Assembly: GCA_001774685.1 (NCBI GenBank) | Contig: MFAS01000001.1 | Location: forward strand, 91,489 to 155,488 | Source: Candidatus Collierbacteria bacterium RIFOXYD2_FULL_45_13 | GTDB lineage: Bacteria > Patescibacteriota > Microgenomatia > UBA1400 > MFAQ01 | Reading direction: 5' to 3' | DNA length: 64,000 bases | Part shown: one piece after another, positions 1 to 64,000 of the stretch | Layout: the number at the start of each line of letters is the position of its first letter | How positions within the stretch are numbered: position 1 is the stretch's first letter | The notes under the pieces: model-generated | Told to the model about the DNA's origin: nothing | Seen by the model: the letters and a program-made list of their open reading frames with translations, nothing else | Databases searched by the model: none | Translations under genes and position numbers: made by a program

Positions 1-2124
1 CTCTTGATAAGGCATCTGCGAATAAGCCGCATCGAAAGCCGGCAAGAAAGACATTCCCCCAATCAAGTTTCTGTGTTCCCAGACCCATTTGATTAGGTCA
101 ATTACCTCATCCGGGTGATAGGTTATGGTTACACTCGGGTTGTGTTCGGTCCAATTTATTTTATTTTTCAACCAATACTCACACTGCGCCGTTGCGGAAA
201 AGCTTTTTCTGGTTACCGCCCCGTCTGGAGACTTAACCGGAAAATGGATTACCCATGTATTTGCTGACTCCAAAGTTTGTCCGTTTTCCGGATCCATCGG
301 CACTCCTCCAGACTTTAGTACTTTAAATATCGAAGAATGAGTACTCACTCTTATGTTCCTCACGTAATACGGAGACCACCTTGCATGGATTCCTGATGAA
401 CAATTAAAGAGTTGCGAGGAGTTTCCTGATGGTTTGACACAAGTCACGGCTGCAGCTTGGTTGATCCCCAGTTTTTCTGCAACCTCCCTGTTAGTTTCTA
501 TGGCCACCTGTCGCAATCTATTTTGAACCGCGGAGTCTTGAGCTACCGGGCTGTCCATCTGACCGTTAATATCCACTCCCAAGAGCCTTTCCTCCTCACA
601 ATTATTCTTCCAAGCAGGTCTGAGCCCTGAAAAATTGGTCGCCATTGCCTGTATCGTCCCAATTATCGAGGCCACTTCAACTTTGTCTTTCAATGTCTCA
701 TAGGTGTCTTCTCTTCTGGCAATGGCAATCGAAAGATTACAAAACTCATAAGGCCTAAGGATTATTTCTCCACAAGGATTTGTACCAAATTCCGCCGGCG
801 CCCTCCTGGCAGGCCTCATATCAAGAGCTGATTGACGGTTAAAAATACCGGGTTCCCCTCGGCCGGATTTAACTATCTCCAACATTTGTTTGGTTACCTC
901 CAGCTGGGTCAAGCCGGACAACGGCCAAACGGCACTGTTGTTGGCGTTCCATCGCTGACTATTATCTCGTTCAAAGTCCCCGGATTTTGAGTCCCACATT
1001 TCCTTGTCATCAAAGTCAAAGAGAGATATCATCGCAGTTCGCCTCATTCCTCCGGAAACAGCCGCATTCCCCACCTCACACATAATATCGTGCGCATCAA
1101 TGGCTCTAAGGAAACTCCCCTGTCTTGTAAAAATCCTCTCTCTTACAAACTCCATCATTTTCCGCAAAGGTTCTGGGCCTGAAGACCTCCCTCCCTTGGT
1201 TCGCAGTATTGCGCCTGCTGGACGAAGTGCCGAATAATCAAACTTTATGTCCCCTCCATCAAACCAAGTATGCAGACCGGTTCTCAAGGCGTCTGCCCAC
1301 CCCTCGGTCGAATCTTCAATCAACATCTGTTTTGTTTCCAACCCATCCTGTCGCTTAACCCGGGGCAGGTTTTCTACGTATCGATTCTCTACCGAAAATC
1401 CAACCCCACAACCATTCATTGAAATTATTAGCGCCTCGACGAAAGAATCTATGCTATCCACCGGTTGGTAAGAACAATTGTAGATACTGATATTGTTTCT
1501 TCTCGCCGCCGGTCCGGCCATAGCCAGGAGCCTCATTGATGGAGTGGCTTTCATTTCCAGTATTGAATTCCTGATTCTCTTGTAAACTCCAGACTCCAGT
1601 TTTCCCCCGGATAACTCACGTAAGAAATCCACCGACCGATCAACTGTTTCCTTCCACGTCTCCCTCCTACCTAAATCGTAATTAAATCTTGAATATTTAT
1701 CAAAAAACTGGAACTTCTGAATCTGATTTTCAAAATAAACATCGCTTTCGGAAAACGCCTTGGCCACTTCTTTCGGAATCGGCCGCGAATCCCTCAACTT
1801 GGCATGTTCAACTCTATAAATAATATAGTTCTTGGCGGCCTCAAACTCGCCTGCCGCTTGCAACACCAGTTCGACTGTATCCTGAACCTGCTCCACTGTT
1901 GGTTTTGTGTATTTTGCTCCGATAATATTCACTACCCGCTGTGCTAGTTCACCCACTGGAGTCAATGGGTTCTTACCAAGATCCTCAAAGCATGAAGAAA
2001 TCGCCTTCTCAATTTTCTGTATTTCAAAAGGGACCACCCGTCCATCTCTCTTCACAATAGTCTTGGGAAACTCTATCTTGATCCTGTCGATCTTCTTTGT
2101 GGTATTTATTTTGCTTTTTCTCAT
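1..2124 (-). CDS. nrdJ: Ribonucleotide reductase, class II (adenosylcobalamin-dependent), N-terminal ATP-cone. Partial: the C-terminus runs off the window start
   Basis: My own minus-strand translation from ATG 2124: MRKSKINTTKKIDRIKIEFPKTIVKRDGRVVPFEIQKIEKAI (ATP-cone), then the RNR active-site motif TNPCGEI around 765-790. Only short plus-strand ORFs lie in 1..2130. It is absent from the ORF track because no stop codon falls inside the window. Sits directly downstream of nrdR. Confidence 0.72.
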   Translation of the reverse strand, partial: MRKSKINTTKKIDRIKIEFPKTIVKRDGRVVPFEIQKIEKAISSCFEDLGKNPLTPVGELAQRVVNIIGAKYTKPTVEQVQDTVELVLQAAGEFEAAKNYIIYRVEHAKLRDSRPIPKEVAKAFSESDVYFENQIQKFQFFDKYSRFNYDLGRRETWKETVDRSVDFLRELSGGKLESGVYKRIRNSILEMKATPSMRLLAMAGPAARRNNISIYNCSYQPVDSIDSFVEALIISMNGCGVGFSVENRYVENLPRVKRQDGLETKQMLIEDSTEGWADALRTGLHTWFDGGDIKFDYSALRPAGAILRTKGGRSSGPEPLRKMMEFVRERIFTRQGSFLRAIDAHDIMCEVGNAAVSGGMRRTAMISLFDFDDKEMWDSKSGDFERDNSQRWNANNSAVWPLSGLTQLEVTKQMLEIVKSGRGEPGIFNRQSALDMRPARRAPAEFGTNPCGEIILRPYEFCNLSIAIARREDTYETLKDKVEVASIIGTIQAMATNFSGLRPAWKNNCEEERLLGVDINGQMDSPVAQDSAVQNRLRQVAIETNREVAEKLGINQAAAVTCVKPSGNSSQLFNCSSGIHARWSPYYVRNIRVSTHSSIFKVLKSGGVPMDPENGQTLESANTWVIHFPVKSPDGAVTRKSFSATAQCEYWLKNKINWTEHNPSVTITYHPDEVIDLIKWVWEHRNLIGGMSFLPAFDAAYSQMPYQE

Positions 2125-2130
2125 TGGTTT

Positions 2131-2595
2131 TTAAACATGATTGGTAATTTTCGATGGAGCCGAAATAAACTGTTTGTATTCCTCAGCATTATTGAAATCC
2201 ATATACACACTGGCAAACCTCAAGTAAGCCAGTTCATCCAGCCGTTTTAGCCTATTCAAAACCATTTTTCCGATATCGCTGGACTTTATCTCCACCGCTT
2301 TTCTGTTCAACAGTCTGCACTCCACCTCATCAACCAAGTTTTCGATTTCTTCATCCGTAACCCTTCTTTTGTAACACGCCTTCCCTACACCCTTTAATAG
2401 TTTGTCGCGATCATACTGCTCAATCTTTCCACTTTTTTTAATCACCTTTAAGTCAATATTGACCACCTTCTCATGAGTCGTAAATCTCTTGTTGCATTTT
2501 TTACACTGCCTTCTCCTTCGCACCGCCTCTGATCCAGGGATTCCCCTGCTCTCCAGGACATTTGTATCATCGTTGTTGCAATATGGACATTTCAT
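2131..2595 (-). CDS. nrdR: Transcriptional repressor NrdR (zinc ribbon + ATP-cone)
   Basis: MKCPYCNNDDTNVLESR... zinc ribbon, then an ATP-cone. The track start at 2607 (MCVFMKCPYC) is probably 4 codons too long, because NrdR canonically starts MKCP-C. Four-nt gap to the nrdJ start. Confidence 0.85.
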   Translation of the reverse strand: MKCPYCNNDDTNVLESRGIPGSEAVRRRRQCKKCNKRFTTHEKVVNIDLKVIKKSGKIEQYDRDKLLKGVGKACYKRRVTDEEIENLVDEVECRLLNRKAVEIKSSDIGKMVLNRLKRLDELAYLRFASVYMDFNNAEEYKQFISAPSKITNHV

Positions 2596-2777
2596 AAATA
2601 CACACATTTAGTGTTGTCTTAAATCATCATCCACTACCCCTAGTATGTCAACTCGTTCGCAAGATATCAGACTATTACACCAAGGCCGATTTCCGCAAAA
2701 TCTACTTCAAATAGACTCTCTCGTGATACAATTCCTCTATATTCTAGGTTTCGCACTCTAAACCGAAGGAGGCTCCT

Positions 2778-3398
2778 ATGCCCACAGATCCCGACATCGA
2801 AGAATGGCGACGAAAATATGTCGCCGAGAGAGACATCCTTGACCGAGCCATCCGATCCAAACAAGCAGCTGCACTTGAAAGTGCTCAGGCCGCCCTCAGT
2901 CACTATCTCCAACATACGGATCTGGATATGATTATCAGGACGGTTATTTACGATCTGCATCAGAAGTTTTCGGCCACCAAATTTTCTAAGAAGCAAATCC
3001 CTCTTGATGGAGAAATCGTCGAAGGTTTCACCCCCGTTTTCATTCTTGATCATCAAGGATTACCCGGGAGTCGAAAGCGTTTTGAGATTCCAGGGATGAG
3101 ATATCGCTTTTATATGGAACACAGAGAGTTAGTTATCACCGTCACTTTCTGTAAGAATGAGGCAGGTGCCATCTTTCCATACGTCCACCTCACCCACCGG
3201 GACGATAGAACACACCTCATAAACTGGGAAGCCAACCAGAATAACCCCGACAATCAACAACTCAATTTCTGGCTGATTGACCAGATCACCGGACTGATTT
3301 CCGGACAATATCCCCTGAATACGGCCAAAAACTGTGGAGTACCATTAGGCCAACATGCCTCGGTAACCCGGAGTTTTTATCCGGACGAAGACAGTTAG
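2778..3398 (+). CDS. Hypothetical protein (206 aa)
   Basis: Strong SD GGAGG 6-12 nt upstream of the ATG and followed by a rho-independent terminator. Preferred over the overlapping minus-strand ORF 2667..3056. Confidence 0.6.
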   Translation: MPTDPDIEEWRRKYVAERDILDRAIRSKQAAALESAQAALSHYLQHTDLDMIIRTVIYDLHQKFSATKFSKKQIPLDGEIVEGFTPVFILDHQGLPGSRKRFEIPGMRYRFYMEHRELVITVTFCKNEAGAIFPYVHLTHRDDRTHLINWEANQNNPDNQQLNFWLIDQITGLISGQYPLNTAKNCGVPLGQHASVTRSFYPDEDS

Positions 3399-3412
3399 AC
3401 GCCCTGCAAACT

Positions 3413-3436
3413 CTCCCTCACGGGGGAGTTTTTTTG
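3413..3436 (+). terminator. Rho-independent terminator (CTCCC-tcac-GGGAG + T7)
   Basis: GC stem-loop followed by TTTTTTT immediately after the 2778..3398 stop. Confidence 0.6.
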
Positions 3437-3444
3437 GGAAATAT

Positions 3445-4050
3445 CTATCCCAGTACGGCCAAGTTCATACCTACCCTAGCCAAAATTGATCCCGTCACAT
3501 TTCCTGTCTCTACCCTTATCCATGCATTAATTACTCCACTGGCACCGGTAAATAATATCACTCCCAGCATCTCTTGCATCCCTAGTCGATATACAAATAA
3601 TAAGATAGGAACTTTAATTATCGCGACCATCAACCCGATTATCAGCAAATTGACGGCTTTACCTTCCTGAATTTTTTCTAAATATCCGGCTGCAAAACCA
3701 CTAAAAACCAATTCCTCGGTCACCGCCGTTGCCAACACCATGCCTATCAAATTAATATCAAACTTTATTCCAGACAAGTCCAACCGCCTGATCAAAACAA
3801 AGTAGACGATTCCCATCATAACTCCCAGCAAAGAGGAGAACCCTGGTCCGCTTCCAAACATTTTAATCTTATTTGTACCCATTGATAATTGCCACCAAAA
3901 AAGTGGAACTAACCAGATTACCGGTTTAAACCAAAGCTCCTCTATCACCTCAGGGAGCCGCACGAAATATCGGAAAACACCCCAACAGATTAATAAGTAA
4001 ATATAGTAATACCAAAGCCGCTTCACAACTAAATAGTACCACACGGGCAT
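3445..4050 (-). CDS. CPBP-family (CAAX protease-like) polytopic membrane protein, motifs partly degenerate
   Basis: Multi-TM protein with an EELVFSGF (EExxxR-like) motif. The His motifs are not clearly conserved. Confidence 0.4.
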   Translation of the reverse strand: MPVWYYLVVKRLWYYYIYLLICWGVFRYFVRLPEVIEELWFKPVIWLVPLFWWQLSMGTNKIKMFGSGPGFSSLLGVMMGIVYFVLIRRLDLSGIKFDINLIGMVLATAVTEELVFSGFAAGYLEKIQEGKAVNLLIIGLMVAIIKVPILLFVYRLGMQEMLGVILFTGASGVINAWIRVETGNVTGSILARVGMNLAVLG

Positions 4051-4082
4051 GCCTCGCTAAAGGCGGGTATAATGGAACCATC

Positions 4083-6461
4083 ATGCCTGTAAGTCGAAAA
4101 GAAATTCTACGATCGATAGAAAAAAGTTACCATAAGATTATTGGATATCGCCACTTATCCATTCTACAAATATTTTTAATTATTTCCGGTCTTTTTTTAA
4201 TCACTCTTTTTTTCCTTCTGAAAGATGTTCCCAGTCCGGCCAAGCTGGTCAAGACCCCAGCCCCAGCAAGTACCAAAATTTTAGACCGAAACGGAAAGCT
4301 GCTTTATGAGGTTTACTCCGAGTACCGTCGAACACCAATTGCCTCAAAAGATATTCCCGAGTCTGTCAAAAAGGCTACCATTGCTATCGAAGATAAAAAC
4401 TTTTATCATCACCACGGCATTGACGTTACCGGAATTGTTCGGGCAGCTTTTAACGCCGTTACAAAAGGAAAGCGGCTTGCGGGAGGTTCTACCATTACAC
4501 AGCAACTTGTCAAAAACTCCTTACTCTCCGATACCCAGCGCACTCTAACCAGAAAAATCAGAGAGGCCATCCTGTCCCTCGCCACCGAATTCTATTACAC
4601 CAAAGATCAAATCCTCGAACTATACCTGAACTATACTCCATATGGGGGAACCACTTACGGAATTGAATCAGCCGCCCAAACATACTTTGGAAAATCCGCG
4701 AAAGATCTCAATTTGGCCCAATCCGCCCTACTGGCGGGACTACCCCAATCTCCCACTCGTTATTCTCCATTTGGTGCCAACCCGGAGTTAGCTATCAACC
4801 GTCAAGCAGAGGTCCTTCGCCGCATGCAAGAAGATGGATATATCACCAAGGAGCAAGCAGCCGCCGCCAAAAACGAAAAACTGGTTTTTGCCAAAAAAAA
4901 TATTTCTATTAACGCGCCGCATTTCTCACTTATGGTCAGAGACAGCCTCGTCCAAAAATACGGCGAGGACAAAGTCAATCTCGGCGGATTGAGAGTGACC
5001 ACCACTCTTGATTTAGACTTGCAAAATTATGTTCAAGCTTCTTTATCCGCCGAAATGGGTAAAATCGCCAAGTTAAAGATTAGTAATGGAGCAGCTATAG
5101 TCACTCATCCAAACACCGGTGAGATATTGGCCTTAGTCGGATCAAAAGATTATTATGACGATTCTATCGACGGTCAAGTAAACGTTGTCACCTCCTTGCG
5201 CCAACCAGGATCGTCAATTAAACCACTTAACTATGCCACCGGGCTATTAAATGGTTGGCCCGCCAGCACAACCTACCTGGATATTCCCACCTGTTTTAAT
5301 GTCATCGGTCAAAAACAATATTGTCCCAAGAACTATGACAATACTTTTAGAGGACCTGTTTCCATGAGACAGTCCCTGGCTAACTCTCTAAACATTCCGG
5401 CTGTAAAAATGTTGGCCTTAAACGGCGTAGACTCTTTTATCGCCACCGCCTCCGCCATGGGCATCTCCTCTTGGACAGATCAAAGCCGTTTCGGACTCTC
5501 ACTCACCCTTGGGGGCGGGGAGGTGACCATGTTTGACATGGCCAAAGCCTTCAGCACCTTTGCCAATCAAGGCGTCACCGTTCCTTTAGTTTCGGTTCTC
5601 AAGGTGGAAACGTTTGACGGGCAAACTCTGGAGGAATTCCAACCAGAAAAAACAGCCAACCTGGTTTCCGTCATGCCTCTCAAATGGCCGGATTTCTGGC
5701 AATCCCAAAAACTCCCTTCTCAGAACACCACGTCATCGGATCCAAAAGTAACCTTGCCCATTGAGGTTACTTTCATTATTTCAGATATATTAGCTGACAA
5801 CGGAGCAAGATCGGCCGCTTTTGGGTCCAGCAGCAAACTAGTTATTCCGGGGCACACAGTCTCTGTTAAGACGGGCACCACCAACGACTTAAAGGACAAC
5901 TGGACAATTGGTTATACCCATGACTACTTAGCCGCCACATGGGTAGGTAACAATGACAATTCCTCCATGAGCTACGTGGCTTCTGGTGTTACAGGAGCTT
6001 CACCTATCTGGAACACCATCATGAAAAAGGTTTTACAGAACGTCAAAGACAAGCCACTCTCCAAACCAGAGGGGATTATAAACTACCAGGTGTGTAATCT
6101 CACCGGATTCCTAGCCCAACAAGAAAACCAGTGCGAATCCCATTCCGAATATTTTATCAACGGCGTCTTACCTCTCGGACAAAGTAATTACCCCACCAAA
6201 AAACAAGTCTGGGTCAGACGCTCTGATAAATACCCGATATTACCTGGTGATGAAACTATTGATCGAGACTTAGAAGAACACACCGTAGTTTCGGACCCAT
6301 TTACTCAGGATTTTTGTTTGGATTGTACCTACCCGGTAGACGATAAAGGACATATCCAGTGGCCACCAACTGTCATTGATTACTCAAAGTTCCAGTATCG
6401 AACCATTACTCCGTACAATTACATGCCGGCTCTATCACCAACAAATGCTCCGCAAAATTAG
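4083..6461 (+). CDS. Class A penicillin-binding protein (PBP1A family; glycosyltransferase GT51 + transpeptidase)
   Basis: N-terminal TM. GT51 motifs EDKNFYHHHGID, GGSTITQQLVKN, RKIREA. Transpeptidase motifs SSIKP (SxxK), SLN (SxN) and KTGTT. Confidence 0.9.
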   Translation: MPVSRKEILRSIEKSYHKIIGYRHLSILQIFLIISGLFLITLFFLLKDVPSPAKLVKTPAPASTKILDRNGKLLYEVYSEYRRTPIASKDIPESVKKATIAIEDKNFYHHHGIDVTGIVRAAFNAVTKGKRLAGGSTITQQLVKNSLLSDTQRTLTRKIREAILSLATEFYYTKDQILELYLNYTPYGGTTYGIESAAQTYFGKSAKDLNLAQSALLAGLPQSPTRYSPFGANPELAINRQAEVLRRMQEDGYITKEQAAAAKNEKLVFAKKNISINAPHFSLMVRDSLVQKYGEDKVNLGGLRVTTTLDLDLQNYVQASLSAEMGKIAKLKISNGAAIVTHPNTGEILALVGSKDYYDDSIDGQVNVVTSLRQPGSSIKPLNYATGLLNGWPASTTYLDIPTCFNVIGQKQYCPKNYDNTFRGPVSMRQSLANSLNIPAVKMLALNGVDSFIATASAMGISSWTDQSRFGLSLTLGGGEVTMFDMAKAFSTFANQGVTVPLVSVLKVETFDGQTLEEFQPEKTANLVSVMPLKWPDFWQSQKLPSQNTTSSDPKVTLPIEVTFIISDILADNGARSAAFGSSSKLVIPGHTVSVKTGTTNDLKDNWTIGYTHDYLAATWVGNNDNSSMSYVASGVTGASPIWNTIMKKVLQNVKDKPLSKPEGIINYQVCNLTGFLAQQENQCESHSEYFINGVLPLGQSNYPTKKQVWVRRSDKYPILPGDETIDRDLEEHTVVSDPFTQDFCLDCTYPVDDKGHIQWPPTVIDYSKFQYRTITPYNYMPALSPTNAPQN

Positions 6462-7662
6462 CTGGTTCTTTCTTATCCTTGGACTGCTTCTTGGTAGCGT
6501 CACCACTTATGCCGTGTGGCGAAACACCCTGCCCCTTGTTAGCCCGATTGCCCTAATCGAAGTTATTACCGGCAATGCTCCTTCATCAAAGTCCAAAAAG
6601 ATTGTTTATGGCTTTTTTCCATATTGGAACCTAAAATACGTGAACGAGCTCAATATTAGCCAGCTTACTCATTTTGCCTATTTTGCCGTCGACCTTAACC
6701 CAGATGGAACCATAAACAAAATAAACTCCAAAAAGGAACAAGAGCCTGGCTGGAACAAGCTAAACTCCAGCTCTTACAACAAACTTCATTATCAAACCAA
6801 ACTGCTGGGGCAAAAAAGTGCCCTCACGGTGACTGCCATGGATCAGGAACTAATCGACTCCCTCACAAACAACCAGCTTACATCCAAAACCGCAGTCAAG
6901 TCTATTATCGAGGTTTATCAGGAAAAAAAATTCGATGACATCAATGTCGATTTTGAATATATCGGAACACCTCTCCAGTCCACCAGAGACGGATTCTCTT
7001 TCTTTGTCCGGCACCTCAAGGAATCTTGTCTCACCGTCAATGCAAAATGTCAGGTCGATGTCGACATCTTTGCCGACTCGGCCGAAAAGTATCGTTTGTG
7101 GGATCTCGCGTCACTGAACCAAACTGTCGACCATTTCATTGTCATGGCCTATGACTACTATCGCAAGAATTCAACTCAGTCTGGCCCGGTAGCCCCGATA
7201 ACCGGGAAATGTAATTCAACCACCGCCCACGGCTATCCTTGTTTAGAGCAAGATATAGTTACCCATCTCTCCCAGATCACCAAGATATTACCTTCAGAGA
7301 AAATACTTCTCGGTATTCCTTTTTACGGCTATGAGTGGCAAACCGCAGGAACGGAATATCTCTCCAACACCTATGCAAAAACCGGATCAATGGCGAGTTA
7401 TCAAAGGATCCAGTCGCTATTTTCCGACCCCACAGTCTCCTCTTTGTCCGCGCAATGGTCAAGCGTTTCACTTAGTCCGTATATAACCTACACAAAAAAC
7501 GACAAAACTTTCCAGATTCAGTTTGAAAACGCTCAATCACTTGAACAGAAGATCAAATTGATAAAATCGGCCAATCTTGGAGGCATCGCTATTTGGGCAC
7601 TCGGTTATGAAACGCCTTTCAACGATCTGTGGCAGCCGATAAAAGATCTCTCCGCTCCCTAG
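6445..7662 (+). CDS. Glycoside hydrolase family 18 domain protein (chitinase/peptidoglycan hydrolase-like), N-terminal membrane anchor
   Basis: GH18 catalytic motif FDDINVDFEY (DxxDxDxE). Start moved to the internal ATG 6445 (MLRKISWFFLILGLLLG anchor) to avoid an 86-nt overlap with the PBP. Confidence 0.7.
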   Translation: MLRKISWFFLILGLLLGSVTTYAVWRNTLPLVSPIALIEVITGNAPSSKSKKIVYGFFPYWNLKYVNELNISQLTHFAYFAVDLNPDGTINKINSKKEQEPGWNKLNSSSYNKLHYQTKLLGQKSALTVTAMDQELIDSLTNNQLTSKTAVKSIIEVYQEKKFDDINVDFEYIGTPLQSTRDGFSFFVRHLKESCLTVNAKCQVDVDIFADSAEKYRLWDLASLNQTVDHFIVMAYDYYRKNSTQSGPVAPITGKCNSTTAHGYPCLEQDIVTHLSQITKILPSEKILLGIPFYGYEWQTAGTEYLSNTYAKTGSMASYQRIQSLFSDPTVSSLSAQWSSVSLSPYITYTKNDKTFQIQFENAQSLEQKIKLIKSANLGGIAIWALGYETPFNDLWQPIKDLSAP

Positions 7663-7734
7663 TCTTTTTGATTTCCCGGATCTATAATTAAAATAGTTCG
7701 CGTTGCACCCTTTCCCAAAAAAAACTGTTGATCC

Positions 7735-10020
7735 ATGGTCAAAAAGAAAGCAGCTCCAAAAAACAACTTTCTCACCTTCTTTGGTCGTCCTGTCTTCAAT
7801 TTTCTCCTTACTTCACTTTCTATCATTGGCCTTGCTCTCATTCTACTCGATCAACTAATCTCCAAAACGGTTATTGCTCTGAAATCTGTTTGGAAAGGCC
7901 TTTGTCTCAAGGACGCATTATTTTCCAAATTTCACCTTGATTTTTTGCACCGACCCAGAATCAACATTCGTAAAAGTCTGTTTCTTGTGTCATTACTTTG
8001 TCTATCTTTTCTCGTTTATTTCGACATATTCCGAACTCTTCCAAACCCCAAAACCCTCTCACAGTTCCCCTCAAAATTAACGACCCAGATACTCGATAGA
8101 AATGGTATCGTGCTGTATAAAATTTACAAAGATGAAAACAGAACCCTCATCAGTCTAAGTACTCTTCCCAAACATGTCACAGAGGCTTTTCTTTCAGCCG
8201 AAGATAAAGACTTTTACACCCACAAGGGGTTCTCCCTTCCGGGACTTCTTCGTGCCTTATATAGAAACACCTTCGATGATAGGCTGGAGGGTGGATCAAC
8301 TATTACTCAACAGTTAATAAAAAACACCATCCTTACTCCGGAAAAAACCCTTGTCCGGAAGATCAAAGAAATCATTTTGGCCGTCAAAGCCGAACGTCTT
8401 TTTTCAAAAGACAAAATCTTCGAAATGTACCTCAACCAAGTCGGCTTTGGGGGGCCGGCATATGGGATCCAAGAGGCAGCCCGCCAGTACTTCGATACTG
8501 ATGCTAAAGATCTCGATCTTGCTCAGGCAGCATATCTAGCCGGACTTACCAGAGCACCCAGCAAATACTCTCCCTATGGGGATCAACCAAGTTTGGCACT
8601 CTCCAGACAGCAATGGGTTCTCAGGCAAATGGCCAAAGACGGCTTTATATCCACCGCGGAACTCTCTGAAGCACTAAACAAAAAACTGGATTTTCAATCT
8701 GCCAAAATTGAAATCAAGGCACCCCATTTTGTCATGCTGGTGAAGAGTCTTCTTGTTGACCAGCTTGGCGAAAACGAGGTAACCCAAGGGGGTCTAAAGG
8801 TTTACACTACACTCGATTCAAAACTCCAAACTCAAGTACAAAACATCGTAACCTCAGAAATTGAAAAGCTAAAATCTCTAAATGTTGGGAACGGCTCGGC
8901 TTTGGTAACCAATCCCAAAACCGGTGAAGTACTGGCCATGGTCGGCTCTATTGATTACTTTAATCTTAAGCAGAATGGTCAGGTCAATCTCACTATGGCC
9001 TTAAGACAACCGGGAAGTTCCATTAAGCCACTAAATTATGCATTGTTTTTTGAGAATGGTAACGGACCAGGAACCATAGTAGATGATAAACCAATCACGG
9101 TCCACCTTTCCGGTCAGGATTCATGGACGCCCAAGAACTATGATGGAAAATTCCACGGCACGATTACCTTAAGACAAGCGCTAGCCAGTTCATACAATAT
9201 TCCCTCAGTCCTTCTCCTTGCACAAAATGGGCCTGCTAACTTTGCCCGTTTTGCCCAAAGTCTCGGAATTACCTCCTGGAACGACGCCTCACGTTATGGC
9301 CTGTCCATGGCTCTCGGAAGTTTGGAGGTACGAATGGTAGATATGGCCACCGCTTATTCTGCGTTTGCGAACCAAGGCATCAGAACTCCATTGAACACTA
9401 TCATAAAAGTCGAAAGGTCAAATGGAAAGATCCTTCGTCTTTCCGGCTGCCCATCATACAACAAAAGTGTGGCAGAAAGTCCGACGGCAAATGCTGAAGA
9501 TCATAGCTGTAACCCCAAAAAGTCCATCTCTTCCGTTACAGCCTATTTGATTTCTGATATATTAAGTGACGATATTGCCAGGAGCCCCGCGTTTGGTACG
9601 AATTCAGTTCTTAATATCAAATCAGCCAAAGTCGCCGTCAAAACTGGTACCAGTAATAATTTGAAGGATAATTGGGCCATTGGCTACTCTCAAAATTTTC
9701 TTGTCGCCACCTGGGTCGGCAACAACGATAGTACTCCCATGTCCCAAATTGCATCCGGTATCACCGGAGCCTCTCCTATCTGGGCCAAAATTTTTTATCA
9801 GATACTAGCCACCAACCAGGAACCCAGGAATCTTATCCAGCCGGAAGACCTCATCAAGGTTCCAATATGCCTTCTTACCGGCACTCTCACTTGTACTGGT
9901 TGCCCAACCAGAATCGATTACTTCATCAAGGGTACAGAGCCAAAGCTTGCCTGCGATCCGGCTGACATCGATCGTCGTCTTCACCCATCACCATCACTCA
10001 TCAATGCTCCCCGGATTTGA
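7735..10020 (+). CDS. Class A penicillin-binding protein (second PBP1A-family paralog)
   Basis: EDKDFYTHKGFS, GGSTITQQLIKN, SSIKP, KTGTSNN. N-terminal TM. Confidence 0.9.
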   Translation: MVKKKAAPKNNFLTFFGRPVFNFLLTSLSIIGLALILLDQLISKTVIALKSVWKGLCLKDALFSKFHLDFLHRPRINIRKSLFLVSLLCLSFLVYFDIFRTLPNPKTLSQFPSKLTTQILDRNGIVLYKIYKDENRTLISLSTLPKHVTEAFLSAEDKDFYTHKGFSLPGLLRALYRNTFDDRLEGGSTITQQLIKNTILTPEKTLVRKIKEIILAVKAERLFSKDKIFEMYLNQVGFGGPAYGIQEAARQYFDTDAKDLDLAQAAYLAGLTRAPSKYSPYGDQPSLALSRQQWVLRQMAKDGFISTAELSEALNKKLDFQSAKIEIKAPHFVMLVKSLLVDQLGENEVTQGGLKVYTTLDSKLQTQVQNIVTSEIEKLKSLNVGNGSALVTNPKTGEVLAMVGSIDYFNLKQNGQVNLTMALRQPGSSIKPLNYALFFENGNGPGTIVDDKPITVHLSGQDSWTPKNYDGKFHGTITLRQALASSYNIPSVLLLAQNGPANFARFAQSLGITSWNDASRYGLSMALGSLEVRMVDMATAYSAFANQGIRTPLNTIIKVERSNGKILRLSGCPSYNKSVAESPTANAEDHSCNPKKSISSVTAYLISDILSDDIARSPAFGTNSVLNIKSAKVAVKTGTSNNLKDNWAIGYSQNFLVATWVGNNDSTPMSQIASGITGASPIWAKIFYQILATNQEPRNLIQPEDLIKVPICLLTGTLTCTGCPTRIDYFIKGTEPKLACDPADIDRRLHPSPSLINAPRI

Positions 10021-10049
10021 CGACAAGTAGATACCTTATCTTGAGTTCT

Positions 10050-10334
10050 CTACAATTTATACTCTACGTAATTCTTCCATTCCGGTTTAGGCATTTCAAT
10101 TTTTGGAACTCCGGATTTGAACTCAGGCAGTCCAAATCTAAAATCTTTCATTCTTGGCCACATCCAAAAAAAGAACGTCATTCCCAAGACAAACAATAAC
10201 GTCCAAAACACTATCTTTCTATCCGCAGACCTCTCTTCCTTGGTTTTTTTTCGTTTTGCGCGTTTGCCAGGATGATCTCCCGTGTTGTCATCCTCATCAG
10301 AGGGAACCTCCAGTAGTCTTTCTTCGTCATTCAT
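10050..10334 (-). CDS. Small membrane protein with acidic/basic N-terminal tail, hypothetical
   Basis: Single TM. Colinear with and 1 nt downstream of the dehydrogenase gene. Confidence 0.45.
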   Translation of the reverse strand: MNDEERLLEVPSDEDDNTGDHPGKRAKRKKTKEERSADRKIVFWTLLFVLGMTFFFWMWPRMKDFRFGLPEFKSGVPKIEMPKPEWKNYVEYKL

Positions 10335-10335
10335 A

Positions 10336-11340
10336 TTAATCAGTTTTTTGCTGCCAAACGTCCGGGTTCACAAGACAGGATGGCTGTCTTTTTTCAATCG
10401 CATCGGTTATATTCTCCACAACAATTTTTGCCATTGCCATACGCGCTTCGATTGTTGCCGAAGCGGTATGCGGCGTCAGAATGGTGTTGGGAAGGGCTCG
10501 TAACTCCTCAGGAACGTGCGCTTCATCCTCAAAAACATCCAAGCCGGCTCCGGCAATCCATTTTTCCCTGAGCGCCTTAATTAATACCTTTTGATCTACA
10601 ATTGGTCCCCTGGACGTATTGATCAACAACGCGGTCGGCTTCATTAGTTTTAGCTCCCGCTCGCCCACCATGTGTTGAGTTTCCTTGGTCAAAGGAATAG
10701 ACAAACTTACAACATCAGACTTTTCCAAAAGCTGATCCAAAGAATGGTAGGTTACATCGTACTCTTCTTCGAACTCCTCGTCCCTATGGCGATTAAAGTA
10801 TATTATTTTCATCCCTAAAGCACTACACATTCTGGCTGTCCAACGTCCAATCCTCCCTAGACCCACAACACCCATAACTTTATCTTTAATTCCGGTTCCC
10901 AGCAACAGATCCGGTTCCCAACCTTTATACTTCCCGGACCTTATTAACCTGTCTCCTTCTACGATTCTTCTAAACAACGATATCGTCAGAGCAAGGATCT
11001 CTTCGGCCACTGACTCCGTCAAAACTCCGGGTGTATTTGTTACACAAACTCCTCTTTTGGTTGCCGATGGTACGTCAATATTGTCAAACCCTACTGCATA
11101 ATTACTTATCACTCTTAGCTGATCTCCTGCTGCCTCCATCACCTCTTCGTCTATCTTTTCGGTTAACAGGGAAATTATTCCGGTACTTCCCCTAACTCCT
11201 TTTAACAAATCCTCTCGGCCTATATCCCTCCCCGGCCAGACAACTACTTCATACCTATCTTTTAACCTTTCAACAAACTTTCCAAGAAAAACATGAGTCA
11301 CAAATATTTTGGGCTTTTCCATACCTTCATTTAACCACAA
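10336..11340 (-). CDS. D-isomer-specific 2-hydroxyacid dehydrogenase (glyoxylate/hydroxypyruvate reductase-like)
   Basis: NAD-binding GLGRIGRWTARM (GxGxxG). Family-typical RGP, SRGP and HTAS-like segments. Confidence 0.8.
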   Translation of the reverse strand: MWLNEGMEKPKIFVTHVFLGKFVERLKDRYEVVVWPGRDIGREDLLKGVRGSTGIISLLTEKIDEEVMEAAGDQLRVISNYAVGFDNIDVPSATKRGVCVTNTPGVLTESVAEEILALTISLFRRIVEGDRLIRSGKYKGWEPDLLLGTGIKDKVMGVVGLGRIGRWTARMCSALGMKIIYFNRHRDEEFEEEYDVTYHSLDQLLEKSDVVSLSIPLTKETQHMVGERELKLMKPTALLINTSRGPIVDQKVLIKALREKWIAGAGLDVFEDEAHVPEELRALPNTILTPHTASATIEARMAMAKIVVENITDAIEKRQPSCLVNPDVWQQKTD

Positions 11341-11382
11341 TCCAGGTTGTCACTGCTTAGACAGGTAGGACAATTATGGGTT

Positions 11383-12366
11383 TCATATTATTTCCTCCAC
11401 CATTTTCAACTTCTTCGCCATCCATTTCTCCATCTCATTCTTATAAAGCAATCCATCTTTCGCTCCAAGCTTCATTACCTGGCTTCCACCACTGGCCAGT
11501 CCCATCTTCAAATACTCTTCAGGATTACTGTTCTGAAGTATACCCGCCACCACACCACACACAAAGGCATCACCGGCGCCTGTATCGTCTACCGAGTCGA
11601 CCGCAAAAGCATCCATCTTTAGCCAAGTGTGATTGGTTATTACGCTTGCCCCGCGCTTTCCGTCTGTTACCGCCACTACTCTGCACCCAAAATCAGCCAT
11701 TTTTCGCATTATTTCTTTTTCATTATCATAACTAACCCCGGTTAAAATGCTCGCCTCCATACGATTGACGTTAAAAAAGTCAAGTTTGGGGATTAACTTC
11801 ATCAATCTCTCTTTCTGATCTAACTCTTTTCTGCCTGGGTTAAATCCTACTTTCACTGCATTGTTAAAAGCAAACAATATTATGTCTTCAAGAAATTGCA
11901 TTTCTCCCCCCAATGATGATATTTGTATCCAATCGGCTTTTTTAATTTCCTCCCAGTCGATTTCCCTTGAACTTATCAAACCACTTTCTCCACGATAGGT
12001 GACTATCGATCTACCACCATCGGCAGATACCAACACCACAGATAGACCAGTTTTCCCTTCTCCCTTTTGTACCATTGATAAATCAAGCCCCTCTTTCTTT
12101 AGTTGATTTATCATTACCTCCCCCAAATCATCCTTTCCGATTCTTGAGATCATTTTTACCGCTTCACCCAACCGATGAAGTCCCACTGCTACGTTGGTAC
12201 CCCCACCGCCACTCGCCACCATACTCTCTTCGGCCTCAAGCTTTCCACCCACCACCTCGCACATTGCCAAACCTCCCGGCACTTCATGTCCCTTTACTGT
12301 TTTCAGTGCTTTCGACTTAAGTAATACGTCCACCACCGCCGCCCCCACCACAATCACTTTATTCAT
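11383..12366 (-). CDS. PfkB-family carbohydrate kinase (ribokinase-like)
   Basis: C-terminal DTGAGDAF anion-hole motif. N-terminal GG dipeptide region. Confidence 0.8.
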   Translation of the reverse strand: MNKVIVVGAAVVDVLLKSKALKTVKGHEVPGGLAMCEVVGGKLEAEESMVASGGGGTNVAVGLHRLGEAVKMISRIGKDDLGEVMINQLKKEGLDLSMVQKGEGKTGLSVVLVSADGGRSIVTYRGESGLISSREIDWEEIKKADWIQISSLGGEMQFLEDIILFAFNNAVKVGFNPGRKELDQKERLMKLIPKLDFFNVNRMEASILTGVSYDNEKEIMRKMADFGCRVVAVTDGKRGASVITNHTWLKMDAFAVDSVDDTGAGDAFVCGVVAGILQNSNPEEYLKMGLASGGSQVMKLGAKDGLLYKNEMEKWMAKKLKMVEEII

Positions 12367-12564
12367 AAATTAATTCTAACTTATTCACATACCATCATCA
12401 CAGTCCATGTTCCTTTGGGAAATTATCCGGAGTCGCGAAAGCATGGCTCCCGCTAAGAGCGGGATTTGGCGACGAGGCCAAAACAACCGCGATCTGCAGG
12501 GTGAGCGGATTGTGGTTTCCATAAAGGAATGTGGACGAAGATGATATGGGTATAATATAGAGGC

Positions 12565-13005
12565 ATGAAACCTTGGCACTTACTACGCCCAAAAACCGGT
12601 AAAGAAATCCCATTCTTAATACTTGTTACTTTCCTTGCTACTTTTGCCGCCTCCCGTCTCTTTACCGCATTGTTTCCAAATACACTTATCGTTGTCAGGG
12701 GCACACATGTTCATCATTTTGCCTACGGATTTATTCTCCTTGCTCTTATTGGCTTTTTCTCCATTGTCCAGCCAAGATCGGACAGAACTCGTCTCAAACT
12801 CGCCCCACTTTATGGTTTTGCTCTTGGAGTCGCTTTCGACGAATTCGCCATGTGGATCCAGCTCGACGATATCTACAAAGACCGCTCCACCTACGATGCT
12901 ATCCTCATCATCACTCTTATTCTTCTAAACATCGTCTATTTTGAAGACTTCTGGAAAAAGTGGGGTTATCGTCTCGACCGCCTCTTCAAACGCCTCTTCA
13001 GCTGA
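12565..13005 (+). CDS. Hypothetical integral membrane protein
   Basis: Four or more hydrophobic helices. TATAAT box 8 nt upstream of the ATG. Confidence 0.55.
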   Translation: MKPWHLLRPKTGKEIPFLILVTFLATFAASRLFTALFPNTLIVVRGTHVHHFAYGFILLALIGFFSIVQPRSDRTRLKLAPLYGFALGVAFDEFAMWIQLDDIYKDRSTYDAILIITLILLNIVYFEDFWKKWGYRLDRLFKRLFS

Positions 13006-13675
13006 TACCGTACTCCCCTTTGCGCAAGATTGATTGTGCTTTCTCCCAATCAATCTTAAAAACCAAATCTTTATCTTCGTTATCAACTTCGTACAAAATT
13101 TCACCAACTAGCACGAAACCAGCCTCTTCCATCACCTTAATTGATGCGAGATTTTCTCGATCAACAAAAGAAAAAATTTGCCGCGTTGGTCGACTCTCGT
13201 CTCCATTCCCAATCATATTGTTCACTTGAAAGCACACCTGCAACAGACCGCTTGCCACCTGCCTTCCCTTTGCTTCAGGATTTCGTGCATAACTCACCTC
13301 TAATACCAAGTTGTCTGGAGCTAAAAATCCTTCTTTTTCCATTCTTATCCTTAATTCTTCTGGCATTTCATATGTGTTCACAAAACCCTGAACCTCTCCA
13401 ACCTCATCGCTCGTAACATATTCACGAGATCCAACTATCGCAAACAAACAATCATCCCCTTCATTTTTCCCTTTTTGGCCTGCCCATTCTCTTACATCAT
13501 CAATATCCATATTTTCAACTCCCTCAACCCATTTTCTAACTTTCTCATCTTGGACTATTTTTAACAGTCGTCTTATATCTTCCTCATTATCATGATTAAA
13601 AAACCTAATTGAAGTTTTTTGTCCGCGGATACGAAACCGTTCTGTGTCATTGTTTTCTTCAGTAAAATTATCCAT
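12998..13675 (-). CDS. GNAT-family N-acetyltransferase (probable)
   Basis: Motif-A-like KGRQVASGLL and a C-terminal GFVLVGE beta-strand region. Confidence 0.45.
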   Translation of the reverse strand: MDNFTEENNDTERFRIRGQKTSIRFFNHDNEEDIRRLLKIVQDEKVRKWVEGVENMDIDDVREWAGQKGKNEGDDCLFAIVGSREYVTSDEVGEVQGFVNTYEMPEELRIRMEKEGFLAPDNLVLEVSYARNPEAKGRQVASGLLQVCFQVNNMIGNGDESRPTRQIFSFVDRENLASIKVMEEAGFVLVGEILYEVDNEDKDLVFKIDWEKAQSILRKGEYGIS

Positions 13676-13680
13676 CGCGG

Positions 13681-14475
13681 TTACTTAAACACTATCTCCG
13701 ATAACTTTTTGGAAATATCGTTTGGGTATTTATCTTGCCAGACATTTCTACCAATCGCAATTCCTTTAGCTCCAGCTTTCATTGCTCCTTCAATTTCCAG
13801 GTCAAGATTCTCCCAATCTACTTTCTTTCCCCCCTGTGCCAGCACTCCCGTTTTTCCTGCCGCTCGTACTACCCATTCAAAACTTTCGACATCTCCGGTG
13901 TAAGGCACTTTTACAAAGTCCGCATTTAGCTCCATTCCAATTCTGGCACCATAAGCCACCACATCCCGGTCAGCTTCCCTTCCGGCCACCTTTCTACCCC
14001 TTGGATACATCCAGGCGATCACTATCATCCCCCTGGCATGGGCCTCATCTTCTATCTTGGAAAACTCGACTAACATCTGCTCCTCGTGTTCGCTCCCCAC
14101 ATATATAGTGTATCCAACACCAACAGCCCCCAGCTCGGCCGCCTTTTCTACGGTACAGAGCTGAAGTGACAGCGGTTCTTCACCCTGAAACGAAGTTTTC
14201 CCATTAAGTTTTACGATCAAAGGCGGCACATTGACCTGTCCTGAGCTTGCCGAAGGATAGTATTTTGCCGCCACACCTTCCTGAAATACAATCCCCGTAA
14301 AATATCCGTTCTTGGCAATCTCCATGATGTAGGCTGGGTCTACAGTTTTCTCATTAAAATCGACCGGACCATGTTCGAAACCTTGATCATAGGCCAAAAG
14401 CATTACTTTTCCGTTTCTTTCAATCCTTGTAGTATCTACCATATTCCCATTATTCCATAAAAGCCTTCTCACCAC
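13681..14475 (-). CDS. fbaB: Class I fructose-bisphosphate aldolase, DhnA/FbaB (archaeal) type
   Basis: LAYDQGFEHGP matches the FbaB LDQGFEHGP signature. Schiff-base Lys region FVKVPYTGD. Confidence 0.8.
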   Translation of the reverse strand: MVRRLLWNNGNMVDTTRIERNGKVMLLAYDQGFEHGPVDFNEKTVDPAYIMEIAKNGYFTGIVFQEGVAAKYYPSASSGQVNVPPLIVKLNGKTSFQGEEPLSLQLCTVEKAAELGAVGVGYTIYVGSEHEEQMLVEFSKIEDEAHARGMIVIAWMYPRGRKVAGREADRDVVAYGARIGMELNADFVKVPYTGDVESFEWVVRAAGKTGVLAQGGKKVDWENLDLEIEGAMKAGAKGIAIGRNVWQDKYPNDISKKLSEIVFK

Positions 14476-15088
14476 TCAAGTCGTCTTTAATTTCTTGACG
14501 TGGGGGCATCTCCAAATCAAACTCCTGGAGATATTGCATTACCTGTTCCGGCGTGGTTGCTATTTTGTAGACTCTTAAGGCGCCAGGCCGATCACCAATT
14601 CTCATATTCTTTACCAGCGCTTCGACAATAGGATACCAAAACCCACCGTATAAGATTAACGGTTTGTGATGACCAAAATAAAGGTAAGCGAGACCCCAAG
14701 CCATCCCAAACTCTGATAAAGTTCCCGTTCCTCCGTTGAAAACCACATAGGCGTCCCCCAGTTCCAGCAATTTCATTGTCCTGTCCACGTAGTTATTCAT
14801 AATTATCTCCTTATCCGCCTTATTCTGTGGATCTTTACCCTCAAAGTTCTCTATGAACTTGGGGTAGAAAGTCGCCACCGAAGCCACACCACCACCTTCA
14901 TGAGCCCCCTCTGTGGCCGCCCGCATTACACCCGGACCACCTCCGTTTACTACTTCCAAACCACCTTCAGCGATCATCCTCGTTACTTCTACCGTTTCTC
15001 TGTACAAAGGATCTCCTGGTGGGCAGTCGGCAAAACCAAAAATTGTCACAGCCCTTAAATTTTTGAACGTCATACACCCACTATACAA
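14450..15088 (-). CDS. LOG-family protein (cytokinin riboside 5'-monophosphate phosphoribohydrolase-like, TIGR00730)
   Basis: VTIFGFAD..., GGGPGVM, FNGGTGTLSEF (GGxGTxxE). Confidence 0.75.
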   Translation of the reverse strand: MYSGCMTFKNLRAVTIFGFADCPPGDPLYRETVEVTRMIAEGGLEVVNGGGPGVMRAATEGAHEGGGVASVATFYPKFIENFEGKDPQNKADKEIIMNNYVDRTMKLLELGDAYVVFNGGTGTLSEFGMAWGLAYLYFGHHKPLILYGGFWYPIVEALVKNMRIGDRPGALRVYKIATTPEQVMQYLQEFDLEMPPRQEIKDDLSGEKAFME

Positions 15089-15096
15089 GAAAATTC

Positions 15097-15780
15097 CTAA
15101 ACCGCACCCAGATTTTCAAGCCTCCTGAGTTCCTCTTCTATATTCTCGGCATTAAAAAGATCGGATCCCACCGCAAACTCCATGCCCAGAAAACTTTTAT
15201 TGAACTCATCTTCCGCAATTTCCTGAGACCACTCGGCCGCCAAGCATCTTTTGATATTTTCCACGGTCAGACCACCGTCAACCACGATATTAATAAACTC
15301 ACTCATCTCTCTGACTTTCTTTATTTTAGCTAGAACCCGTTCGTCAAATTTTTGTACCCCCTGCGTCCCCGCCTTCACACTCATTAGTAGTACTCCATCA
15401 AGATTGTTAATCATCTCCTCCAGACCATCAAGTGGGGTATCAATATCAAAAGCCAGTCCGGCCTTCATCCCCGCCGCCTCTGTATCGGCCACAAACCTGG
15501 CTCTATCTTCCATTTTCTCTACATGACCATATAGTGACGTCATCCCCGCCGCCGCACATCTATCAACCCACTCCTCGGGTTTGTCCACCATCAATTGTCC
15601 TTCAAAGTCCACAATAGTATCAATGTTTAATAGTATTTCCGGAGTGACTGTTTCCGTCGGAGCAAACTTACCATCAATAATATCCATTTGTACTCTTTTT
15701 GTTATTCCCCAGACCCTTTTAAGCTTTTCTTCAAACGCCGTAATGTCTTTTTCCAGTATAGCTGGCACAATTGTCACCAT
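15097..15780 (-). CDS. rpe: Ribulose-phosphate 3-epimerase
   Basis: VPAIL, MDIIDGKFAP (DxMDGxFVPN-like), VDGGL. Confidence 0.75.
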   Translation of the reverse strand: MVTIVPAILEKDITAFEEKLKRVWGITKRVQMDIIDGKFAPTETVTPEILLNIDTIVDFEGQLMVDKPEEWVDRCAAAGMTSLYGHVEKMEDRARFVADTEAAGMKAGLAFDIDTPLDGLEEMINNLDGVLLMSVKAGTQGVQKFDERVLAKIKKVREMSEFINIVVDGGLTVENIKRCLAAEWSQEIAEDEFNKSFLGMEFAVGSDLFNAENIEEELRRLENLGAV

Positions 15781-16217
15781 TATATTAAGTTATCTAATTT
15801 CATAATTCTCCTTCTATATTTATCTTCACGAGACGCTTCTTCGGTTAGAAAGGTTTTTATCATCCTCCTTGCTGAAGGCTCATCAACATAATCGGAGGGT
15901 ACGGACAATGCATTTATATCATCATCTGTCCGCCCTTTCTTTACAGCCTCCTCCCCAAAGGCGAGCCCGCACCTTACCCCCGCAAATCGGTTAGCCGCAA
16001 TCACCATACCAAATCCATTCCGGCAGAACAATATCACTCTGTCACCCGAAGAGGTTACCGCTTTCACCGCCTGCTGTGCGAAATACACATAGTCATCCTC
16101 AGCCACCGAATTATCGGCCCCAACATCCTCCACCGTATATCCCTCAGTGGCTAGCCATTTCTTAATTAACTCTTTCATCTCAAACCCCCCATGATCCGCA
16201 CCCAATATTACTTTCAT
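15780..16217 (-). CDS. rpiB: Ribose-5-phosphate isomerase B (RpiB/LacAB family)
   Basis: MKVILGADHGGFEMK..., CRNGFGM, SVPSDY. Overlaps the rpe start by 1 nt. Confidence 0.85.
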   Translation of the reverse strand: MKVILGADHGGFEMKELIKKWLATEGYTVEDVGADNSVAEDDYVYFAQQAVKAVTSSGDRVILFCRNGFGMVIAANRFAGVRCGLAFGEEAVKKGRTDDDINALSVPSDYVDEPSARRMIKTFLTEEASREDKYRRRIMKLDNLI

Positions 16218-16344
16218 ACTTTAATATACCAAACGAAATGATTAATATTTTAGTTCCGAAGTACCTGCCCGTTTAGGAAAAGATTGCGCAAGGCGAAAAA
16301 GCCCGGTTTTTTATGTATTCATAAAAATTTTTCGCTGCAAGTCA

Positions 16345-16381
16345 GGACGGATTTCGCACCGGCGAAATAGCGTCCGTTTTT
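16345..16381 (+). terminator. Orphan plus-oriented intrinsic-terminator-like hairpin
   Basis: GGACGGATTTCGC-accg-GCGAAATaGCGTCC followed by TTTTT. Sits in a 200-bp intergenic region whose flanking genes are both on the minus strand. Confidence 0.4.
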
Positions 16382-16417
16382 CCGTACGGATAGGTACGAT
16401 AGGAACCTAGAAAAATA

Positions 16418-16723
16418 TTAATCAAGACCCAACTCCGCCCTTAACTCTTCCGACATGGCGTCCTTACTCCAAGGCGGATCCCAAACCAGGTCGATAGTTA
16501 CATTCTTAACTTCAGGGACATCCTTCATCGCCTCCCTCACCATCTTGTCTATCACAGGAGCCAGTGGGCATCCCGGGCTAGTCAAAGTCATCTCCACTTC
16601 TGCTTCACCGTCCTCATATCGTATATCGTAAATTAACCCCAATTCCACAATACTTACGCCCAATTCCGGATCAATCACTTTTTTCAAAGCTTCCCGTATT
16701 TTGTCTTCAATCATTTCCATCAC
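16418..16723 (-). CDS. DUF59/MIP18-family Fe-S cluster assembly protein (SufT-like)
   Basis: VIDPELGVSIVELGLIY, TSPGCPLAPVI. Confidence 0.8.
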   Translation of the reverse strand: MMEMIEDKIREALKKVIDPELGVSIVELGLIYDIRYEDGEAEVEMTLTSPGCPLAPVIDKMVREAMKDVPEVKNVTIDLVWDPPWSKDAMSEELRAELGLD

Positions 16724-16911
16724 CTTATTTTAAACTGTGCTTCGATCAAAACAAAGACCCCCCAAATCGCCAGTGTCAGACCCACCAACATCCACTGTGT
16801 ACTAGCCAACCACAAATCTGAACCCAAAGCACCAAAAAATGCCATCCCTACTGACACCACAGAAGCATAGATAAGCACCTTTCCCACCATCAATTTATCC
16901 TTATTCCGCAA
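16720..16911 (-). CDS. Small two-TM membrane protein, hypothetical
   Basis: 4-nt overlap with the downstream DUF59 gene (translational coupling). Confidence 0.4.
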   Translation of the reverse strand: MRNKDKLMVGKVLIYASVVSVGMAFFGALGSDLWLASTQWMLVGLTLAIWGVFVLIEAQFKIR

Positions 16912-16986
16912 TTCTATACACCTCCTCTCATAATATATATTACAAAATATTTCTGTTATTCTCAGTATAACAAATGTAACTGCTTT

Positions 16987-18585
16987 CTATTTTCTCTTCT
17001 TTTTAAACAAATCAATATATTTATCTAGATTATCTTTTGTCATTGTTTTTAAGCTATCTCCTATCCAAACCGACCCTCGGAATTTTTTTATGAAGTCAAA
17101 CTGCTCACCAACCTGGGTACCAGTTAATCCGGACCCCCGTCTTCCCACAAAACAATCTGCATCATTAATCCACACTTTCCCGTTCAAAAACAATCTGGCA
17201 CTACTATTTCTCATACTCTCCCTGAACATGTAGTTGTTAATCATTTTTCCTACTACCGGAAATTTTGAAACATAGGGATTTATTGTATCGATACCGACCC
17301 TCGCCGAATCTACGATCCCCACCAGCGGCGAAAGTTGCGTAATTGCCGACATTAGGTGAGTCTTTTTCCCCGCTGCGTTTCTAATAGTCTCATAGCCCAT
17401 TCTTAGAGCTTGTGCTCTCGTCACAGGAAGAAAATAATTGCCGGAAAAACAGACTGGATAAGTAAAGTCTATTTTTAGCATCTCAAATCCCCAATCTAAC
17501 ATTTGTTTCACCACTTTTTTGATATAACTCCGGACTTCTGGGTGGGTCGGATCCAGGACTTTTAGCAAAAGTTGTGGTAAAAAATCCAAGGGAGAACTTT
17601 GCCGGCCGGATAGTTCTCTTCCGGAATCATCACGCAAAAACCATTCCGGATGCTCCAGGTACACTCTGCTTTTAGAACTCGCCACATAAGGCGCAAACCA
17701 TAACCCCGCTTTAAGCCCGGCCTTCCGCACTTCTTTTACTACCGACTTCATCCCTAAAGGAAAACTCTCATTAATTTCCAACCAATCTCCCCAAACACAG
17801 TATCCGGCATCAATCTCCACATATTTTATGTTGGATTTTTTGGGAAATATAGAAAGTGCCTTTAACTGGTCAAGGAGATAATCTTCGCTCACAACATTGC
17901 CCTGATAATAATATGCGCAGCAAAGCCCCACCGGAGGGTTCTTTATACTTTTGGTTTTAGAATGCTTTTTTATCAAATCGGAATATATTTCCAGTGATTG
18001 CCTGGTCCTTTGTTCCCAAACAAAGGCAATCATTTCCGAAAGTATTTTCTCCCCCGGCTTTAAGGTCAGCCCATCGAGCTGGCAGGTTACCCGAACCCTT
18101 ACCCCTTGCCTGTTCTGATTAAGGTAAATCTGCGAAAATTGATCGCGGGATGTTACGGCTCCGATCACAATTCTCCCTTTGGGAAATATCAATTGTGTAA
18201 ACCACTCATTTACCATCGATCCTACCGGATAACCATAACTTTCTAAGAACGAGTTTGGGTTTTGATCCCTCCTGAGAAAAAATTTCTTTGGCCTTGTTTT
18301 AACAATTTTATTTCTGTATCCTGAGAAACTCGATTGGCCCCACCCATTTTCCAACACCATTTCAGTCCTTACGGGCAACAAAAACTCGGCAACCACAATC
18401 GAGTTCACTCTGATTTCTTTCTTCGCTTGATTGCTTATCTCCACCCGAAGAACCAATACCTCCGGTTTTTCTTCGACAATCTTCCTTACCAAGCCGATTC
18501 CCTCTTCGTTGTCAGGCGCTACAAACTTATTTTCTTCATTAACTTTGACATAACATCCAAAAGAAGAGTTAGAAATATTTCTCAT
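16987..18585 (-). CDS. Glycoside hydrolase, alpha-galactosidase-like (GH36/GH27 clan)
   Basis: KYVEIDAGY..WGDW, GLKAGLWFAPY, FEMLKIDF (KxD nucleophile region). Confidence 0.5.
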   Translation of the reverse strand: MRNISNSSFGCYVKVNEENKFVAPDNEEGIGLVRKIVEEKPEVLVLRVEISNQAKKEIRVNSIVVAEFLLPVRTEMVLENGWGQSSFSGYRNKIVKTRPKKFFLRRDQNPNSFLESYGYPVGSMVNEWFTQLIFPKGRIVIGAVTSRDQFSQIYLNQNRQGVRVRVTCQLDGLTLKPGEKILSEMIAFVWEQRTRQSLEIYSDLIKKHSKTKSIKNPPVGLCCAYYYQGNVVSEDYLLDQLKALSIFPKKSNIKYVEIDAGYCVWGDWLEINESFPLGMKSVVKEVRKAGLKAGLWFAPYVASSKSRVYLEHPEWFLRDDSGRELSGRQSSPLDFLPQLLLKVLDPTHPEVRSYIKKVVKQMLDWGFEMLKIDFTYPVCFSGNYFLPVTRAQALRMGYETIRNAAGKKTHLMSAITQLSPLVGIVDSARVGIDTINPYVSKFPVVGKMINNYMFRESMRNSSARLFLNGKVWINDADCFVGRRGSGLTGTQVGEQFDFIKKFRGSVWIGDSLKTMTKDNLDKYIDLFKKKRK

Positions 18586-19276
18586 AAAAAATGTGTTCCT
18601 CCCGCACCCCTTTTTCTTTCAGGTTCTTTTCCATCTCCGTGATCATATTCGGCGCACCGCATAGATATACCAAAGTCTTTGTCCAATCCTGCTCAAGCCG
18701 ATTAACGACGGTATCGACATGTCCGGCAAACCCAGGCCAACCCTCCGTCGGCTTTGAGATGACAATGTCGTGTTTAAAATTGTCAAAATCTCGGTTTATA
18801 TTATCCAGCTCTTTCAGCCAGTATAGTTCTTCGGGGTGACGCATTCCCCAAACCAGTCTCACCTCATTGGTAAAATGTTTCCGGTACAAAAGATCCTCTA
18901 TCATCGGTTTGAAAGGGGCTATCCCTGTTCCGGTAGCCAAAAAAAGTATGTGTCTTGCTTCGAACAACAATAGTGGATCGATCGTAAACCTGCCCAAGAA
19001 AGCCAAAACCTCGACACTGTCTCCTACCTTTAACCCAAGTATATATTTTGATCCCACGCCCATCGGTGTCACATCTACCAACAAGTCAATCACATTTTCG
19101 TCTGGCAAACTAGCTATTGAATAAGACCTTCTTGTTCCATCCGCAGCCACCTTCAGACTGGCATACTGGCCGGGTATATACTCCACCTTTTTATCAAAAC
19201 CAATCCTCACAAGATAGTTATTTCCCGCCAAGTTTTCCATATACTCCACTCTTCCCAATAATTTTTCAGGCAACAT
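18569..19276 (-). CDS. FNR-like FAD/NAD(P)-binding oxidoreductase (ferredoxin-NADP reductase family)
   Basis: RSYSIAS (RxYS FAD motif), LATGTGIAPF (NAD(P) motif). Confidence 0.7.
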   Translation of the reverse strand: MLPEKLLGRVEYMENLAGNNYLVRIGFDKKVEYIPGQYASLKVAADGTRRSYSIASLPDENVIDLLVDVTPMGVGSKYILGLKVGDSVEVLAFLGRFTIDPLLLFEARHILFLATGTGIAPFKPMIEDLLYRKHFTNEVRLVWGMRHPEELYWLKELDNINRDFDNFKHDIVISKPTEGWPGFAGHVDTVVNRLEQDWTKTLVYLCGAPNMITEMEKNLKEKGVREEHIFYEKYF

Positions 19277-19288
19277 AAGGCTATTTTA

Positions 19289-20044
19289 CTATCTACTAAC
19301 GATTAAATAACCGACAATTATCAAGGCAGTCCCCAACAGTAATCTCATCCACTTGGTATTCTTATGCTCCCACTCCTTCATGTCCACCACCTGTTTCCCT
19401 TCTGCCATAGCCGACAATATCAATATTAGTGGCATCACGAAGATCAAATTGTAATACAGGAACCATCCCAGTATTTGCACCATCGGCAAACCCGATCTGG
19501 CGAGTACAGCCGTGGTTCCAATATAAAGAGGCAACATGCAAGGTGTGGAAAAAACCGTTGTCAGAAACCCGATCAAGGCAGCCATTCCGACCCCCGTCTT
19601 TACCATTAGTTTGTTTATCTTTTCAAAACCCAACCTAGGCATTCGTAAATGAATGGGTAAATCCTGCCAAAAGACATCCTTCAGCTGAATTAGTCCCGCC
19701 AAAGCCAATGCTCCTCCGATCACATACTTGAAGACTCCGGCAAGCCATGATCTTTGGAAATAAAAGGCCGCGCTATAAAAGACGAGTCCCAAGAGCAGAT
19801 AAGTTACAAACGTACTCAGTATATAGGTAAAACCAATTTTATAGATCCATTTCTTATCTTTACTTCTCCCCCCAAACACCAACAGGTATCCCAAGAAGGT
19901 GATCATCATCCCTATGCCACAAGGGTTGATCCCGTTCGTCAAAGCAGTTATGGTGAGTATCGGCAGACTGATTTGCATTTTATTTAGTTTCGAGGAGTTG
20001 TTTAACCTTATCAACCACAAATGGTGCTCCCACCTGTTCTCCAT
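19289..20044 (-). CDS. ccdA: Cytochrome c biogenesis / thiol-disulfide transporter CcdA (DsbD family)
   Basis: Polytopic. Membrane-embedded Cys residues in GINPCGIGMM and FSTPCMLPLY. Confidence 0.75.
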   Translation of the reverse strand: MENRWEHHLWLIRLNNSSKLNKMQISLPILTITALTNGINPCGIGMMITFLGYLLVFGGRSKDKKWIYKIGFTYILSTFVTYLLLGLVFYSAAFYFQRSWLAGVFKYVIGGALALAGLIQLKDVFWQDLPIHLRMPRLGFEKINKLMVKTGVGMAALIGFLTTVFSTPCMLPLYIGTTAVLARSGLPMVQILGWFLYYNLIFVMPLILILSAMAEGKQVVDMKEWEHKNTKWMRLLLGTALIIVGYLIVSR

Positions 20045-20624
20045 TTACAAAAAAGGTCGGTGTGCCGGAAAGTTGTAGTGAGGCGGCCAAATCGGCGTCA
20101 ACTTGCACATTCTGAGCCACTTCATTAGAAGTCAATTTCTCTATAAATATATTTTCGTCCAACCCCAAACTCCTCGCATAATCCGCAAAACTATTTTCGG
20201 GTTTATTTACCACCGACCATTCCTCCTGTTTCTCATACAAAACCGCCACCATATCAAATCCCTTACCCATAATTCTTGCCGCTTCGGCCGCCTTAGCGGA
20301 AATCAAAGCATAACGATGTAATGAGGCTGGTAAAGGGAAAAGTCTTGTTACAACCTTCACCCCTGGCATATTAAACAGTTCTTTCGTTTGTATATCCGCC
20401 GCCTTACAAGAAGGACACTGCATATCCGAAAAGTTGACTACCGTTACCTTCGTTTCGCCGTTTTCTTTTACAAATCTTGCCCCATCAAGTAGTACTTTTT
20501 CATCTACCTTAAGTGAGTTTCCCGGTCCGGCCATTTTAGACAAACCCCAAATGACAATTATCAGTAGCACTGCACAGCCAAGTGTCACTTTTAGTATCAG
20601 TTTCCAGTCATTCATGGGTTTCAA
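19980..20624 (-). CDS. DsbA-family thiol:disulfide oxidoreductase (thioredoxin fold), membrane-anchored
   Basis: N-terminal TM. CxxC motif MQCPSCKAAD. Confidence 0.75.
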   Translation of the reverse strand: MKPMNDWKLILKVTLGCAVLLIIVIWGLSKMAGPGNSLKVDEKVLLDGARFVKENGETKVTVVNFSDMQCPSCKAADIQTKELFNMPGVKVVTRLFPLPASLHRYALISAKAAEAARIMGKGFDMVAVLYEKQEEWSVVNKPENSFADYARSLGLDENIFIEKLTSNEVAQNVQVDADLAASLQLSGTPTFFVNGEQVGAPFVVDKVKQLLETK

Positions 20625-21015
20625 ATATCTTTAGTAATCCTCGAAAGGCGAGTGTAGCACACTTCATTCTCCCGGCATTTACTTCTCCTCCAAGCATTTC
20701 AACTATTCCGTTTTCTCCAAAATCCTCAAGTTCTTTTTTACTCATTCCTACAATTTTTTCCGACAGCATACTGGCCGCCGCTGTCGAAATGGCACACCCC
20801 ACCCCTCTCCATTTCATCTCTTTTATCACTTCATCTTCATTGCGAACGGAGCGTGGCAATCCAGGTTCCTTCCTTGTCCCAATTTTCACCTGAATTTGTA
20901 TCATATCTCCACACGACGCATTCGACTCATCCATATTAATATCCGCATCATCCAATGAACCAAAGTTCCTTGGATTTTTATAGTGATCAATAATAATATC
21001 TTTGTAATCAGACAT
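20608..21015 (-). CDS. sufU: SUF system Fe-S cluster scaffold SufU (NifU/IscU-like)
   Basis: SCGDMIQIQ, GVGCAIS, RMKCATLA (three conserved Cys). Confidence 0.85.
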   Translation of the reverse strand: MSDYKDIIIDHYKNPRNFGSLDDADINMDESNASCGDMIQIQVKIGTRKEPGLPRSVRNEDEVIKEMKWRGVGCAISTAAASMLSEKIVGMSKKELEDFGENGIVEMLGGEVNAGRMKCATLAFRGLLKIFETHE

Positions 21016-21021
21016 AGTTCT

Positions 21022-22332
21022 TTAGGCAAATACCTTTGGTATTTCTCTTATTTTACTCACTAGATAATCAATTTCCTTCTTGGTGTTGTACACATAGAAT
21101 GTCGCTCTGACCATTGCCGGTACCCCAAAGCTCATTACCAGTGGAGCCGCGCAATGCTGGCCGGATCGCACAGCAATCCCAAAACTATCGAGTACTTGTG
21201 CCGCATCATGAGGATGAACCCCAATCACATTGAAAGCCAGTGCTCCACCTCTTTCTTCAATATCTCTAGGGCCATAGAGCTTTACCAAACCCTCTTCTTC
21301 CAGCTTAGACATTCTCTCGAGTGCATATTTAATTAGTTCTTTTTCGTGTTCGCGCACATTGTCCATTCCCAGATTTTCCAGATAATCTACCGCCGCTCCC
21401 AACCCAATTATCCCGGCAATGTCCGGCGTTCCCGCCTCAAACCTGCTGGGAATATCTGCCCACGTCGCTCCGGTTATTTTTACCTCCCCTATCATGTCTC
21501 CCCCGTATAAAAAGGGTCTCATTTTTGAAAGAATTTCTTTCCTTCCCCACAATACCCCTGTCCCGGTTGGCCCCAGCATTTTATGTCCGGAAAAAGCGAT
21601 AAAATCCGCTCCCAACGTCTTCACATCTACCTTCATATGAGGCACCATCTGTGAGGCATCCACCACCACCGTTGCATTTTGGGCCTTTCTTTTTATCGCT
21701 GTCAGCATTCCGGCAAGGTCAGGGATCGTTCCCAGCACATTAGAGACTCCGGTAACGGAAAAAAGTTTCACTTTCCCATCCGCTATCAGACTCTCCAAAC
21801 TTCCCAGTCTCACTCTCAATCCATTCTCAATAAAAACCTCACTTTGAGTTTTAGAGTTTTTGATTTTTTGATTTTTGACTATCAGCTTTCCCTCTCCATC
21901 GACATCAATAATTCTCAGCTCCGCTCCCGTCTCTCGGCAAAGTTCCTGCCAAGGTACCAGGTTTGAGTGATGTTCCAGTTTACTGATAAGTACTGCATCT
22001 TCTTTTTTTATATTATCCCTGCCCCACGAATACATGATCAGATTCAAACTCTCGCTGGCATTTCTGGTAAAAATGATTTCTTCGGGTCTGGCTCCAATAA
22101 AATTTGCCACTTTCTCCCTCGCTTCGTCTACCAACCCAGTTGATTCCACCGACAGTTCGTAAACCCCTCTATGAATATTCGCATTTGTATTCCGATAAAA
22201 GTCGTCCATCGCCTTGATAACGCTCTCCGGCTTTTGGCTCGTCGCCCCGCTATCTAGAAACACCAAGTCATGTCCATGAATTTTTCTCTTTAATATCGGG
22301 AAATCATTTCTGACTTTTTCTACATCAAACAT
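21022..22332 (-). CDS. sufS: Cysteine desulfurase SufS (class V aminotransferase)
   Basis: SGHKMLGPTGTGVLWG (PLP-Lys), RSGQHCAAP (catalytic Cys). Confidence 0.9.
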   Translation of the reverse strand: MFDVEKVRNDFPILKRKIHGHDLVFLDSGATSQKPESVIKAMDDFYRNTNANIHRGVYELSVESTGLVDEAREKVANFIGARPEEIIFTRNASESLNLIMYSWGRDNIKKEDAVLISKLEHHSNLVPWQELCRETGAELRIIDVDGEGKLIVKNQKIKNSKTQSEVFIENGLRVRLGSLESLIADGKVKLFSVTGVSNVLGTIPDLAGMLTAIKRKAQNATVVVDASQMVPHMKVDVKTLGADFIAFSGHKMLGPTGTGVLWGRKEILSKMRPFLYGGDMIGEVKITGATWADIPSRFEAGTPDIAGIIGLGAAVDYLENLGMDNVREHEKELIKYALERMSKLEEEGLVKLYGPRDIEERGGALAFNVIGVHPHDAAQVLDSFGIAVRSGQHCAAPLVMSFGVPAMVRATFYVYNTKKEIDYLVSKIREIPKVFA

Positions 22333-22349
22333 AGGTATATTGTAATGCG

Positions 22350-22970
22350 TTACTGTGTCACCGTGTCACTTTTGTTAATAGCATTGTCCTCCTTCACCTC
22401 TCCCTCGTGATACTGTGTCACCGTGTCACTTTTGTTAATAATGTTTTTATCTTCCATTTTCACACCATCTCCCCCGTGATACGGTGACACGGTGGCGCTT
22501 TTGTTTACTATGTCTTTTAAGTAGTTTTCAGAATCTTGTTTTTCTTGGAATTTTGGATCGGCCACCCTCTGTCCACCATAACTTTTTGTTTTATATCCTG
22601 CAATAAATTTCGCAATCAGCCTGGATTCATAATCAGCCAAATCCTGAACTTTCTTAAAGTCTCCTTCAGATATTAATTCCTGATCGTAAGCTACGTATAG
22701 TTGGGCTCGCACCTCACCGGCCGAACCTCTGGCAATATACAAAAAATACAAGAATTCGTCTTTTGTTCCTCTTTCAAACCCCTCAGAAATATTGCTAAGC
22801 ACTGAAACCGCGGCTCTTCGTATCTGGTCTTGTAAACTTCTATCCTTCCATTCGCTAGAAACTCTATATACCTCTTTCGTTAACTCTCTTGCTTTCTGCC
22901 AGATAAACAAATCTTCGAACTTTGATATTTTTCTGTTTTCGTTTATCATTTTATTTGTTGTATTTTTCAC
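22350..22970 (-). CDS. Four-helix-bundle protein (TIGR02436, 23S rRNA intervening-sequence protein family) with a repetitive C-terminal tail ending KSDTVTQ
   Basis: N-terminal ~120 aa: FIWQKARELTKEVYRVS...SNISEGFERGTKDEFLYFLYIARGSAGEVRAQL. C-terminal NKS[AD]TV..YH.G repeats encoded by a ~60-bp DNA repeat that contains GTGTCACCGTGTCAC. Confidence 0.65.
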   Translation of the reverse strand: MKNTTNKMINENRKISKFEDLFIWQKARELTKEVYRVSSEWKDRSLQDQIRRAAVSVLSNISEGFERGTKDEFLYFLYIARGSAGEVRAQLYVAYDQELISEGDFKKVQDLADYESRLIAKFIAGYKTKSYGGQRVADPKFQEKQDSENYLKDIVNKSATVSPYHGGDGVKMEDKNIINKSDTVTQYHEGEVKEDNAINKSDTVTQ

Positions 22971-22990
22971 TCACGCACATTCATCCCCAT

Positions 22991-23052
22991 GTCACGGTGT
23001 CACTGTGTCACTGTGTCACTGTGTCACTGTGTCACTGTGTCACTGTGTCACT
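22991..23052. repeat. Tandem 8-bp microsatellite (GTGTCACT) x ~7.5
   Basis: tgtcacggtgtcactgtgtcactgtgtcact... seen directly. Overlaps the last 7 codons of the SGNH gene and fills the gap to the next gene. Confidence 0.9.
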
Positions 23053-23757
23053 TAAAAAATATTTTCTCAAACCTGCAAGCTTCATTGTTCCAAATTCACC
23101 ATAGTCTAAAAGGTCAACTCCAAACACCTCCATGGCCAACTTCTCCGCGATTATCTGATTCCCAATCAAATTACAGTGCAAGAAATCAATGTCCCCAGGC
23201 TTCATTGTCCATTCTTTATTTTCCCAAAGATGTTTATAATCAAAAATCTTGCTTAGATCATATTTTTCATATTCCTCAAAAACATCCACGAATTTAACCT
23301 CCAACTCATCTGCAACTTTCTTGTAGATATCTCTTATTTGTTCTAACTTTGGGTTCAGGTCATTTTTTATCGTTTTGTACGTCGACCACAAAACCACGTT
23401 TGACCCAATAGACTTTATTTTCAAAACTAACTCCCTAAGCATTCCTTCCACATCCCCCACCAGCTCAAGATGATTAAAACCCAAAGAAATAACGACAGTA
23501 TCTGGGTTAAATCTTCCTACAAGAAACTCAAAATTTTCCATAAAAAAGGGAATTGTTCCTCCATCCATACCTGAGTTGATCATTTTTGTTTTCCAGCCGT
23601 TTTCTGTCGTTTGCCTCAAACTAAAGTCCAACCAATCAAACCAGTTTGGGTGACACCATTCTTGGCTTGTTGTGCTATCACCCACACAAACAATTGTTTT
23701 GAAGCCTGTGTTATTTTTTGGATTTGCTTGTAATTCCATTATCTTATTATCTTTCAT
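23032..23757 (-). CDS. SGNH/GDSL-family hydrolase; C-terminus ...FLSDTVTQ
   Basis: VCVGDSTT (GDS block I), DFLHCN (DxxH block V). Its ATG overlaps the upstream TGA (ATGA). Confidence 0.7.
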   Translation of the reverse strand: MKDNKIMELQANPKNNTGFKTIVCVGDSTTSQEWCHPNWFDWLDFSLRQTTENGWKTKMINSGMDGGTIPFFMENFEFLVGRFNPDTVVISLGFNHLELVGDVEGMLRELVLKIKSIGSNVVLWSTYKTIKNDLNPKLEQIRDIYKKVADELEVKFVDVFEEYEKYDLSKIFDYKHLWENKEWTMKPGDIDFLHCNLIGNQIIAEKLAMEVFGVDLLDYGEFGTMKLAGLRKYFLSDTVTQ

Positions 23758-24245
23758 TCTTGTGTCACCGTGTCACTTTTTTCTAATTCGAGTTTCCTTT
23801 TCAGTTCCTCCACATGTTCTTTACTCCAATGGTCTATGTCCTGAAGCAAAAACTTTCTGGCCGTCAAACCATATCCCTTCCATATTGGTTTATCCCACAA
23901 ATTTTCCGGCAGTGTATTGTAGATTTCCGTCAGTCTATTCCCCGCCCTCACTAATTCACCATATACTTCCTCCCAGGTATTATTTTTTCTTGCCTCTATC
24001 CCTTTTCTGTTAAACTCCTCCGTACTGGGTTCCCAATAAGGTTCAACTCCCTTTTTTAATTTTTCCAAACAATCAATATCGTGGACCATCCAGTTCGACA
24101 AATGAGCTGTCACGTCTTTCAGTGACCACTTGTCGAAAATGATTTTCGTTCTGCTTTCCTCAGGAAAATCTCCAACCAACCGGGTAATTTCTTCTTTAAC
24201 TTTCTCAAATTCCCCCAATAGTTTTTTTATTTCCGGCTCTGCCAT
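23754..24245 (-). CDS. ClbS/DfsB (DUF1706)-like four-helix-bundle protein; C-terminus ...KSDTVTQE
   Basis: DKWSLKDVTAHLSNWMVHD resembles the DUF1706 WS.KD..AHL..W signature. Confidence 0.5.
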   Translation of the reverse strand: MAEPEIKKLLGEFEKVKEEITRLVGDFPEESRTKIIFDKWSLKDVTAHLSNWMVHDIDCLEKLKKGVEPYWEPSTEEFNRKGIEARKNNTWEEVYGELVRAGNRLTEIYNTLPENLWDKPIWKGYGLTARKFLLQDIDHWSKEHVEELKRKLELEKSDTVTQE

Positions 24246-24261
24246 ATTCGTATTTTATCTT

Positions 24262-24741
24262 TTATTCTTCGGTTACCTCTTTCAGGAACCCTTCAACTAT
24301 TATTTTCTTGGCGTCCGGTTCGTCTATGCCTCGGCTTGATAGATAAAAGAGCTGATCCTCATCTATTTTACCGACAGTCGCAGCGTGGGATGCCCTCACG
24401 TCATTATTTTCTATTTCCAGTTTTGGTTCGGCCACCGCACTGCTTTGCTTATCCAACAACAACAATCTCATCTCTAAGAAGCTGTCCGTCTTTCTGGCGT
24501 CCTTTCCAATCTTCACCATCCCGTCTACGGTGACACGTGCGCCATTAGCCGCCACCCCTTTAATCACTACTCTCCCAAATGTATTTGGCACTCTATGGTC
24601 TGCCACCACTCTGACTTTATAGTCTCCCGGTTCCGTGGCAGATATAACCCCCAGAACTTCTTTTTCTTCAAACGAAGTCAAAAAGGGGACTACCAAATCA
24701 ATCTCTCCGGGTTTGTCCAATTTAAATCTCTGTGTGATCAT
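24262..24741 (-). CDS. sufD: Fe-S cluster assembly protein SufD, short form (SufBD C-terminal domain only)
   Basis: RASHAATVGKIDEDQLFYLSSRGIDE (the conserved SufBD C-terminal motif). Confidence 0.7.
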   Translation of the reverse strand: MITQRFKLDKPGEIDLVVPFLTSFEEKEVLGVISATEPGDYKVRVVADHRVPNTFGRVVIKGVAANGARVTVDGMVKIGKDARKTDSFLEMRLLLLDKQSSAVAEPKLEIENNDVRASHAATVGKIDEDQLFYLSSRGIDEPDAKKIIVEGFLKEVTEE

Positions 24742-24803
24742 ATTTTATTTATTTTTTGTTTTTGTCTTGAGTTCTAGAGTTCTTGATTTCTTGAGTTTTT
24801 TCT

Positions 24804-26216
24804 TTACCCCACCGATCCCTCCATTTCTAGTCCTACAAGTCTATTCATCTCCACTGCATACTCCAAGGGAATTTCTTTCACCACCGGCTCCATAAATCCA
24901 TTAACGATCATTGTGCTTGCTTCTTCTGCACCGATCCCCCTACTCATTAGATATAGCAACTGTTCTTCTCCAATCCGGCTGACAGTCGCCTCGTGCTCCA
25001 ACACCACGTCATTTTCCTGAATTTTATTCACCGGATAGGTGTCGGAACGGCTTTTTTCGTCAAGTATTAGCGCGTCACAAACCACCTTAGATCGTGCTCC
25101 CCAAGCGCCAGGCACCATATGTACCATCCCTCTATACGTAGCCCGCCCGCCATTTTTGCTGATCGATTTGCTTATAATTTGCGACGTTGTCTCGGGTGCC
25201 AGATGAATCATCTTCGCACCGGTGTCCTGATGCTGTCCTTCACCGGCCCAGGCAATCGAGAGCACTTCACCATGGGCTTTTCTTCCGGCCAAGATACAAG
25301 AAGGATACTTCATGGTCAGGTGTGAACCAAGGTTCCCATCCACCCAACGCATCTCAGCATTCTCCATCACTCTCGCTCTTTTAGTCACTAGGTTATAAAC
25401 ATTCTTAAACCAGTTCTGTACTGTAGAGTACTGGACCTTCGCGTTTTTCTTCACATATATCTCAACTACTGCGGCATGAAGTGAAGCAGACGAAAATGAC
25501 GGGGCAGAACAACCTTCAATATAGTGCATCTTACTGCCTTCCTCGGCGATGATCAGAGTTCTCTCAAACTGTCCGGCTCTTTCGGTATTGATTCTGAAAT
25601 ATGCCTGCAAGGGGAGCCCTACATCTACATTTTTAGGCACATATACAAAGGATCCTCCGCTCCACACCGCCGTATTTAATGCCGCCAGTTTGTTGTCACC
25701 CATGGGAATTACTTTTCCAAAGTGTTCTTTCACAATCTCCGGATACTCCCTAAGACCTTCGTCCATCGAGAGGAAGATCACTCCTTTTTCGGACAAGGCT
25801 TTCTTGAGGGACCCATAAACGACTTCAGAATCATACTGGCTTTTCACCCCCGCCAACAGTTCCCGCTCGGCTTCCGGCACGCCAATTTTCTCAAACGTAT
25901 TCTTAATAGCCTCCGGTACGTCCGCCCAAGTCTTCGCCTCCTGATTCTTTGGTTTTATATAGTAGCGGATATCATCAAAATCAATAGGGGAGAGATCGCC
26001 ACCCCATGTCGGCATTTTCATCTCCAGATATTTCTTATACGCTTTCAGCCGGATCTCCAGCATCCATTCAGGTTCATTTTTCAAAGAGGAAATCTTCCGC
26101 ACCAGACCCTCGGTCAACCCCTTTTCCGCCGTAAATGAATACTCTACATCATCGGTATGCCCTAACGGATAAAGTTTATCCTCCGGAAGTGTCTGGTTAT
26201 CGGTCTTTTTACTCAT
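24804..26216 (-). CDS. sufB: Fe-S cluster assembly protein SufB
   Basis: 470 aa. ...[22 protein letters not shown]..., SufB-typical. 8-nt overlap with sufC. Confidence 0.9.
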
Positions 26217-26943
26217 ATGACTTATAGCCTTGTGCTTCTAACTTATCCACAATTTCCTTTCCTCCCCTGTCCACCACCTCTCCGTTTTTCATTACCACCA
26301 CTCTATCCGGTACTAAATATTTAAGCAGTCGCTGATAATGGGTAATTACCAGAACACTCATTCCGGCTTTCACCATTTCAACCACGTTTTTGGCGATGAG
26401 TGCCAGGGCGTCGATATCCAGACCTGAGTCCACTTCATCCAAGATCAAGAGTTTCGGTTTCAATATTCTCATCTGCAGTATTTCCAACTTCTTTTTTTCT
26501 CCACCACTAAAGCCTTCATTAATACTTCTGGTCAGCAAATGCTCATCTATATGTAGTCTCTCCCCTTCTTCCGCAATTTGTTTTTTTAGATCGAGCGCAC
26601 TCACGGTCAGCCCCCTGCCTCGGAGTGAAGCCCAGAGCATCTCTCTTACGGTTACGCCGGAAATCGCCACCGGGTACTGGAACGACATCATTATCCCTAG
26701 CCTTGCCCGAGCGTCAGGTTTCAGCTCAAGCAGGCATATTCCTTCAAAACTTAGTTCCTCCGCCTCAGCCTCGTATTTGGTGTTCCCAATTAAGGTATTG
26801 GCTAAGCTGGATTTCCCCGATCCGTTGGGGCCCATCAGAGCTACCACCTCACCCTTTTTAACCTCTAGGTCGACCCCTTTTAGAATCTCTTTGCCTTCTA
26901 TTTTCACCTTCAAATTCCTTATTTTAAGCATCTTGTTCGTCAA
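26209..26943 (-). CDS. sufC: Fe-S cluster assembly ATPase SufC (ABC ATPase)
   Basis: Walker [10 protein letters not shown], signature FSGGEKK, Walker B LLILDE. Confidence 0.9.
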
Positions 26944-26952
26944 CGTTAATTA

Positions 26953-27339
26953 TTATCTTATTAAATCCTCCAGCGTATATTCCGCCAGCATATCCTCAAT
27001 CCGGAATGTAAGCCTGTCCATAAAACTTTGCTGGCCGCAGCTTCCATCTACAGGGCAGCTCTCACAAGCTACCGGGGCCACCTCACCCTCTATAGCCTCT
27101 AGAGCTTCTTTTACCAGTATCTCTTTTGGTTCGTAATTCAGGCTAAACCCTCCCCCCCTTCCCTCTTTCGAGTTTAAGATCCCCGCTTCGACCAGGGAAA
27201 CGGCAATTTTGGCCATAAAAGCCCTAGGCAAGCCTAACTCACTCAAATATTTAAGTGAAACCCGGCCTCCCCGGCCACGCTTGGCCAGCACAGACAAGAG
27301 CGCCATTCCGTAATCAGCCTTTTTTGTGAGTGTAAACAT
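26953..27339 (-). CDS. Rrf2-family transcriptional regulator (IscR/SufR-like) with a Cys cluster
   Basis: HTH SLKYLSELGLPRAFMAKIAVSL. Cys ligands CESCPVDGSC. Directly upstream of sufCBD. Confidence 0.8.
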   Translation of the reverse strand: MFTLTKKADYGMALLSVLAKRGRGGRVSLKYLSELGLPRAFMAKIAVSLVEAGILNSKEGRGGGFSLNYEPKEILVKEALEAIEGEVAPVACESCPVDGSCGQQSFMDRLTFRIEDMLAEYTLEDLIR

Positions 27340-27386
27340 ATACTTGGACTATTATACTCCAAGTATCTTTAACTCGTCAAGTTGTC

Positions 27387-28019
27387 TCATAACTGTATTT
27401 TCTCGACCAGCTTACACTTTCCCGGATCCAACGTCCTGCTGGAATTCAAGTAGATATCAATATCTTTTGCCTCAAATTCCCCAAATTGATAATTACGCAT
27501 ATTCCACAATGTCTCAAAGAACTTTTCTCCTGGAATCTCCTTAAACCGGATGAAGTTCAGCCAGGCTAATCGCTCGTAAATGGAGAGATATTTTGTATAG
27601 TCATCCCCTTTAATCCTCAGATCCCCCCTGATTTCGTTCCTCAATTTTCCTAAATTGAACTCCGGTTCCGCCACTATTGATACTCCCAACTCATTACATG
27701 CCAGATACCCTATCTTAAAAACAAGTCTCTTACCGGAAGCTTTGTTTTTTACCACCTCAGCTATTTCTCTTGGATCCGTTGCCTTATCTATTCTTCCTAA
27801 AATAGTCATGTGCAATCTCTCAAACGGATATACATATAAACTGTTCTCTGATTCTTCAAACTCATGTACCAGTTTTTTATACTCTCTTTTCCAATCCGGC
27901 AGATTGAGCACAATATTGATGGTGTAATTCTCATCCAAATAATCATCCAAAAGATTAATGGAATCTCGGTTCAATGCTCTGATTTGATCATCGATCTGTT
28001 CTTTTTCTTCAACCAGCAT
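27387..28019 (-). CDS. Hypothetical protein (possible 2H-phosphoesterase-like, a single HxT motif)
   Basis: LHMTILG only. No second HxT motif seen. Confidence 0.35.
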   Translation of the reverse strand: MLVEEKEQIDDQIRALNRDSINLLDDYLDENYTINIVLNLPDWKREYKKLVHEFEESENSLYVYPFERLHMTILGRIDKATDPREIAEVVKNKASGKRLVFKIGYLACNELGVSIVAEPEFNLGKLRNEIRGDLRIKGDDYTKYLSIYERLAWLNFIRFKEIPGEKFFETLWNMRNYQFGEFEAKDIDIYLNSSRTLDPGKCKLVEKIQL

Positions 28020-28039
28020 AGTTCAAATATATACTACCC

Positions 28040-28711
28040 CTAAAACAACCCCATCTGAGTTTCCATCGGCACCACGGCCTCGACTTCAACGGGATAAGAA
28101 AAATCTACAATTATTTCTCTTGGTTCATTCCATCGATCTTTGAACTTTAGCTTTTTATTTTTCAAACCAAAGTCATAGACACCTTTGGTCACCTCCACGT
28201 CCATCTCGCAATATTTTTTCAAATTTGCGAGGCTTTCAGGATCTCCTTTTGTCCACCACATCACCGCTTCGGCCCCTCCGGCAATTTTTCCTTGGCCAAG
28301 GGTTTCTTTTGCCACACTGTCCAGCTTTACCCTGTGTCCGAAAGATCTTCTAATTTCATCAAGCACATCGAAATGTTTCAGTTTAGTAAAATCTCCTTTT
28401 TTGTAAATCCCATTCATGGCCGGATTGTCAAACCCAAAAGAGTTGTATCCTATGATCCTGTCAGCCTCTTCAAACCAGTCCCACATCTCATCAAAAAACA
28501 AGCCACCTCCATCCAACTTAGGCGCCGCGTCAGGCGTCCAAAAACTTTTCATTTCCCCAGAAATTTCCCTTAAATTATTATCTAGTTCCCTCCTATACGC
28601 AGATACCACCGAGATCCCCAAATCTTCTGGGTTCTTCAGATCTGTGTCATTAAAGAAACTTTTCGTCTCGATATCGTAGATCACTTCCACTAGATTACCC
28701 TTTGGTTTCAT
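28040..28711 (-). CDS. DEDDy-type 3'-5' exonuclease (DnaQ-like superfamily)
   Basis: Exo I YDIET, Exo II IGYNSFGFD, Exo III YCEMD. Confidence 0.6.
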   Translation of the reverse strand: MKPKGNLVEVIYDIETKSFFNDTDLKNPEDLGISVVSAYRRELDNNLREISGEMKSFWTPDAAPKLDGGGLFFDEMWDWFEEADRIIGYNSFGFDNPAMNGIYKKGDFTKLKHFDVLDEIRRSFGHRVKLDSVAKETLGQGKIAGGAEAVMWWTKGDPESLANLKKYCEMDVEVTKGVYDFGLKNKKLKFKDRWNEPREIIVDFSYPVEVEAVVPMETQMGLF

Positions 28712-28758
28712 AGGTAAGATATTTAACCACTAAAAACACAAATATGAAATGTAAAATA

Positions 28759-29268
28759 CTAAATCTTTTTCTTCCCCTCCCAAAATAACATTTGATTCTT
28801 TAAAAACTTACCAAAAAAGAAAATGACTAACCCTGCTCCAATTATCGGCAAGTAATACTCCCAAACTCCAGCAGCCGGCAACTCTGTAGGTGTAGAGGTC
28901 GGCGTGGCTGTCGGAGTTGCAGCCGGAGTGGCATTAAAATTCAAATTAAATGTAATCGATTGGAGACCGGAAGAAATGACAATCGTGCTGATGCCCGGGT
29001 CCAACACTCCAGGCGTGAAACTCCAGTTTCCACTTGGACTGGCTGCCAAAGTCGCGTCTGTTGAGGTCTTAATCTTTATGTTTACTATAGAGGATGGTGA
29101 GGCTGTTCCTTCCATCACCGGAATTGCTCCGGTGTAGCTGATATTGGCATAATCAACTCCGACGGTAGACAGTACCCCAACCCTCGTCAAACTCAGATCT
29201 TGAGCAAACACCACGCCAATCGAAAAAAATAATACTATTCCCCAAAAAGCATAAAGTATTTTTTTCAT
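28759..29268 (-). CDS. Secreted or cell-surface protein with a Thr/Pro-rich linker and a C-terminal sorting-signal-like anchor
   Basis: Signal peptide MKKILYAFWGIVLFFSIGVVFA. ...ATPTATPTSTPTELPAAG + hydrophobic segment + KFLKNQ (LPxTG-like LPAAG). Confidence 0.5.
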   Translation of the reverse strand: MKKILYAFWGIVLFFSIGVVFAQDLSLTRVGVLSTVGVDYANISYTGAIPVMEGTASPSSIVNIKIKTSTDATLAASPSGNWSFTPGVLDPGISTIVISSGLQSITFNLNFNATPAATPTATPTSTPTELPAAGVWEYYLPIIGAGLVIFFFGKFLKNQMLFWEGKKKI

Positions 29269-30614
29269 TGGACGCTTAAATCTATTTCTTGATTTACCAC
29301 AGGTAATACTACTTTAACACCTTGCAATTCCATGTGAATTTTTTCACTAAGCACCAGTCGTGGAAGTTCTTCTCCATGAACCAATGCGGCCTCTTCTAAA
29401 CCCTCAATCTTTTTCAGCCACGAAATTACTTGTCCTTGATCGGCATGAGCACTCATTGTTTTTATCTCCAATATCTCGGCTTTAATGTTTATCCAGTTTC
29501 CCCAGATATTCACGCTACTCTTTCCATCCAAAATCTCTCTGCCCAGAGTTCCCTCCGCTTGATAACCAACAATCACCAGCTGAGTGTTGGGGTCTCCCAA
29601 GTAGTTAATTGCGTGATGGATAATTCTCCCTCCACTCATCATTCCGCTACCGGCCACTATCACCTTTACTCCCTCATAATTTTTTACCTGCTTACTCTTT
29701 TCAATCGTATCGCATACTACCAACCCTGGAAAATCAAAGGGGTCGTCGGTTTTCACTTGATCTTTAAGCCTCTTACTGAATAGAACTGGAAAATCTTTAA
29801 AAATCATTGTCGCTTTGATAGCCATCGGGCTATCCAGAAAAACCGGCGTCTTGTTGTCCATCTTTCCTTCTTTTTTGAGTTGGTCGAATATATACAAAAG
29901 CTCTTGTGCTCTTTCAATCGAAAACGAAGGAATTAATACTGTTCCACGACTCATCTCGGCTTTTTTAATTATTTTTACCAGATCTCCAACTTCTTCTCTT
30001 GGTCCATGCGTTTCGTCACCATAGGTCGATTCCACCACCGCCACATGTGCTTTATGAACAAAATGGGTTGGTGAAAGCAGGGGTTCCGGTGTATTGCCCA
30101 GATCGCCACTAAAAACCACCCGCTTATTTGTCTTGCGTTCCTCCGCTATTACACTCGCCGATCCCAATATATGGCCGGCATCTACAAAGGTAATGCTGAA
30201 GTCTCCAACATCAAATGGCTTGTCATATTCTACGAGCGATACTTGCTTAAGTATTACTTCCACGTCCTCGTCTGTATACAGTACCGACTTCGCCTCGGCT
30301 TCTTTTGCAATCTTAGCGGCGTCGTGAAGTACTAGTTCGGCCAGTGCTTTGGTAGCCTCCGTCATAAATATCGGACCATTGAAGCCATAGTGCACCAATA
30401 GAGGCAATCTCCCACAATGATCAAGGTGGGCATGGGTCAGCAAGACTGCCGACAATTTATTAAAGTCAATATTTGGCTTAACATTGTTCAAGCCCACCTC
30501 CTCCGGCTTACCCTGGAACATCCCAAAATCCACCATTATCCCAGTATTGTCTCCTGTCAGGAAAAAATTAGATCCTGTGACCGTCTTGGCAGCCCCCAAA
30601 AATTTCAACTTCAT
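29265..30614 (-). CDS. MBL-fold beta-CASP ribonuclease (RNase J / CPSF-like)
   Basis: MKLKFLGAAKTVTGS, HAHLDHCG, beta-CASP region. Confidence 0.7.
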   Translation of the reverse strand: MKLKFLGAAKTVTGSNFFLTGDNTGIMVDFGMFQGKPEEVGLNNVKPNIDFNKLSAVLLTHAHLDHCGRLPLLVHYGFNGPIFMTEATKALAELVLHDAAKIAKEAEAKSVLYTDEDVEVILKQVSLVEYDKPFDVGDFSITFVDAGHILGSASVIAEERKTNKRVVFSGDLGNTPEPLLSPTHFVHKAHVAVVESTYGDETHGPREEVGDLVKIIKKAEMSRGTVLIPSFSIERAQELLYIFDQLKKEGKMDNKTPVFLDSPMAIKATMIFKDFPVLFSKRLKDQVKTDDPFDFPGLVVCDTIEKSKQVKNYEGVKVIVAGSGMMSGGRIIHHAINYLGDPNTQLVIVGYQAEGTLGREILDGKSSVNIWGNWINIKAEILEIKTMSAHADQGQVISWLKKIEGLEEAALVHGEELPRLVLSEKIHMELQGVKVVLPVVNQEIDLSVQ

Positions 30615-30658
30615 ATTTTCAGTTTAACAGAACCTCATTTTGCTTGTAGAATGAGTAC

Positions 30659-31414
30659 ATGGACTGCCCGCACTGTCACCATCCACTATCCGCCATCGAA
30701 ATAGAAACTTCTGACGGTCACGGCCACTCCATTGAGGAATGCCTTAATTGTGGTGGACATTTTATTGAATCTTATCTAGCCAACTTTCTTACTCTTGAAA
30801 CCACGCGTAACGTCGACTCTATCATCCCTAAAAGTCGGGCAATCCCCGACACAAACCCCGTCTGTCCAAAATGCGGTCAGCCCATGTCGGGCATCAAGGA
30901 TGATTCCGTTCCTCAAACTGTCACTGTTTTTTCTTGCCCAAACAATCATGGGGATTTTTTCCCCAAGAATCAGCTCTATCTTTTCAAACAAGCTCAGCAA
31001 TCAAAGATATATTTTCACAAACTTTGGGGGATACCTCTAAAATCGGCCTTTGCGGTTCTCATACCCATACTGGTCATCTTTTCCCTTGCCACGCTATTAC
31101 CATCCATCTTGGAACAAGCCACCACTACCCAAGAAACTCGCATCAAAGCCTCTGAGATCCTCACGCCTCCACTTATTACCCCCATCTCCTCTACTCAAGT
31201 CCTCATTTCCTTCTCTACCCAGAAACCAGCCAAAACCTCGGTTCGTTTCACAGAAGGTCTCACCAAAACCTTGATCGTTTCGACGGTGCCTCAAACCAGC
31301 CACCTCCTCAGCATCGAAGATCTCTCTCCAGGCACCTTATTCAAATACATTATCATTATCGACACTGATGGAAAACCGGTCAGCACTTCCGAATACACTT
31401 TCTCCACTCCATAA
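30659..31414 (+). CDS. Zinc-ribbon membrane protein with a C-terminal FN3-like beta domain, hypothetical
   Basis: CPHCHH..C.NCGGH and CPKCGQ ribbons, one TM. Confidence 0.5.
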   Translation: MDCPHCHHPLSAIEIETSDGHGHSIEECLNCGGHFIESYLANFLTLETTRNVDSIIPKSRAIPDTNPVCPKCGQPMSGIKDDSVPQTVTVFSCPNNHGDFFPKNQLYLFKQAQQSKIYFHKLWGIPLKSAFAVLIPILVIFSLATLLPSILEQATTTQETRIKASEILTPPLITPISSTQVLISFSTQKPAKTSVRFTEGLTKTLIVSTVPQTSHLLSIEDLSPGTLFKYIIIIDTDGKPVSTSEYTFSTP

Positions 31415-32168
31415 GAAGCGCATCCAAAAACGAGTCCTTACTCCCTACGAAATAAACCACTTAAGGAAATATGGACTTCCCCAGATAGATTTAAGTACCA
31501 TCGGAGAAAAGCCGGTGGAATACATCACCGGTCACGCCGAGTTCTATGGTCTGGATTTTTTGGTAAATTCCTCCGTTTTGATTCCTCGTCTTGAATCCGA
31601 GATGATCGTCCGGCTAGCCGTTAATTATATTCAAAAGGAAGAGCTTGCTCATCCTTCAATTGCCGATATCGGCACCGGCTCCGGCTGCCTTGGCCTTTCG
31701 GTTGCCGCCAGTCTTGTCAAACAAAATACGCCCTACACCATCTATCTCTCGGACACTTCGGTCCCGGCACTCAACTTGGCCAGAGAAAACGCCGGACGCA
31801 TCTTAAGTTCACCGGTCAACCTTTTTTTTCAAGAGTCCCATCTCATGGACGATTATCCTCGGATAAAGTTCGATATTATCCTGGCGAATCTTCCCTACAT
31901 TCCTTCCAAAAATATCACCAAGCTCCCAAGGTCGGTAAGAGATTTTGAGCCACTATCGGCCCTAAACGGAGGTCCAGATGGCACCACGGTCATCAATCGG
32001 CTGTTATCCCAAATTCCTCAATATATATCCGACAGAGGTATCGCCATCATCGAAATCGATGATACTCACGATCTAAATAGTTTTTCCCTCCCCGAAAAAC
32101 TTCAAGCTTCACTCACAAGGGATCTATTTGATGTCCCTCGCTTTCTGATAGTCAGCCTAAAAGTATAA
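31368..32168 (+). CDS. prmC: Release-factor glutamine N5-methyltransferase PrmC/HemK (the true start may be downstream of 31368)
   Basis: DIGTGSGCLGLS (SAM motif I), ILANLPYIP (NPPY-type). 47-nt overlap with the upstream ORF. Confidence 0.75.
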   Translation: MENRSALPNTLSPLHKKRIQKRVLTPYEINHLRKYGLPQIDLSTIGEKPVEYITGHAEFYGLDFLVNSSVLIPRLESEMIVRLAVNYIQKEELAHPSIADIGTGSGCLGLSVAASLVKQNTPYTIYLSDTSVPALNLARENAGRILSSPVNLFFQESHLMDDYPRIKFDIILANLPYIPSKNITKLPRSVRDFEPLSALNGGPDGTTVINRLLSQIPQYISDRGIAIIEIDDTHDLNSFSLPEKLQASLTRDLFDVPRFLIVSLKV

Positions 32169-32187
32169 TATTTGTTACAATTACTAC

Positions 32188-32844
32188 ATGAACAAGTCCT
32201 TGGTGATTAGTCTCACGGTAATTGTTCTTTCCTTTTTCATGATCCGAGTCACCGACCAGACCAATCATTATGAAGTCCAGTCCGGTTACGATCCTTCGTT
32301 GTCCGGTGCCATTTTTGACAATACACCTGTCAACCCCCCTCCATACATTGCCGACATTCCAATTCCCCCAAAGGTTTTAGGGGACTCCACCGCCGAAAAG
32401 ATTATCTATGTAGACCTAACCAACCAAAGGTTATACGCCTACGAAGGGAATAATTTGGTTTACAACTTTTTAGTTTCTACCGGTAAGTGGGGACGAACTC
32501 CAATCGGAACCTTCCAAATTGCCAATAAATTCCGCTTCATAAAAATGAGTGGTGGATCAGCTGCACTTCACACTTACTACTATCTCCCCAACGTTCCTTA
32601 CACCATGTTTTTTGGAAACAGCCAGATTCCAGCCTCTAGAGGGTTCTCCCTTCACGGCACCTACTGGCATAACAATTTTGGACACCCCATGTCCCACGGC
32701 TGTGTGAACATGAAGATTTCAGAGGCCGGCATAATATACAACTGGGCAGATCCCAAACTCCCAGAAGGTAAGAATTCCGGGGTCGCCACCAAAGACAACC
32801 CGGGCACTCAGGTTGTAATCTACGGTACTACACCCAAATCCTGA
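32188..32844 (+). CDS. L,D-transpeptidase (YkuD domain)
   Basis: HGTYWHNNFGHPMSHGCVNM (His/Cys catalytic motif). N-terminal TM. Confidence 0.8.
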   Translation: MNKSLVISLTVIVLSFFMIRVTDQTNHYEVQSGYDPSLSGAIFDNTPVNPPPYIADIPIPPKVLGDSTAEKIIYVDLTNQRLYAYEGNNLVYNFLVSTGKWGRTPIGTFQIANKFRFIKMSGGSAALHTYYYLPNVPYTMFFGNSQIPASRGFSLHGTYWHNNFGHPMSHGCVNMKISEAGIIYNWADPKLPEGKNSGVATKDNPGTQVVIYGTTPKS

Positions 32845-32903
32845 AGGAATAAGGTTATCTGGCTTGCTAATATAAAAATATAGTTGTTATAATACAAGCC
32901 TAT

Positions 32904-33554
32904 ATGACCAAAGCCAAATTCTCTCAGATTAAGAAGTTTTTCTCTCATTTCCCAACCAAGAAATTTGCCAAAGGAGCTACCATCTTTAAACCAGGAGATA
33001 AAATTGAGGAGATATATTTTAGCAAATCTGGTTTTGGCCGAGCTTACACTAAAACCAATTTTGGCGAAAACACTCTTAACGTGTTCAAACCAATGTTCTT
33101 AATTTCAGTAATCCACCATTTCACCGCGGCACGCAACGACTTCTACTTTCAAGCACTGACACCCGTCGAGGTTTATGTTATTCCCAAATCAGAGTTTCAA
33201 AAATATCTGGCAGATAACCCAGAAAAGTTTCATCTAATAATGGATTATTTTTTTAGTTCCCTCCTTTTGTTTTTTTCTAATCAAGGAAAAATCATTAACG
33301 GTAGTGCCATTAACAAAGTCGCCTCCGTTCTTCTCCAGTTATCTCATGACTACGGAGACATCAAAGACGCTCAGCTGGTGGTCGGCTTCCCTGCCACCCA
33401 TCGAATCGTTGCCAACCTAGTTGGTCTAACCAGAGAAACTACAAGTGTCCAAATGAGCAGACTCCAAAAGCTAGGCGTCATTTCCACCAAACGCAGTCAT
33501 TTCACTGTCAAGAATCTGGAAAAACTCCGCAGTCTGGCCGAACTGGGCGAATAA
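32904..33554 (+). CDS. Crp/Fnr-family transcriptional regulator
   Basis: cNMP-binding-like N-terminus. HTH VANLVGLTRETTSVQMSRLQKLGVI. Confidence 0.75.
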   Translation: MTKAKFSQIKKFFSHFPTKKFAKGATIFKPGDKIEEIYFSKSGFGRAYTKTNFGENTLNVFKPMFLISVIHHFTAARNDFYFQALTPVEVYVIPKSEFQKYLADNPEKFHLIMDYFFSSLLLFFSNQGKIINGSAINKVASVLLQLSHDYGDIKDAQLVVGFPATHRIVANLVGLTRETTSVQMSRLQKLGVISTKRSHFTVKNLEKLRSLAELGE

Positions 33555-33565
33555 ATCCAATCAAA

Positions 33566-34954
33566 TCACAGTTGCCATATCGTCAGGAGACCGAAAGAGG
33601 TTAAAAAAACTATTGTCGCCACAATCACTCCTTTTCTCCATCCTGATGGTCTAAGTTTCTGATGAAGTGAAGTTGTATTCATCCACAAAATCAGTATTGA
33701 ATAAATTACCATCGTCCAGGCATTAAGGACTGCACTAATTAGAACTAGCTGAAGTGGCTCTTTAAACCCCAACGCCATGACCAAAAGCATCAAACCAATC
33801 TGAAGCCACAACAAAGTATAAAAATACCTGGGTAATTTTTTTGATTCGAATTTTTCAAAGTTTAGAATTGCCCAATTTTCAGCCAATATCTTTCCGGTGG
33901 TCCCCAAAACGGACAACTGTGTCGCAAAAAGCATTAACCCCAAGACAACCAGAAATAGATTACCCATTACTTGATGAGTCAGCTGGCCGATTATTCCGGC
34001 TTCGGCAATTACAAAGTCCACCCCTTTCAGGCTTCCTGTCTTATGATAAATAGTTTCATACGCCAAAAGAGATAGCGACACCATCGTGATCACTCCGGTC
34101 ACCCAAAAGATTAAGCCCTGTTCCCAATTTGTTAGTCTCCACCATTTAGAGAACAACTTTAGGCTGTGGTCATTTACTTCAAAATCTTTTCCCGTTAATC
34201 TTATTTCTTCTTTGTTTCCTGTCAACAGACTTGTAATTCTTCCCGAACCATGACCCATACCATACCCTTTTTCCTTGATATTTTGCGATTGGCCAAGATT
34301 CAGGTTTCCTCCAGCTCCGGAAAATACGATAGCGCCCAAAAACGCTGACGCCTGTAGCCCCACTGGAATGAACCAGTAAGCATCTCCTTTCCCCACCAGT
34401 CCTAATGCCAAATCTGATAGTCCATTCCTTGATGCCAACCACCATGAAATACCCAAAATAAAAGGTACCCCAAAGACAAGGAGTGTCTTTTCCAATTTTT
34501 CCTGTGTACCATACAACACCGGACCCAAGCTCAAAATCGCTCCAATTACGAGCAAAGCTACTACACCAACTGGTTCCGATTTGCCCCAACCCAGACCGGC
34601 AGTTAACAATCTTGATCCGGCCAAAGTTATTCCTGGCCACATCCAGGGTACTACCGTTGACAGGATAAACCACACCGGAATCACCTTCCCCAGTTTTCGC
34701 GTCAAGCCCACAAACACACTTTCCCCAGTAACTAATGTATACCGGCTGATTTCCATGTTAATAAACCACTGCATAGTGATGCCGGCTACAGCCCCCCATA
34801 TTATTCCCAGTCCATAATTGGCCGTTAAATAGGGCCACAAGATTAGTTCCCCAATTCCCAGACCTAAACCCAAGAGAATAAAGCTGGGCCCCGCCATCCT
34901 CCAAAAAGAGGGTGGTTCAACCAAAACCGATCTTATCAGTGGAGTTATTTTCAT
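33566..34954 (-). CDS. Divergent Nramp-like polytopic membrane transporter (probable)
   Basis: About 11-12 TM. GPSFILLGLGLG...LLW...RYTLVTGES follows the MntH N-terminal pattern but lacks the DPGN motif. Confidence 0.35.
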   Translation of the reverse strand: MKITPLIRSVLVEPPSFWRMAGPSFILLGLGLGIGELILWPYLTANYGLGIIWGAVAGITMQWFINMEISRYTLVTGESVFVGLTRKLGKVIPVWFILSTVVPWMWPGITLAGSRLLTAGLGWGKSEPVGVVALLVIGAILSLGPVLYGTQEKLEKTLLVFGVPFILGISWWLASRNGLSDLALGLVGKGDAYWFIPVGLQASAFLGAIVFSGAGGNLNLGQSQNIKEKGYGMGHGSGRITSLLTGNKEEIRLTGKDFEVNDHSLKLFSKWWRLTNWEQGLIFWVTGVITMVSLSLLAYETIYHKTGSLKGVDFVIAEAGIIGQLTHQVMGNLFLVVLGLMLFATQLSVLGTTGKILAENWAILNFEKFESKKLPRYFYTLLWLQIGLMLLVMALGFKEPLQLVLISAVLNAWTMVIYSILILWMNTTSLHQKLRPSGWRKGVIVATIVFLTSFGLLTIWQL

Positions 34955-34961
34955 TTATTTA

Positions 34962-35765
34962 ATGTTACACTACGCACCTCGTATAATAGTATTAGTGACA
35001 TTTTTCCAGGCCATTATTCTTGCCATTGTTGAAGGGCTCACCGAGTTCTTGCCCATTTCCAGCACTGGGCATCTCATTCTTATTCAAAGATATCTTTCTA
35101 TCACAAGTTCAGAGTTCTCCAAAACATTTGATATTGTCATTCAATTATCTGCAATCCTAGCCGTAGTGTGGATTTATCGAAAAACTCTTTTTTCACAGTT
35201 TGGGATATGGAAGCAAAGTATGGTTGCATTCATCCCTACAGGTATTATCGGTTTTCTCTTTTACAAATTAATTCGCAATGTATTATTAGAAGAACCAATC
35301 ATCATCGTTTACTCTCTGTTTATCGGTGGTGTAATTCTTCTGGTAGTAGACAAACTAACAAAGATCAATCGGGGACAGGGGCGGATATTGAATCTACCGC
35401 CCAACAAACTTATATTCATTGGGATTTTGCAATCAATTTCCGTAATACCCGGTGTTTCCCGTTCAGCCACCGCCATCATTGGCGGTCTCAGCACAGGACT
35501 TTCTAGATCACAAGCCGTTGAGTTTTCTTTCTTTCTTGCCATTCCCACCATGTTTGCGGCCGCCGGATTTGATCTTCTAAAGTCCGGAATGTCCTTTTCC
35601 GCTCAAGAGTATTCGGTGTTGCTGGTTGGGTGTTTTTTTTCATTCATTTCGGCTCTGATCGCTGTCAGATTCTTTATTGATTATGTCCAAAAAAATAACT
35701 TCACCTCTTTTGCCATTTACCGTATCGTTCTGGCTTTAGTCGTGTTACTCACCATGAAAGCTTAA
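34962..35765 (+). CDS. uppP: Undecaprenyl-diphosphatase UppP (BacA)
   Basis: AIILAIVEGLTEFLPISSTGHLIL, PGVSRSATAI. Confidence 0.9.
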   Translation: MLHYAPRIIVLVTFFQAIILAIVEGLTEFLPISSTGHLILIQRYLSITSSEFSKTFDIVIQLSAILAVVWIYRKTLFSQFGIWKQSMVAFIPTGIIGFLFYKLIRNVLLEEPIIIVYSLFIGGVILLVVDKLTKINRGQGRILNLPPNKLIFIGILQSISVIPGVSRSATAIIGGLSTGLSRSQAVEFSFFLAIPTMFAAAGFDLLKSGMSFSAQEYSVLLVGCFFSFISALIAVRFFIDYVQKNNFTSFAIYRIVLALVVLLTMKA

Positions 35766-35791
35766 ACCCCTTCTTTTTTTTATCAAAAAAA

Positions 35792-35811
35792 TAGGGCCCT
35801 GACCGGCCCTA
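35792..35811. terminator. Bidirectional intrinsic terminator between convergent genes
   Basis: TAGGGCC-ctgacc-GGCCCTA stem, flanked by an A7 run upstream and a U-rich stretch downstream. Confidence 0.55.
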
Positions 35812-35826
35812 TCTTCTTGCAGCTCA

Positions 35827-36048
35827 TTATCTTTTCAACAGCCTCTTCTTGGTGGCGACAACTTTTTTTTTGGCTTTAGCCACTTCCGCCTTTCCCTTTT
35901 TTATAGCTACACCAACCGTCTTTTGCACCTTTTCTCGATTCTCTTTCTTGGACATAAACACCGCTGCAGCGCCGGCAGCAACACCTATCACCGCGGCTCC
36001 GACAGCACCCAACATACCGATTTTATTTTTTTTGGCAGGCCTTCTCAT
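35827..36048 (-). CDS. Small Lys-rich single-TM protein, hypothetical
   Basis: AVGAAVIGVAAGAAAVF hydrophobic core flanked by K-rich tails. Preferred over the plus-strand ORF 35849..36154. Confidence 0.4.
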   Translation of the reverse strand: MRRPAKKNKIGMLGAVGAAVIGVAAGAAAVFMSKKENREKVQKTVGVAIKKGKAEVAKAKKKVVATKKRLLKR

Positions 36049-36157
36049 TTTTTTTCAGATTATTAATAGTTTCATTCTACACAATCTCAAGTCAGCTCGC
36101 AAATGTCAAACCAAAAATCCCCATTCCAATAATTATTTTAATATAATGGAATAACAA

Positions 36158-36721
36158 ATGAATAATAAAGTATTCAAAGCTATCCGTAACGTTACTCTTA
36201 TTATCTTTACCCTTGGTCTTCCAATCGCTTTGCTTGTATATTTTCGGAGAGACTTTAAGACCTTGGAACAAATGATTCCAACCACCGGATTAGCCGGTCC
36301 GCTTTTCTCCATCATATTAATGGGCATTCTGTCTGCGACGCCGATACCGACAGACCCCATTGTCATCCTAAATGGAGCCATTTTTGGACCTATTGTCGGA
36401 GTGTTGGTTTCCTGGATGGGCAACAACCTCGCTGCAGCCATCGAATATTTCATCGGCAAAGGCATTGGCCACATTGCTGATTTTGACAAACAAAAAAAGA
36501 CCATGCCTTTTGGTCTCAACAAATTTCCGGCCGACTCCATTGCCTTCCTCTTCTTGGGCCGCTTTGTTCCCCAAGTAGGTGGAAAGGTTGTCTCCATTAC
36601 CGCAGGTGTCTACCACGTTCCCTACTGGCGCTACCTTTGGACAGCTGTCCTCAGTAATCTCTTTGGTTCTGTCGTTCTCGCTCTGGGAGGATACTCCATC
36701 CTCCATAATTTTCTCAAGTAA
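36158..36721 (+). CDS. TVP38/TMEM64 (DedA-related) family membrane protein
   Basis: Conserved core GxxxPxDPIVILNGAIFGP... Confidence 0.65.
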   Translation: MNNKVFKAIRNVTLIIFTLGLPIALLVYFRRDFKTLEQMIPTTGLAGPLFSIILMGILSATPIPTDPIVILNGAIFGPIVGVLVSWMGNNLAAAIEYFIGKGIGHIADFDKQKKTMPFGLNKFPADSIAFLFLGRFVPQVGGKVVSITAGVYHVPYWRYLWTAVLSNLFGSVVLALGGYSILHNFLK

Positions 36722-36725
36722 CTAA

Positions 36726-37346
36726 TTATAAGTACTTCGTAAACCATAACGTTGTCAAATCAGACACCTTCTCCATAGCACCATCCTCTTCAAACAGATG
36801 CGTTGCCCCTGCAACGATTTCCATCTTTTTTATACATCCCAGTTTTTGGTAAGCCAGTCGGTTATAGCCTATCACCTGCTTGTCTTCTCCACCAACAATC
36901 AAAAGCGTTGGAGACTCGATTAAATCCAAAATATCAACAGCTAAGTCCGGTCTCCCCCCTTGCGACACCACTGCCTTGATTTTTGTGCCCCAGTATGCCG
37001 CCGCCGAAAGAGCCGTCGCGGATCCTGTACTGGTTCCAAAGTAACCGAAAAGGCACCCCTTTAGTCTTTCTTCCTCCGTGCACCATTTGGTTACTGCGAT
37101 CAGTCTTTCTGTGAGCAACTCTATATTAAATCTATTTTCTTCACTCTCATCCTCTTTTTCTGATAACAAATCAAAAAGTAAGGTACCCATTCCAAGTTTC
37201 TGTAGCTCTTTGGCTACATAATTATTTCTCAGCGAGTATCTTCCACCCCCACTACCATGAGTAAAGATCACGAAGCTCTTATTTTGAATCGGTAGGTTCA
37301 GCACTCCCTTGAGGTCAATGTTCTGGACTGGGATTTCAATTTCCAT
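36726..37346 (-). CDS. Alpha/beta hydrolase (dienelactone hydrolase-like)
   Basis: FTHGSGGG oxyanion region, GTSTGSA nucleophile elbow. Confidence 0.6.
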   Translation of the reverse strand: MEIEIPVQNIDLKGVLNLPIQNKSFVIFTHGSGGGRYSLRNNYVAKELQKLGMGTLLFDLLSEKEDESEENRFNIELLTERLIAVTKWCTEEERLKGCLFGYFGTSTGSATALSAAAYWGTKIKAVVSQGGRPDLAVDILDLIESPTLLIVGGEDKQVIGYNRLAYQKLGCIKKMEIVAGATHLFEEDGAMEKVSDLTTLWFTKYL

Positions 37347-37440
37347 CTACTTAAAATATAACAAATCATACATCCCAAACTCAATAGCTTGAAAGTTTGA
37401 CCCAACTGATACTTGACAAGGAGAATTTAGGTGGTAACAT

Positions 37441-37457
37441 AAGTGTACTGAGTACAC
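37441..37457. promoter_or_regulatory. Perfect 17-bp palindrome AGTGTACT-G-AGTACACT (candidate operator) downstream of a TTGACA -35 box
   Basis: Seen directly. TTGACA at 37412-37417. The palindrome lies where +1/an operator would sit, about 65 nt upstream of the PP2C start. Confidence 0.4.
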
Positions 37458-37523
37458 TAAGTAGCCTATATTGTTTAGGGCTTGGAGCTCTGTTCATTGA
37501 CAACTTAACTAGAAGGAGCACTC

Positions 37524-38261
37524 ATGCAGCCTCAGTTTACCCTCAAAACGGGAAAGGTAATTGGACGTAGCCATATTCTTGCCGGGAAAAATTGCCAAGA
37601 TTCGCTTAAGACAGCTATCACGGTAGTGGGTGTCCACCAATACCTTGTTGGTTGGATCAGTGATGGTTGCTCCGAAGGAGCACACAGCGAAATTGGTTCA
37701 AATCTAGCAACCGAATTTCTTCTGAACCGCACCCTAGATTATCTTGCCGATGATATTCCCCTAGAAATCATTCACCTCTTTCTTTTTGAAGACCTGCTCT
37801 CTTTTCTAAAATCAAACTTATTGAGCCAATCCCTAAAAACTCCTCAGAAACAGGCTCTTTACATCAAAGATTTTCTTCTCTTTACCCTTGTGGGATTTAT
37901 CATTGGCCCAAAAAACAGCACTGTAATGGCCTATGGAGACGGCTTGGTAATCATCAACGATGAAGTTTACAAAAGAGATTATCATGACGAATCCCCTTAT
38001 CCGGGATATCTGCTGATCGATCAGAAGTATCTTGACCCAAATCGGCGACCCATCGGCCAGGAATTCGATATTTACATGGTAAAAACCGCGAATATCAAGA
38101 AACTGGCGATCGGTAGCGATGCCTGGCTTCAAGAGTTTGACTTAGTTTCTCATGTCTGGGGACATAAACACCCCAACCAAGTTCAAAGAAACATGAACAT
38201 CTGGTCAGACGAAAAAAAATTGGCAGACGATGCCTCAATCATCGTTGTCGAAGCAGGCTAG
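37524..38261 (+). CDS. PP2C_2-type (PF13672-like) Ser/Thr protein phosphatase
   Basis: N-terminal GKVIGRSHILAGKNCQDS (G.SH...G..CQD signature of the vWA/kinase-associated PP2C clade). MAYGDG metal-binding Asp region. SD AAGGAG 8 nt upstream. Confidence 0.65.
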   Translation: MQPQFTLKTGKVIGRSHILAGKNCQDSLKTAITVVGVHQYLVGWISDGCSEGAHSEIGSNLATEFLLNRTLDYLADDIPLEIIHLFLFEDLLSFLKSNLLSQSLKTPQKQALYIKDFLLFTLVGFIIGPKNSTVMAYGDGLVIINDEVYKRDYHDESPYPGYLLIDQKYLDPNRRPIGQEFDIYMVKTANIKKLAIGSDAWLQEFDLVSHVWGHKHPNQVQRNMNIWSDEKKLADDASIIVVEAG

Positions 38262-38276
38262 TAGAAAGGAGGTATC

Positions 38277-40142
38277 ATGTCCATCACTGTTTTCACTCAA
38301 ACTGGTGCGCGAGTCGACCTTGATCCAAACGATGCGGTCGGTTCAGGAGGTGAAGGAACCGTGTTTCCTGATCCTACTAACCCCAATGATTTGATCAAGA
38401 TCTATGAGCATCCAGACAAAGGTCACGAAAAAAAACTAAAGGCGTTTATTGCCAAAGGTTTTTCCCTTCCCAAGTTTGTTGCTGCGCCAAAATCCCTAAA
38501 CTTTAATCGCTCTGGCGATGTCATCGGATACACCATGCCCTTCATCAAGCGGGCCAAGGCCTTTCGCGATTTAAGCAACAAGAACTTCCGCATCCGTCAG
38601 AAGATCAACAACAAGAAAGTCGTTGCTCTTCACTTAAACGACGCCAAAGTTCTCGATGCCATACATCAGCAAAAAATTGTCATCGGAGATAGAAACGATC
38701 AAAACGTTCTCTTCTCCGGAACCAATAGCTACTACATCGATTTCGACTCGGTTCAGTTCGATAACTGGCCCTGCCCGGTAGCGACCGAAAACTACCTAGA
38801 TCCGGCCCTCTACGGTCTGGATCTAACCCTCAAACCAGTGTTTCTTCCTCTTCACGACTGGTACTCCTATGCAACCATGCTGTTTAGAAGTTTGTTGCTT
38901 GTTCATCCTTACGGGGGAACTCATCCCAGAATAAGTGATTTACCAGACCGAGCATTGAAGAGAATCACCGTTTTTGATAAAGGAGTCATCTATCCGGCCG
39001 TTGGACTTCCACCTGACTTGGTTAGCGATGATCTGATGCACGTGTTTAGCAAGTACTTCAAAGATGGTTGGCGTGGTATGTTCCCACAAACGGAACTAGC
39101 CAAATTCCAGTCGGTTCTCATCGAATGCCCTTCATGCAACACCGCCTTCCCGTCAAATAAGCGGGCGTGCCCTGTTTGTAAAGAACAAAATCAGATCGTC
39201 ACTTCGGTTTCGATACCTGGTTCGCTTACTGTCAAACAATTAACAGGGATTAAAGGTCAGATACTTTACCAGCGCCTAGAGGGTGAGAATCTCATCCTGA
39301 TCACTTTGGAAAACAATCAGGCGGTTATGCACATTGTCAGCCAAAGCAATCTCTGGACCATCTCTCTCTTCCCTTACCAAACCGGGATGAGGTTCGAAGC
39401 CAGCACCAAACTACTGGCAGTCAATATTTCGGGTAGTGAACAAATCGACCTTTTCGAAATCAACTACAACGAAATTACCCAAATCGAAAGCTGTGTATCC
39501 GATACATATGCGATTACCCAAAACGCGGTATTTAGAGTCAATGGTACCCATCTCTTCCGTCTTGTCGGATCTCAACTGGTTGACACGGAAGTACTCAAGG
39601 GGACACTCCTAAACCGACCTGTTCGTCAAACCATCGAGCACCAATCATGGTTCAGTGTCAGTCCGGACACTTTTCCCGCCGTTGTCGGCTTCTACCGCGT
39701 AATGCGTCAGCAATTTTTCTGGATGCACCGCGAGGGGTTCTCGGCCGATCTTCCTCTCCCCGGCCTGGAACTGGGTGAAAGTCTTCTGGACATCACCGTC
39801 AAGTTTTCTACCAGTTCTTTTCTGATAGTCAGAAAGACCAAACTCAAAGGAGGCGAATACGTTCATTTTGACGCATTTGATAAAAAGGGCGTCAATCTGT
39901 ATTCGTCAAAAGTAGAAGTGGGGAAATTGCCTTCCGACAGAATTCACGGTCAGGCTTATGCTGGGGGAAAATTAATTTTTCCAACCGACACCGGAGCCAT
40001 TCGCTATGATCCGGCTAACGGCTCTCAAACTCAGTTTCAGGCAACCAGTAAAGTAGTAAACTCCGGCCAATCGTTATTCACCTATGCTGCCGGACTTCTG
40101 GTCGTTGACCCACGACACATTAGTTACATCACTCTCAACTAA
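38277..40142 (+). CDS. Eukaryotic-like Ser/Thr protein kinase domain + zinc ribbon + ~330-aa C-terminal beta-rich domain
   Basis: Gly-loop VGSGGEGTVF, Lys in LIKIY, catalytic loop IGDRNDQNV (D..xxN spacing as in HRDLKPEN), DFD for DFG in YIDFDS, ribbon CPSCN...CPVCK. SD AAAGGAGG. Confidence 0.7.
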   Translation: MSITVFTQTGARVDLDPNDAVGSGGEGTVFPDPTNPNDLIKIYEHPDKGHEKKLKAFIAKGFSLPKFVAAPKSLNFNRSGDVIGYTMPFIKRAKAFRDLSNKNFRIRQKINNKKVVALHLNDAKVLDAIHQQKIVIGDRNDQNVLFSGTNSYYIDFDSVQFDNWPCPVATENYLDPALYGLDLTLKPVFLPLHDWYSYATMLFRSLLLVHPYGGTHPRISDLPDRALKRITVFDKGVIYPAVGLPPDLVSDDLMHVFSKYFKDGWRGMFPQTELAKFQSVLIECPSCNTAFPSNKRACPVCKEQNQIVTSVSIPGSLTVKQLTGIKGQILYQRLEGENLILITLENNQAVMHIVSQSNLWTISLFPYQTGMRFEASTKLLAVNISGSEQIDLFEINYNEITQIESCVSDTYAITQNAVFRVNGTHLFRLVGSQLVDTEVLKGTLLNRPVRQTIEHQSWFSVSPDTFPAVVGFYRVMRQQFFWMHREGFSADLPLPGLELGESLLDITVKFSTSSFLIVRKTKLKGGEYVHFDAFDKKGVNLYSSKVEVGKLPSDRIHGQAYAGGKLIFPTDTGAIRYDPANGSQTQFQATSKVVNSGQSLFTYAAGLLVVDPRHISYITLN

Positions 40143-40157
40143 ACAAGGAGAATCCTC

Positions 40158-41087
40158 ATGACCCCTACCCTTTACTCACCTTCCGATGTTGCCAAGCTTT
40201 ACACACCTCGCAGTCAATTCGTCACCGACGGTATGAAGAATCGCACCAAACTCACCGCCTTCGAAGATAAGCGCAAGGTTGCGCTGTTGACCGTCGACGG
40301 ACAATGGGACTTTGTCAGTACAACTGGTGAACTTCCGGTTCCCGGAGCCACCGAAGATATGCAACGTCTCATAAACTTCATTTACCGTAACGTCGACCAG
40401 ATCACCAGCAACTACATGTCCATGGATGACCACCCGCCTTTTGCTATCTTTTTCCCCACCTGGTGGCGAAATCGGAACGGGGAAGCCCCGGGCAACAAAG
40501 ATTATGTTGCTATCAGCTACGCCGACATCAAAAGTGGAGCCTGGAAACCGATCATTGACCCTCTCTGGTCCACAGATTACGTCAAGAAGCTCGAAACTCA
40601 AGCCAAGAAACCGCTGATGATTTGGCCTTTCCATTGTCTCCAGGGTACACCAGGACAATCTTTGGTCGCTGCACTATCAGAAGCCATCATGTACCACTCT
40701 GCCGCACGAGGTAGTCAACCGACCAGAATCTCCAAAGGTACCAATCCTCGCACCGAACACTATGGCATCTTCAAAGCCGAAATCGAAGACCCGAAAGACG
40801 TCAGCACCCAGCTCAACACAGCTGTACTCGACGCTATTGCCAAGCACGATCTCATCTACGTCGCTGGGGAAGCCAAGAGTCATTGTGTACTCGAAACGAT
40901 GTCTCAACTTGTCGGATATTTCGGCAGGACTCAGCCTGAAACCATCAAAAAGATCCGCTTCCTCATGGACTGTACCAGCTCCGTAAAACATCCAAGCATC
41001 GATTTCGAAGCTATTGCCAATACCGAGCTCGACAAGATGGTCCAAAAAGGCGTCGTTCTCGTAAACAGCACCGACCCCATCCGCTAG
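40158..41087 (+). CDS. Isochorismatase-family cysteine hydrolase (nicotinamidase-like fold)
   Basis: VALLTVDGQWDF (catalytic Asp), LIYVAGEAKSHCVLETM (catalytic Cys). SD AAGGAG. Confidence 0.65.
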   Translation: MTPTLYSPSDVAKLYTPRSQFVTDGMKNRTKLTAFEDKRKVALLTVDGQWDFVSTTGELPVPGATEDMQRLINFIYRNVDQITSNYMSMDDHPPFAIFFPTWWRNRNGEAPGNKDYVAISYADIKSGAWKPIIDPLWSTDYVKKLETQAKKPLMIWPFHCLQGTPGQSLVAALSEAIMYHSAARGSQPTRISKGTNPRTEHYGIFKAEIEDPKDVSTQLNTAVLDAIAKHDLIYVAGEAKSHCVLETMSQLVGYFGRTQPETIKKIRFLMDCTSSVKHPSIDFEAIANTELDKMVQKGVVLVNSTDPIR

Positions 41088-41110
41088 ATCGTAAACAAAA
41101 AGGAGATCTT

Positions 41111-41827
41111 ATGACTTCAAAAAGCGTCATTACTGTAGCCAACCTCAACAATACGAGCGCCCTCGCTCAAGTTCAGCACGCAGGTGCCAGCGACCTGAAC
41201 GGCGATCAAGTCACCTTGATTCTGCGCATCCTCGATCGCACTGGATCCCTTCTCCGCTACAAGTCGGAAATGATCCAAGCCGCTCAGCTCAATGTTGATG
41301 CCCTGCGCGAATCCAAAGCTGGCGACGAGATGCTCATGTCCACCTGGACCTTCAACGCTACAGACGGCTTCACTGTAGTCGATGGCTTCGTCAAGCTCGA
41401 AGACGTTACCCCGCTTGACGACCAAAACTACGACATGCAGCCTGAAGACATGACCAACCTGTATGACACTGTCTTCACCGCTCTTACCGACCCTCTTGCC
41501 GGCATCATCGCCTACGCGGACAGCCTGCGGAAAAGTGGTATCCGCGTCAAAGTCACTGTCTTGGTCCTCACCGACGGCGAAGACAACCGCAGTCGGATTG
41601 ATCCCAGCAAAATCAAGGCTCTAACGAGCGCCAATGAAGGTTGTTACTTCTGTCTCATGGCCTTCGGCACCGGCTTTGCTCAGGAAGCGGCCCGCGACAT
41701 GGGCTTCCCCAACGTCCGCGAATACAACGCCACCAAAGGCGAACTTCGCAAGATGATGGGTGAGTTCTCCAAGTCCCAGGTTCGCGCCTCACAAAGCACC
41801 GTCGCTCCCAACGCTTTCTTTAATTAG
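41111..41827 (+). CDS. von Willebrand factor A (vWA) domain protein with a MIDAS-like motif
   Basis: LILRILDRTGSL (DxTxS MIDAS variant), VLVLTDGEDN. SD AAAGGAG. Confidence 0.65.
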   Translation: MTSKSVITVANLNNTSALAQVQHAGASDLNGDQVTLILRILDRTGSLLRYKSEMIQAAQLNVDALRESKAGDEMLMSTWTFNATDGFTVVDGFVKLEDVTPLDDQNYDMQPEDMTNLYDTVFTALTDPLAGIIAYADSLRKSGIRVKVTVLVLTDGEDNRSRIDPSKIKALTSANEGCYFCLMAFGTGFAQEAARDMGFPNVREYNATKGELRKMMGEFSKSQVRASQSTVAPNAFFN

Positions 41828-41839
41828 TCGGTTTTCTTC

Positions 41840-41866
41840 GCCCTCCCCATCCGGGAGGGCTTTTTT
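41840..41866 (+). terminator. Strong rho-independent terminator
   Basis: GCCCTCCC-catcc-GGGAGGGC + TTTTTT immediately after the vWA stop. Confidence 0.8.
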
Positions 41867-41910
41867 ATCACCCAATTTGACAGAACCAATATCCATAATT
41901 AAGATTAGTT

Positions 41911-42483
41911 ATGAATAAACTCGGTTATCTTCTTAAACTAGCCGCCAGTGCATCTCTTTTCCTAATCATCGTCAGTCCCTCATTTGCCGCCAAGCCAGAC
42001 AACGCTGGAAACGGCTACACTAAATCTGGCAAACCAGTCGCCGTTGTTTCCACAGTTCGAGCCAAAGCCTGTCAAGCCAAGGAATCGGCCGTCAAAACAC
42101 GGATGACGCAGATGACGAAACTCGTCACCACCATGGAAACTACCTTCGACAAAATCGCCGAAAGAGTCCGGGGGTACTATACCGACAAAGTGCTTCCTTC
42201 CGGCAAGTCTCTCCCTAACTACAGTGCCCTGACAAGCAACATTACCTCCAATAAAGCTCTGGTCCAAACAGCCCTTGACAAAGCTCAAGCTGACACCTTA
42301 GCTTTCAGCTGTGACTCCGAAAATCCTAGAACTCTATTGCTCCAGTTCAATACCAACATGAAACTGGTCAAAGGTGCTCTCAAAACATACAGGACGGCCA
42401 TTAATAAGCTTATTGTCGCGATCAGGACCATCCCCGCCATTTCTCCAACCCCTTCTCCCACCAATAATGTCACCATTGATTAA
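41911..42483 (+). CDS. Secreted hypothetical protein (signal peptide)
   Basis: MNKLGYLLKLAASASLFLIIVSPSFAA signal peptide. Confidence 0.55.
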   Translation: MNKLGYLLKLAASASLFLIIVSPSFAAKPDNAGNGYTKSGKPVAVVSTVRAKACQAKESAVKTRMTQMTKLVTTMETTFDKIAERVRGYYTDKVLPSGKSLPNYSALTSNITSNKALVQTALDKAQADTLAFSCDSENPRTLLLQFNTNMKLVKGALKTYRTAINKLIVAIRTIPAISPTPSPTNNVTID

Positions 42484-42732
42484 ATGACCAACACCAAACA
42501 ACCCATGACCTACGCCACCAAAATAATCATTCTCGCGACTCTCGCTATCATCGTTGGATATTTAATATCCTCTGAAAAATCGAGACCGGCCGTTTTTCAA
42601 ACCAACCCACAGACTGAGAACATTCAAGACGAGAGTGGGCTTAACCAAGCACAGGATGAACTGGATACAATTAATGTCGATAGCCTAGACAGTGGAATCA
42701 ATCAACTGAACTCGGAAGCCTACACTTTCTAG
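42484..42732 (+). CDS. Small single-TM protein, hypothetical
   Basis: Abuts the previous stop codon. TM IIILATLAIIVGYLI. Confidence 0.45.
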   Translation: MTNTKQPMTYATKIIILATLAIIVGYLISSEKSRPAVFQTNPQTENIQDESGLNQAQDELDTINVDSLDSGINQLNSEAYTF

Positions 42733-43118
42733 CCCTCGTTCCGTTTCTTTCTCAAATTACCAATCTCTTCGTTGAAGAGCACTGTCCACTTGTGCCCGCT
42801 CTGCCTCATGCTATCCAGTTGCCTTTGTTTCCTCAAACCCGTCGCGTTTATTACTCTTTTCTTTTGAACTCCCCGGCCTTTTTGAATATATCTTTTTTTC
42901 AATTCATCTCTCTTCTCCATAGTCACCTCGACCAATTTACCTCCCGTGTTGGCTTTTGGATTAACTACGTAAAAGTCTATCTTCGAGTCTCCAATCGGTA
43001 TCTGATAGTAAACCTCACAACCCACTTCCAGACAGGCTAAAGCAAAATCCTTTTCGCCTTGGTTCCTTAGCTTTTCTGCTAAACCCCAAGTCAGCCTTTC
43101 CCCCATTTCTAATCTCAT
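42729..43118 (-). CDS. Hypothetical protein (possible PD-(D/E)xK-like core, speculative)
   Basis: IGDSKIDFYVV...LVEVTMEK pattern only. Confidence 0.35.
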   Translation of the reverse strand: MRLEMGERLTWGLAEKLRNQGEKDFALACLEVGCEVYYQIPIGDSKIDFYVVNPKANTGGKLVEVTMEKRDELKKRYIQKGRGVQKKRVINATGLRKQRQLDSMRQSGHKWTVLFNEEIGNLRKKRNEG

Positions 43119-43140
43119 AATTCCAGGATTATACTCTTCG

Positions 43141-43732
43141 TTATAATTCTCTCACCTGCATGAACTTTCTTGAACCGACTACGAACCAATAGGCTGAGCT
43201 TCCGGAGCCATCCGGTCTGGTCGTATACGTTACCAGTAGGTCACCGCCTGCCCATCCCGACACATGATCAATCACATCCATGTTTTTGGACAATTTCCAA
43301 TACTCACCCACTTCCAAATACTTCTTTCCATCACTAAACAGACTTCCATCCGTCTTGAAAACGTAATAGTCTTTCCCGTTCAGATCGTTCTTTTGTATAA
43401 TAAAGATGTTTGTTGTCTGCAGACCAACTATTAAACGGTATTGCAAACGCTTGACCCGAATCTGCCACAACGTCAAAAAGCAACAGGCTGCTATTTTGCT
43501 GACTGTCCAAGATTTTGAAGGCATAACTGACCCTCTCTCCTGTGACATTTCTTTCACCTACGAGTTTAAGGCTTCCATCACTATTTGTTGCTTCTTCCAA
43601 CCGAGTGGGAGAAGTTTCTGTTGCTTCGACAGCCACCGAAAGATTTGGCTTCTGACTTCTTTTGACCGAAGATATATAGAAAACCATCAACGCCACTACC
43701 AGCGCTAACCCCACCATCTTCTTTAATACCAT
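43141..43732 (-). pseudogene. Frameshifted secreted-protein gene (two overlapping frames 43334..43732 and 43141..43557)
   Basis: The N-terminal part (signal peptide MVLKKMVGLALVVALMV...) is in one frame and a protein-like C-terminal part (...DYYVFKTDGSLFSDGKKYLEVGEYWK...) is in the -1 frame. The switch is near 43400-43425 in an A/T-rich run. Confidence 0.4.
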
Positions 43733-43863
43733 GTATAAAGATTAGCACAATGTGTGCTTTTTGTAACTTCTCGTACATAATAAGCGCACAATTTTGACAA
43801 ACAAAGTGCAATTCTACCAAAGTTCAAGCCAGTCTTGTTTCCGTCGGCCATAAGGACAAAACC

Positions 43864-43903
43864 ATGCCTAAAAAATTTTGCTCGTGGGACGATTTCGAAC
43901 TAT
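43864..43903 (+). repeat. Direct repeat copy 1 (AAATGCCTA...GCTCGTGGGACGATTTCGAACTATT)
   Basis: Matches copy 2 at 44391..44446, with 1 indel in the 21-bp core TGGGACGATT(T)TCGAACTATT. Overlaps the nucleotidyltransferase stop codon. Confidence 0.8.
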
Positions 43904-44376
43904 TTTAGATCTCTAAGTTTCTGAACAATATTCAAATCACTATTACCTCGTTTTTCGATCCTGTACCCATCAGTAGAACTGAAAGTATATGCTTTTATAA
44001 AACATTCAGGCTTAAGGGTATTAACATCGATTCCGTCAACAATAATTTTGACAACATCACTTTTTGGATCGCAAATATTATCTTCGATCAAAACACTCTT
44101 TTCTGCAAAAGCCACTTTAATCCCTTCTGGATTTACAAATTCATGTTCTTTTTCATCGGAGATCTCAAAACCATTACTTGACATCAATTCTTTCAAAAAA
44201 GACCATTTTTCTCCTGTAAACTCATCATCAACCAACAAATCAATATCGTCAAAATCTCTAAACTTCCCTAAGTAGACAGATACTCCCAATGAACCGTATA
44301 GAATAGAGTCGACATTGTTTACTCTGAGGAAACCATCAACTTTCTTGTAATCACCAAGTTTTACAGACATAGGCAA
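43900..44376 (-). CDS. Minimal nucleotidyltransferase-fold protein (Pol-beta-like NTase; ANT/MNT-like)
   Basis: YGSLGVSVYLGKFRDFDDIDLLV (G[SG]...D.D NTase motif). Confidence 0.6.
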   Translation of the reverse strand: MPMSVKLGDYKKVDGFLRVNNVDSILYGSLGVSVYLGKFRDFDDIDLLVDDEFTGEKWSFLKELMSSNGFEISDEKEHEFVNPEGIKVAFAEKSVLIEDNICDPKSDVVKIIVDGIDVNTLKPECFIKAYTFSSTDGYRIEKRGNSDLNIVQKLRDLK

Positions 44377-44390
44377 ATTTTACCAGAGTT

Positions 44391-44446
44391 CGAAAAAATG
44401 CCTATTTCAAATCAAAGCTCGCCAGATGGGACGATTTTCGAACTAT
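44391..44446 (+). repeat. Direct repeat copy 2 (AAAAAATGCCTATTT...GCTCGCCAGATGGGACGATTTTCGAACTATT)
   Basis: See copy 1. Lies 15-70 nt upstream of the nucleotidyltransferase start. Confidence 0.8.
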
Positions 44447-44477
44447 TATCTCTCAGGCGATCTAGTTACAAACAATC

Positions 44478-44759
44478 TCAACGCTTTTTCTCAGACTTCT
44501 TACTCTTTAAATAGAGCCACAATGGAGCAATAACTAGCCCGAACAAACTAAGTAAGGATAACAACCCATTATCTTCTAACGCAAAGAAATACTGTATGAC
44601 CTTTAGAAAGAAGAATGCTACTTGTATCAACACAAAACCAAACACGACAAATTTGGCAGACAAACCCCAGCTTATCTTTCCTTCCGCATAATACTGATAT
44701 AAAACCACGGGCAAAGTGGCTCCAACAATCAATAGTATTAACCAAATCATGTTATTCAT
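44478..44759 (-). CDS. Small three-TM membrane protein, hypothetical
   Basis: Hydrophobic helices. Colinear run of minus-strand genes. Confidence 0.45.
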   Translation of the reverse strand: MNNMIWLILLIVGATLPVVLYQYYAEGKISWGLSAKFVVFGFVLIQVAFFFLKVIQYFFALEDNGLLSLLSLFGLVIAPLWLYLKSKKSEKKR

Positions 44760-44774
44760 AGACTTATTTAATTA

Positions 44775-45254
44775 TTAGTTGTCTACCACTAATGTCCCTG
44801 ACCACTTATCATGCCACCCTATTGGACGATGTTTTCCATCTTCACCCTTGCTTGAAAAAAATGAGAATGGTTCAAATGGTATGAATCTAACCAAAGAACG
44901 AATAAATATTTTTCTAAATTCAGGAGAGTTCCCTTCAGCATCTACAGCTCTCGTATTTGTTAAGAGCTTACCTGGGGTTTTACCAGTCAAAGATTCAAAT
45001 AGTAGATAGTATAAGAAGAAAGCTAGATATCCCAACACCTGCTCTGAGCCGTCAACGAAATCTGCTAAGCCAAGTATTGCTAGTACAAAACCAATACAAA
45101 AGGCAAAAACCATTGCTCCCCCCATATCGATTAAATAATTAAGTAAGCGTTTGTTACTTGTTGCCGGCACAAACTCTTTTGGAGTCTCAAATCCGCAATA
45201 ACGACAATAAGAGGCATTGTTAGAAATTGATCTCCCACAGCTTTTGCAGTTCAT
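44775..45254 (-). CDS. Zinc-ribbon + RDD-family membrane protein
   Basis: N-terminal CKSCG...CRYCG ribbon. RDD-like GKTPGKLLTNTRAVD loop. Confidence 0.55.
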   Translation of the reverse strand: MNCKSCGRSISNNASYCRYCGFETPKEFVPATSNKRLLNYLIDMGGAMVFAFCIGFVLAILGLADFVDGSEQVLGYLAFFLYYLLFESLTGKTPGKLLTNTRAVDAEGNSPEFRKIFIRSLVRFIPFEPFSFFSSKGEDGKHRPIGWHDKWSGTLVVDN

Positions 45255-45281
45255 GTTTTATTTATTATTAATTTATTTAAC

Positions 45282-46016
45282 TTACCTAGTAAGCTCGAAT
45301 GAACTTATAAAATTATCAAAAGATTTCTCAAAGTTTGCATATTCACTTGAGACAATCAAAACCAAGTAAAACTTAACCTTGGGTAGATCATCTCTGACAA
45401 ATCCCATTCCCTTGACATAATAATCTTTCTCAAAAAAACCATTAAACTCTATAGCATCATAACCCTTAAATGAAGTGAGAATAGAATCGTTTATGCTATA
45501 ACCTGACTCTCCTACCATTCCATTGATTGAACCTTCTAAACCTGTCTTGTTGTCAAAATTTTCTGGAGCAATATCATAGTCCCAAGACTGAACCATATAA
45601 ACATTCTGATCATCTGGAGTCGAATAATAATATTGAGTACCACTATAAGTTACTCCATTAATAGAATCTGTTGGAATTCGTTGTGTGGTTGGATATTCTG
45701 GGAAACTGATTTTAAATCCGTGTTCTGCAGAGACAAATTTATCTGACTGATTTGACAAGTTTTGAGTTGTGGGTGTGTCTGCTCCCTCTTCTGGAACATT
45801 TCCTAATACATATAGACCGAATATGATTAAGAAAAGAACTAGTAATCCTAATAAAATATTTTTTAACAATGAAGGTTTTTTGTTTGGTACATACACCACA
45901 TCGCTTATCGAACGACCAATTCGACCTTTACTGGTCTTAGACTGTAATTTTTGACCACATTTTTCACAATATCTACTTCCGAAAGGGTTATTGCGACCAC
46001 AATATTTACACTTCAT
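45282..46016 (-). CDS. Zinc-ribbon single-TM protein with an extracytoplasmic domain, hypothetical
   Basis: CKYCG...CEKCG ribbon, TM LLGLLVLFLIIFGLYVL. Confidence 0.5.
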   Translation of the reverse strand: MKCKYCGRNNPFGSRYCEKCGQKLQSKTSKGRIGRSISDVVYVPNKKPSLLKNILLGLLVLFLIIFGLYVLGNVPEEGADTPTTQNLSNQSDKFVSAEHGFKISFPEYPTTQRIPTDSINGVTYSGTQYYYSTPDDQNVYMVQSWDYDIAPENFDNKTGLEGSINGMVGESGYSINDSILTSFKGYDAIEFNGFFEKDYYVKGMGFVRDDLPKVKFYLVLIVSSEYANFEKSFDNFISSFELTR

Positions 46017-46022
46017 AACTTT

Positions 46023-46799
46023 TTATTTATTAATAAAATTCTTGTTCCAAAAATAGGTCATCGCCTTGATTCTATTAGTAGTCAATGGATGATTTGATAA
46101 GAGCTCTCCCAGCTTCAATCCAAATCCTCCAGCTACATTAAGTTGCTGGATATACCCATCAACATTTAGTTTTTTGTATAGCTCAGCTCCAATTGAAAGT
46201 TTTATCAACGATGAAACAGCAGAATCGATATTTCTCGTAAGCACTAGTCCGCATCTGTCAGAAGTATATTCCGTTTGTCTTTCATAAAACCCCATTACAA
46301 GATTTGAAAAAGGATTATTCATTCCTAGAGGACTCGTTAAGGAAGTTATTTTTGTGTGTCCGGCTTTAAAATGACCTAACTCATGAGCAACGACAAATCT
46401 CAGTTCTTTTGTTGACAACTGTTCTACCAGAGCAGATGTCAGAACAACAGTACAAGTGGAAATACCTAATGTCCACGCATTAAGACTTGGATCCTGTTTG
46501 ATATAAATATTTGCTTTCCTAACGCCCAGCATTTTTGAATACTCAAGCAGAATCTCGAATATCTCAGGAAATTGATTACTATGCACTCTTACAGAATCTC
46601 CAAGATAGTAGAATTGTTGTAATTGAATAAACACTATTCCAATCACTATCATAAAAAGAACAAAGTATACACTTATCAGCGATAATGCCCAGCCCAAGAG
46701 AATTAACAGTGAGAAACTAATAAATAAAGAGATAAATTCCCCACTATTTCGAAACATCCAACTTTCAACATTCTTATCTACATTTTCATATTGATTCAC
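46023..46799 (-). CDS. M48-family zinc metalloprotease (HtpX-like)
   Basis: HExxH in VVAHELGHFKAGH. Two N-terminal TMs. Confidence 0.75.
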   Translation of the reverse strand: MNQYENVDKNVESWMFRNSGEFISLFISFSLLILLGWALSLISVYFVLFMIVIGIVFIQLQQFYYLGDSVRVHSNQFPEIFEILLEYSKMLGVRKANIYIKQDPSLNAWTLGISTCTVVLTSALVEQLSTKELRFVVAHELGHFKAGHTKITSLTSPLGMNNPFSNLVMGFYERQTEYTSDRCGLVLTRNIDSAVSSLIKLSIGAELYKKLNVDGYIQQLNVAGGFGLKLGELLSNHPLTTNRIKAMTYFWNKNFINK

Positions 46800-46938
46800 C
46801 TTAGCTCAATTATAAACCAAATAAATTACCAACAATCCATCAATGAATTTACTGATATAAAGGTCTCGAACTAGTCGTCTGACAAGTGATGTCATCGAGG
46901 AAGGCCCCTGTCAACACGATTAGACTATACTAAATTAC

Positions 46939-47220
46939 ATGAAGGGTATTATCAGCTTTGCTGTACTCATATTTGTTATATTTTGGATTTGGAATCACGT
47001 TATTTCACCCCCTAAATTCACTGGATTCTACTATCCGAATGCCGGTGAACTAAGTGTCTACAAACAAAGTCCCGAATTAGATTCCTTAGAAGAATGTCGA
47101 GAATGGGTTGAGGATATTAGTGGAGGACGAACAGATCAAAATTTTGATTATGAATGTGGAAAAAACTGTAGGCTGAGTGAGGCTGGTGGTATTTATATTT
47201 GTAATGAAACCTTAGAATAA
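46939..47220 (+). CDS. Small secreted Cys-containing protein, hypothetical
   Basis: N-terminal TM/signal peptide, 4 Cys. Confidence 0.4.
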   Translation: MKGIISFAVLIFVIFWIWNHVISPPKFTGFYYPNAGELSVYKQSPELDSLEECREWVEDISGGRTDQNFDYECGKNCRLSEAGGIYICNETLE

Positions 47221-47362
47221 TTCCTAAACTTCTTAACTCAACCCACATTGCTCACAAAAGGACGATCTTCGAAGTCAAAGCCAAAAGATTGGCGAGTAAA
47301 TTGCCAAAAACAGTTTAAAATACACAAAATACTATTTTGTGGTTAAATACTACTCATAAACT

Positions 47363-47596
47363 ATGATTTCAGTTACTTTCGGCGGTAAAGCAAAAAGATT
47401 AATGTATGAGGCGTTGAATAAGTCGGTTGATGGAGAGGGTTATCTCGTAGAAACTCTTAATCCGAAGCAAAGAGTCTTAACTAAAGATGGTGAGTTTATA
47501 AAACCAAATGAGGTTGGAATTGTTAGACCTGGCTCTCAAATATTTATTAAAAAAGATATTGTCTCATTAATTAAATTCGCTTCGGACTTAATTTAA
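47363..47596 (+). CDS. Hypothetical protein (77 aa)
   Basis: Stop codon abuts the start of the next gene (47597). Confidence 0.4.
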   Translation: MISVTFGGKAKRLMYEALNKSVDGEGYLVETLNPKQRVLTKDGEFIKPNEVGIVRPGSQIFIKKDIVSLIKFASDLI

Positions 47597-48481
47597 ATGG
47601 GTTTTTTAAAAGAACTTGGAGAGTTTTTGATAAAGATTTCAGAGGGCAAGCTTCAGTTCAAGGCAGATGTTCACTTCTTAGAAAATGTTAAAGATATTAA
47701 AGTAGGTGAATCCAACACGACTTATGTTGACAACAGAACTCTAATTATTGGTGACGATGCGTTGTCTAACCCTGAAGCGGTAAAAAAACTTACGCAAATA
47801 TTCCAATCTGCGATAGATCCAAAAAATAAACAAGCGTATTTTTCGGTAAATAATGGGCAGGAAAGGTTGTTGGAAGTGAAAGAGGCCGATATTTGTTCTT
47901 CAAACATAGACTTCTTTAGGGGTAAAATCTCCGACACAGATTTTATTATTCTACAAACGGCATCTGTAGTTAAAAACATGTATATCAAGGGAAACCAGCC
48001 CGAAGCAAATAGAATAAAACATGAGACTGTAGAAAGGTATGGCAAAAGAGCAAACAATATCATTAACTTATACGCTGAAAGTTACTTCGATACCACACTA
48101 AAGCCACTATATGAGATACTTTACGAAACGGGAGATGCTGACTCTGTAGATATCTTCGACAAAATGTATAGAATAATTGTTTCTGAGGAAGTTTTTACTT
48201 TATTTGTCTCAACGACACAGACAGAAGAACAGGTTTACGATAAGCTTAAGGAAAAAATAGAGGTCAACAGGTCTTACGGTGCTTACAAGATAAATATTCA
48301 TGGAATAAACAAGTCAAATGTTGACAAGATTAATAATGTTGTGGTTAAACTTATTGAAGAAAAAGTGGTTGATGGAATGCCAAATATCATTCAAAAAGGA
48401 CATGCCATCATGGCGCAAATTAAACTTAGTAAAAGAGAAGGAGATGTTGATCCATCAGATGATGTAGTTTCTATAATTTGA
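47597..48481 (+). CDS. Hypothetical protein (294 aa)
   Basis: Long ORF. No recognisable motifs. Confidence 0.5.
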   Translation: MGFLKELGEFLIKISEGKLQFKADVHFLENVKDIKVGESNTTYVDNRTLIIGDDALSNPEAVKKLTQIFQSAIDPKNKQAYFSVNNGQERLLEVKEADICSSNIDFFRGKISDTDFIILQTASVVKNMYIKGNQPEANRIKHETVERYGKRANNIINLYAESYFDTTLKPLYEILYETGDADSVDIFDKMYRIIVSEEVFTLFVSTTQTEEQVYDKLKEKIEVNRSYGAYKINIHGINKSNVDKINNVVVKLIEEKVVDGMPNIIQKGHAIMAQIKLSKREGDVDPSDDVVSII

Positions 48482-48538
48482 TTAGAATTTAGACACAAGC
48501 TGTGACATTTGCCATACCAGACTATTCCTTACATACAT

Positions 48539-49189
48539 TTAATTACAAAACCATGATCTCTCACATCTGGTAGTGCAGGTGCCAGTAAAGCTATTGCAGT
48601 TCTCCTTACAGCACATTGGTGCCTCCATGGGCTTAACTGTTGGGATTTGAATTGGCTGTTGGATTCGAACATTTGTAACGGGAGCTGGTTTGTTGCTTTG
48701 TGCGTACTCCTGCTGTTTCAGCTTGCACTCATCTTTATCCAAAGTTATGTTTACATTACCCACCCCGCAACATGTCGAATTAACACAAGCGCTTTGTTTC
48801 ATTCTCTTCGTACCCCCACCACATTTTTCATGCAAAGGGCAATCTATCAGAGGGTCTGATTGATCTATCTTGGTATTGGTTTTGCTAAGGTCAGCACTTG
48901 GGATTGAGTACAAGACAAAAAAGAACAAAACAAAGACACCGCCAGACACTCCTAGCATTTTCCAGTCTTTATTTCTAAGGACAGAGACAAAAAACAGTAA
49001 AAATCCAATTACCCCAACGAGTATGCCTAATAAGAGTAGGAGCATGTTGAAACCACTTCCGTTTAAAAAGTTTCCACTTACCGAAAGAATTGAGATATAA
49101 AAGATAGCAATTCCTGACAACCAAAGATAAAAATATTGTCTACTGTGGTTGACAGCGTGACTATTCCTTGTCGACTTACCTTTTTTCAT
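48539..49189 (-). CDS. Membrane protein with a Cys-rich C-terminal domain, hypothetical
   Basis: Two or more TMs, more than 12 Cys in the C-terminal 90 aa. Confidence 0.45.
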   Translation of the reverse strand: MKKGKSTRNSHAVNHSRQYFYLWLSGIAIFYISILSVSGNFLNGSGFNMLLLLLGILVGVIGFLLFFVSVLRNKDWKMLGVSGGVFVLFFFVLYSIPSADLSKTNTKIDQSDPLIDCPLHEKCGGGTKRMKQSACVNSTCCGVGNVNITLDKDECKLKQQEYAQSNKPAPVTNVRIQQPIQIPTVKPMEAPMCCKENCNSFTGTCTTRCERSWFCN

Positions 49190-49196
49190 CTTACAT

Positions 49197-49400
49197 TCAG
49201 TTTACACCTGTCATTTTAATGAGATCAGTCATTTTATACCTTCTATCACCTCTTATACCAAACCTGATGGCCTTCAAAATCCCTTTCTTATCCCAAAGCC
49301 TCAAGGTATTTGGGTGAACTCTCAATATTTTGCATGCCTCAGATAGGGTCACAATTTCATTTAATTTCTTTTTCATAGCCATAATTTTTACCAAGTACAA
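49197..49400 (-). CDS. Excisionase/MerR-like helix-turn-helix DNA-binding protein (HTH_17-like)
   Basis: IVTLSEACKILRVHPNTLRLWDKKGILKAIRFGIRGDRRY. Confidence 0.6.
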   Translation of the reverse strand: MYLVKIMAMKKKLNEIVTLSEACKILRVHPNTLRLWDKKGILKAIRFGIRGDRRYKMTDLIKMTGVN

Positions 49401-50107
49401 TACTTTCCAGTCAACTCGTTAAACCTGCCTCTTTGAGACGAGATGGTCTGCATTCGATAATAATCGATTGGGTCTGAAGTTTTAATTCCATACTGTAAAA
49501 GCCTTTCGGATCTGTTTTGATCATTATCTCTTCTCCAATCTTGACATTCTTTTATCTCAGCATCTGCTCCTCTACGATGACATTTCGAATCCATCTCTAG
49601 AAATGCAACTTCCTCTTCATATTTCTTAAGATCTGAATACACCTTTGTTAACTGTTCACCTGTACATATGGCGGGAACAATTTCCCCCTTTATTTCTCGT
49701 GGAACAGCTATTTGCTGGGTTGGACTAGTAATAGAAAACTTTGGAACAGGAAATTTTTGGAACTTAGAAAGAAAATACTTATCATATTCACGAATCATAT
49801 CTGGCGAGTTCATAATTCTATCAATACTCGCCTTTTCAGTTAATCCAAAAAAATTTCTCAGGACATCTTCAGTAATTGAAGTCGTTGGGTGAAGAATTTT
49901 TGTCGGTGTCACTGATGGTTTTCTGGTTGGATAGTTTGTCGGTTTATTTACAACTGGTGAATCAGGCGCAACCAATGTTACGGTTGGCATTACAATCTCT
50001 GTCGATTCCGTAGCTACTGGTGTGTATTTCTCTATTTGTTTGGGTTGATGACTAAATAAGCTTGAAATAGACACAAACATTGCAACAAAAAAGTTTCTCA
50101 TAACCAT
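49388..50107 (-). CDS. Secreted hypothetical protein
   Basis: Signal peptide MVMRNFFVAMFVSISSLFS. 13-nt overlap with the HTH gene. Confidence 0.5.
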   Translation of the reverse strand: MVMRNFFVAMFVSISSLFSHQPKQIEKYTPVATESTEIVMPTVTLVAPDSPVVNKPTNYPTRKPSVTPTKILHPTTSITEDVLRNFFGLTEKASIDRIMNSPDMIREYDKYFLSKFQKFPVPKFSITSPTQQIAVPREIKGEIVPAICTGEQLTKVYSDLKKYEEEVAFLEMDSKCHRRGADAEIKECQDWRRDNDQNRSERLLQYGIKTSDPIDYYRMQTISSQRGRFNELTGKYCTW

Positions 50108-50152
50108 ATCTTACTTGATATTACCTCACAATAAAATACAATATACCTCATC

Positions 50153-50956
50153 ATGAATATAAAGATTATTGAACCAACTTTTATGGCAAGAGAGATCAGA
50201 AAAGTTACTTCATACGAAAAGATTTTTTTAAACATACTTGAAGATGATGCTTACTTTGAGACTAAAGTATTATCTGCAAGAAAAATGCTTGGTATACCTG
50301 AAAACGGATTTGATATTCAGATAAATGTTCTATCCAAAGATTTCCTTAGTGATGTCCTAATGTCTGAAAGAGGGAAGCCACTTATGGAACTGTTAAAACA
50401 CACTGGTCTAAGTCGGCAAAAACACGAGAGACTACTTAGAAAACTGACCCAAGAAATTTGCAACGAGTATCAAATGCACCTTGGTCGATGGGAATTCCCA
50501 ATATCGCTACTAATCATATACAACAAGTTAATTATGTATACAGGAACAAATTTACCTAAAGTTAATCTTGTAAGTGGTTCTGAGGTGTCAGGAAAAACTC
50601 CTTATAGATATCAAATACCTGACAGTTTTGTCTATTTGGAAATAGAAGATATTCTCACAAAAACAGAGTTAATAAGAAGCGTAAAAAAACTTTGGCCCAA
50701 AATAAACAAAATGTTAAAAAAATACAGAAGTCCAATCACATCTGTTCCAAGAATAAAGATTCAAGATCCTACGCTTGAAATCTATAGATTTATATTCCAA
50801 CAAAGACAAAATGAAGACGCTACTTTTACTCAAATTGCTGACAAAATATCCGACAAGTACAACAAACAGTTTTCCGATAACCAAGCCAACATTTATTTCA
50901 CAAGATATCTTGAAACCATAAATAGCCTCAGAAAATCTACCACATCTCAGACATAA
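50153..50956 (+). CDS. Hypothetical protein (267 aa)
   Basis: Long ORF in an AT-rich block. Confidence 0.5.
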   Translation: MNIKIIEPTFMAREIRKVTSYEKIFLNILEDDAYFETKVLSARKMLGIPENGFDIQINVLSKDFLSDVLMSERGKPLMELLKHTGLSRQKHERLLRKLTQEICNEYQMHLGRWEFPISLLIIYNKLIMYTGTNLPKVNLVSGSEVSGKTPYRYQIPDSFVYLEIEDILTKTELIRSVKKLWPKINKMLKKYRSPITSVPRIKIQDPTLEIYRFIFQQRQNEDATFTQIADKISDKYNKQFSDNQANIYFTRYLETINSLRKSTTSQT

Positions 50957-51411
50957 CAACTGTTATGTTTATCTTTTGATGTATTAAGTTCATCCATAAA
51001 AAGTTAGATTTGCTTGTTATTAAAACAGGCAAATATGAATATAAACAATTTCTTTGTTTCAGCAGATCTTCCCTTAGTCACCACCATCTCCCTTTATTAC
51101 CCAATAGACGCCCTCGACAGATCTAGCCCTCCAAGAGTTCAATTTCTTTTTAAGAGGGATGGCGATCTCGATAAGCTGGTTGAGGCTTTCTGGAAAGACG
51201 AACTCAGAGTCAGTCCTCAAATCTTTTTCAACCAACTGAAAATTATTAAGTCTAGGATTCACAACAACTAGTATGTTGAGTCCAGCGTTGATCTCCGAAC
51301 TCCAACAGATTCTTATCTCCGACTTTGGAATCAATGCTGATTTAAAAGAAACTACCAATATCGGCAATTCTCTGGCTAAGTATTTCGAAATATTAATAAA
51401 CATAAACAAAA

Positions 51412-51612
51412 ATGAAAAACCTCAAGTCCCAACCAAAAAACGCAATTATTAAACTCCACAGAGTGCTGGAACAGGCTATCAAAGCCAAGTGCTACGACTG
51501 CCAGTGTGGGCAAAAGAAACTAGACTGCGAAATCATAGCCTGTCCACTTTACTTACTAAGACCATGGGCAAACAAGAAGTATAGGAAAAATAAACAAATT
51601 TCCCAAGGCTAA
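51412..51612 (+). CDS. Small Cys-rich (zinc-binding-like) protein, hypothetical
   Basis: CYDCQCG...C..IACP. Confidence 0.4.
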   Translation: MKNLKSQPKNAIIKLHRVLEQAIKAKCYDCQCGQKKLDCEIIACPLYLLRPWANKKYRKNKQISQG

Positions 51613-51643
51613 ATAATAAATAATTTGATTCCTAGTAATAAAT

Positions 51644-51997
51644 ATGAATATAGACATACAAGACATCAAAGTAAAAATCAAAATCCTCAAAGGAGCCGGG
51701 AAAACACTTGCTCAAGCCTCCATAACACTGTTTGACTGCTGGACGGAACATGGATGGCGAATAATGACCTCTGAACACCTCGATCCCATCCTTCAAGAAT
51801 ATATATGGATTCAATCCCCTTGTTTTAAAGCTGGCTTCTCTTGGAAAGAAATGGTCTTTATCGAACCCAAAGAACAATATGAAAAAGTTTACGAAAAAAT
51901 CTACGACGCATATAGAATCGCCAAATACAAGGAACCACAGGAAGATGAAGCAGAAAAAATATTCACCGACTCAAAAACGAATGAACCACCTTTCTAG
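51644..51997 (+). CDS. Hypothetical protein (117 aa)
   Basis: ORF with an acidic C-terminus. Confidence 0.45.
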   Translation: MNIDIQDIKVKIKILKGAGKTLAQASITLFDCWTEHGWRIMTSEHLDPILQEYIWIQSPCFKAGFSWKEMVFIEPKEQYEKVYEKIYDAYRIAKYKEPQEDEAEKIFTDSKTNEPPF

Positions 51998-52002
51998 ACA
52001 CA

Positions 52003-52085
52003 TAGTAACTAATAGAGTTACTTATATAGTTACTCTATATAGTAACTATATTGTTTCTCTAAATAGAGTATCTATAAAAGTTACT
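52003..52085. promoter_or_regulatory. Iteron-like cluster: 5 copies of AGTAAC/GTTACT in alternating orientation (candidate operator, origin or recombination site)
   Basis: catAGTAACtaatagaGTTACTtatataGTTACTctatatAGTAACtat ... aaaaGTTACTgt seen directly. Lies 45-125 nt upstream of the 52130 gene. Confidence 0.55.
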
Positions 52086-52129
52086 GTACCCGAAAGTATT
52101 AGAATCTCTAATTATTTCGGATAAACAAA

Positions 52130-52744
52130 ATGGGTAGATATTCGTATTCAAGCAAGTCAGAAGCCGACTCACTAAAAAGCGTCAGTGTCTATTGGCTAAA
52201 TAAATATAAATATCTAGAACCTGGCTATACAAAATCGGGTGGAATTGTATGGACTAGGTCAAATGGATCGAAAAACGACATCAGAATTTGTGTTTCCATC
52301 CCCGATCTTTATGTTCAATTCAAATATATTCAAACAGATCGTGAAACCGGAGAGAAAAAAGACTTTGACTACAAGATTCCACTCATCACGTCAGTATGCC
52401 ACTTTGGTGGAATAAGATATTGGTTCAAATGCAGTATGTATAAAAGCGGAAAGTTCTGTGGTCGGAGAGTAGCTACTGTTTACAAAGATGGAGACTACTT
52501 TGCTTGTAGGCATTGTTACGATCTCACATATTCGAGCAAAAAAGAAAATTATAAGGGTTTCTTTGGAATGTTGACAAAATTAATCTATGAAGAAAAAAGA
52601 ATGGAAGCAATTAGAGACTCTCTCAAGAGAAAGACCTACGCTGGCAGACCAACCAAAAAAGTTCGAAGGTTCCTCCGACTCGCTAGTCATCATCCGGAAA
52701 AGGTTCATGAGCTAATCGACCAAAATATATATCGAGCTCGTTGA
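52130..52744 (+). CDS. Zinc-finger protein, hypothetical (Cys4: CHFGG..C / C..CRHC)
   Basis: Basic C-terminus. Preceded by the iteron cluster and followed by the serine recombinase. Confidence 0.5.
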   Translation: MGRYSYSSKSEADSLKSVSVYWLNKYKYLEPGYTKSGGIVWTRSNGSKNDIRICVSIPDLYVQFKYIQTDRETGEKKDFDYKIPLITSVCHFGGIRYWFKCSMYKSGKFCGRRVATVYKDGDYFACRHCYDLTYSSKKENYKGFFGMLTKLIYEEKRMEAIRDSLKRKTYAGRPTKKVRRFLRLASHHPEKVHELIDQNIYRAR

Positions 52745-52793
52745 TTTAACAATACTTGATAATAGATACCAAATAAACTAAACTAAAATAAAT

Positions 52794-54017
52794 ATGAAAA
52801 GTGTTGTTCTGTGTAGAGTTTCCAGCAAAGAGCAAGAAGAAACCGGATATTCTTTGGGGGCACAGGAAAAGTTCCTGAACTCTTATAGAGAGAAACAAGG
52901 ATACCAACTCACAAAGCTCTTCTCTATCTCCGAATCAGCCAGTGGTAAAAAACAAAGAGAGCTTTTTGATCAAATGATTTCATTCGTCAAGAAGAACGAA
53001 ATAAAGGTCATAATCTGCGAGAAAGTCGATCGTCTCACCAGGAATTTTAAAGACATGGTCATGATCGATGAGTGGTTGGAAGAAGATGAAAGCAGGCAAG
53101 TCCACCTAGTCAAAGACTCTCTAATAATTCATAAAAACTCTCGATCTCAAGAAAAACTCAATTGGGGTATTCGAATCCTGTTCGCCAAAAATTATGTCGA
53201 CAACCTATCGGAAGAAGTCAAAAAAGGGCAAAAAGAAAAGATTTCTCAAGGCTGGCTACCAACAAAACCACCGTATGGATATAAAACCATTGGAGAGAGC
53301 GGACACAAAGAACACATCATTGATGACCGAATTGCTCCGCACATAAAAAGAATGTTTGACCTGTACTCTACCGGGATCTATTCCATCAAACGAATAGTCG
53401 AGGTTATATATCAAGAGGGACTAAGATCACATAAAGGAAATAAACTCACAAAGAGTCGAGTTGGTGAACTCCTATCCGATCCGTTTTATATCGGGAAAAA
53501 TGTATGGAATGGTTCTGAATATATCGGAAAACAAGAACATCTGATTTCAGAAGAAACATTTGCGAAGGTACAACAAGTTTTAAAAGGAAAAACAAACCCA
53601 AAATACAGCAAGCACGATTTCCTTTTCAAGGGTCTGATTAAATGTCAGGAGTGTCATGGTACTATCACATGGGAAACTCAAAAAGGAATCATCTATGGCC
53701 ACTGTAATCACTATCGAAACTGTTCTCAAAAAACCTGGTCAAAAGAAAAGGATACAGAAGAAACGGTTCTTAAGGGTCTGGAAAGTTTGAAACTGTATAG
53801 TCCTAAGCTCACAGAATGGATAAGAAAAGCGTTAAAAGAAAGTCACCAGTCAGAGATTGAATACCACGAATCAACGCAAACAGAACTAAAACAAAAATAC
53901 GACCAAGTACAGAATAGATTAGACCGACTCTTCGATGAAAAGATTGATGGAAATATCGAGGATGCGTTCTATAAAAGAAGTTCACTCAGTATTCCGAGGA
54001 AAAAGAAGCCATCCTAA
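52794..54017 (+). CDS. Large serine recombinase / integrase (resolvase catalytic domain + recombinase domain + zinc ribbon)
   Basis: Catalytic-Ser region VLCRVSSKEQEETGYSLGAQ, VDRLTRN, ribbon CQECHG..C..C, coiled-coil tail. Confidence 0.85.
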   Translation: MKSVVLCRVSSKEQEETGYSLGAQEKFLNSYREKQGYQLTKLFSISESASGKKQRELFDQMISFVKKNEIKVIICEKVDRLTRNFKDMVMIDEWLEEDESRQVHLVKDSLIIHKNSRSQEKLNWGIRILFAKNYVDNLSEEVKKGQKEKISQGWLPTKPPYGYKTIGESGHKEHIIDDRIAPHIKRMFDLYSTGIYSIKRIVEVIYQEGLRSHKGNKLTKSRVGELLSDPFYIGKNVWNGSEYIGKQEHLISEETFAKVQQVLKGKTNPKYSKHDFLFKGLIKCQECHGTITWETQKGIIYGHCNHYRNCSQKTWSKEKDTEETVLKGLESLKLYSPKLTEWIRKALKESHQSEIEYHESTQTELKQKYDQVQNRLDRLFDEKIDGNIEDAFYKRSSLSIPRKKKPS

Positions 54018-54352
54018 GTAGCATTAGACGACATTCAGAGTCCTCCACGAACTATCTTCAGAAATGTCTAGCTGTCTATGATATTTCACAAAATGCCACC
54101 GGGTCATACTCAAACGGAACTGTAGAACAAAAACACGAGTTAATAAATCTAGTCTTTAAGTCCCTGACTCTAAATAATGGGGTGCTTGGATACTCCTACA
54201 ATGATCATTTTGACCTGCTACACAAAGCTGTTCAAGCCACCAATAGTTCGAAAGTCGAAAAAACAGTCTCAGAAGACTCTATTATTTTCGAACTAGGTAA
54301 AAAGACGGATAAATCGAACATTAAAGGCCGGATATTACCCACCCGACCTGTT

Positions 54353-54650
54353 TGGCTCCCCCGCGTGGACTCGAACCACGGACATCCTCCTTACAAGTGC
54401 CCTCAACTTTCGAAGAGGCTTGGACTATCTCATCACCGCTGAGCGGTGTCAGGCGTATAGTCTCTGAACCTTCCGATCAACAAACACAGGGGTTTACCCT
54501 GAGCCTGCCGAAGGGCTTGGCTGCGGATTACCATGGCCTTTCGGTCAACAGGCTTCCCGACAGTTAACCCGATTTTCCACCCAAAATTGCTTTCAGGCGC
54601 TGCAAGTTATGTATTACAGGGAGGCGCTCTACCAACTGAGCTACAGGGGA
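54353..54650 (-). tRNA. tRNA-Asn(GUU) interrupted by a group I intron. Exon 1 is 54616..54650, exon 2 is 54353..54393 with CCA encoded
   Basis: Spliced sequence UCCCCUGUAGCUCAGUUGGUAGAGCGCCUCCCUGU|UAAGGAGGAUGUCCGUGGUUCGAGUCCACGCGGGGGAGCCA. Nearly identical in architecture to E. coli tRNA-Asn (anticodon loop CUGUUAA, variable loop AUGUC, T-loop UUCGAGU, discriminator G). 5' exon ends in U and the intron ends in G. Confidence 0.7.
54394..54615 (-). other. Group I intron (222 nt) inserted between anticodon positions 35 and 36
   Basis: Core elements on the RNA strand: Q AAUCCGCAGC (54520-54529), R GUUCAGAGACUA (54458-54469), S GAGAUAGUCC (54422-54431). A candidate internal guide GCAG pairs with the exon end CUGU. 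The ORF-track ORFs 54182..54442 and 54352..54567 overlap it and are spurious. Confidence 0.65.
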
Positions 54651-54680
54651 ATATAAACGAACCTAGTTATTTTACCAACC

Positions 54681-54992
54681 TCACGCCTTTCCCGCAAGGC
54701 TAATATAGCCAGAATGGACCTCTCTGTGGCAATTTGCACACAACAAAACACATTTTAGGACTTCTTCTTTTGTTTTCTCCCACGATCTAGTCAAGCCTCT
54801 ATCTGACAAACCAAACTCTTTGGTCGACCCCTCTATGTGATGGAAATCGAGCGCTTTTATCGCTCTACAATACCCACAAACCACACATTTTCCACCCAAT
54901 AAGTCCACAGCCATTTGTCTTAATTTCTTTCTACGTTTTTTGACAGATCTAATATTACTTTCCCTTACATCAGCATATTTTCTGGTCTCCAT
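54681..54992 (-). CDS. Free-standing HNH endonuclease
   Basis: CVVCGY...DFHHIEG...CANCH (HNH beta-beta-alpha-metal motif). 31 nt upstream of the intron-containing tRNA. Confidence 0.75.
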   Translation of the reverse strand: METRKYADVRESNIRSVKKRRKKLRQMAVDLLGGKCVVCGYCRAIKALDFHHIEGSTKEFGLSDRGLTRSWEKTKEEVLKCVLLCANCHREVHSGYISLAGKA

Positions 54993-55062
54993 CCATATTC
55001 AATTTACCATAAAAAAACCGAAGCTTCAGAGCCAAATTTGGAAACTTAACTATATCCGAATA

Positions 55063-55389
55063 TCAAACCAACTTCCCTAAAACGACGTTCAACAAAGCGA
55101 GCACTACTGCCGCTATAAGTGCCGCTCCGAACCCGTCCACCTTAAACCCGGTTACAAAATTACTCATCAACATTATTAAAAAGGCGTTTATGACAAAGGT
55201 AAATAGCCCCAAGGTCAGGATGTTTACGGGCAAGGTTAACAGAATCAAGATTGGTCTCAAAACAATAGACAGTACCCCCCACACAATAGCCACCACCGCC
55301 AGAGCTTGAAAGTTGGCAATACGCACCCCAGGAACAATATAAGCAGTCACATAAAAAGCCAATGCGTTGACGATTAAGTTAATTAACAT
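55063..55389 (-). CDS. Phage-holin-4_2 family (PF04020-like) four-TM membrane protein
   Basis: MLINLIVNALAFYVTAYIVPGV...VDGFGAALIAAVVLALLN. Confidence 0.55.
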   Translation of the reverse strand: MLINLIVNALAFYVTAYIVPGVRIANFQALAVVAIVWGVLSIVLRPILILLTLPVNILTLGLFTFVINAFLIMLMSNFVTGFKVDGFGAALIAAVVLALLNVVLGKLV

Positions 55390-55454
55390 ACATCATCATA
55401 TTCACATTTCTTACCTCTTGTCAAATTAGTTACTTCAGTCATAATGGTCTCGGT

Positions 55455-56063
55455 ATGACCGAAAATCTAAAGGGTATTTCAGGGTCCATGTTCGCGGGAA
55501 AGACAGAGCTACTTCTCAAAGAAATATCCAGAACCGAAATGGCTGGATACAAAGTCCACGTTTTCAAACCATCAATTGATACTCGTTGGGGTCTTTACGA
55601 AATCCATTCTCATTCCGGCGGGAGTCATGCGGCTACACCCATAAACCATCCTTATGAAATAATTGAACAACTTGAAACCGATGCTGATTTAGTCGCCATC
55701 GATGAAATTCAGTTTTTCGAACCGGAAATTATTGATGTCGTAAGGTTTCTACTGGATCAGGATATCCGCGTCATATTCGCCGGACTCGCTCTAGATTTTC
55801 GAGGAGAATCATTTGGGTCCATGCCGGACCTTCTTGCACTTTGTGACGAAATAGAAAGACCCTCAGCTATCTGCCAATACCCAATACCGGAAAAGAAAAC
55901 TGGTAAATGCGGTGCAGGAGCCACGCGCACACAGCGCATCGTAAACGGCCAACCGGCTAATTATAATGACCCTATTGTTTTGATCGGAGCCTCACAAGAA
56001 TATGAGGCTCGTTGTCCAAATCACCACGAAGTTCCCGGGAAACCTAAACCAAAAATTAAATAG
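55455..56063 (+). CDS. tdk: Thymidine kinase
   Basis: P-loop GSMFAGKTELL, Zn ribbon C..C ... C..H at the C-terminus. Confidence 0.85.
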   Translation: MTENLKGISGSMFAGKTELLLKEISRTEMAGYKVHVFKPSIDTRWGLYEIHSHSGGSHAATPINHPYEIIEQLETDADLVAIDEIQFFEPEIIDVVRFLLDQDIRVIFAGLALDFRGESFGSMPDLLALCDEIERPSAICQYPIPEKKTGKCGAGATRTQRIVNGQPANYNDPIVLIGASQEYEARCPNHHEVPGKPKPKIK

Positions 56064-57167
56064 TTACTCCAAATAATCCTGTAATTTCCGTCTTCGAGAA
56101 GGATGGCGAAGTTTCCTTAGTGCCTTACTCTCTATCTGTCTAATTCTTTCTCGGGTCACTCCAAAAACTTTTCCCACTTCTTCCAGGGTCAGCGGTTTAC
56201 TTCCATCCAACCCAAATCTCATGCGGAGCACTTTACTTTCTCGTTCGGTTAACGAACCCAAAGCTTCTTCAAGATTTTCATGCATTAGTTGTCTGGAAGT
56301 AGCTTCGTATGGGGTCGCCTGTCTTTCATCTGGGATAAAGTCTCCGAGAAGCGAGTCTTCGTCGTCACCGATTGGGGTTTCGAGCGAGGTCGTCTTTTGG
56401 GCAATTTTCAAAATCTCTCTGACTTTCTCGGGAGTGGTCTCCAGCTCTTCAGCCACTTCTTCGTCGGTAGGTTCACGACCCAGATCCTGCATTAATTTTC
56501 TTTGTGTCCGGATTAGTTTGTTTATTGTCTCCACCATGTGTACCGGAATGCGGATGGTTCTGGCTTGGTCTGCTATCGCCCTGGTAATGGCCTGACGGAT
56601 CCACCAGGTTGCATAAGTTGAGAACTTGAATCCCTTGGTCCAGTCATACTTTTCTACCGCCCTGATCAAGCCTTTGTTTCCTTCTTGTATTAGGTCCAAA
56701 AAGCTCATGCCTCTCCCCATATACTTCTTGGCAATTGAAACCACTAACCTCAAATTGGACTTTGTTAGCATGTCTTTAGCCCTCTTATCTCCTCTTTCCA
56801 CTTTCTGAGCCAGAGCAATCTCTTCATCACGTTTCAGAAGTGGGATTCTTCCGATTTCCTTGAGGTACATGCGCACAGGATCGTTGACTTCTGTCTCTTC
56901 TAGCTTCGACAGAGATTCCAGCTCCTTCTCTAGGTCACTTGAGGCGGCGGCAATCTCCGCATCTTGTCCGGCCAAAACACTCTCAAACACGTCAATATCT
57001 GCCTTAAAAAGCAGCTCATAAAGATAATCAAGATCGTTTACTTGGGTCTCCGGTTGGGGAAAATACTCCAATATGTCATCCTGGGTCACAAACCCCTGCT
57101 CCTTCCCCAAGGCCAAAATGTCTCGAATTTTCAACTGAATGGATGAATCGCTCTTTTTATCGGCCAT
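56064..57167 (-). CDS. rpoD: RNA polymerase sigma-70 factor RpoD
   Basis: Region 2 [31 protein letters not shown], region 4 [29 protein letters not shown]. Confidence 0.9.
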
Positions 57168-57204
57168 AATATTCTCTCCTATTTTAACACAGTGGATCTC
57201 AAAA

Positions 57205-58971
57205 TTACCCCAAAAGGACCATTATCTTGTTCTCTTCCCTATCCAAAGTGCTCAGCTCCCCCGAAAGGGCTTCTTCCGTTTGTTCATCTCCTGCTTCCTT
57301 GGCCTTTTTCATCTCCACAATTAACCTCTTACGACTTTCACGAATGGTTTCCCTTATGAGCTGCACCGCTAGTTCCAAGACATCCTTTTCCTCAGTTTCG
57401 CCCTCTCCTTCGGCCATATAGGCATCCTCGATAAAGCTCTTAAGCTCTGAAGGTGCTAGCTCAGCTATTTTAGCCGGACCCACCTCTTCACTCGCCAGTA
57501 CCCAAAGCAAAGCTTTTCCGGCCGCCCCAGACAATTTTGTGTTCTTCAACCATTGCTCAACTTTCTTCTTTGCCGCCGGACAAATGAGCAGTCCACCTAC
57601 CAATCTTCGAGCCAATTTGTCCATTTTATTTTCCATTAAGGACACCTCCTCGGTGGCCTTACTTGGGTATTTTTCAGCCCAGTTTTTCCCGGACTTAATC
57701 CTCTCCATTTCCGCCTTGACCACCGAAGCTTCTACCCCCAGCTTTTCTGCCAGCTTCTTCGTCCAAACCTCCCTCATCACGGAATTTTCAATTTTTACAA
57801 AAAATGGCATCACCTCTTCTGTTATCTTTTTGATACCTGACATTGTTTTGATATCGTTTTTTTCTAAAGATCTTGTCATTACAAACTCATAAACATCTAC
57901 AGCCCCTTCCACCATCTCTCTCCATTTGTTCGGGTAATTCCTCGCAATTTCATCAGGATCTTTACCGCCATCTATCTGTACTACTTTAATCTCCAACCCC
58001 CTTTTCTCCGCCAGCTCTGCCGATCTTTTTATAGCCGCGATTCCCGCCTCATCAGCGTCCAAGGAAAGATAAATTGTAGAAGTTAGCCTTGCTAATAACT
58101 CTATCTGTTCATCGGTTAGTGCCGTACCCCCTACAGCCACCGTTTCGGTAACCCCCGCCCCAAAGGAACTAATCATATCCATTTGACCTTCAACCAATAC
58201 TGCTCTTTTTATCTCTCTAATGGCTTGTCGTGCTTGATAAAAACCATAAAGAATCCGGCCTTTATGATAAATCTCGGTTTCCGGTGAGTTCAAGTATTTT
58301 GGTTCACCTTCTTTTGCCAGATCGGGTAAGATTCTCCCTGTAAAGCCCACCACCTTACCCCCCGAATCCTGAAGCGGAAACATTACTCGTCCTCTAAATT
58401 TATCGAAAAACCCGCCCCCACTTCTCCTGCTGATTAATCCCGCCTTTTCCAACACTACCTCTGAGTACCCCTTTTTCTTTGTAAGGTATTCCATCAGATT
58501 ATCCCATCCCTGCAGGGAGAAACCCAGATTAAAAGTCTCGATTAATTTATCGTTGATTTTTCTCTCATTCAAATACTTTCTGGCTTCTACTCCGGCTTTG
58601 CTCTCAGTCAGTAGCCAATGATAATATCTAGCCGTCAGCTCCATCACCTCCAGTAGTTTTTGCTTGTCACTTCCAAATTCGGATTTTCTCGTCACCAATT
58701 TTACTCCTACTTTTTCAGCCAATCTCTCCAGCGCCTCTCGAAAATCAACTCCCTCTATCTCCATCAAAAACTTAATCACGTCTCCACCGGCACCGCAACC
58801 AAAGCATTTATAGAGACCCATCTCCTCGTTGACCATGAAAGATGGAGTCTTTTCGCTATGAAAAGGACAGAGGCCTTTATGATGCCTCCCCATCTTTTTT
58901 AATGCCACATACTGCCCAATGAGTCCTACAATATCCGTCTTTCTCTTAACTTCTTCAACTTGATCTTCCAT
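57205..58971 (-). CDS. dnaG: DNA primase DnaG
   Basis: Zn ribbon [11 protein letters not shown]...[28 protein letters not shown]. Confidence 0.9.
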
Positions 58972-59026
58972 CTTTGGGTTTTATTAGTATCAATCCACTT
59001 TAGATTGTACCAAAAACCCTTTTCAT

Positions 59027-59404
59027 TTAGGCAGGCATATATTTCTTAACAATCGTCGGGATGTCTTTTATGTCGATGTTAGCCTTGACAATATAATCCT
59101 TGGCTCCCAAACGCATCCCCTCGTCAATACTGGTCTCCTGTTCGAAGTTTGTCAGGATCACGACCGAAATGTTCTTAGTGTCTGGATTCCCTCTAATTAT
59201 TTTCAAAACCTCAAACCCGCTCTTTATGGGTAGCAACAAGTCCAGGAGGATTAGGTCTGGTTTTTCCTTTAGGATCATTTTTTCGGCCTCCTCTCCGTCG
59301 GTGGCTACTGAGATATCGTACCCTTCATCTTCCAGAGAAAGAGTCAGGGCGTTTACTAACACCGCATCATCCTCGACGATCATCACTTTCTTTTTGTTAT
59401 CCAT
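59027..59404 (-). CDS. Stand-alone response-regulator receiver (CheY-like) domain protein
   Basis: KKVMIVEDD (phospho-acceptor region), ...LILLDLLLP..., conserved K in KANIDIKD. Start set at the internal ATG 59404 (MDNKKKVMIVEDD), which gives an 8-nt overlap with the histidine kinase stop. Confidence 0.75.
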   Translation of the reverse strand: MDNKKKVMIVEDDAVLVNALTLSLEDEGYDISVATDGEEAEKMILKEKPDLILLDLLLPIKSGFEVLKIIRGNPDTKNISVVILTNFEQETSIDEGMRLGAKDYIVKANIDIKDIPTIVKKYMPA

Positions 59405-61964
59405 TCTTATTTTGTTTAATTGGTAATTTAACAAAAAACGTTGTTCCTGTGCCCTCTTTCGACTCAAACCAGATATTTCCACCATGGCTAGTGATAATGT
59501 TCTTGCTCATATACAGACCCAGGCCGGTTCCCGGAACTTTCTTGGCTACGTTGTCCGCTCTAAAGAATCTTTCAAACACCCTGGGTTTCTGAGACTCTGG
59601 AATACCTAAACCCTCGTCCTTAATCATCACTTGGTATCCGTCATTCATCTTTTCAGCCCATACCGTCACTCGGGACCCATCCGGTGAGTATCGGGCAGCA
59701 TTGCTCAATATATTGCCAAACACTTGTATCATTTGGGTTGCATCCACCTCCACCACAAACCCTTCCGGAATCAAGTCAATTCCTTCAAGACGAATGTTGT
59801 GGTCAACATACATTCGCGCCTGAATTTGGCTAGCTCCCTTGATAATTTCTTTCAACGAACGGTTTTCCAGCTGTTTTTCGACAAAACCACTCTCGTTCAT
59901 TTTCCCCACCGCCAAAAGGTCGTCAACCAAATCAATCAGCTTTTGATTACTCTCCTCAATGCTATCGATATATTCCTTTGCCTTCTTGTCAGAAGATTTA
60001 ACGGCGCACTCTCGAAGAAGTCCCACATACCATTTTATTCCTGTCAGCGGCGAACGTAACTGATGGCTGGCAAGCGAAACAAAATCCAACCTCATTTTTT
60101 CTAATTCGCGCTGCTTGGTCACATCACGCAGCACCCACACTGTTCCGACCAATTTATGTTTCTCATCCATTATCGGCGAAGCGACTCCATCAATCGAAAT
60201 CCTAACTCCACCTTTTCTGTTTAATATTAATGTCTCAATCGATCTTGCTTGTTTTTTCTTATTAAATACCGTTTCCAACAGATCTTCAGGTTTTTTACCG
60301 GAAGATTCATAAGACAAGTCCATCACCTCCTCGATGTTTTTTCCGGTCATCTCTTTTCTTCCAAGTCCGAACAGCTTTTCCATTGCATTATTTGCCATGA
60401 CAATGGTCTTTTTTGTGTCTGTTACAAAAACGGCATCCCCGATATCACTTAAAATATTCTCCAGTTTTTGTTTTTGGGTGAGAGTGTCAAAGCTCAACTT
60501 ATCCAATTTTTCCTGATATCTCTTCCTCTCGGTAATATCTTGAATCGTTCCCACCATCCTGATTGGCTTACCTTTGAAGTCAAAGTCCAGCTTGCCAATC
60601 CCATGAACCCACGCCATTTTTCCATTTGTTCTATTTACTATTCTGTATTCCTTATCAAATGCTTTATTCTTATCCAGCACCTCCTTCAGAAAATAGTCCC
60701 GCATCAATCCTCTGTCATCCGGATGGACGATCTCCAGCCATCCCTCGGTGTTCGTCTTGTAGTGGTTGTCAATACCAAATAGCTCATTCAGTACTTCCGA
60801 ACCTTCCCAATCATCATTTTTAATATCCATCACATAATATCCCAGCCTAGCCACCCTCTGAACCTTTCGCAGCAGACGTACCAACGTCTCCAACCTCCCA
60901 AACGACTTAGATGTCCACAAATACAACAATCCGGCGGTAACCGATACAAAAATCCAGCCTTTTATGGTTGAAATCTCCATAAACAGTTTCCTGTCGGCGA
61001 CTAAAAGATCAACTAGCCTGTCGGAAAAAAGTATCCAGACCCCACCCAACAGTAGATACCAAAGAGCCGGTTTTGCGGACTCGGCCGCTCCACCCCATCT
61101 GACATTTAATGTGTAATACTCTCCCCATCTTACCCATAATGCATTTACCACCACCAGTACTATGATCATGAGGAAAATCATTGTCATATTAAACATTCTC
61201 ACTGAATTCAAAACCGATGACTCCCAACCCGGTACCGGAACGGCACCCAATTCCCAATATTCGTTGTCAAACCGAATTGTAGAGATTACCGGATTGTTCT
61301 TAAACATATCTTTGTCTCCCCAAAAAACAATCCCATTTTTGTCCCTCAAAGACAGCCTCAATCCATCGATCCCTTTCTCTAAACCTGATGACCTTATAAT
61401 GTCTGGAACGTCTACCACTACTGAAACCAACCCCCACAGTTGATTATTTCTAAAAATTGCTTTTCTCGCTGCTATGCCCAAACCCCCTTGAAGCAGCGTA
61501 AATGGTTCAGTCACTACAGTTTCTTTTGACTCAATCATTCGGGCAATCTCCGACTTTACGCTTGGTCTCTGATCTGCCAGTAGGTTATAGCCCAAAGCCC
61601 CTTCATTTCCTTTTATCGGATATATTAAAGAAAGAATTCCTCCCCGCGCTATTCCAACATTTCGGACACCTTCATTGTCGTTATAGAGACCTGGGGCAAA
61701 TATCGGAAAATCGTCAATGACGCTCTTCTCATCCCTGCTTGTTACAAATTTTTCCAATCCTCGAACCAAACCCAAACGACGGGTAAGAATCATTTCGACA
61801 CCATTTTTGTATATCCCTAGAGTGGCCTCTACCTTATTCCTACTGTCCGTCACCAACCACTTCTCATACCTTTCTGATACGTAAACTCCACTCAACACAA
61901 ACAACATTATCAATACAGATAACATTGTATTCTTAGCCGAAAACCACTTTCTTACCAAGTTCAT
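59397..61964 (-). CDS. Sensor histidine kinase (periplasmic sensor domain, TM, PAS/PAC repeats, HisKA, HATPase_c)
   Basis: H-box SLASHQLRSPLTGI, N/G boxes NILSNAARYS, GTGLGLYMSKNI, GTGTTFFVKLP. Confidence 0.85.
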   Translation of the reverse strand: MNLVRKWFSAKNTMLSVLIMLFVLSGVYVSERYEKWLVTDSRNKVEATLGIYKNGVEMILTRRLGLVRGLEKFVTSRDEKSVIDDFPIFAPGLYNDNEGVRNVGIARGGILSLIYPIKGNEGALGYNLLADQRPSVKSEIARMIESKETVVTEPFTLLQGGLGIAARKAIFRNNQLWGLVSVVVDVPDIIRSSGLEKGIDGLRLSLRDKNGIVFWGDKDMFKNNPVISTIRFDNEYWELGAVPVPGWESSVLNSVRMFNMTMIFLMIIVLVVVNALWVRWGEYYTLNVRWGGAAESAKPALWYLLLGGVWILFSDRLVDLLVADRKLFMEISTIKGWIFVSVTAGLLYLWTSKSFGRLETLVRLLRKVQRVARLGYYVMDIKNDDWEGSEVLNELFGIDNHYKTNTEGWLEIVHPDDRGLMRDYFLKEVLDKNKAFDKEYRIVNRTNGKMAWVHGIGKLDFDFKGKPIRMVGTIQDITERKRYQEKLDKLSFDTLTQKQKLENILSDIGDAVFVTDTKKTIVMANNAMEKLFGLGRKEMTGKNIEEVMDLSYESSGKKPEDLLETVFNKKKQARSIETLILNRKGGVRISIDGVASPIMDEKHKLVGTVWVLRDVTKQRELEKMRLDFVSLASHQLRSPLTGIKWYVGLLRECAVKSSDKKAKEYIDSIEESNQKLIDLVDDLLAVGKMNESGFVEKQLENRSLKEIIKGASQIQARMYVDHNIRLEGIDLIPEGFVVEVDATQMIQVFGNILSNAARYSPDGSRVTVWAEKMNDGYQVMIKDEGLGIPESQKPRVFERFFRADNVAKKVPGTGLGLYMSKNIITSHGGNIWFESKEGTGTTFFVKLPIKQNKNG

Positions 61965-62043
61965 TCATCTTCATCTTATCGATATACCTTTTCGGCGTCA
62001 ATGGTTATGTGAGATAAATTACTTTTACGGGCTTGTTCTTCTT

Positions 62044-62130
62044 TGGCGGAGGCGGTGGGATTCGAACCCACGGGGCCTTGTTAGGCCGCGGGTTAGCAAC
62101 CCGCTCGAATAACCACTATCGGACGCCTCC
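62044..62130 (-). tRNA. tRNA-Ser(GCU), class II (long variable arm), CCA encoded
   Basis: GGAGGCG-UC-CGA-UAGUGGUUAU-UCG-A-GCGGG-UUGCUAA-CCCGC-(16-nt variable arm)-GUGGG-UUCGAAU-CCCAC-CGCCUCC-G-CCA. Confidence 0.85.
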
Positions 62131-62275
62131 AAGTGAGCAACGGGAAAAACATCGTTTTCCTTAGTTGCGAGCGCGGAGATGCCGGATAACTACCGTTATC
62201 GGACGCCTCCAGCAAACCCTATTTTAACAGCTATTCCCGGTTTCCTAGCCTCACGAATGATAAAATAGACTTCTC

Positions 62276-62357
62276 GGAGAGCGGGCAGGACGGTAATGCG
62301 TCAGTCTTGAAAACTGATGAGCGCAAGCTCTAACAGGTTCGACCCCTGTGCTCTCCG
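62276..62357 (+). tRNA. tRNA-Ser(UGA), class II
   Basis: Acceptor GGAGAGC/GCUCUCC. Anticodon arm UCAGU-CUUGAAA-ACUGA. T-arm ACAGG-UUCGACC-CCUGU. Discriminator G. Confidence 0.8.
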
Positions 62358-62362
62358 CTCTT

Positions 62363-62447
62363 GGAGGGGTCACATAGTGGTCTAGTGTAGAGGTTTACTA
62401 AACCTCCGTGTCGCAAGGCACCATGGGTTCGAATCCCATCCCCTCCG
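62363..62447 (+). tRNA. Class II Ser-type tRNA with an apparent ACU anticodon (atypical)
   Basis: Acceptor GGAGGGG/CCCCUCC. Anticodon arm GAGGU-UUACUAA-ACCUC. 16-nt variable arm. T-arm AUGGG-UUCGAAU-CCCAU. A paralog of the GCU tRNA, with A rather than G at position 34. Confidence 0.6.
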
Positions 62448-62465
62448 CCTGTGTTAATATGAAAT

Positions 62466-62966
62466 GTGGCTGAAATAGAGAATAAAGACTTAAGTGAAAA
62501 GATACTGTTGGAGTTTGAGGCGTATGACCGACCACATAAAGTTTGGAGTAAAGAATTTTATAGTTCAGTGATAGTAATTGCCTTTTTGGTATCGATTATT
62601 TTCTATTTTATAGAGGGATTCATGCCTGTACTCGTCATTTGGGCGCTTGTGTTTATGTTGTGGGCGATGGCCAAGACAGAACCTCGATTGATAAAAACCG
62701 AGCTGACTTCTTGGGGTCTGAAATCTCAAGAGAAGACATACCGCTTTGAAGAAATGGCATCTTTTTGGTTTGAAACCAAGTGGGGAACCAGACTCATGAG
62801 AATAAACTTGGCGGTCGTGCCCTGGCATCTGGTAGTCGTTCTCGACCCCAATAAGGAAGATGATCTAAAAAAACATATGCTGGAAAGGGTAATATTCCAA
62901 GAGCCCGCAGTGACTTGGGTGGATAGAGCTTTGAAATGGGTAGGAGAAAAGATGCCCTTAGAATGA
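62466..62966 (+). CDS. Hypothetical membrane protein (166 aa) embedded in the tRNA cluster
   Basis: Two TM helices (VIVIAFLVSIIFYFI, VLVIWALVFMLWAMA). Confidence 0.5.
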   Translation: MAEIENKDLSEKILLEFEAYDRPHKVWSKEFYSSVIVIAFLVSIIFYFIEGFMPVLVIWALVFMLWAMAKTEPRLIKTELTSWGLKSQEKTYRFEEMASFWFETKWGTRLMRINLAVVPWHLVVVLDPNKEDDLKKHMLERVIFQEPAVTWVDRALKWVGEKMPLE

Positions 62967-63011
62967 GGGAAAATGCCCCGTAGATGGTAAAATAAGAGCT
63001 TGTTCGCATAT

Positions 63012-63085
63012 GCGTTCGTAGCTCAGTTGGATAGAGCACCAGATTGCGGATCTGGGGGTCGGAGGTTCGAGTCCTCCCGAGCGCA
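63012..63085 (+). tRNA. tRNA-Arg(GCG) as read (an unusual isoacceptor; most bacteria use ACG)
   Basis: GCGUUCG-UA-GCUC-AGUUGGAUA-GAGC-A-CCAGA-UUGCGGA-UCUGG-GGGUC-GGAGG-UUCGAGU-CCUCC-CGAGCGC-A. Confidence 0.7.
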
Positions 63086-63091
63086 CTTATG

Positions 63092-63176
63092 GGAGGATGG
63101 GCAGGACGGTAATGCGTTGGTTTCGAAAACCAATGAGCGTAAGCTCTAACAGGTTCGACCCCTGTATCCTCCGCCA
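63092..63176 (+). tRNA. tRNA-Ser(CGA), class II, CCA encoded
   Basis: Acceptor GGAGGAU/AUCCUCC. Anticodon arm UUGGU-UUCGAAA-ACCAA. Same backbone as the Ser(UGA) copy. Confidence 0.8.
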
Positions 63177-63178
63177 AC

Positions 63179-63508
63179 ATGAAACAAATAAAGGACAAGC
63201 CAACACTAAGAGATCTCCAAAACTATATAAGAGATGTGGGGGTGGAGAGAGGTTTCGAGGATACGACAATCCCGGAACTGTTTATGTATTTGTCGGAAGA
63301 AGTTGGGGAGCTGGCAAAGGCGGCCAGACAATTAACAAAAATGCATACAGATTCCAATTCGGACAAAATGGAGATTGATCGCGAATTGGCGGACGTATTT
63401 AGTTATGTTGTGGATATTGCCAATCTCCTCGGAGTTGACATGGAAGAGGCATTTAAGGAAAAAGAAGAGATTAATAACAAAAGAGTTTGGAATAAAAAGG
63501 GTGCGTGA
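63179..63508 (+). CDS. MazG-like nucleoside triphosphate pyrophosphohydrolase (all-alpha NTP-PPase)
   Basis: EEVGELAKA (EExxE metal motif), ELADVFSYVVDIANLLGVD. Confidence 0.7.
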   Translation: MKQIKDKPTLRDLQNYIRDVGVERGFEDTTIPELFMYLSEEVGELAKAARQLTKMHTDSNSDKMEIDRELADVFSYVVDIANLLGVDMEEAFKEKEEINNKRVWNKKGA

Positions 63509-63523
63509 GATAATACGAAGTAT

Positions 63524-63600
63524 GTACCCGTAGCTCAACTGGATAGAGTACTTCCCTCCGAAGGAAGTGGTTGTGCGTTCGAATCGCACCGGGTACACCA
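63524..63600 (+). tRNA. tRNA-Arg(CCG), CCA encoded
   Basis: GUACCCG-UA-GCUC-AACUGGAUA-GAGU-A-CUUCC-CUCCGAA-GGAAG-UGGUU-GUGCG-UUCGAAU-CGCAC-CGGGUAC-A-CCA. Confidence 0.85.
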
Positions 63601-63657
63601 GTAAAAAAACTCAAAAACTTGAGAACTCAAAAAGAAAGACTTGAGGTAGAATAGGGC

Positions 63658-64000
63658 ATGATTGAACTGGACAGAGATCCAATCTTTGGTGAAGTTAAGG
63701 AAAAGCTGAACATGTTGGGGATTGAAGGGGTCTTGTTCGATTTGGATGATACCCTCATTTATACGAGCGAAATATTTATCAGGTTTATGAAAATGTATGC
63801 GGTTGAAGTCGCTGGAAAGATAGGAGTTAAGGAGGCCGAACTGATAGACGCATTGCAAGAAATCAATGACGAAGAGTACAAGTCCATGGGGGTGAACCCT
63901 AAAAGGTGGGCGGCGGTGGTAGAAAAACTAGCAAAACACTTTGGTCATGGAGAAAAGGAGATTCTAGACAATCTAGATATTTTGATGAACATATACATGG
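63658..64000 (+). CDS. HAD-superfamily hydrolase. Partial: the C-terminus is beyond the window end
   Basis: MIELDRDPIFGEVKEKLNMLGIEGVLFDLDDTLIYT (HAD motif I DxDxT). Absent from the ORF track because no stop codon falls inside the window. Confidence 0.6.
   Translation, partial: MIELDRDPIFGEVKEKLNMLGIEGVLFDLDDTLIYTSEIFIRFMKMYAVEVAGKIGVKEAELIDALQEINDEEYKSMGVNPKRWAAVVEKLAKHFGHGEKEILDNLDILMNIYM

What the first reader, a model, noticed from the sequence alone, without database searches (positions are those of the whole stretch)
43864..44446. Nucleotidyltransferase gene cassette bracketed by approximately 45-bp imperfect direct repeats
The minimal NTase-fold gene (GS...D.D motif) is flanked by two copies of AAATGCCTA...GCTCG...TGGGACGATT(T)TCGAACTATT. 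One overlaps its stop codon and one lies 15-70 nt upstream of its start. Each copy could encode a tiny MP-initiated peptide, but the conservation is at DNA level. The arrangement resembles a small mobile cassette, such as target-site or attachment-site duplication or an integron-like unit. It could also be duplicated promoter/terminator modules. Minimal NTases of this kind are typical of toxin-antitoxin (MNT/HEPN) or antibiotic nucleotidylation functions, but no HEPN partner is evident.
Basis: seen in the sequence. Interest (0 to 1): 0.5.

Follow-up and report, generated by a model that had tools for sequence, protein, structure and literature searches.

The report
Integration-site scars flanking a nucleotidyltransferase gene
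The two repeats around this small nucleotidyltransferase gene are junction scars left by mobile elements that use a serine recombinase to insert next to the tRNA-Asn gene of a Collierbacteria (CPR) genome, so the gene is most likely left-over cargo of an old insertion, not a free-standing mobile cassette or a toxin-antitoxin pair.

Summary
The repeat is real. Local alignment of copy A against copy B scores 44, against at most 27 for any other window stretch or shuffle.

It is not a promoter duplication, an integron site or a target-site duplication. Both copies are attL-type hybrid attachment sites: host tRNA trailer (B'), a 4-bp core GCTC, then the element arm (P'). They belong to a Patescibacteria-wide family of 5-11 kb elements. 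These elements use a large serine recombinase (LSR) to integrate at the 3' end of tRNA-Asn(GUU).

- **Copy B (44398-44465)** is the attL of a 9.94-kb low-GC element at 44.42-54.36 kb. Its attR abuts an intron-containing tRNA-Asn at 54353.
- **Empty site:** relatives lacking this element have tRNA-Asn joined directly to the same NTase promoter.
- **Copy A (43864-43917)** is an older attL that has lost 6 nt. Intact orthologues follow the NTase stop codon in relatives.
- **Repeat core (TGGGACGATTTTCGAAC)** mimics the tRNA T-arm shifted 5 bp outward, the known attP/attB offset. It also encodes W-D-D-F-R-T, the start of the recombinase tail that integration splits off.

The NTase has an ANT(2'')/LnuA/TM1012-like fold. 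It is most likely the last cargo gene of an earlier element. The recombinase here is frameshifted, so the locus is probably frozen.

The parts
43864..43917 (+). Copy A: a decayed attL-type junction (attL1). It comprises the B'1 trailer remnant 43864-43879, the core GCTC 43880-43883 and the P'1 arm 43884-43917. Relative to intact sites it has lost 5 nt + 1 nt.
   Evidence: The attL profile gives a weak hit (12.1 bits). Orthologues with full P' spacing follow the NTase stop codon in L005, L100 and L101.
43900..44370 (-). Nucleotidyltransferase gene, 156 aa, with a Pol-beta-type fold. Its stop codon lies inside the P'1 arm.
   Evidence: ORF. GS...DxD motif invariant. AlphaFold2 pLDDT 91. Foldseek matches to TM1012, ANT(2'')-Ia and LnuA. 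Pfam and NCBIfam hits are all below threshold.
44377..44404 (-). Promoter-like site for the NTase (TAGGCA, 16 nt, TG-TAAAAT). It lies in the B'2 trailer, and its -35-like box is the 'ATGCCTA' block of copy B.
   Evidence: The same sequence sits directly after tRNA-Asn in L005.
44398..44465 (+). Copy B: attL2 of the 9.94-kb element. It comprises the B'2 trailer 44398-44416, the core GCTC 44417-44420 and the P'2 arm with the displaced recombinase tail ORF 44418-44465 (LARWDDFRTIISQAI*).
   Evidence: attL profile hit of 34.4 bits, E 1.4e-8. The left arm matches L005 attB up to GCTC apart from five substitutions and then diverges. The tail peptide is conserved in more than 25 loci.
44419..54356 (.). 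Integrated element of about 9.94 kb with 36.0% GC, against 44-45% in the flanks. The left half is unique cargo (RDD protein, zinc-ribbon proteins, M48 peptidase). The right half is the conserved module (HTH_17, 85-aa, 117-aa and 204-aa proteins, and the LSR).
   Evidence: GC profile. The element is absent between tRNA-Asn and the NTase in L005-L008.
49197..49376 (-). A 59-aa HTH_17/MerR-like (excisionase-like) protein. It is a candidate directionality factor or regulator of the element.
   Evidence: Pfam annotation. It is conserved in 19 related elements. Its role is inferred.
52794..54352 (+). Large serine recombinase gene, interrupted by a 1-nt deletion at about 53976-53980. The annotated ORF stops at 54017 (407 aa). 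Relatives are about 533-560 aa and read on into the tRNA antisense strand.
   Evidence: Resolvase, Recombinase and Zn_ribbon_recom domains. Frame comparison with L015-L031.
54330..54377 (+). attR2: the P arm (end of the recombinase coding region), the core GCTC 54355-54358 and the B arm (tRNA-Asn acceptor/T-arm, antisense).
54353..54650 (-). tRNA-Asn(GUU), the integration target. It is interrupted by a 222-nt group I intron (54394-54615) in the anticodon loop.
   Evidence: Rfam RF00028 at 72.8 bits. Exons mapped by comparison with the intron-less tRNA-Asn of L005.

Best explanation
The two repeats are attL-type hybrid attachment sites. Each consists of a host tRNA trailer B', a 4-bp crossover core GCTC, and an element arm P'. 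They belong to a family of small integrative elements that use a large serine recombinase (LSR) to insert at the very 3' end of tRNA-Asn(GUU) in Patescibacteria.

Copy B is the attL of the 9.94-kb element now lying between tRNA-Asn and the NTase. Copy A is the decayed attL of an earlier element of the same family. The NTase, whose stop codon lies inside that old P' arm, is that element's surviving P'-proximal cargo gene.

The 20-nt repeat core is conserved for two reasons at once:
- It is the recombinase-binding P' half-site. It copies the tRNA T-arm motif TCGAAC but places it 5 bp further from the crossover, as expected for attP versus attB half-sites.
- It encodes W-D-D-F-R-T, the beginning of the recombinase's C-terminal tail. 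attP lies inside the recombinase gene, so integration moves this tail to the far end of the element.

**Shown:** the identity of copy B as a junction, the empty site in relatives, the family-wide att architecture, and the tail conservation.

**Inferred:** that copy A derives from a separate earlier integration; that the cassette was left behind by excision at an inner attL or by internal deletion; and that the locus is now immobile because the recombinase is frameshifted and copy A has lost 6 nt.
For: 1. **Empty site.** In L005-L008 (NTase 90% identical), tRNA-Asn is followed directly by the same trailer and promoter that lie right of the NTase in the window. The two sequences match up to the GCTC core apart from five substitutions and diverge beyond it.
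2. **Element boundaries.** The intervening 9.94 kb has 36% GC against 44-45% in the flanks. It carries an LSR (Resolvase + Recombinase + Zn_ribbon_recom) at the tRNA end.
3. **Target specificity.** All 80 recombinase homologues fetched are in MAG contigs, mostly labelled Patescibacteria. At least 38 have an antisense tRNA-Asn 340-450 bp after residue ~395 (294 bp in L028). A few have Gln, Asp or Leu instead.
4. **Paired sites.** In about 19 loci both attR (P-GCTC-tRNA) and attL (B'-GCTC-G..TGGGACGATTTTCGAAC) were found, 5.4-10.8 kb apart. An attL profile built from 15 sites, copy B among them, scores copy B at 34.4 bits and copy A at 12.1 bits. It also gives 25-27-bit hits beside the NTase in L005, L100 and L101.
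5. **Half-site geometry.** TCGAAC starts 12 nt after the central TC in the tRNA half-site and 17 nt after it in P'. This matches the 5-bp shift of the zinc-ribbon-domain motif between attB and attP described by Rutherford et al. 2013 (PMC3783163).
6. **Tail peptide.** Reading from the core, more than 25 attL sites encode a conserved tail, LA.(W)DDFRTIDW..EYP.P...L.EI..LL*. L022 and L026 carry it uninterrupted at the recombinase C-terminus.
7. **Copy A orthologues.** Orthologues with intact P' spacing follow the NTase stop in L005, L100 and L101, and a recognisable remnant does so in L096 (67% identity).
8. **Foreign composition.** The NTase cassette has 33.9% GC, like the element and unlike the flanks.
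9. **Recurrence.** The same 'one or two genes between attL scars' layout occurs with other cargo: a VOC-like gene in L079, an acidic 168-aa gene in L005, and a three-scar array in L101. In L100 a GNAT gene lies between tRNA-Asn and the attL scar upstream of the NTase.
Against: - No excision or integration product (restored attB or circular attP) was observed for this strain. The four loci fetched for the exact protein are 100% identical over 20 kb, and a fifth contig (L012, 99% NTase) also carries the element. The reconstructed attP gave no hit in viral contigs.
- Copy A scores only 12 bits against the attL profile. Its left arm shares an ATGCCTA 7-mer with copy B that the model does not explain. 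This could be chance, a -35-like box, or gene conversion.
- LSR rules forbid integration into attL or attR. How a usable attB (tRNA|B'2) came to exist upstream of a cassette that already carries an attL is therefore inferred, not shown.
- The trailer modules B'1 and B'2 occur in different orders in L100, L101, L005 and the window. The history is more tangled than simple serial insertion.
- In L009 the remnant upstream of the NTase looks like a true tRNA 3' fragment rather than a P' arm.
Confidence: 0.75

Rival explanations
1. The repeats are decayed duplicates of the tRNA-Asn 3' end, that is, classical att direct repeats made by tyrosine-integrase islands. On this view they are not P' arms of serine-recombinase elements.
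For: - The core contains the T-loop-like TTCGAA followed by ..GCGAGC, which resembles the acceptor end.
- In L009 the sequence upstream of the NTase (GGTTCGAGTAAGGAGATGGAGGGGGGC|TTTGG) is tRNA-like.
- In L097 the NTase is flanked by TTCATCTAAGACGGGGA(G/T)C repeats.
Against: - No tyrosine integrase is present.
- The spacing from GCTC to TCGAAC in copy B and in more than 25 attL sites is 17 nt, not the 12 nt of the tRNA.
- The arm encodes the conserved recombinase tail peptide.
- It lies 5-11 kb from a linked LSR in about 19 loci.
- Only 4 bp (GCTC) are shared between the two ends of the element, as expected for serine rather than tyrosine recombination.
Confidence: 0.08
2. The NTase cassette is still a cis-mobilisable unit. 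The neighbouring element can excise using the outer attL (copy A) instead of its own attL (copy B). This would carry the NTase with it and deposit it at tRNA-Asn in a new host.
For: - Two same-orientation attL-type sites bracket the gene next to an element with its own recombinase.
- The same layout occurs with well-preserved sites in L079 and L100.
- NTase plus P' travel together down to about 64-67% identity, in different contexts (L096, L097).
- The concept is established for tandem islands (accretion / cis-mobilisable elements), including serine-recombinase islands at ssrA in Dehalococcoides (PMC3146451).
Against: - In this genome the recombinase is frameshifted.
- Copy A has lost 6 nt, which changes the half-site spacing to 11 nt.
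- The cassette is in the same place in every close relative examined.
- No composite circle was seen.
Confidence: 0.1
3. The repeats are duplicated regulatory modules (promoter/terminator or operator) serving the NTase and the next gene, with no link to recombination.
For: - A sigma-70-like promoter (TAGGCA-16-TGnTAAAAT) lies in copy B's left arm.
- A weak hairpin followed by a T-run overlaps the core.
- A TGGTAGAAT box follows copy A.
Against: - Promoter-like matches in the region are no more frequent than in shuffles (2 against 2.4).
- The conserved 20-nt core is outside the promoter.
- The core is tied to recombinase genes and tRNA-Asn in dozens of unrelated genomes.
- Copy A has no significant fold (z = 0.3).
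Confidence: 0.04
4. The unit is an integron-like gene cassette or an MNT/HEPN-type toxin-antitoxin module.
For: It is a small promoter-proximal gene flanked by imperfect repeats. The NTase has the GS..DxD signature.
Against: - The Pfam scans of the neighbouring ORFs (41-57 kb) found no IntI-type integrase and no HEPN gene.
- The repeats are direct half-sites rather than attC-like palindromes.
- The predicted fold is closest to the two-domain NTases TM1012, ANT(2'')-Ia and LnuA, not to minimal MNT antitoxins.
Confidence: 0.02

Closest known systems
Dehalococcoides ssrA genomic islands (McMurdie et al. 2011, PMC3146451)
   Same: - Tandem islands pile up downstream of a single small-RNA gene, with insertion in the T-loop/acceptor region.
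- Each island has a conserved integration module with a ~540-aa large serine recombinase next to the RNA gene, and variable cargo at the far end.
- Some islands lack the module and are interpreted as cis-mobilisable or fixed remnants.
   Different: - The target here is tRNA-Asn, not tmRNA.
- The hosts are Patescibacteria.
- Elements are 5-11 kb and remnants are one to two genes.
- Only 4 bp are shared between the ends, rather than a 20-bp direct repeat.
- No second small serine recombinase (DsiA/CcrA-like) was seen.
- attP lies inside the recombinase ORF.
Large serine integrase att-site architecture (Listeria A118/LI integrase; Rutherford et al. 2013, PMC3783163)
   Same: - Short hybrid attL and attR sites.
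- A small non-palindromic crossover core.
- The outer (zinc-ribbon-domain) motif of the attP half-site is displaced 5 bp outward relative to the attB half-site (one search compared).
   Different: - No biochemical data exist for this family.
- Only the right half-sites (P' and tRNA) show the shared motif clearly.
- attB is a tRNA gene, whereas the characterised serine integrases I know of target protein-coding or intergenic sites (own knowledge).
Accretion and cis-mobilisable elements (CIMEs) of streptococcal ICEs (reviewed in PMC5704250)
   Same: A gene block without its own recombinase sits in tandem with an autonomous element and is bounded by sites related to that element's att sites.
   Different: - CIMEs are bounded by attL and attR of a tyrosine integrase with identical cores.
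- Here both bounding sites are attL-type sites of a serine recombinase.
- Mobilisation is unproven.
Integron gene cassettes
   Same: Arrays of single, promoter-poor genes, often small-molecule-modifying enzymes (NTase, GNAT, VOC-like), separated by recombination-site repeats beside a fixed platform.
   Different: - There is no IntI tyrosine recombinase.
- There is no attC hairpin or attI.
- The platform is a tRNA gene.
- The sites are half attP / half attB junctions.
ANT(2'')-Ia, LnuA and TM1012-type nucleotidyltransferases
   Same: A predicted two-domain Pol-beta fold with GS...DxD. Foldseek E-values are 1e-5 to 1e-3 and TM-scores 0.53-0.66.
   Different: - Sequence identity is 13-20%.
- All Pfam and NCBIfam hits are below the curated cut-offs.
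- The substrate is unknown.
- The family found is small (34 sequences); every source-named member is Patescibacteria.
Integrase genes split by their own attP (SSV1-type archaeal viruses) and integration-dependent immunity of mycobacteriophages (own knowledge, not checked here)
   Same: attP lies within a gene of the element, so integration changes that gene's product.
   Different: - Those systems use tyrosine integrases.
- Here only about 30 C-terminal residues of a serine recombinase are exchanged, for residues read from the tRNA antisense strand.

Membership tests
attL/attR junctions of a large-serine-recombinase integrative element | A linked recombinase with Resolvase, Recombinase and zinc-ribbon domains at one end of the inserted DNA | tested here: met
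   ORF 52794-54017 has PF00239, PF07508 and PF13408. It lies about 340 bp from the tRNA-side junction.
attL/attR junctions of a large-serine-recombinase integrative element | Relatives with an uninterrupted target (attB) whose two halves match the outer arms of the two junctions | tested here: met
   L005-L008 have tRNA-Asn|GCTC|trailer-NTase. The left arm of copy B matches up to GCTC apart from five substitutions, and the right arm of attR is the tRNA.
attL/attR junctions of a large-serine-recombinase integrative element | Only a very short shared core at the two ends, with no long direct repeat | tested here: met
   GCTC is the only sequence common to attL and attR in the window and in about 19 other elements.
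attL/attR junctions of a large-serine-recombinase integrative element | attP-type and attB-type half-sites share a motif offset by 5 bp | tested here: met
   TCGAAC lies at +13 in the tRNA arm and at +18 in the P' arm across loci. The rule comes from PMC3783163. It is clear for the right half-sites only.
attL/attR junctions of a large-serine-recombinase integrative element | Recombination between the sites by the cognate enzyme | not testable with these tools
   No circular or empty-site product was found for this strain. The recombinase is frameshifted here.
Cis-mobilisable element (accretion) | No recombinase of its own, bounded by att sites usable by an adjacent autonomous element | tested here: inconclusive
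   The cassette has no recombinase and is bounded by two attL-type sites next to an element. Usability is doubtful for two reasons: copy A has lost 6 nt, and both sites are of the same type.
Integron cassette | An IntI tyrosine recombinase with attI, and cassettes ending in attC palindromes | tested here: not met
   The Pfam scans of neighbouring ORFs across 41-57 kb found no tyrosine recombinase. Copy A does not fold (z = 0.3). Copy B's hairpin comes from the two TTCGAA-containing arms.
MNT/HEPN toxin-antitoxin | A minimal NTase paired with an adjacent HEPN-domain gene | tested here: not met
   The neighbours are a 93-aa membrane protein and an uncharacterised 132-aa ORF with no HEPN hit. The fold is closest to two-domain NTases.
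ANT(2'')/Lnu antibiotic nucleotidyltransferases | Significant match to the family profile (Pfam PF10706, or NCBIfam Lnu/ANT models) at or above the curated cut-off | tested here: not met
   PF10706 scores 17.6 bits against a cut-off of 21. Lnu(P) scores 14.6 against 300. There is structural resemblance only.
ANT(2'')/Lnu antibiotic nucleotidyltransferases | Nucleotidylation of an aminoglycoside or lincosamide | not testable with these tools
   This needs a biochemical assay.

The most novel reading that the evidence does not exclude
This Patescibacteria-wide serine-recombinase family keeps its attP inside its own reading frame. Integration at tRNA-Asn therefore exchanges a conserved ~30-residue C-terminal tail (..WDDFRTIDW..EYP.P..L..I..LL) for residues read from the tRNA antisense strand. 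This would give the enzyme a built-in sensor of its integration state, for example for directionality control. Alternate use of inner and outer attL sites would then deposit and pick up single-gene cassettes (NTase, GNAT, VOC-like). The result would be integron-like arrays of small-molecule-modifying enzymes next to tRNA-Asn in CPR genomes.
Probability: 0.25. Interest if true: 0.75.

Novelty: new variant of a known kind. Interest (0 to 1): 0.5.

Why it matters
- **For this finding.** What looked like a mobile resistance or TA cassette is a fossil of site-specific integration. The gene should be annotated as element-derived cargo of unknown substrate.
- **A recombinase family with inferable sites.** The locus exposes a widespread, apparently undescribed family of serine-recombinase elements in Patescibacteria. 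Their attB (the 3' end of tRNA-Asn), attP, crossover core and half-site geometry can all be read from sequence alone.
- **A possible tool.** CPR bacteria are very hard to manipulate genetically. A native serine integrase with a known, universally present attB is a concrete candidate for an integration tool.
- **A natural test of an existing model.** The T-arm mimicry with a 5-bp offset tests the attP/attB recognition model in nature.
- **An open question made approachable.** The tail exchange raises a testable question about how directionality is controlled.

Tried and rejected
- **The 56-bp palindrome at 54242-54297 as an att site.** I first took AATAGTTCGAAAG...ATTTTCGAACTAGG, next to the recombinase, for an att site. 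It is rejected. It lies inside the frameshifted C-terminal coding region and corresponds to the conserved peptides TN(S/G)SK and (I/K)FE(L/P) in relatives.
- **Both repeats as plain decayed tRNA-Asn 3' ends.** This is rejected for copy B and for the orthologues of copy A, on spacing and on tail-peptide conservation. It is kept as a minor rival because L009 and L097 show tRNA-like remnants.
- **Searches that gave nothing useful.**
  - The exact 20-mer with up to 3 mismatches finds only copy A because of the 1-nt indel.
  - The repeat finder reported only a 12-mer.
  - Rfam found nothing in the region.
  - PDB sequence search with the NTase profile returned 0 hits.
  - PHROGs on ten element proteins gave nothing informative, so there is no support for a prophage or inovirus.
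  - The recombinase had one fragmentary hit in viral contigs, and the reconstructed attP had none.
- **Looking for a variant strain without the element.** The four loci fetched for the exact NTase sequence are 100% identical over 20 kb, and the 99% variant L012 also carries the element.
- **Literature.** Searches found no description of this family.
- **Unresolved.** I could not determine the order of events that placed trailer modules B'1 and B'2 in different orders in L100, L101, L005 and the window.
Full report
**The observation.** The window comes from Candidatus Collierbacteria bacterium RIFOXYB2_FULL_46_14 (GCA_001774675.1, a 1.09-Mb contig). A 156-aa ORF on the minus strand (43900-44370) has the nucleotidyltransferase signature G26-S27...D42-x-D44, invariant in 31 homologues. 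Two similar stretches flank it on the plus strand.

- Copy A is 43864-43917. It overlaps the stop codon.
- Copy B is 44398-44465. It lies 28-95 nt upstream of the ATG.
- They share ATGCCTA, GCTCG, a 20/21-nt core TGGGACGATTT(T)CGAACTATT and ATCTCT.AG, with short indels between.

The gapped pattern occurs twice, against 0 in shuffles. The local alignment score is 44, against at most 27 in 2000 shuffles and in 6370 other windows of the same 64 kb.

**The surroundings.** GC falls from 44-45% to 36% between about 43.9 and 54.3 kb. At the right end of this block lies a large serine recombinase gene (52794-54017; Resolvase, Recombinase and Zn_ribbon_recom domains). About 340 bp beyond it, on the opposite strand, is a tRNA gene that ARAGORN missed because a group I intron interrupts it (Rfam RF00028, 72.8 bits). 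Comparison with an intron-less orthologue identifies it as tRNA-Asn(GUU):

- 3' exon 54353-54393
- intron 54394-54615
- 5' exon 54616-54650

**The empty site.** Relatives whose NTase is 90% identical (L005-L008) have the order dnaG-rpoD-tdk-holin-(ORF)-tRNA-Asn-NTase, without the 10-kb block. L009-L011 (80% identical) share the same neighbourhood, but have 570 bp with two small ORFs and a tRNA-like remnant between the tRNA and the NTase.

In L005 the tRNA 3' end runs ...GGCGGGGGAGC|TTTGGTCGGAAATTGGCATTTTTTCGAACTCTGGTAAAATTTGCCTATG(NTase). The window has the same trailer and promoter (five substitutions) up to the GAGC. Beyond that point it has the copy B arm instead of the tRNA.

So a 9.94-kb element (about 44419-54356) was inserted exactly at the tRNA 3' end. 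Copy B is its far junction. The near junction is at 54355-54358. Only GCTC is common to both ends.

**The element family.** A scan of one genome per species returned 80 loci with recombinase homologues at 46-83% identity, all in MAG contigs, mostly labelled Patescibacteria.

- In at least 38 loci, ARAGORN finds an antisense tRNA-Asn(GTT) 340-450 bp after residue ~395 (294 bp in L028). A few loci have tRNA-Gln, -Asp or -Leu instead. Others have intron-containing tRNA-Asn genes that ARAGORN misses.
- The recombinase ORFs of relatives are about 533-560 aa and read through the junction into the tRNA antisense strand (...RP[IV]WLPR.DSN...).
- The window gene has a 1-nt deletion in an A-run at about 53976-53980. 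This truncates it at 407 aa, within the predicted coiled-coil region. The remainder continues in another frame.
- On the same strand, 5-9 kb upstream of the recombinase, many loci carry (T/G)GCTCG-N5-7-TGG(G/A)ACGATTTTCGAAC.
- In about 19 loci both junctions were located, giving element sizes of 5.4-10.8 kb.
- An nhmmer profile of 15 such sites (copy B among them) scores copy B at 34.4 bits (E 1.4e-8) and copy A at 12.1 bits.
- The conserved module is HTH_17 (59 aa), 85-aa, 117-aa and 204-aa proteins plus the recombinase. The P'-proximal half is variable cargo.
- PHROGs gave no sign of a virus.

**Why the core is conserved.** There are two reasons.

*Half-site geometry.* In the tRNA half-site, TCGAAC (the T-loop) begins 12 nt after the central TC. 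In the P' half-site it begins 17 nt after. Rutherford et al. 2013 showed that, for a large serine integrase, the zinc-ribbon-domain motif of attB is shifted 5 bp toward the centre relative to attP (PMC3783163). The P' arm therefore looks like a T-arm mimic with the attP-type offset. The reconstructed window attP..CCCGACCTGTTTGGC-TC-GCCAGATGGGACGATTTTCGAAC.., has an inner inverted repeat TGGC/GCCA around TC.

*Coding.* Read in the recombinase frame from the core, more than 25 attL sites encode a conserved tail, LA.(W)DDFRTIDW..EYP.P...L.EI..LL*. In L022 and L026 this tail is continuous with the recombinase. attP thus lies inside the recombinase gene, and integration moves the last ~30 codons to the other end of the element. 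In the window the tail reads LARWDDFRTIISQAI*.

**Copy A and the NTase.** Copy A has the same B'-GCTC-P' layout but lacks 5 nt + 1 nt, giving an 11-nt spacing. Orthologous sites directly after the NTase stop codon keep the full spacing:

- L005: GCTCGCCGGCTGGGTCTGTTTTCGAAC
- L100: GCTCGCCAGCTGGGTCGATTTTCGAAC (25.7 bits)
- L101: GCTCGCGGATGGGACGATTTTCGAAC (25.4 bits)

A remnant survives in L096, at 67% NTase identity. The stop codon TAG is part of the arm. The cassette has 33.9% GC, like the element and unlike the flanks.

By the geometry of attL, the DNA on the NTase side of copy A was element DNA. The NTase is therefore best read as the P'-proximal cargo gene of an earlier element. The association predates the split of these Collierbacteria lineages. 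NTase homologues at 57% identity or less (L013, L095, L102-L116) lie in unrelated contexts without such scars.

**Recurrent arrays.**

- L079 has two well-preserved attL copies 592 bp apart. They bracket a VOC/glyoxalase-like gene upstream of an element.
- L005 has tRNA-Asn, the NTase, a weak attL, a 168-aa acidic gene and a strong attL.
- L101 has tRNA-Asn followed by three successive scars.
- L100 has an intron-containing tRNA-Asn, a P-arm remnant, a 289-aa ORF, a GNAT gene, attL, the NTase and attL.

Such arrays could arise in two ways. One is internal deletion of old elements; L100 keeps a P-arm remnant that fits this. The other is excision at an inner attL that leaves outer cassettes behind, with the converse picking them up. 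I could not decide between these. The trailer modules occur in different orders in different lineages, which remains unexplained.

**What the NTase is.** AlphaFold2 gives a confident model (pLDDT 91). Foldseek against the PDB finds an antigenic NTase-like protein (5uvd), TM1012, ANT(2'')-Ia and LnuA, with E-values from 1e-5 to 1e-3 and TM-scores of 0.53-0.66. All Pfam and NCBIfam matches are below the curated cut-offs, and no PDB sequence relative exists. It is a two-domain, probably small-molecule, nucleotidyltransferase of unknown substrate. It is not an MNT antitoxin, and no HEPN gene is nearby.

**Comparison with known systems.** The closest described analogue is the set of tandem ssrA genomic islands of Dehalococcoides (PMC3146451). 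Those islands have a large serine recombinase, insert in the T-loop region of a small RNA gene, combine a conserved integration module with variable cargo, and include remnants interpreted as cis-mobilisable or fixed. The differences here are:

- the target (tRNA-Asn)
- the host group
- the very small remnants
- the 4-bp shared core
- attP lying inside the recombinase ORF

Literature searches found no description of this family. I therefore rate it a new variant of a known kind.

**Verdict.** The repeats are genuine and meaningful, but they are att-site scars rather than the ends of an autonomous NTase cassette. In this genome the system is probably inert, because the recombinase is frameshifted and copy A is degraded. 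The four loci fetched for the exact protein are identical, and a fifth contig (L012, 99% NTase) also carries the element. The finding itself is of moderate interest. The recombinase family it exposes is the more valuable lead.

Noticed in passing
window 54353-54650 (-): tRNA-Asn(GUU) is interrupted in its anticodon loop by a 222-nt group I intron (Rfam RF00028, 72.8 bits), and ARAGORN missed it. The same intron-bearing tRNA-Asn occurs in L009, L016 and L100, while L005 and L101 have an intron-less gene. A 103-aa ORF with a weak HNH match (54681-54992, -) lies just upstream in the window, and a similar ORF does so in L009.
   Followed up: partly
window 52794-54352 (+), and loci L015-L094: attP of this recombinase family lies inside the recombinase ORF. 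Integration replaces a conserved ~30-aa C-terminal tail (..WDDFRTIDW..EYP.P..) with residues read from the tRNA antisense strand (..WLPRVDSNH..). The displaced tail ORF stays open and conserved at more than 25 attL sites.
   Followed up: partly
window ~53976-53980: A 1-nt deletion in an A-run frameshifts the serine recombinase (FYKR|KFTQYSEEK). The same sequence is present in all four loci fetched.
   Followed up: partly
window 54242-54297: A 56-bp imperfect palindrome (AATAGTTCGAAAG...ATTTTCGAACTAGG) sits inside the recombinase C-terminal coding region. Both arms contain T-loop-like GTTCGAA and correspond to the conserved peptides TN(S/G)SK and (I/K)FE(L/P). In L028 the sequence jumps from the first arm straight into the tRNA, 94 bp shorter. 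It is unclear whether these are extra binding sites or just conserved codons.
   Followed up: partly
L079 49-691; L100 7697-8895; L101 1-1912; L005 10001-11228: Arrays of attL-type scars lie downstream of tRNA-Asn, separated by one or two genes. The cargo includes a VOC/glyoxalase-like gene, a GNAT acetyltransferase and the NTase. These are all enzyme families that modify small molecules.
   Followed up: partly
window 43864-43870 and 44398-44404: The ATGCCTA 7-mer shared by the left (host-trailer) arms of both copies is not explained by the att model. In copy B it is the -35-like box of the NTase promoter. In L100 the copy A-type trailer lies upstream of the NTase instead of downstream.
   Followed up: partly
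window 62044-63600: A cluster of six tRNA genes (four Ser, two Arg). It includes a tRNA-Ser that ARAGORN calls with the unusual anticodon ACT (62363-62449).
   Followed up: no
window 40000-42000: A local GC maximum of 50-56%, against about 44% elsewhere, lies just left of the hotspot. The genes downstream of the NTase differ between the window, L005 and L009, so this flank is also variable.
   Followed up: no
L022 3570-4029; L026 11179-11653; L068 11547-11573: Some family members keep the uninterrupted recombinase tail (an attP-like state) with no tRNA downstream, even on long contigs. These could be unintegrated elements, other targets or domesticated copies.
   Followed up: no

What the first reader, a model, noticed from the sequence alone, without database searches (positions are those of the whole stretch)
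54353..54650. tRNA-Asn(GUU) interrupted by a 222-nt group I intron in the anticodon loop
Read on the minus strand, the region has a perfect tRNA 5' half (acceptor, canonical D-arm, anticodon stem CCUCC) and a perfect 3' half (GGAGG, variable loop AUGUC, T-arm, acceptor, discriminator G, CCA). The two halves are separated by 222 nt.

The insert carries group I catalytic-core hallmarks:
- Q element AAUCCGCAGC;
- R element GUUCAGAGACUA;
- S element GAGAUAGUCC.

The 5' exon ends in U and the intron ends in G. A candidate internal guide GCAG can pair with the exon end CUGU.

Splicing at the only U/G-consistent junction gives anticodon loop CUGUUAA. The resulting tRNA closely mirrors E. coli tRNA-Asn. 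Bacterial tRNA group I introns are best known in tRNA-Leu(UAA), tRNA-fMet, tRNA-Ile and tRNA-Arg, so an Asn-tRNA host with insertion between positions 35/36 is uncommon. A tmRNA interpretation was considered and rejected (see noticed_but_rejected).
Basis: partly seen in the sequence, partly recalled or inferred. Interest (0 to 1): 0.75.

Follow-up and report, generated by a model that had tools for sequence, protein, structure and literature searches.

The report
Self-splicing intron inside tRNA-Asn gene
The asparagine tRNA gene of this tiny-genome bacterium (Candidatus Collierbacteria) really is interrupted in its anticodon loop by a 222-base group I ribozyme intron, but this type of intron was already described and shown to self-splice in related bacteria in 2020-2026, so the finding is correct rather than new.

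Summary
On the minus strand, 54650..54616 is exon 1, 54615..54394 is a 222-nt intron and 54393..54353 is exon 2 with an encoded CCA. Rfam Intron_gpI scores 72.8 bits (E 1.5e-16).

The intron folds into a complete, compact group I core. A U·G pair marks the 5' splice site, the intron ends in G, and GNRA loops cap P2, P5a and P9. The helices are supported by strong covariation in 77 homologues.

The spliced RNA matches E. coli tRNA-Asn over all 76 nt.

The window comes from Candidatus Collierbacteria (Patescibacteria). tRNA-Asn introns at 35/36 are a published, common class in this phylum (Williams 2020; Nakagawa et al. 2026), and a homologue self-splices in vitro. The "uncommon host" claim is therefore outdated: this is another member of a known kind.

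The surroundings are more interesting:
- The HNH gene 30 nt upstream belongs to a family that, in 64 of 80 related loci, lies inside this same intron. Here it is free-standing.
- A close relative has an intron-less tRNA-Asn behind a GIY-YIG gene instead.
- A 10.5-kb serine-recombinase element is inserted at the tRNA's 3' end.

The parts
54616..54650 (-). tRNA-Asn exon 1 (positions 1-35): acceptor UCCCCUG, D arm, anticodon stem CCUCC, loop CUGU. It ends in U35, which is U-1 of the intron.
   Evidence: ARAGORN -i. Exon 1 is identical in relatives L002, L085 and L087.
54394..54615 (-). 222-nt group I intron with no ORF. Window coordinate = 54616 minus intron position.
   Evidence: Rfam RF00028 72.8 bits. 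Own covariance model R1 hits 77 of 81 sources end to end. Covariation.
54600..54619 (-). P1: exon C-U-G-U (54619..54616) plus intron A1-A2, paired with intron U11-U12-G13-C14-A15-G16 (54605..54600). U-1·G13 is the wobble pair at the 5' splice site. The loop is UACAUAAC.
   Evidence: Read from the sequence. GCAGC is invariant in 57 of 57 ORF-containing homologues and present in all 13 short ones. The pair between intron nt +1 and the base 5' of GCAG varies among relatives (A-U, C-G, G-C, U·G).
54578..54599 (-). P2: 9-bp stem (intron 17-25 with 30-38) capped by the GNRA tetraloop GCAA.
   Evidence: Helix 1 has changes on both sides in 8 of 9 pairs.
54449..54572 (-). P3 (intron 44-49 with 162-167), which encloses the P4-P6 domain and the 5' strand of P7.
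   Evidence: Helix 2 has 6 of 6 pairs with changes on both sides. Window U-A against L002 C-G.
54469..54563 (-). P4-P6 domain. P4 is intron 53-60 with 89-95, with U56 bulged. J4/5 is AA. P5/P5a (63-86) carries a GAAA loop. P6/P6a/P6b (96-147) is a long G·U-rich hairpin. The domain contains the 'Q' string AAUCCGCAGC.
   Evidence: Helices 3-8 are 88-98% paired.
54422..54464 (-). P7 (intron 152 and 154-158 with 189-194, A153 bulged). This is the guanosine-binding helix, a pseudoknot with P3, and it encloses the P3 3' strand and P8. It holds the R and S strings.
   Evidence: It is nearly invariant and 91.9% paired in 77 homologues, with no covariation, so this supports conservation only.
54434..54448 (-). 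P8: 6-bp stem CACCGC/GCGGUG with loop UCA.
   Evidence: Helix 8 has 5 of 6 pairs with changes on both sides.
54394..54418 (-). P9 (intron 198-215, GAAA tetraloop) followed by GCACUUG, which ends in omega-G222 (window 54394).
   Evidence: Helix 9/10 covaries. A terminal G was found in all 54 homologous introns mapped by an exon-based search.
54353..54393 (-). tRNA-Asn exon 2 (positions 36-76): U36-A-A, stem GGAGG, variable loop AUGUC, T arm, acceptor CGGGGGA, discriminator G73, encoded CCA.
54681..54992 (-). Free-standing HNH nuclease gene (103 aa; CxxC...HH...CxxCH...H). It stops 30 nt upstream of exon 1. It belongs to the family that is intron-encoded in most homologous tRNA-Asn introns.
54325..54349 (-). 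Terminator-like hairpin, 10 pairs plus a U-rich tail, 4 nt after the CCA.
   Evidence: This is a consensus match only: 2 sites found against 1.2 expected.
43848..54352 (.). About 10.5-kb low-GC element (35.8% GC against 44-45% in the flanks) inserted at the 3' end of the tRNA gene. A large serine recombinase gene (52794..54017, + strand) sits at the tRNA-proximal end. The displaced original flank and a degenerate copy of the T arm/acceptor lie at 43900..43848.

Best explanation
This is the functional asparagine tRNA gene of a Candidatus Collierbacteria genome (Patescibacteria), interrupted between anticodon nucleotides U35 and U36 by a compact, ORF-less, self-splicing group I intron. It belongs to the published 'tRNA-Asn 35/36' class.

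**Proposed mechanism**
1. The precursor is transcribed. The promoter is not established.
2. The intron's guide GCAG pairs with the anticodon-loop bases C32-U35 to form P1, with a U35·G wobble at the splice site.
3. The P3-P9 core folds. It is probably braced by the GNRA loops of P2, P5a and P9.
4. Free guanosine bound in P7 attacks after U35.
5. The intron's last base, G222, then takes the same site, and the freed 3'-OH of U35 attacks after G222.
6. The exons join to give the loop CUGUUAA and a 76-nt tRNA-Asn(GUU) with its CCA already encoded.

**Shown here:** gene anatomy, group I homology, a conserved and covarying fold, and the Asn identity of the exons.

**Inferred:** that this copy actually splices (by homology to an intron tested in vitro) and that it is the cell's only tRNA-Asn.

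**Further inference:** the HNH gene just upstream is the intron's homing endonuclease, sitting outside the intron and acting in trans.
For: **Anatomy and group I identity**
- ARAGORN -i calls tRNA-Asn(gtt) i(36,222) at exactly 54353..54650.
- RF00028 scores 72.8 bits, E 1.5e-16.
- All 62 proposed pairs of P2-P9, P7 included, are canonical.

**Covariation**
- 77 homologues: 90.0% of cells paired against 36-46% when partners are slid by 1-3 columns. 50 of 56 pairs have changes on both sides. The score is 0.425 against 0.03-0.08.
- 9 closest compact relatives: 94.7% against 35-46%, and 35 of 56 pairs with changes on both sides.
- Exon 1 is identical in L002, L085 and L087 while the intron helices change in a compensating way.

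**tRNA identity**
- The spliced RNA matches E. coli tRNA-Asn over 76/76 nt at 77.6% in all 5426 genomes.
- G73 and U1-A72 are as in tRNA-Asn.

**Organism and literature**
- The host is Ca. Collierbacteria, GCA_001774675.1.
- The class is described and a homologue is spliced precisely in vitro, with an omega-G to C mutation blocking exon ligation (PMC13011429).
- The window intron aligns with that tested intron across the whole core. The blocks AUGGUAAUCCGCAGCCAAGCC, UCGGAAGGUUCAGAGACUA and GAUGAGAUAGUCCA are identical.
- The Microgenomatia genomes visible in that paper's supplement excerpt each carry one tRNA-Asn gene.
- No other tRNA-Asn is in the window.
Against: - There is no transcript or splicing evidence for this particular copy.
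- No convincing P10: the first 3'-exon bases UAA pair poorly with the bases 5' of the guide.
- The intron lacks the roughly 30-nt hairpin between P7 and the P3 3' strand that the in-vitro-tested homologue has, so activity cannot simply be transferred.
- The rest of the 1.09-Mb genome could not be scanned for a second, intact tRNA-Asn.
- The covariation alignments were fitted to the model's structure, which inflates pairing somewhat.
- The promoter scan is no better than chance: 2 sites against 1.4 expected.
Confidence: 0.9

Rival explanations
1. The gene is tRNA-Thr(UGU) with the intron at 33/34. This is the call ARAGORN and tFind often make for this class, reached by shifting both boundaries two bases.
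For: ARAGORN labels many homologous loci Thr(tgt) i(33...). Nakagawa et al. report the same ambiguity.
Against: - In the window that boundary would put a Watson-Crick U33-A at the splice site instead of U·G.
- It would make the intron end in U, not G.
- ARAGORN itself calls Asn here.
- The exons match E. coli tRNA-Asn over their full length.
- The discriminator is G73.
- In-vitro sequencing of a homologue showed excision at 35/36.
Confidence: 0.02
2. The gene is a decaying relic: the ribozyme no longer splices and the cell uses another tRNA-Asn gene.
For: The rest of the genome was not searched. P10 is weak. The P7.1-like element of the tested homologue is missing.
Against: - All core pairs are intact.
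- Compensatory changes against close relatives, with exon 1 identical in three of them, show selection on the fold.
- The same HNH, tRNA and intron arrangement is kept in five Collierbacteria-type loci.
- The Microgenomatia genomes visible in the supplement excerpt of PMC13011429 have a single tRNA-Asn.
- In a close relative the syntenic position holds the intron-less tRNA-Asn, so this is the housekeeping locus.
Confidence: 0.05
3. The intron is genuine, but it needs a protein helper or is removed inefficiently, so it acts as a brake or regulator on tRNA-Asn supply rather than as a neutral passenger. Nakagawa et al. raise this idea.
For: Introns persist in extremely reduced genomes. There is no P10. 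P6b is long and G·U-rich.
Against: Nothing in the sequence speaks for regulation. Homologues splice without protein in vitro. A close relative lives with an intron-less allele.
Confidence: 0.1
4. The locus is a tmRNA or another structured RNA rather than a split tRNA.
For: None beyond the tRNA-like ends.
Against: ARAGORN run with tmRNA search on finds none. Rfam gives no tmRNA hit at gathering threshold. There is a complete anticodon arm.
Confidence: 0

Closest known systems
Patescibacteria tRNA-Asn(GUU) group I introns at position 35/36 ('Asn.4Ug' of Williams 2020; Nakagawa et al. 2026, mSystems, PMC13011429)
   Same: - Same host tRNA, insertion site, U-1/omega-G boundaries, guide GCAG and phylum.
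- The core sequence aligns throughout with the in-vitro-validated intron of GCA_016700035.1.
- Same length (222 nt) as the Microgenomatia example GCA_016700135.1.
   Different: - This genome (GCA_001774675.1) is not in their tables, which cover complete genomes only.
- The intron lacks the roughly 30-nt hairpin between P7 and the P3 3' strand that the three published sequences compared here carry.
- P6 is longer.
- The associated HNH gene lies outside the intron, whereas the paper reports HNH genes only inside four long tRNA-Asn introns.
Classical bacterial tRNA group I introns (tRNA-Leu UAA of cyanobacteria, tRNA-Ile CAU of Azoarcus, tRNA-Arg CCU, tRNA-fMet; subgroup IC3)
   Same: - Small (about 200-250 nt), ORF-less, and inserted in the anticodon loop.
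- P1 is built from anticodon-loop bases.
- Compact P1-P9 with GNRA loops on P2 and P9, as in Azoarcus. That comparison rests on my own knowledge of the Azoarcus structure, not on a test here.
   Different: Different tRNA and loop position (35/36 against 33/34, 34/35 or 36/37). By sequence it groups with the Patescibacteria set that the authors class as IA, not IC. I could not run the subgroup models.
Free-standing homing endonucleases that mobilise a neighbouring ORF-less intron: phage T4 mobE/I-TevIII trans-homing (PMC2790892), and cyanophage F-CphI with the psbA intron ('collaborative homing', reviewed in PMC3984707)
   Same: An intact HNH gene lies next to an intron that has no ORF of its own, only about 65 nt from the insertion site. 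Repair of a break in an intron-less allele would therefore co-convert both. Homologues of the same HNH are intron-encoded elsewhere.
   Different: The host is a cellular genome and the target a tRNA gene, not a phage protein gene. No cleavage site or activity is known for this protein. The link is by association only.

Membership tests
Group I intron (Rfam RF00028) | Match to the covariance model above its gathering score | tested here: met
   72.8 bits against 50, E 1.5e-16.
Group I intron (Rfam RF00028) | P1 with a U·G wobble at the 5' splice site, formed by an internal guide sequence | tested here: met
   CUGU pairs with GCAG, giving U-1·G13. The guide is invariant in the homologues.
Group I intron (Rfam RF00028) | Conserved core P3-P4-P5-P6 and P7-P8-P9, with the P3/P7 pseudoknot | tested here: met
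   All pairs are canonical. P2-P6, P8 and P9 covary. P7 is invariant and 92% paired.
Group I intron (Rfam RF00028) | Terminal guanosine (omega-G) before the 3' splice site | tested here: met
   G222 at window 54394. G was found in all 54 homologues mapped from their exons.
Group I intron (Rfam RF00028) | Guanosine-dependent self-splicing | not testable with these tools
   Shown in vitro only for homologues (PMC13011429).
Patescibacteria tRNA-Asn 35/36 intron class | Host gene is tRNA-Asn(GUU) and the intron lies between nt 35 and 36 | tested here: met
Patescibacteria tRNA-Asn 35/36 intron class | Host organism is in Patescibacteria | tested here: met
   The window's proteins are those of Candidatus Collierbacteria, GCA_001774675.1.
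Patescibacteria tRNA-Asn 35/36 intron class | Sequence homology to published members | tested here: met
   Alignment with three published introns; the core blocks are identical.
Subgroup IA (assigned to this class by Nakagawa et al.) | Extra pairing(s) P7.1/P7.2 between the 5' strand of P7 and the 3' strand of P3. This definition is from my own knowledge of Michel and Westhof's scheme. | tested here: not met
   Only 3 nt (UAC) separate P7 from the P3 3' strand in the window. The published relatives have about 30 nt forming a hairpin there.
Subgroup IA (assigned to this class by Nakagawa et al.) | Best score with the IA subgroup covariance models | not testable with these tools
   The subgroup models are not available here.
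Subgroup IC3 (classical tRNA introns) | Best score with the IC3 subgroup model, or closest sequence relatives being IC3 | not tested
   The architecture is similarly compact, but its closest relatives are the Patescibacteria set.
HNH nuclease (Pfam PF01844), for the upstream ORF | HNH motif with its zinc-binding cysteines | tested here: inconclusive
   - The window protein scores 17.1 bits, below the 21.4 cut-off.
- 18 of 26 family members match PF01844, best E 5.6e-6.
- CxxC, HH and CxxCH..H are invariant.
- The family profile hits the endonuclease domain of a group II intron maturase (6me0_C, E 4.5e-4) and McrA.
Homing endonuclease of the tRNA-Asn intron, for the upstream ORF | Physical association with the intron or its target gene | tested here: met
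   78 of 80 related loci have the gene inside a tRNA-Asn gene (inside its intron, 64 loci) or next to it (14 loci).
Homing endonuclease of the tRNA-Asn intron, for the upstream ORF | Cleaves the intron-less allele | not testable with these tools
   No biochemical data.

The most novel reading that the evidence does not exclude
The tRNA-Asn gene of Patescibacteria may be a battleground for selfish elements, and this window may catch an intermediate state.

The HNH homing endonuclease is normally carried in the P1 loop of this intron. Here it sits free-standing 30 nt upstream of the tRNA, beside an ORF-less intron. From there it could drive 'collaborative' (trans) homing of itself and the intron together.

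Free-standing and intron-borne forms are scattered across the HNH tree. A sister lineage has lost the HNH and the intron and carries a GIY-YIG gene with a different, intron-less tRNA-Asn. That pattern is what competing endonucleases overwriting one another by co-conversion would leave.

This would be a cellular, tRNA-gene counterpart of the phage T4 mobE and cyanophage F-CphI cases, and a natural series for how mobile group I introns are assembled and taken apart.
Probability: 0.35. Interest if true: 0.55.

Novelty: new member of a known kind. Interest (0 to 1): 0.3.

Why it matters
**For annotation.** Default tRNA finders miss this gene, so the genome would wrongly appear to lack tRNA-Asn. 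That affects completeness estimates for candidate-phyla genomes. The published papers already make this point, and this locus is one more example.

**For biology.** The intron itself adds little beyond a compact variant that lacks the P7.1-like hairpin. The context is worth a specialist's look. One 11-kb stretch shows an ORF-less ribozyme, its displaced HNH endonuclease and a serine-recombinase island in the tRNA's 3' end. A sister genome shows a GIY-YIG gene and an intron-less allele instead. This is comparative material on how introns and homing endonucleases associate, separate and replace each other in cellular genomes.

Tried and rejected
1. **'Fossil intron' idea.** The Rfam alignment placed model P1/P2 on the last 45 nt of the HNH ORF. 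By eye, AAUAACUAGGU there resembles the J2/3-P3 segment of ORF-containing introns. I built model R2 (guide-P2-J2/3-P3-P4 5' strand) from 57 ORF-containing introns. It finds the true intron 5' part in all 13 free-standing loci (26.9-73.6 bits). At the HNH 3' ends it finds nothing: the best score in window 54620..55000 with filters off is 2.1-2.9 bits. Rejected. The Rfam 5' extension is an alignment artefact.
2. **A remnant of exon 1 upstream of the HNH ORF** (window 54993..55062). None is visible. The same spacer is shared with L002 and abuts the holin-like gene.
3. **Direct repeats flanking the low-GC island.** The repeat finder gave nothing convincing. The island border was found instead by synteny with L002.
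4. **Promoter for the tRNA.** The scan gives one weak site that overlaps the tRNA start, no better than shuffles. TGGTAAAAT between the ORF and the tRNA looks like an extended -10, but that is unproven.
5. **Whether this genome is in the published tables.** It is not.
6. **MAFFT alignment of short introns.** It misaligned P8/P7' of L047, so covariance-model alignments were used instead.
7. **HNH tree.** Neighbour-joining on 102 columns is too poorly resolved to give the direction of change between intron-borne and free-standing forms.

Full report
**1. What is there**

Read on the minus strand, window 54650..54353 is a tRNA gene in two pieces.
- Exon 1 (54650..54616) is UCCCCUG-UA-GCUC-AGUUGGUA-GAGC-G-CCUCC-CUGU.
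- Exon 2 (54393..54353) is UAA-GGAGG-AUGUC-CGUGG-UUCGAGU-CCACG-CGGGGGA-G-CCA.
- Between them lie 222 nt.

ARAGORN in default mode does not see the gene. The joined exons fold into a standard 76-nt cloverleaf. Their best match in every one of 5426 complete E. coli genomes is the annotated tRNA-Asn, aligned over 76/76 nt at 77.6% identity.

**2. The insert is a group I intron**

Rfam's Intron_gpI scores 72.8 bits (gathering score 50, E 1.5e-16). It is the only non-tRNA family found in the 64 kb.

I worked out the fold by hand and with ViennaRNA:
- P1: exon CUGU plus A1-A2, paired with U11-U12-G13-C14-A15-G16. U-1·G13 is the wobble pair.
- P2: 17-38, nine pairs, GCAA loop.
- P3: 44-49 with 162-167.
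- P4: 53-60 with 89-95.
- P5/P5a: 63-86, GAAA loop.
- P6/6a/6b: 96-147.
- P7: 152-158 with 189-194, A153 bulged.
- P8: 168-182.
- P9: 198-215, GAAA loop.
- Omega-G: position 222.

Every proposed pair is canonical.

Only the 35/36 junction gives both a U·G pair at the 5' site and a terminal G. The Thr(UGU) 33/34 alternative, which tRNA finders often pick for this class, gives neither.

I see no convincing P10.

The Rfam coordinates (54401..54705) overshoot at the 5' end. The model's P1/P2 was fitted onto the end of the upstream ORF, and exon 1 plus the true P1/P2 were treated as an insertion.

**3. Is the fold real?**

I built a covariance model from the window intron from the guide to omega-G (212 positions, 56 pairs). 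I searched it against 80 related loci fetched through the neighbouring HNH protein.

It matched 77 of 81 sources end to end, with E from 2.6e-85 to 6e-06, and matched only once in the window.

On that alignment:
- 90.0% of cells are paired, against 36-46% when the 3' partners are slid by 1-3 columns.
- 50 of 56 pairs show changes on both sides.
- The covariation score is 0.425, against 0.03-0.08 for the slid controls.

For the nine closest compact relatives the figures are 94.7% against 35-46%, and 35 of 56 pairs.

P7 is almost invariant (91.9% paired, no covariation). That fits a catalytic helix but does not add to the covariation evidence.

These alignments are fitted to the model, which flatters the numbers. 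The margin is large, however, and individual examples are clear in raw sequence: P3 U-A against C-G, P8 CACCGC/GCGGUG against CCCC/GGGG, and P9 UU/UU against AG/CU between the window and L002.

Exon 1 is identical in the window, L002, L085 and L087.

**4. Where it comes from and what is known**

The window's proteins are those of Candidatus Collierbacteria, assembly GCA_001774675.1, contig MFAP01000001.1 of 1.09 Mb. This is class Microgenomatia of the Patescibacteria.

The literature search turned up two directly relevant papers.
- Williams 2020 (bioRxiv 10.1101/2020.01.27.920355) expanded bacterial intron-bearing tRNAs from four classical types to 21. According to Nakagawa et al., these include Asn.4Ug.
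- Nakagawa et al. 2026 (mSystems, PMC13011429) found tRNA-Asn(GUU) introns at 35/36 in 15 of 95 complete Patescibacteria genomes. They showed that ARAGORN and tFind often miscall them as Thr(UGU). They also showed precise, GTP-dependent self-splicing in vitro for one tRNA-Asn and one tRNA-Asp intron; an omega-G to C mutant blocked exon ligation.

This genome is not in their tables.

I aligned the window intron with three of their sequences taken from the supplement.
- It aligns with the tested intron of GCA_016700035.1 along the whole core, with identical P5'/P4'/P6, P6'/P7 and J8/7/P7' blocks.
- It lacks the roughly 30-nt hairpin that all three published sequences carry between P7 and the P3 3' strand.
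- It has a longer P6.

The authors class the set as subgroup IA. The window intron lacks what I understand to be the IA hallmark (P7.1/P7.2), and I could not run the subgroup models. I therefore leave the subgroup open and call it a compact variant of the class.

The Microgenomatia genomes visible in the supplement excerpt each have a single tRNA-Asn gene, which fits this being the only copy. I could not scan the rest of this genome.

**5. Verdict on the finding**

The observation and the interpretation are both correct. The novelty claim is out of date: the class is published, common in this phylum and experimentally validated. This is a new member of a known kind.

**6. The surroundings (not part of the finding)**

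*(a) The HNH gene.*
The ORF 54681..54992 (minus strand; 103 aa) stops 30 nt before exon 1. It is a small HNH nuclease with CxxC, HH and CxxCH..H invariant. Of 26 relatives, 18 match PF01844. The family profile reaches the endonuclease domain of a group II intron maturase in the PDB. It has more than 550 homologues.

In 80 loci from species-representative genomes, combining ARAGORN, an exon-based search and the covariance model, the gene is placed as follows:

| Position of the HNH gene | Loci |
|---|---|
| Inside a 500-700-nt tRNA-Asn 35/36 intron (in the P1 loop, its last codons overlapping the guide GCAG and P2) | 64 |
| Upstream of a tRNA-Asn with a short ORF-less intron, as in the window | 8 |
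| Directly upstream of an intron-less tRNA-Asn (L011, L041) | 2 |
| Downstream of a tRNA-Asn | 1 |
| Adjacent, on the opposite strand | 3 |
| Undetermined | 2 |

The published study reports HNH genes only inside four long introns. It also states that such endonuclease-bearing 35/36 introns occur only in Patescibacteria. Six of my loci are from Acidobacteriota, including a 5.5-Mb Pyrinomonadaceae chromosome (L055).

A rough tree scatters the free-standing forms among the intron-borne ones.

The arrangement resembles trans or 'collaborative' homing known from phages (PMC2790892, PMC3984707). There is no biochemical evidence for it here.

*(b) A sister lineage.*
In a lineage whose RpoD falls in the same 90% cluster (L082-L084):
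- The HNH gene is deleted except for its last roughly 20 nt.
- The spacer and the first 7 nt of the old tRNA remain.
- A GIY-YIG ORF (PF01541, E 2e-16) follows.
- Then comes an intron-less tRNA-Asn whose sequence differs markedly from the window's exons.

This shows intron presence/absence polymorphism at the same locus, and it suggests replacement by co-conversion.

*(c) An inserted element.*
Synteny with L002 ends exactly at the tRNA 3' end. L002's downstream flank reappears at window 43883..43848, next to a degenerate copy of the T arm/acceptor.

About 10.5 kb of 35.8% GC DNA, with a large serine recombinase gene (52794..54017) at the tRNA-proximal end, is therefore an element integrated into the 3' end of this split tRNA gene. 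L085 carries a different serine recombinase at the same place.

Noticed in passing
window 54681..54992 (-); loci L002-L081: The HNH gene 30 nt upstream of the tRNA belongs to a family that lies inside the homologous tRNA-Asn intron in 64 of 80 related loci. It is free-standing next to the tRNA in 14 others: 8 like the window, 2 beside an intron-less tRNA-Asn, 1 downstream and 3 on the opposite strand. This suggests a homing endonuclease that moves between intron-borne and free-standing positions.
   Followed up: partly
L082 6655..7081 (also L083, L084): A sister Collierbacteria lineage keeps only the last roughly 20 nt of the HNH ORF, the spacer and the first 7 nt of the tRNA. A GIY-YIG ORF follows, and then an intron-less, sequence-divergent tRNA-Asn. 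ATTCCCCTG is repeated on both sides of the GIY-YIG cassette.
   Followed up: partly
window 43848..54352: About 10.5 kb of low-GC DNA (35.8% against 44-45%) is inserted at the 3' end of the tRNA-Asn gene. A large serine recombinase gene (52794..54017, + strand) sits at the tRNA-proximal end. The old flank plus a degenerate T-arm copy lie at 43900..43848. L085 has a different serine recombinase (560 aa) at the same site.
   Followed up: partly
L039, L040, L042, L054, L055, L057: HNH-containing tRNA-Asn 35/36 introns occur in Acidobacteriota genomes (Pyrinomonadaceae and Blastocatellales, including the 5.5-Mb chromosome OY970389.1). The published survey found endonuclease-bearing introns of this type only in Patescibacteria.
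   Followed up: no
window 62363..62449 (+): ARAGORN and Rfam call a tRNA-Ser with anticodon ACU (loop UUACUAA), 5 nt after tRNA-Ser(UGA). A tRNA-Ser(GCU) lies nearby. An A34 serine tRNA is unusual in bacteria. tRNA-Arg(GCG) at 63012..63086 is also present instead of the usual ACG.
   Followed up: no
L029 1517..1535: In this locus the free-standing HNH ORF runs into the tRNA. Its stop codon TAG lies within the tRNA, at positions 8-10 (tccgcgaTAGctc).
   Followed up: no
loci L009, L015, L018, L019, L021, L023, L026, L027, L035 and others: Many contigs that carry the ORF-containing intron end within a few hundred bases after the HNH gene. This may reflect assembly breaks caused by intron or endonuclease presence/absence variation in the sampled populations.
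   Followed up: no

What the first reader, a model, noticed from the sequence alone, without database searches (positions are those of the whole stretch)
54681..54992. Free-standing HNH endonuclease immediately upstream of the intron-containing tRNA
A 103-aa HNH protein (CxxC...HH...CxxCH) is encoded 31 nt 5' of tRNA-Asn on the same strand. Group I introns normally carry their homing endonuclease inside a peripheral loop. Here the intron is too small (222 nt) to encode one, and a free-standing HNH gene sits beside it. It may be a trans-acting homing or collaborative-homing endonuclease for the intron, or part of the adjacent mobile block. It is probably co-transcribed with the tRNA.
Basis: inference. 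Interest (0 to 1): 0.5.

Follow-up and report, generated by a model that had tools for sequence, protein, structure and literature searches.

The report
Homing endonuclease gene escaped from tRNA intron
A small HNH nuclease gene sits just upstream of an intron-split tRNA-Asn gene; its relatives are normally encoded inside that same intron, so it most likely still spreads the nuclease-less intron from next door.

Summary
ORF 54681..54992 (-) encodes an intact 103-aa HNH nuclease. It ends 30 nt before a tRNA-Asn(GUU) gene (54650..54353) that is split at position 35/36 by a 222-nt group I intron.

The family is tightly tied to this tRNA. Among the 80 best genome loci with a homologue, 59 carry the ORF inside a 440-720-nt intron at the same tRNA-Asn site, and 6 more look the same but are cut by contig ends. 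Seven copy the window's layout, 2 sit beside an intron-less tRNA-Asn and 4 lie nearby in other orientations.

In the intronic forms the ORF fills the P1 loop, and its last codons supply the internal guide sequence (GCAG) and P2. Every outside copy examined, the window included, keeps a decayed relic of that segment. The outside copies are scattered through the protein tree. The gene therefore left the intron, and did so several times.

Against a syntenic relative, HNH plus tRNA plus intron form a ~770-nt tract with 11% synonymous change, versus 38-60% in flanking genes. This points to recent lateral exchange of the module.

Best reading: a free-standing homing endonuclease that mobilises itself and the ORF-less intron (collaborative homing). 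Cleavage is untested. It is not part of the neighbouring recombinase element and not a packaging HNH. I rate it a new variant of a known kind, of moderate interest.

The parts
54681..54992 (-). Free-standing HNH endonuclease gene (103 aa), intact
   Evidence: ORF. PHROG HNH families E=2e-28. All family-invariant residues kept. AF2 pLDDT 91.9. dN/dS about 0.07 against L001.
55001..55009 (-). Extended -10-like box TGGTAAATT, 8 nt upstream of the ATG; putative own promoter giving a leaderless or near-leaderless mRNA
   Evidence: Sequence. In the family, TGGTATAAT or TGGTATACT lies 6-10 nt before the start in 55 of 80 loci at 5/6 or better, including ORFs inside introns. Inferred, not mapped.
54681..54704 (-). 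Relic of the ancestral intron's internal guide sequence and P2 hairpin, now the last 7 codons and stop of the HNH (ATT AGC CTT GCG GGA AAG GCG TGA)
   Evidence: All intronic homologues have ..ACG CAG CTT CC.. here, with GCAG as the guide sequence, followed by a P2 hairpin. All 14 outside copies that could be examined lack GCAG; most, the window included, keep a homologous remnant. Rfam's global alignment places its P1-P2 at 54705..54660.
54669..54677 (-). Extended -10-like box TGGTAAAAT in the HNH-tRNA spacer; candidate promoter for the tRNA
   Evidence: Sequence. The simple scan finds only a weaker overlapping site. Spacers of other upstream-type loci also carry -10-like boxes. Inferred.
54616..54650 (-). 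tRNA-Asn(GUU) 5' exon, ending CUGU (positions 32-35)
   Evidence: ARAGORN with introns allowed; manual reading.
54394..54615 (-). ORF-less group I intron, 222 nt, inserted at 35/36. P1 is exon CUGU plus AA paired with the guide sequence UUGCAG (54605..54600); the terminal base is G
   Evidence: Rfam RF00028 72.8 bits. The P1 hairpin with U.G at the splice site is recovered by folding. Homologous introns at this site splice in vitro (PMC13011429).
54353..54393 (-). tRNA-Asn 3' exon (UAA..., T arm, acceptor, CCA)
54353..55123 (-). About 770-nt tract (last ~60 nt of the holin-like gene, HNH, tRNA and intron) that is far more similar to locus L081 than the flanks are; putative recent conversion tract
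   Evidence: Pairwise alignment. Synonymous change at conserved codons is 11% in the HNH versus 38-60% in six flanking genes, Fisher p<=2e-5.

Best explanation
The ORF is a homing-endonuclease gene of the HNH family that is normally encoded in the P1 loop of the group I intron interrupting tRNA-Asn(GUU) at position 35/36 in Patescibacteria. In this lineage the gene cassette (its own extended -10 promoter, a leaderless start and the ORF) has ended up just outside the tRNA, 30 nt upstream of the 5' exon. The intron has kept only its ribozyme. These points are shown by comparison.

The proposed mechanism is inferred. The enzyme, perhaps as a dimer, nicks or cuts intron-less tRNA-Asn genes in or near the anticodon-loop region. 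The resident gene is protected because the intron splits that site. Repair from the donor copies the intron and, by co-conversion over about 400 nt, the neighbouring HNH gene. The two parts then spread as one module. This is collaborative (trans) homing.
For: 1. Association. Of the 80 best genome loci with a homologue, 59 have the ORF inside a 440-720-nt intron in tRNA-Asn, and 6 more are the same type but cut by contig ends. Seven have the window's layout, 2 precede an intron-less tRNA-Asn, 4 lie within about 160 nt in other orientations, and 2 are unresolved. All 70 intron-bearing tRNAs resolve as ..CUGU|intron..G|UAA.., that is Asn GUU at 35/36.

2. Direction of change. In every intronic copy the codons after the last His contain the guide sequence GCAG followed by P2. 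Every outside copy examined has lost GCAG, and most, including the window, keep a recognisable remnant. Outside copies are scattered among intronic ones in the protein tree.

3. Still functional. All invariant residues are present. dN/dS is 0.07 against L001 with saturated dS, and L001 shares both synteny and layout.

4. Recent movement of the module. Against the syntenic L081, synonymous change is 11% in the HNH versus 38-60% in DnaG, RpoD, TK, the holin-like gene, the recombinase and orf204 (p<=2e-5). tRNA plus intron are 96% identical. The tract ends at the tRNA 3' end. Saturated dS against L001 rules out general constraint on synonymous sites.

5. Seen from the intron side. In an intron-anchored metagenome sample, 12 introns carry the HNH inside, 19 ORF-less introns have it within about 700 nt, and 61 have none within 500 nt or more.

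6. Phage relatives. Homologues of about 50% identity sit in tRNA clusters. In Bacillus phage Bastille the gene is followed at once by a tRNA-Asn 3' half that starts at the anticodon loop CTGTTAA.

7. Published context. HNH genes inside tRNA-Asn 35/36 introns of Patescibacteria, and splicing of such introns, are reported in PMC13011429. Collaborative homing is an established pathway (PMC3984707).
Against: No cleavage data exist for any member of this family, so target site and specificity are inferred.

Two loci (L010, L040) have an apparently intact HNH directly upstream of an intron-LESS tRNA-Asn. That tRNA shows no obvious change at conserved positions. This is awkward if the enzyme cuts every intron-less tRNA-Asn gene.

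The protein is only 103 aa and has no separate DNA-binding module apart from a basic N-terminal helix. How it achieves site specificity is unexplained.

The anticodon stem varies among host genes.

The mobility signal rests on one pair of genomes.

Some free-standing homologues have replaced the last metal-binding His, which hints at altered function outside the intron; the window's copy keeps it.
Confidence: 0.6

Rival explanations
1. Stranded or domesticated remnant. The gene left the intron by a rearrangement and no longer promotes intron mobility. It persists by vertical descent because it gained another host function (for example DNA repair or defence), or it has simply not yet decayed.
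For: The layout is inherited with synteny in the window, L081 and L001. Purifying selection against L001 fits a host function. HNH sits beside intron-less tRNA-Asn in L010 and L040. The last His is substituted in several outside copies, and two copies (L103, L127) are degenerate.
Against: The four- to five-fold deficit of synonymous change in the HNH relative to both flanks, against L081, indicates recent lateral replacement rather than pure vertical descent. A host function would not explain why every outside copy stays within a few hundred nt of tRNA-Asn, in several orientations.
Confidence: 0.25
2. The HNH acts on RNA rather than DNA, for example as a splicing helper (maturase-like) or a processing factor for the tRNA-Asn precursor.
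For: The N-terminal helix is conserved and arginine/lysine-rich. The best sequence match among solved structures is the endonuclease domain of a group II intron maturase (E=8e-5). Homing endonucleases can acquire maturase roles (general knowledge; PMC3984707).
Against: Homologous ORF-less introns at this site self-splice in vitro without protein (PMC13011429). Most ORF-less introns have no HNH nearby. Catalytic HNH residues are strictly conserved, which a pure RNA chaperone would not need. The matched part of the maturase is its DNA endonuclease domain.
Confidence: 0.05
3. Cargo of the neighbouring integrative element (the serine recombinase block at about 47600..54440).
For: A large serine recombinase gene starts about 340 nt beyond the tRNA 3' end. 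The block is also present in L081.
Against: The HNH lies on the other side of the tRNA, next to conserved chromosomal genes (holin-like, TK, RpoD, DnaG). L001 has HNH and tRNA-Asn without the block. The recombinase and orf204 show ordinary synonymous divergence of 51-60%. None of the 80 related loci needs such a block to explain the HNH. No repeat of the tRNA 3' end was found in the window.
Confidence: 0.02
4. A generic or phage packaging-associated HNH that lies near a tRNA by chance.
For: The HNH superfamily is huge, with 15,756 clusters at E<=1e-10. PHROG hits are to phage proteins.
Against: No terminase, portal or phage genes lie nearby. The matching PHROGs are filed under nucleotide metabolism, not packaging. 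Phage homologues lie in the tRNA clusters of the two phages inspected. Near-universal association with tRNA-Asn is incompatible with chance.
Confidence: 0.02

Closest known systems
HNH homing-endonuclease genes inside group I (IA) introns at position 35/36 of tRNA-Asn(GUU) in Patescibacteria (Nakagawa et al. 2026, mSystems, PMC13011429)
   Same: Same protein family: 55-65% identity to intron-encoded copies found here. Same host gene, same insertion site and same kind of intron. The promoter-like box before the start codon and the relic guide sequence/P2 show common descent.
   Different: Here the gene is outside the tRNA and the intron is ORF-less. That paper searched for ORFs only inside introns longer than 500 bp, found 4, and concluded that most tRNA introns lack endonuclease genes and have limited mobility. 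It does not mention free-standing copies.
Collaborative (trans) homing: free-standing F-CphI beside the ORF-less psbA intron of cyanophage S-PM2, and T4 mobE with the defunct I-TevIII intron (reviewed in PMC3984707; PMC2790892)
   Same: [quoted passage not shown] The proposed logic is the same: the enzyme targets the intron insertion site, the intron protects the donor, and both are co-converted.
   Different: Those are phage protein-coding genes; this is a bacterial chromosomal tRNA gene. In the published model the free-standing state precedes invasion of the intron. Here the relic guide sequence/P2 and the tree indicate the opposite direction, intron to outside, several times over. Cleavage is shown for F-CphI and mobE, not here.
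Free-standing homing endonucleases in phage tRNA gene clusters, e.g. T4 SegB (GIY-YIG; PMC2330249)
   Same: A nuclease gene is embedded among or next to tRNA genes and promotes inheritance of the tRNA region. Homologues of the window's HNH occupy such positions in Felix O1 and Bastille.
   Different: SegB has a different fold (GIY-YIG), and no intron is involved. The phage HNH homologues are longer (147-161 aa) with an extra N-terminal zinc-ribbon-like region, and they are uncharacterised.
I-Ssp6803I, the endonuclease encoded in the cyanobacterial tRNA-fMet group I intron (cited from own knowledge; the PD-(D/E)XK class in tRNA-fMet introns is mentioned in PMC13011429)
   Same: An endonuclease linked to a tRNA anticodon-loop group I intron in bacteria.
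   Different: Different nuclease fold, encoded inside the intron, different tRNA and insertion position.

Membership tests
HNH (beta-beta-alpha-metal) nuclease superfamily | Catalytic His (HH), structural Asn and metal-binding His in the order H...N...H | tested here: met
   H51-H52, N87, H89 and H93 are invariant in 68 aligned homologues that include the window protein.
HNH (beta-beta-alpha-metal) nuclease superfamily | Paired CxxC zinc-binding motifs flanking the core | tested here: met
   C36/C39 and C85/C88 (plus C81) are invariant.
HNH (beta-beta-alpha-metal) nuclease superfamily | Beta-beta-alpha fold | tested here: met
   The AF2 model (pLDDT 91.9) has strands 48-52 and 81-85 and helix 86-94. 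The best Foldseek matches are HNH domains of Cap5, Cas9, T4 endonuclease VII and Gme HNH, but with weak E-values of 0.05-1.
HNH (beta-beta-alpha-metal) nuclease superfamily | Score above the curated Pfam PF01844 threshold | tested here: not met
   17.1 bits versus a cut-off of 21.4. Some close homologues do carry a precomputed PF01844 hit, and PHROG HNH profiles match at E=2e-28.
HNH (beta-beta-alpha-metal) nuclease superfamily | Metal-dependent nuclease activity | not testable with these tools
   Needs biochemistry.
Intron-encoded HNH endonuclease of Patescibacteria tRNA-Asn 35/36 introns | Sequence homology to the ORFs found inside these introns | tested here: met
   52-66% identity over nearly full length to the ORFs in the loci classed as intronic. 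The window and L001 are sister to the intronic L004, L017, L005 and L024 in the tree.
Intron-encoded HNH endonuclease of Patescibacteria tRNA-Asn 35/36 introns | ORF located within the intron (P1 loop), with its 3' end supplying the guide sequence and P2 | tested here: not met
   The ORF ends 30 nt upstream of the 5' exon. GCAG is lost and only a relic remains.
Intron-encoded HNH endonuclease of Patescibacteria tRNA-Asn 35/36 introns | Host gene is tRNA-Asn(GUU) with a group I intron at 35/36 | tested here: met
Free-standing endonuclease acting by collaborative (trans) homing | [quoted passage not shown] | tested here: met
   HNH at 54681..54992; tRNA with a 222-nt intron at 54353..54650.
Free-standing endonuclease acting by collaborative (trans) homing | [quoted passage not shown] | not testable with these tools
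   Only indirect hints: the family is tied to the tRNA-Asn anticodon loop in bacteria and in phage Bastille. L010 and L040, with an intron-less tRNA next to the HNH, are unexplained.
Free-standing endonuclease acting by collaborative (trans) homing | Endonuclease gene and intron are inherited or converted together | tested here: met
   Indirect. A tract of about 770 nt of high identity covers both, with an 11% versus 38-60% contrast in synonymous change relative to the flanks. This rests on one genome pair.
Phage packaging-associated HNH (terminase partner) | Gene adjacent to terminase or portal genes in a phage or prophage | tested here: not met
   The neighbours are a PF04020 membrane protein, thymidine kinase, RpoD, DnaG and a tRNA. 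Phage homologues lie in tRNA clusters.

The most novel reading that the evidence does not exclude
The 'ORF-less' tRNA-Asn/Asp group I introns of Patescibacteria are not immobile, contrary to the recent conclusion. A sizeable share, about a quarter in the sample here, is served in trans by an endonuclease gene that has repeatedly jumped out of the P1 loop to a flanking position. This would give many independent natural replicates of the switch between intron-encoded and free-standing states. The same minimal 103-aa HNH family also patrols tRNA clusters in phages, which would make it a tRNA-gene-specific nuclease lineage whose mode of site recognition, with no obvious DNA-binding domain, is unknown.
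Probability: 0.35. Interest if true: 0.65.

Novelty: new variant of a known kind. Interest (0 to 1): 0.5.

Why it matters
How endonuclease genes and group I introns come together, and come apart, has been argued from a handful of phage cases. Here one family shows about 60 intronic and more than 30 extra-intronic copies at a single, precisely defined site, the tRNA-Asn anticodon loop. A built-in marker, the guide sequence encoded in the ORF's tail, gives the direction of change.

That makes collaborative homing and endonuclease 'escape' testable in bacteria with simple cleavage and co-conversion assays.

It also qualifies a published inference that tRNA introns of Patescibacteria are mostly immobile because they lack internal ORFs.

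Practically, annotation pipelines miss both the tRNA and its link to the 'hypothetical protein' next to it.

Tried and rejected
1. I looked for a decayed 5' exon upstream of the HNH, as a partial tandem-duplication model would predict. The alignment of the window, L081 and L001 upstream regions with intronic sisters (A3) shows similarity only in the ~25 nt before the ATG. The apparent match further upstream is the end of the holin-like gene. No support, so the physical route of relocation stays open.

2. I looked for an att-like repeat of the tRNA 3' end in the window and found none.

3. I tried to explain L010 and L040 (HNH beside an intron-less tRNA-Asn) by target-site changes. There is no clear deviation at conserved positions, apart from a compensated D-stem change in L040.

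4. Sequence search of solved structures gave only marginal hits: the group II maturase endonuclease domain at E=8e-5 and McrA. Foldseek E-values were weak. No characterised homing endonuclease emerged as a close relative.

5. NCBIfam gave only spurious iron-sulphur-type hits.

6. ARAGORN's amino-acid calls (Thr, His, Pro) for many loci were rejected as two-base boundary shifts, as described in PMC13011429. All resolve to Asn.

7. Rfam's placement of P1-P2 upstream of the 5' exon was rejected as the true P1. The real P1 is CUGUAA/UUGCAG inside the gene. The misplacement is explained by the relic.

8. The simple promoter scan's site at 54678..54650 would start transcription inside the tRNA, so I discounted it in favour of TGGTAAAAT at 54677..54669. 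That choice is still only an inference.

Full report
**Observation**

The minus-strand ORF 54681..54992 encodes 103 aa: METRKYADV...CVVCGY...DFHH...CVLLCANCHREVH.... Pfam's HNH model scores below its threshold (17.1 vs 21.4 bits). Three lines of evidence still identify it as an HNH nuclease:
- PHROG HNH families match at E=2e-28 and 3e-25.
- More than 550 homologues share every catalytic and zinc-binding residue.
- An AlphaFold model (pLDDT 91.9) shows a long basic N-terminal helix followed by a beta-beta-alpha core. Its best, though weak, structural matches are HNH domains.

Thirty nucleotides downstream on the same strand lies a tRNA gene that default ARAGORN misses. With introns allowed it is tRNA-Asn(GTT) at 54353..54650, with a 222-nt intron after position 35. 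Rfam's group I intron model scores 72.8 bits. The 5' exon ends in CUGU, the intron ends in G, and the P1 helix CUGUAA/UUGCAG with U.G at the splice site appears on folding.

The window is part of GCA_001774675.1, contig MFAP01000001.1, a 1.09-Mb contig. The closest named homologue comes from a Microgenomates-group bacterium, and nearly all other homologues come from Patescibacteria/CPR genomes.

**What the relatives show**

A scan of one genome per species returned at least 595 loci encoding a relative, and the 80 best were kept. Rfam on the first 40 found a group I intron starting at the 3' end of the HNH gene in 35 of them. ARAGORN with introns allowed, run on all 80, sorts them as follows:

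| Layout | Loci |
|---|---|
| ORF inside a 440-720-nt intron in a tRNA | 59 |
| Same type, cut by a contig end | 6 |
| Window's layout: HNH immediately 5' of a tRNA with a 176-242-nt ORF-less intron | 7 (L001, L003, L006, L009, L028, L061, L077) |
| HNH immediately 5' of an intron-less tRNA-Asn | 2 (L010, L040) |
| HNH within ~160 nt of an intron-bearing tRNA-Asn, downstream or divergent | 4 (L030, L042, L044, L069) |
| Unresolved | 2 |

ARAGORN calls many of these tRNAs Thr, His or Pro. That is the two-base boundary error described by Nakagawa et al. 2026 (PMC13011429). All 70 intron-bearing genes resolve as ..CUGU|intron..G|UAA.., that is Asn GUU at 35/36.

An independent sample, anchored on the intron rather than the protein, came from metagenome contigs. 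It gave 12 introns with the HNH inside, 19 ORF-less introns with the HNH outside but within about 700 nt, and 61 ORF-less introns with no HNH within 500 nt or more.

**Anatomy and direction of change**

In the intronic copies the order of parts is:
1. The 5' exon ending in CUGU.
2. Twenty-five to 45 nt carrying an extended -10 box (TGGTATAAT or TGGTATACT) 6-10 nt before the ATG. This implies an own promoter and a leaderless message.
3. The ORF.

The ORF's last conserved codons (..H-x-G-I-T-Q-L-P = ..ACG CAG CUU CC..) are themselves the internal guide sequence GCAG, which pairs with CUGU. The P2 hairpin follows. The ORF therefore fills the P1 loop, and its tail does double duty as ribozyme.

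All 14 outside copies that could be examined lack GCAG at this position, and most keep a recognisable remnant:
- The window has ATT AGC CTT GCG GGA AAG GCG TGA.
- Its relative L081 has GTT ACG AAG CTT GCT.
- L009 has ACG ACA AAA CTT CCC CGA AAG...

This relic explains why Rfam's global alignment placed its P1-P2 on 54705..54660 and treated the real 5' exon as an insertion. Outside copies are scattered singly among intronic ones in a neighbour-joining tree. The junctions with the tRNA also differ from locus to locus; in L028 the ORF runs into the acceptor stem. The simplest reading is several independent exits from the intron. I could not reconstruct the physical route, and a search for a decayed upstream 5' exon failed.

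**Is the window's copy alive and mobile?**

The layout and the synteny (DnaG, RpoD, thymidine kinase, PF04020 membrane protein, HNH, tRNA-Asn) are shared with L081 (HNH 86% identical) and L001 (72%). Against L001, synonymous sites are saturated while dN/dS is about 0.07, similar to the neighbouring genes. The free-standing gene has therefore been kept by selection.

Against L081 the picture is discordant. Only 10 of 87 conserved degenerate codons in the HNH carry a synonymous change (11%). The figures for the flanking genes are:

| Gene | Synonymous change at conserved codons |
|---|---|
| HNH | 11% |
| Holin-like gene | 38% |
| RpoD | 48% |
| Serine recombinase | 51% |
| DnaG | 53% |
| Thymidine kinase | 56% |
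| orf204 | 60% |

Each comparison with the HNH gives Fisher p<=2e-5. tRNA plus intron are 96% identical. The similar tract runs from about 55123 to the tRNA 3' end at 54353, and similarity falls off on both sides. The L001 comparison shows there is no general constraint on synonymous sites. The tract is therefore best explained by recent lateral replacement of the HNH-tRNA-intron module. That is what homing with co-conversion would produce. It is one genome pair, so the evidence is suggestive rather than conclusive.

**Mechanism proposed**

Shown by comparison:
- The gene belongs to the intron's endonuclease family.
- It is intact.
- It has what looks like the family's promoter.
- It lies beside an ORF-less but structurally complete intron.
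- It has recently moved together with that intron.

Inferred: the enzyme nicks or cuts intron-less tRNA-Asn genes near the anticodon loop. The resident gene is protected by the intron. Repair copies the intron and, about 65-400 nt away, the HNH gene. [quoted passage not shown]

Phage relatives give extra support for a tRNA-directed specificity. Homologues of about 50% identity sit in tRNA clusters of Felix O1, where the gene ends overlapping tRNA-Ile. In Bacillus phage Bastille the gene is followed at once by a tRNA-Asn 3' half that begins at CTGTTAA, with no intron present. The best-scoring relatives in the 1.8-billion-protein library carry two copies of the domain, which suggests the single-domain protein acts as a dimer.

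**Weak points**

- There is no biochemistry for any member of the family.
- L010 and L040 pair an apparently intact HNH with an intron-less tRNA-Asn.
- How a 103-aa protein achieves specificity is unexplained.
- Several outside homologues have replaced the last metal-binding His, and two are degenerate. Some escaped copies are therefore changing or dying.

**Rivals**

- A stranded or domesticated remnant remains possible (about 0.25).
- An RNA-level role is unlikely, because homologous introns self-splice and most ORF-less introns have no HNH nearby.
- Membership of the adjacent serine-recombinase block is refuted by L001 and by the divergence data.
- A packaging-type or chance HNH is refuted by context.

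Co-transcription with the tRNA cannot be decided. Each gene has a -10-like box, and no terminator separates them.

**Comparison with what is known**

HNH genes inside tRNA-Asn 35/36 introns of Patescibacteria were reported in 2026: four cases in 95 complete genomes. [quoted passage not shown] Free-standing copies beside the ORF-less introns are not mentioned there. Collaborative homing is known from phages, where the free-standing state is seen as the precursor of the mobile intron. Here the direction appears reversed and repeated.

**Verdict**

The finding is real, and its main interpretation is supported comparatively. It is a new variant of a known kind, of moderate interest.

Noticed in passing
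window 52794..54442 (+): The large serine recombinase next to the tRNA is frameshifted near residue 395 (about 53978) relative to the intact 560-aa orthologue in L081. Its C-terminal coding region runs antisense through the tRNA-Asn 3' exon and the end of the intron.
   Followed up: partly
window about 47597..54017: A block of hypothetical genes, a MerR/HTH_17-like gene and the serine recombinase looks like an integrative element lodged beside tRNA-Asn. It is present in L081 and absent in the syntenic L001. No repeat of the tRNA 3' end was found.
   Followed up: partly
loci L004, L008, L014, L017, L018, L022, L025, L026, L028, L036, L043, L065, L079 and others: Many MAG contigs stop 0-140 nt after the tRNA-Asn 3' end, several exactly at it. 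This suggests population heterogeneity or an integration hotspot that breaks assemblies there.
   Followed up: no
L010 2307..2694; L040 1550..1938: An HNH gene lies directly upstream of an intron-LESS tRNA-Asn. This fits intron loss after the gene left the intron, but is awkward for a simple self-protection model.
   Followed up: partly
L207 (Bacillus phage Bastille) 1162..1830; L206 (Felix O1) 1261..1815: Phage homologues sit in tRNA clusters. In Bastille an intact tRNA-Asn is followed by the HNH gene. A tRNA-Asn 3' half follows directly after the HNH stop codon. It starts at the anticodon loop and has the same downstream flank (CACGTTATC) as the intact copy. In Felix O1 the HNH ORF overlaps the start of tRNA-Ile. 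Neither has a group I intron.
   Followed up: partly
L001-L085, region upstream of each HNH start: A family-wide extended -10 box (TGGTATAAT or TGGTATACT) lies 6-10 nt before the ATG, even when the ORF is inside the intron. This implies a leaderless, self-promoted endonuclease message.
   Followed up: yes
L040, L061, L109, L130, L139, L145, L146, L156, L160; Bastille HNH: In several free-standing homologues the last His of the HNH motif (H93 in the window) is replaced by E, A, S or N, while the intronic copies seen here keep His. L103 and L127 are degenerate fragments.
   Followed up: no
protein library hits P0121-P0129 etc.: The best-scoring relatives in the 1.8-billion-protein library are 200-330-aa proteins with two tandem copies of this HNH domain. 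Their context is unknown.
   Followed up: no
window 62363..62449 (+): ARAGORN calls a tRNA-Ser with anticodon ACT (A34), which is unusual for bacteria. It lies in a cluster of Ser and Arg tRNAs at 62.0-63.6 kb.
   Followed up: no
window 54660..54705 (-): Rfam's group I intron alignment starts inside the HNH ORF and skips the true 5' exon as an insertion. Coordinates from RF00028 alone would therefore misplace the intron's 5' end by about 90 nt.
   Followed up: yes
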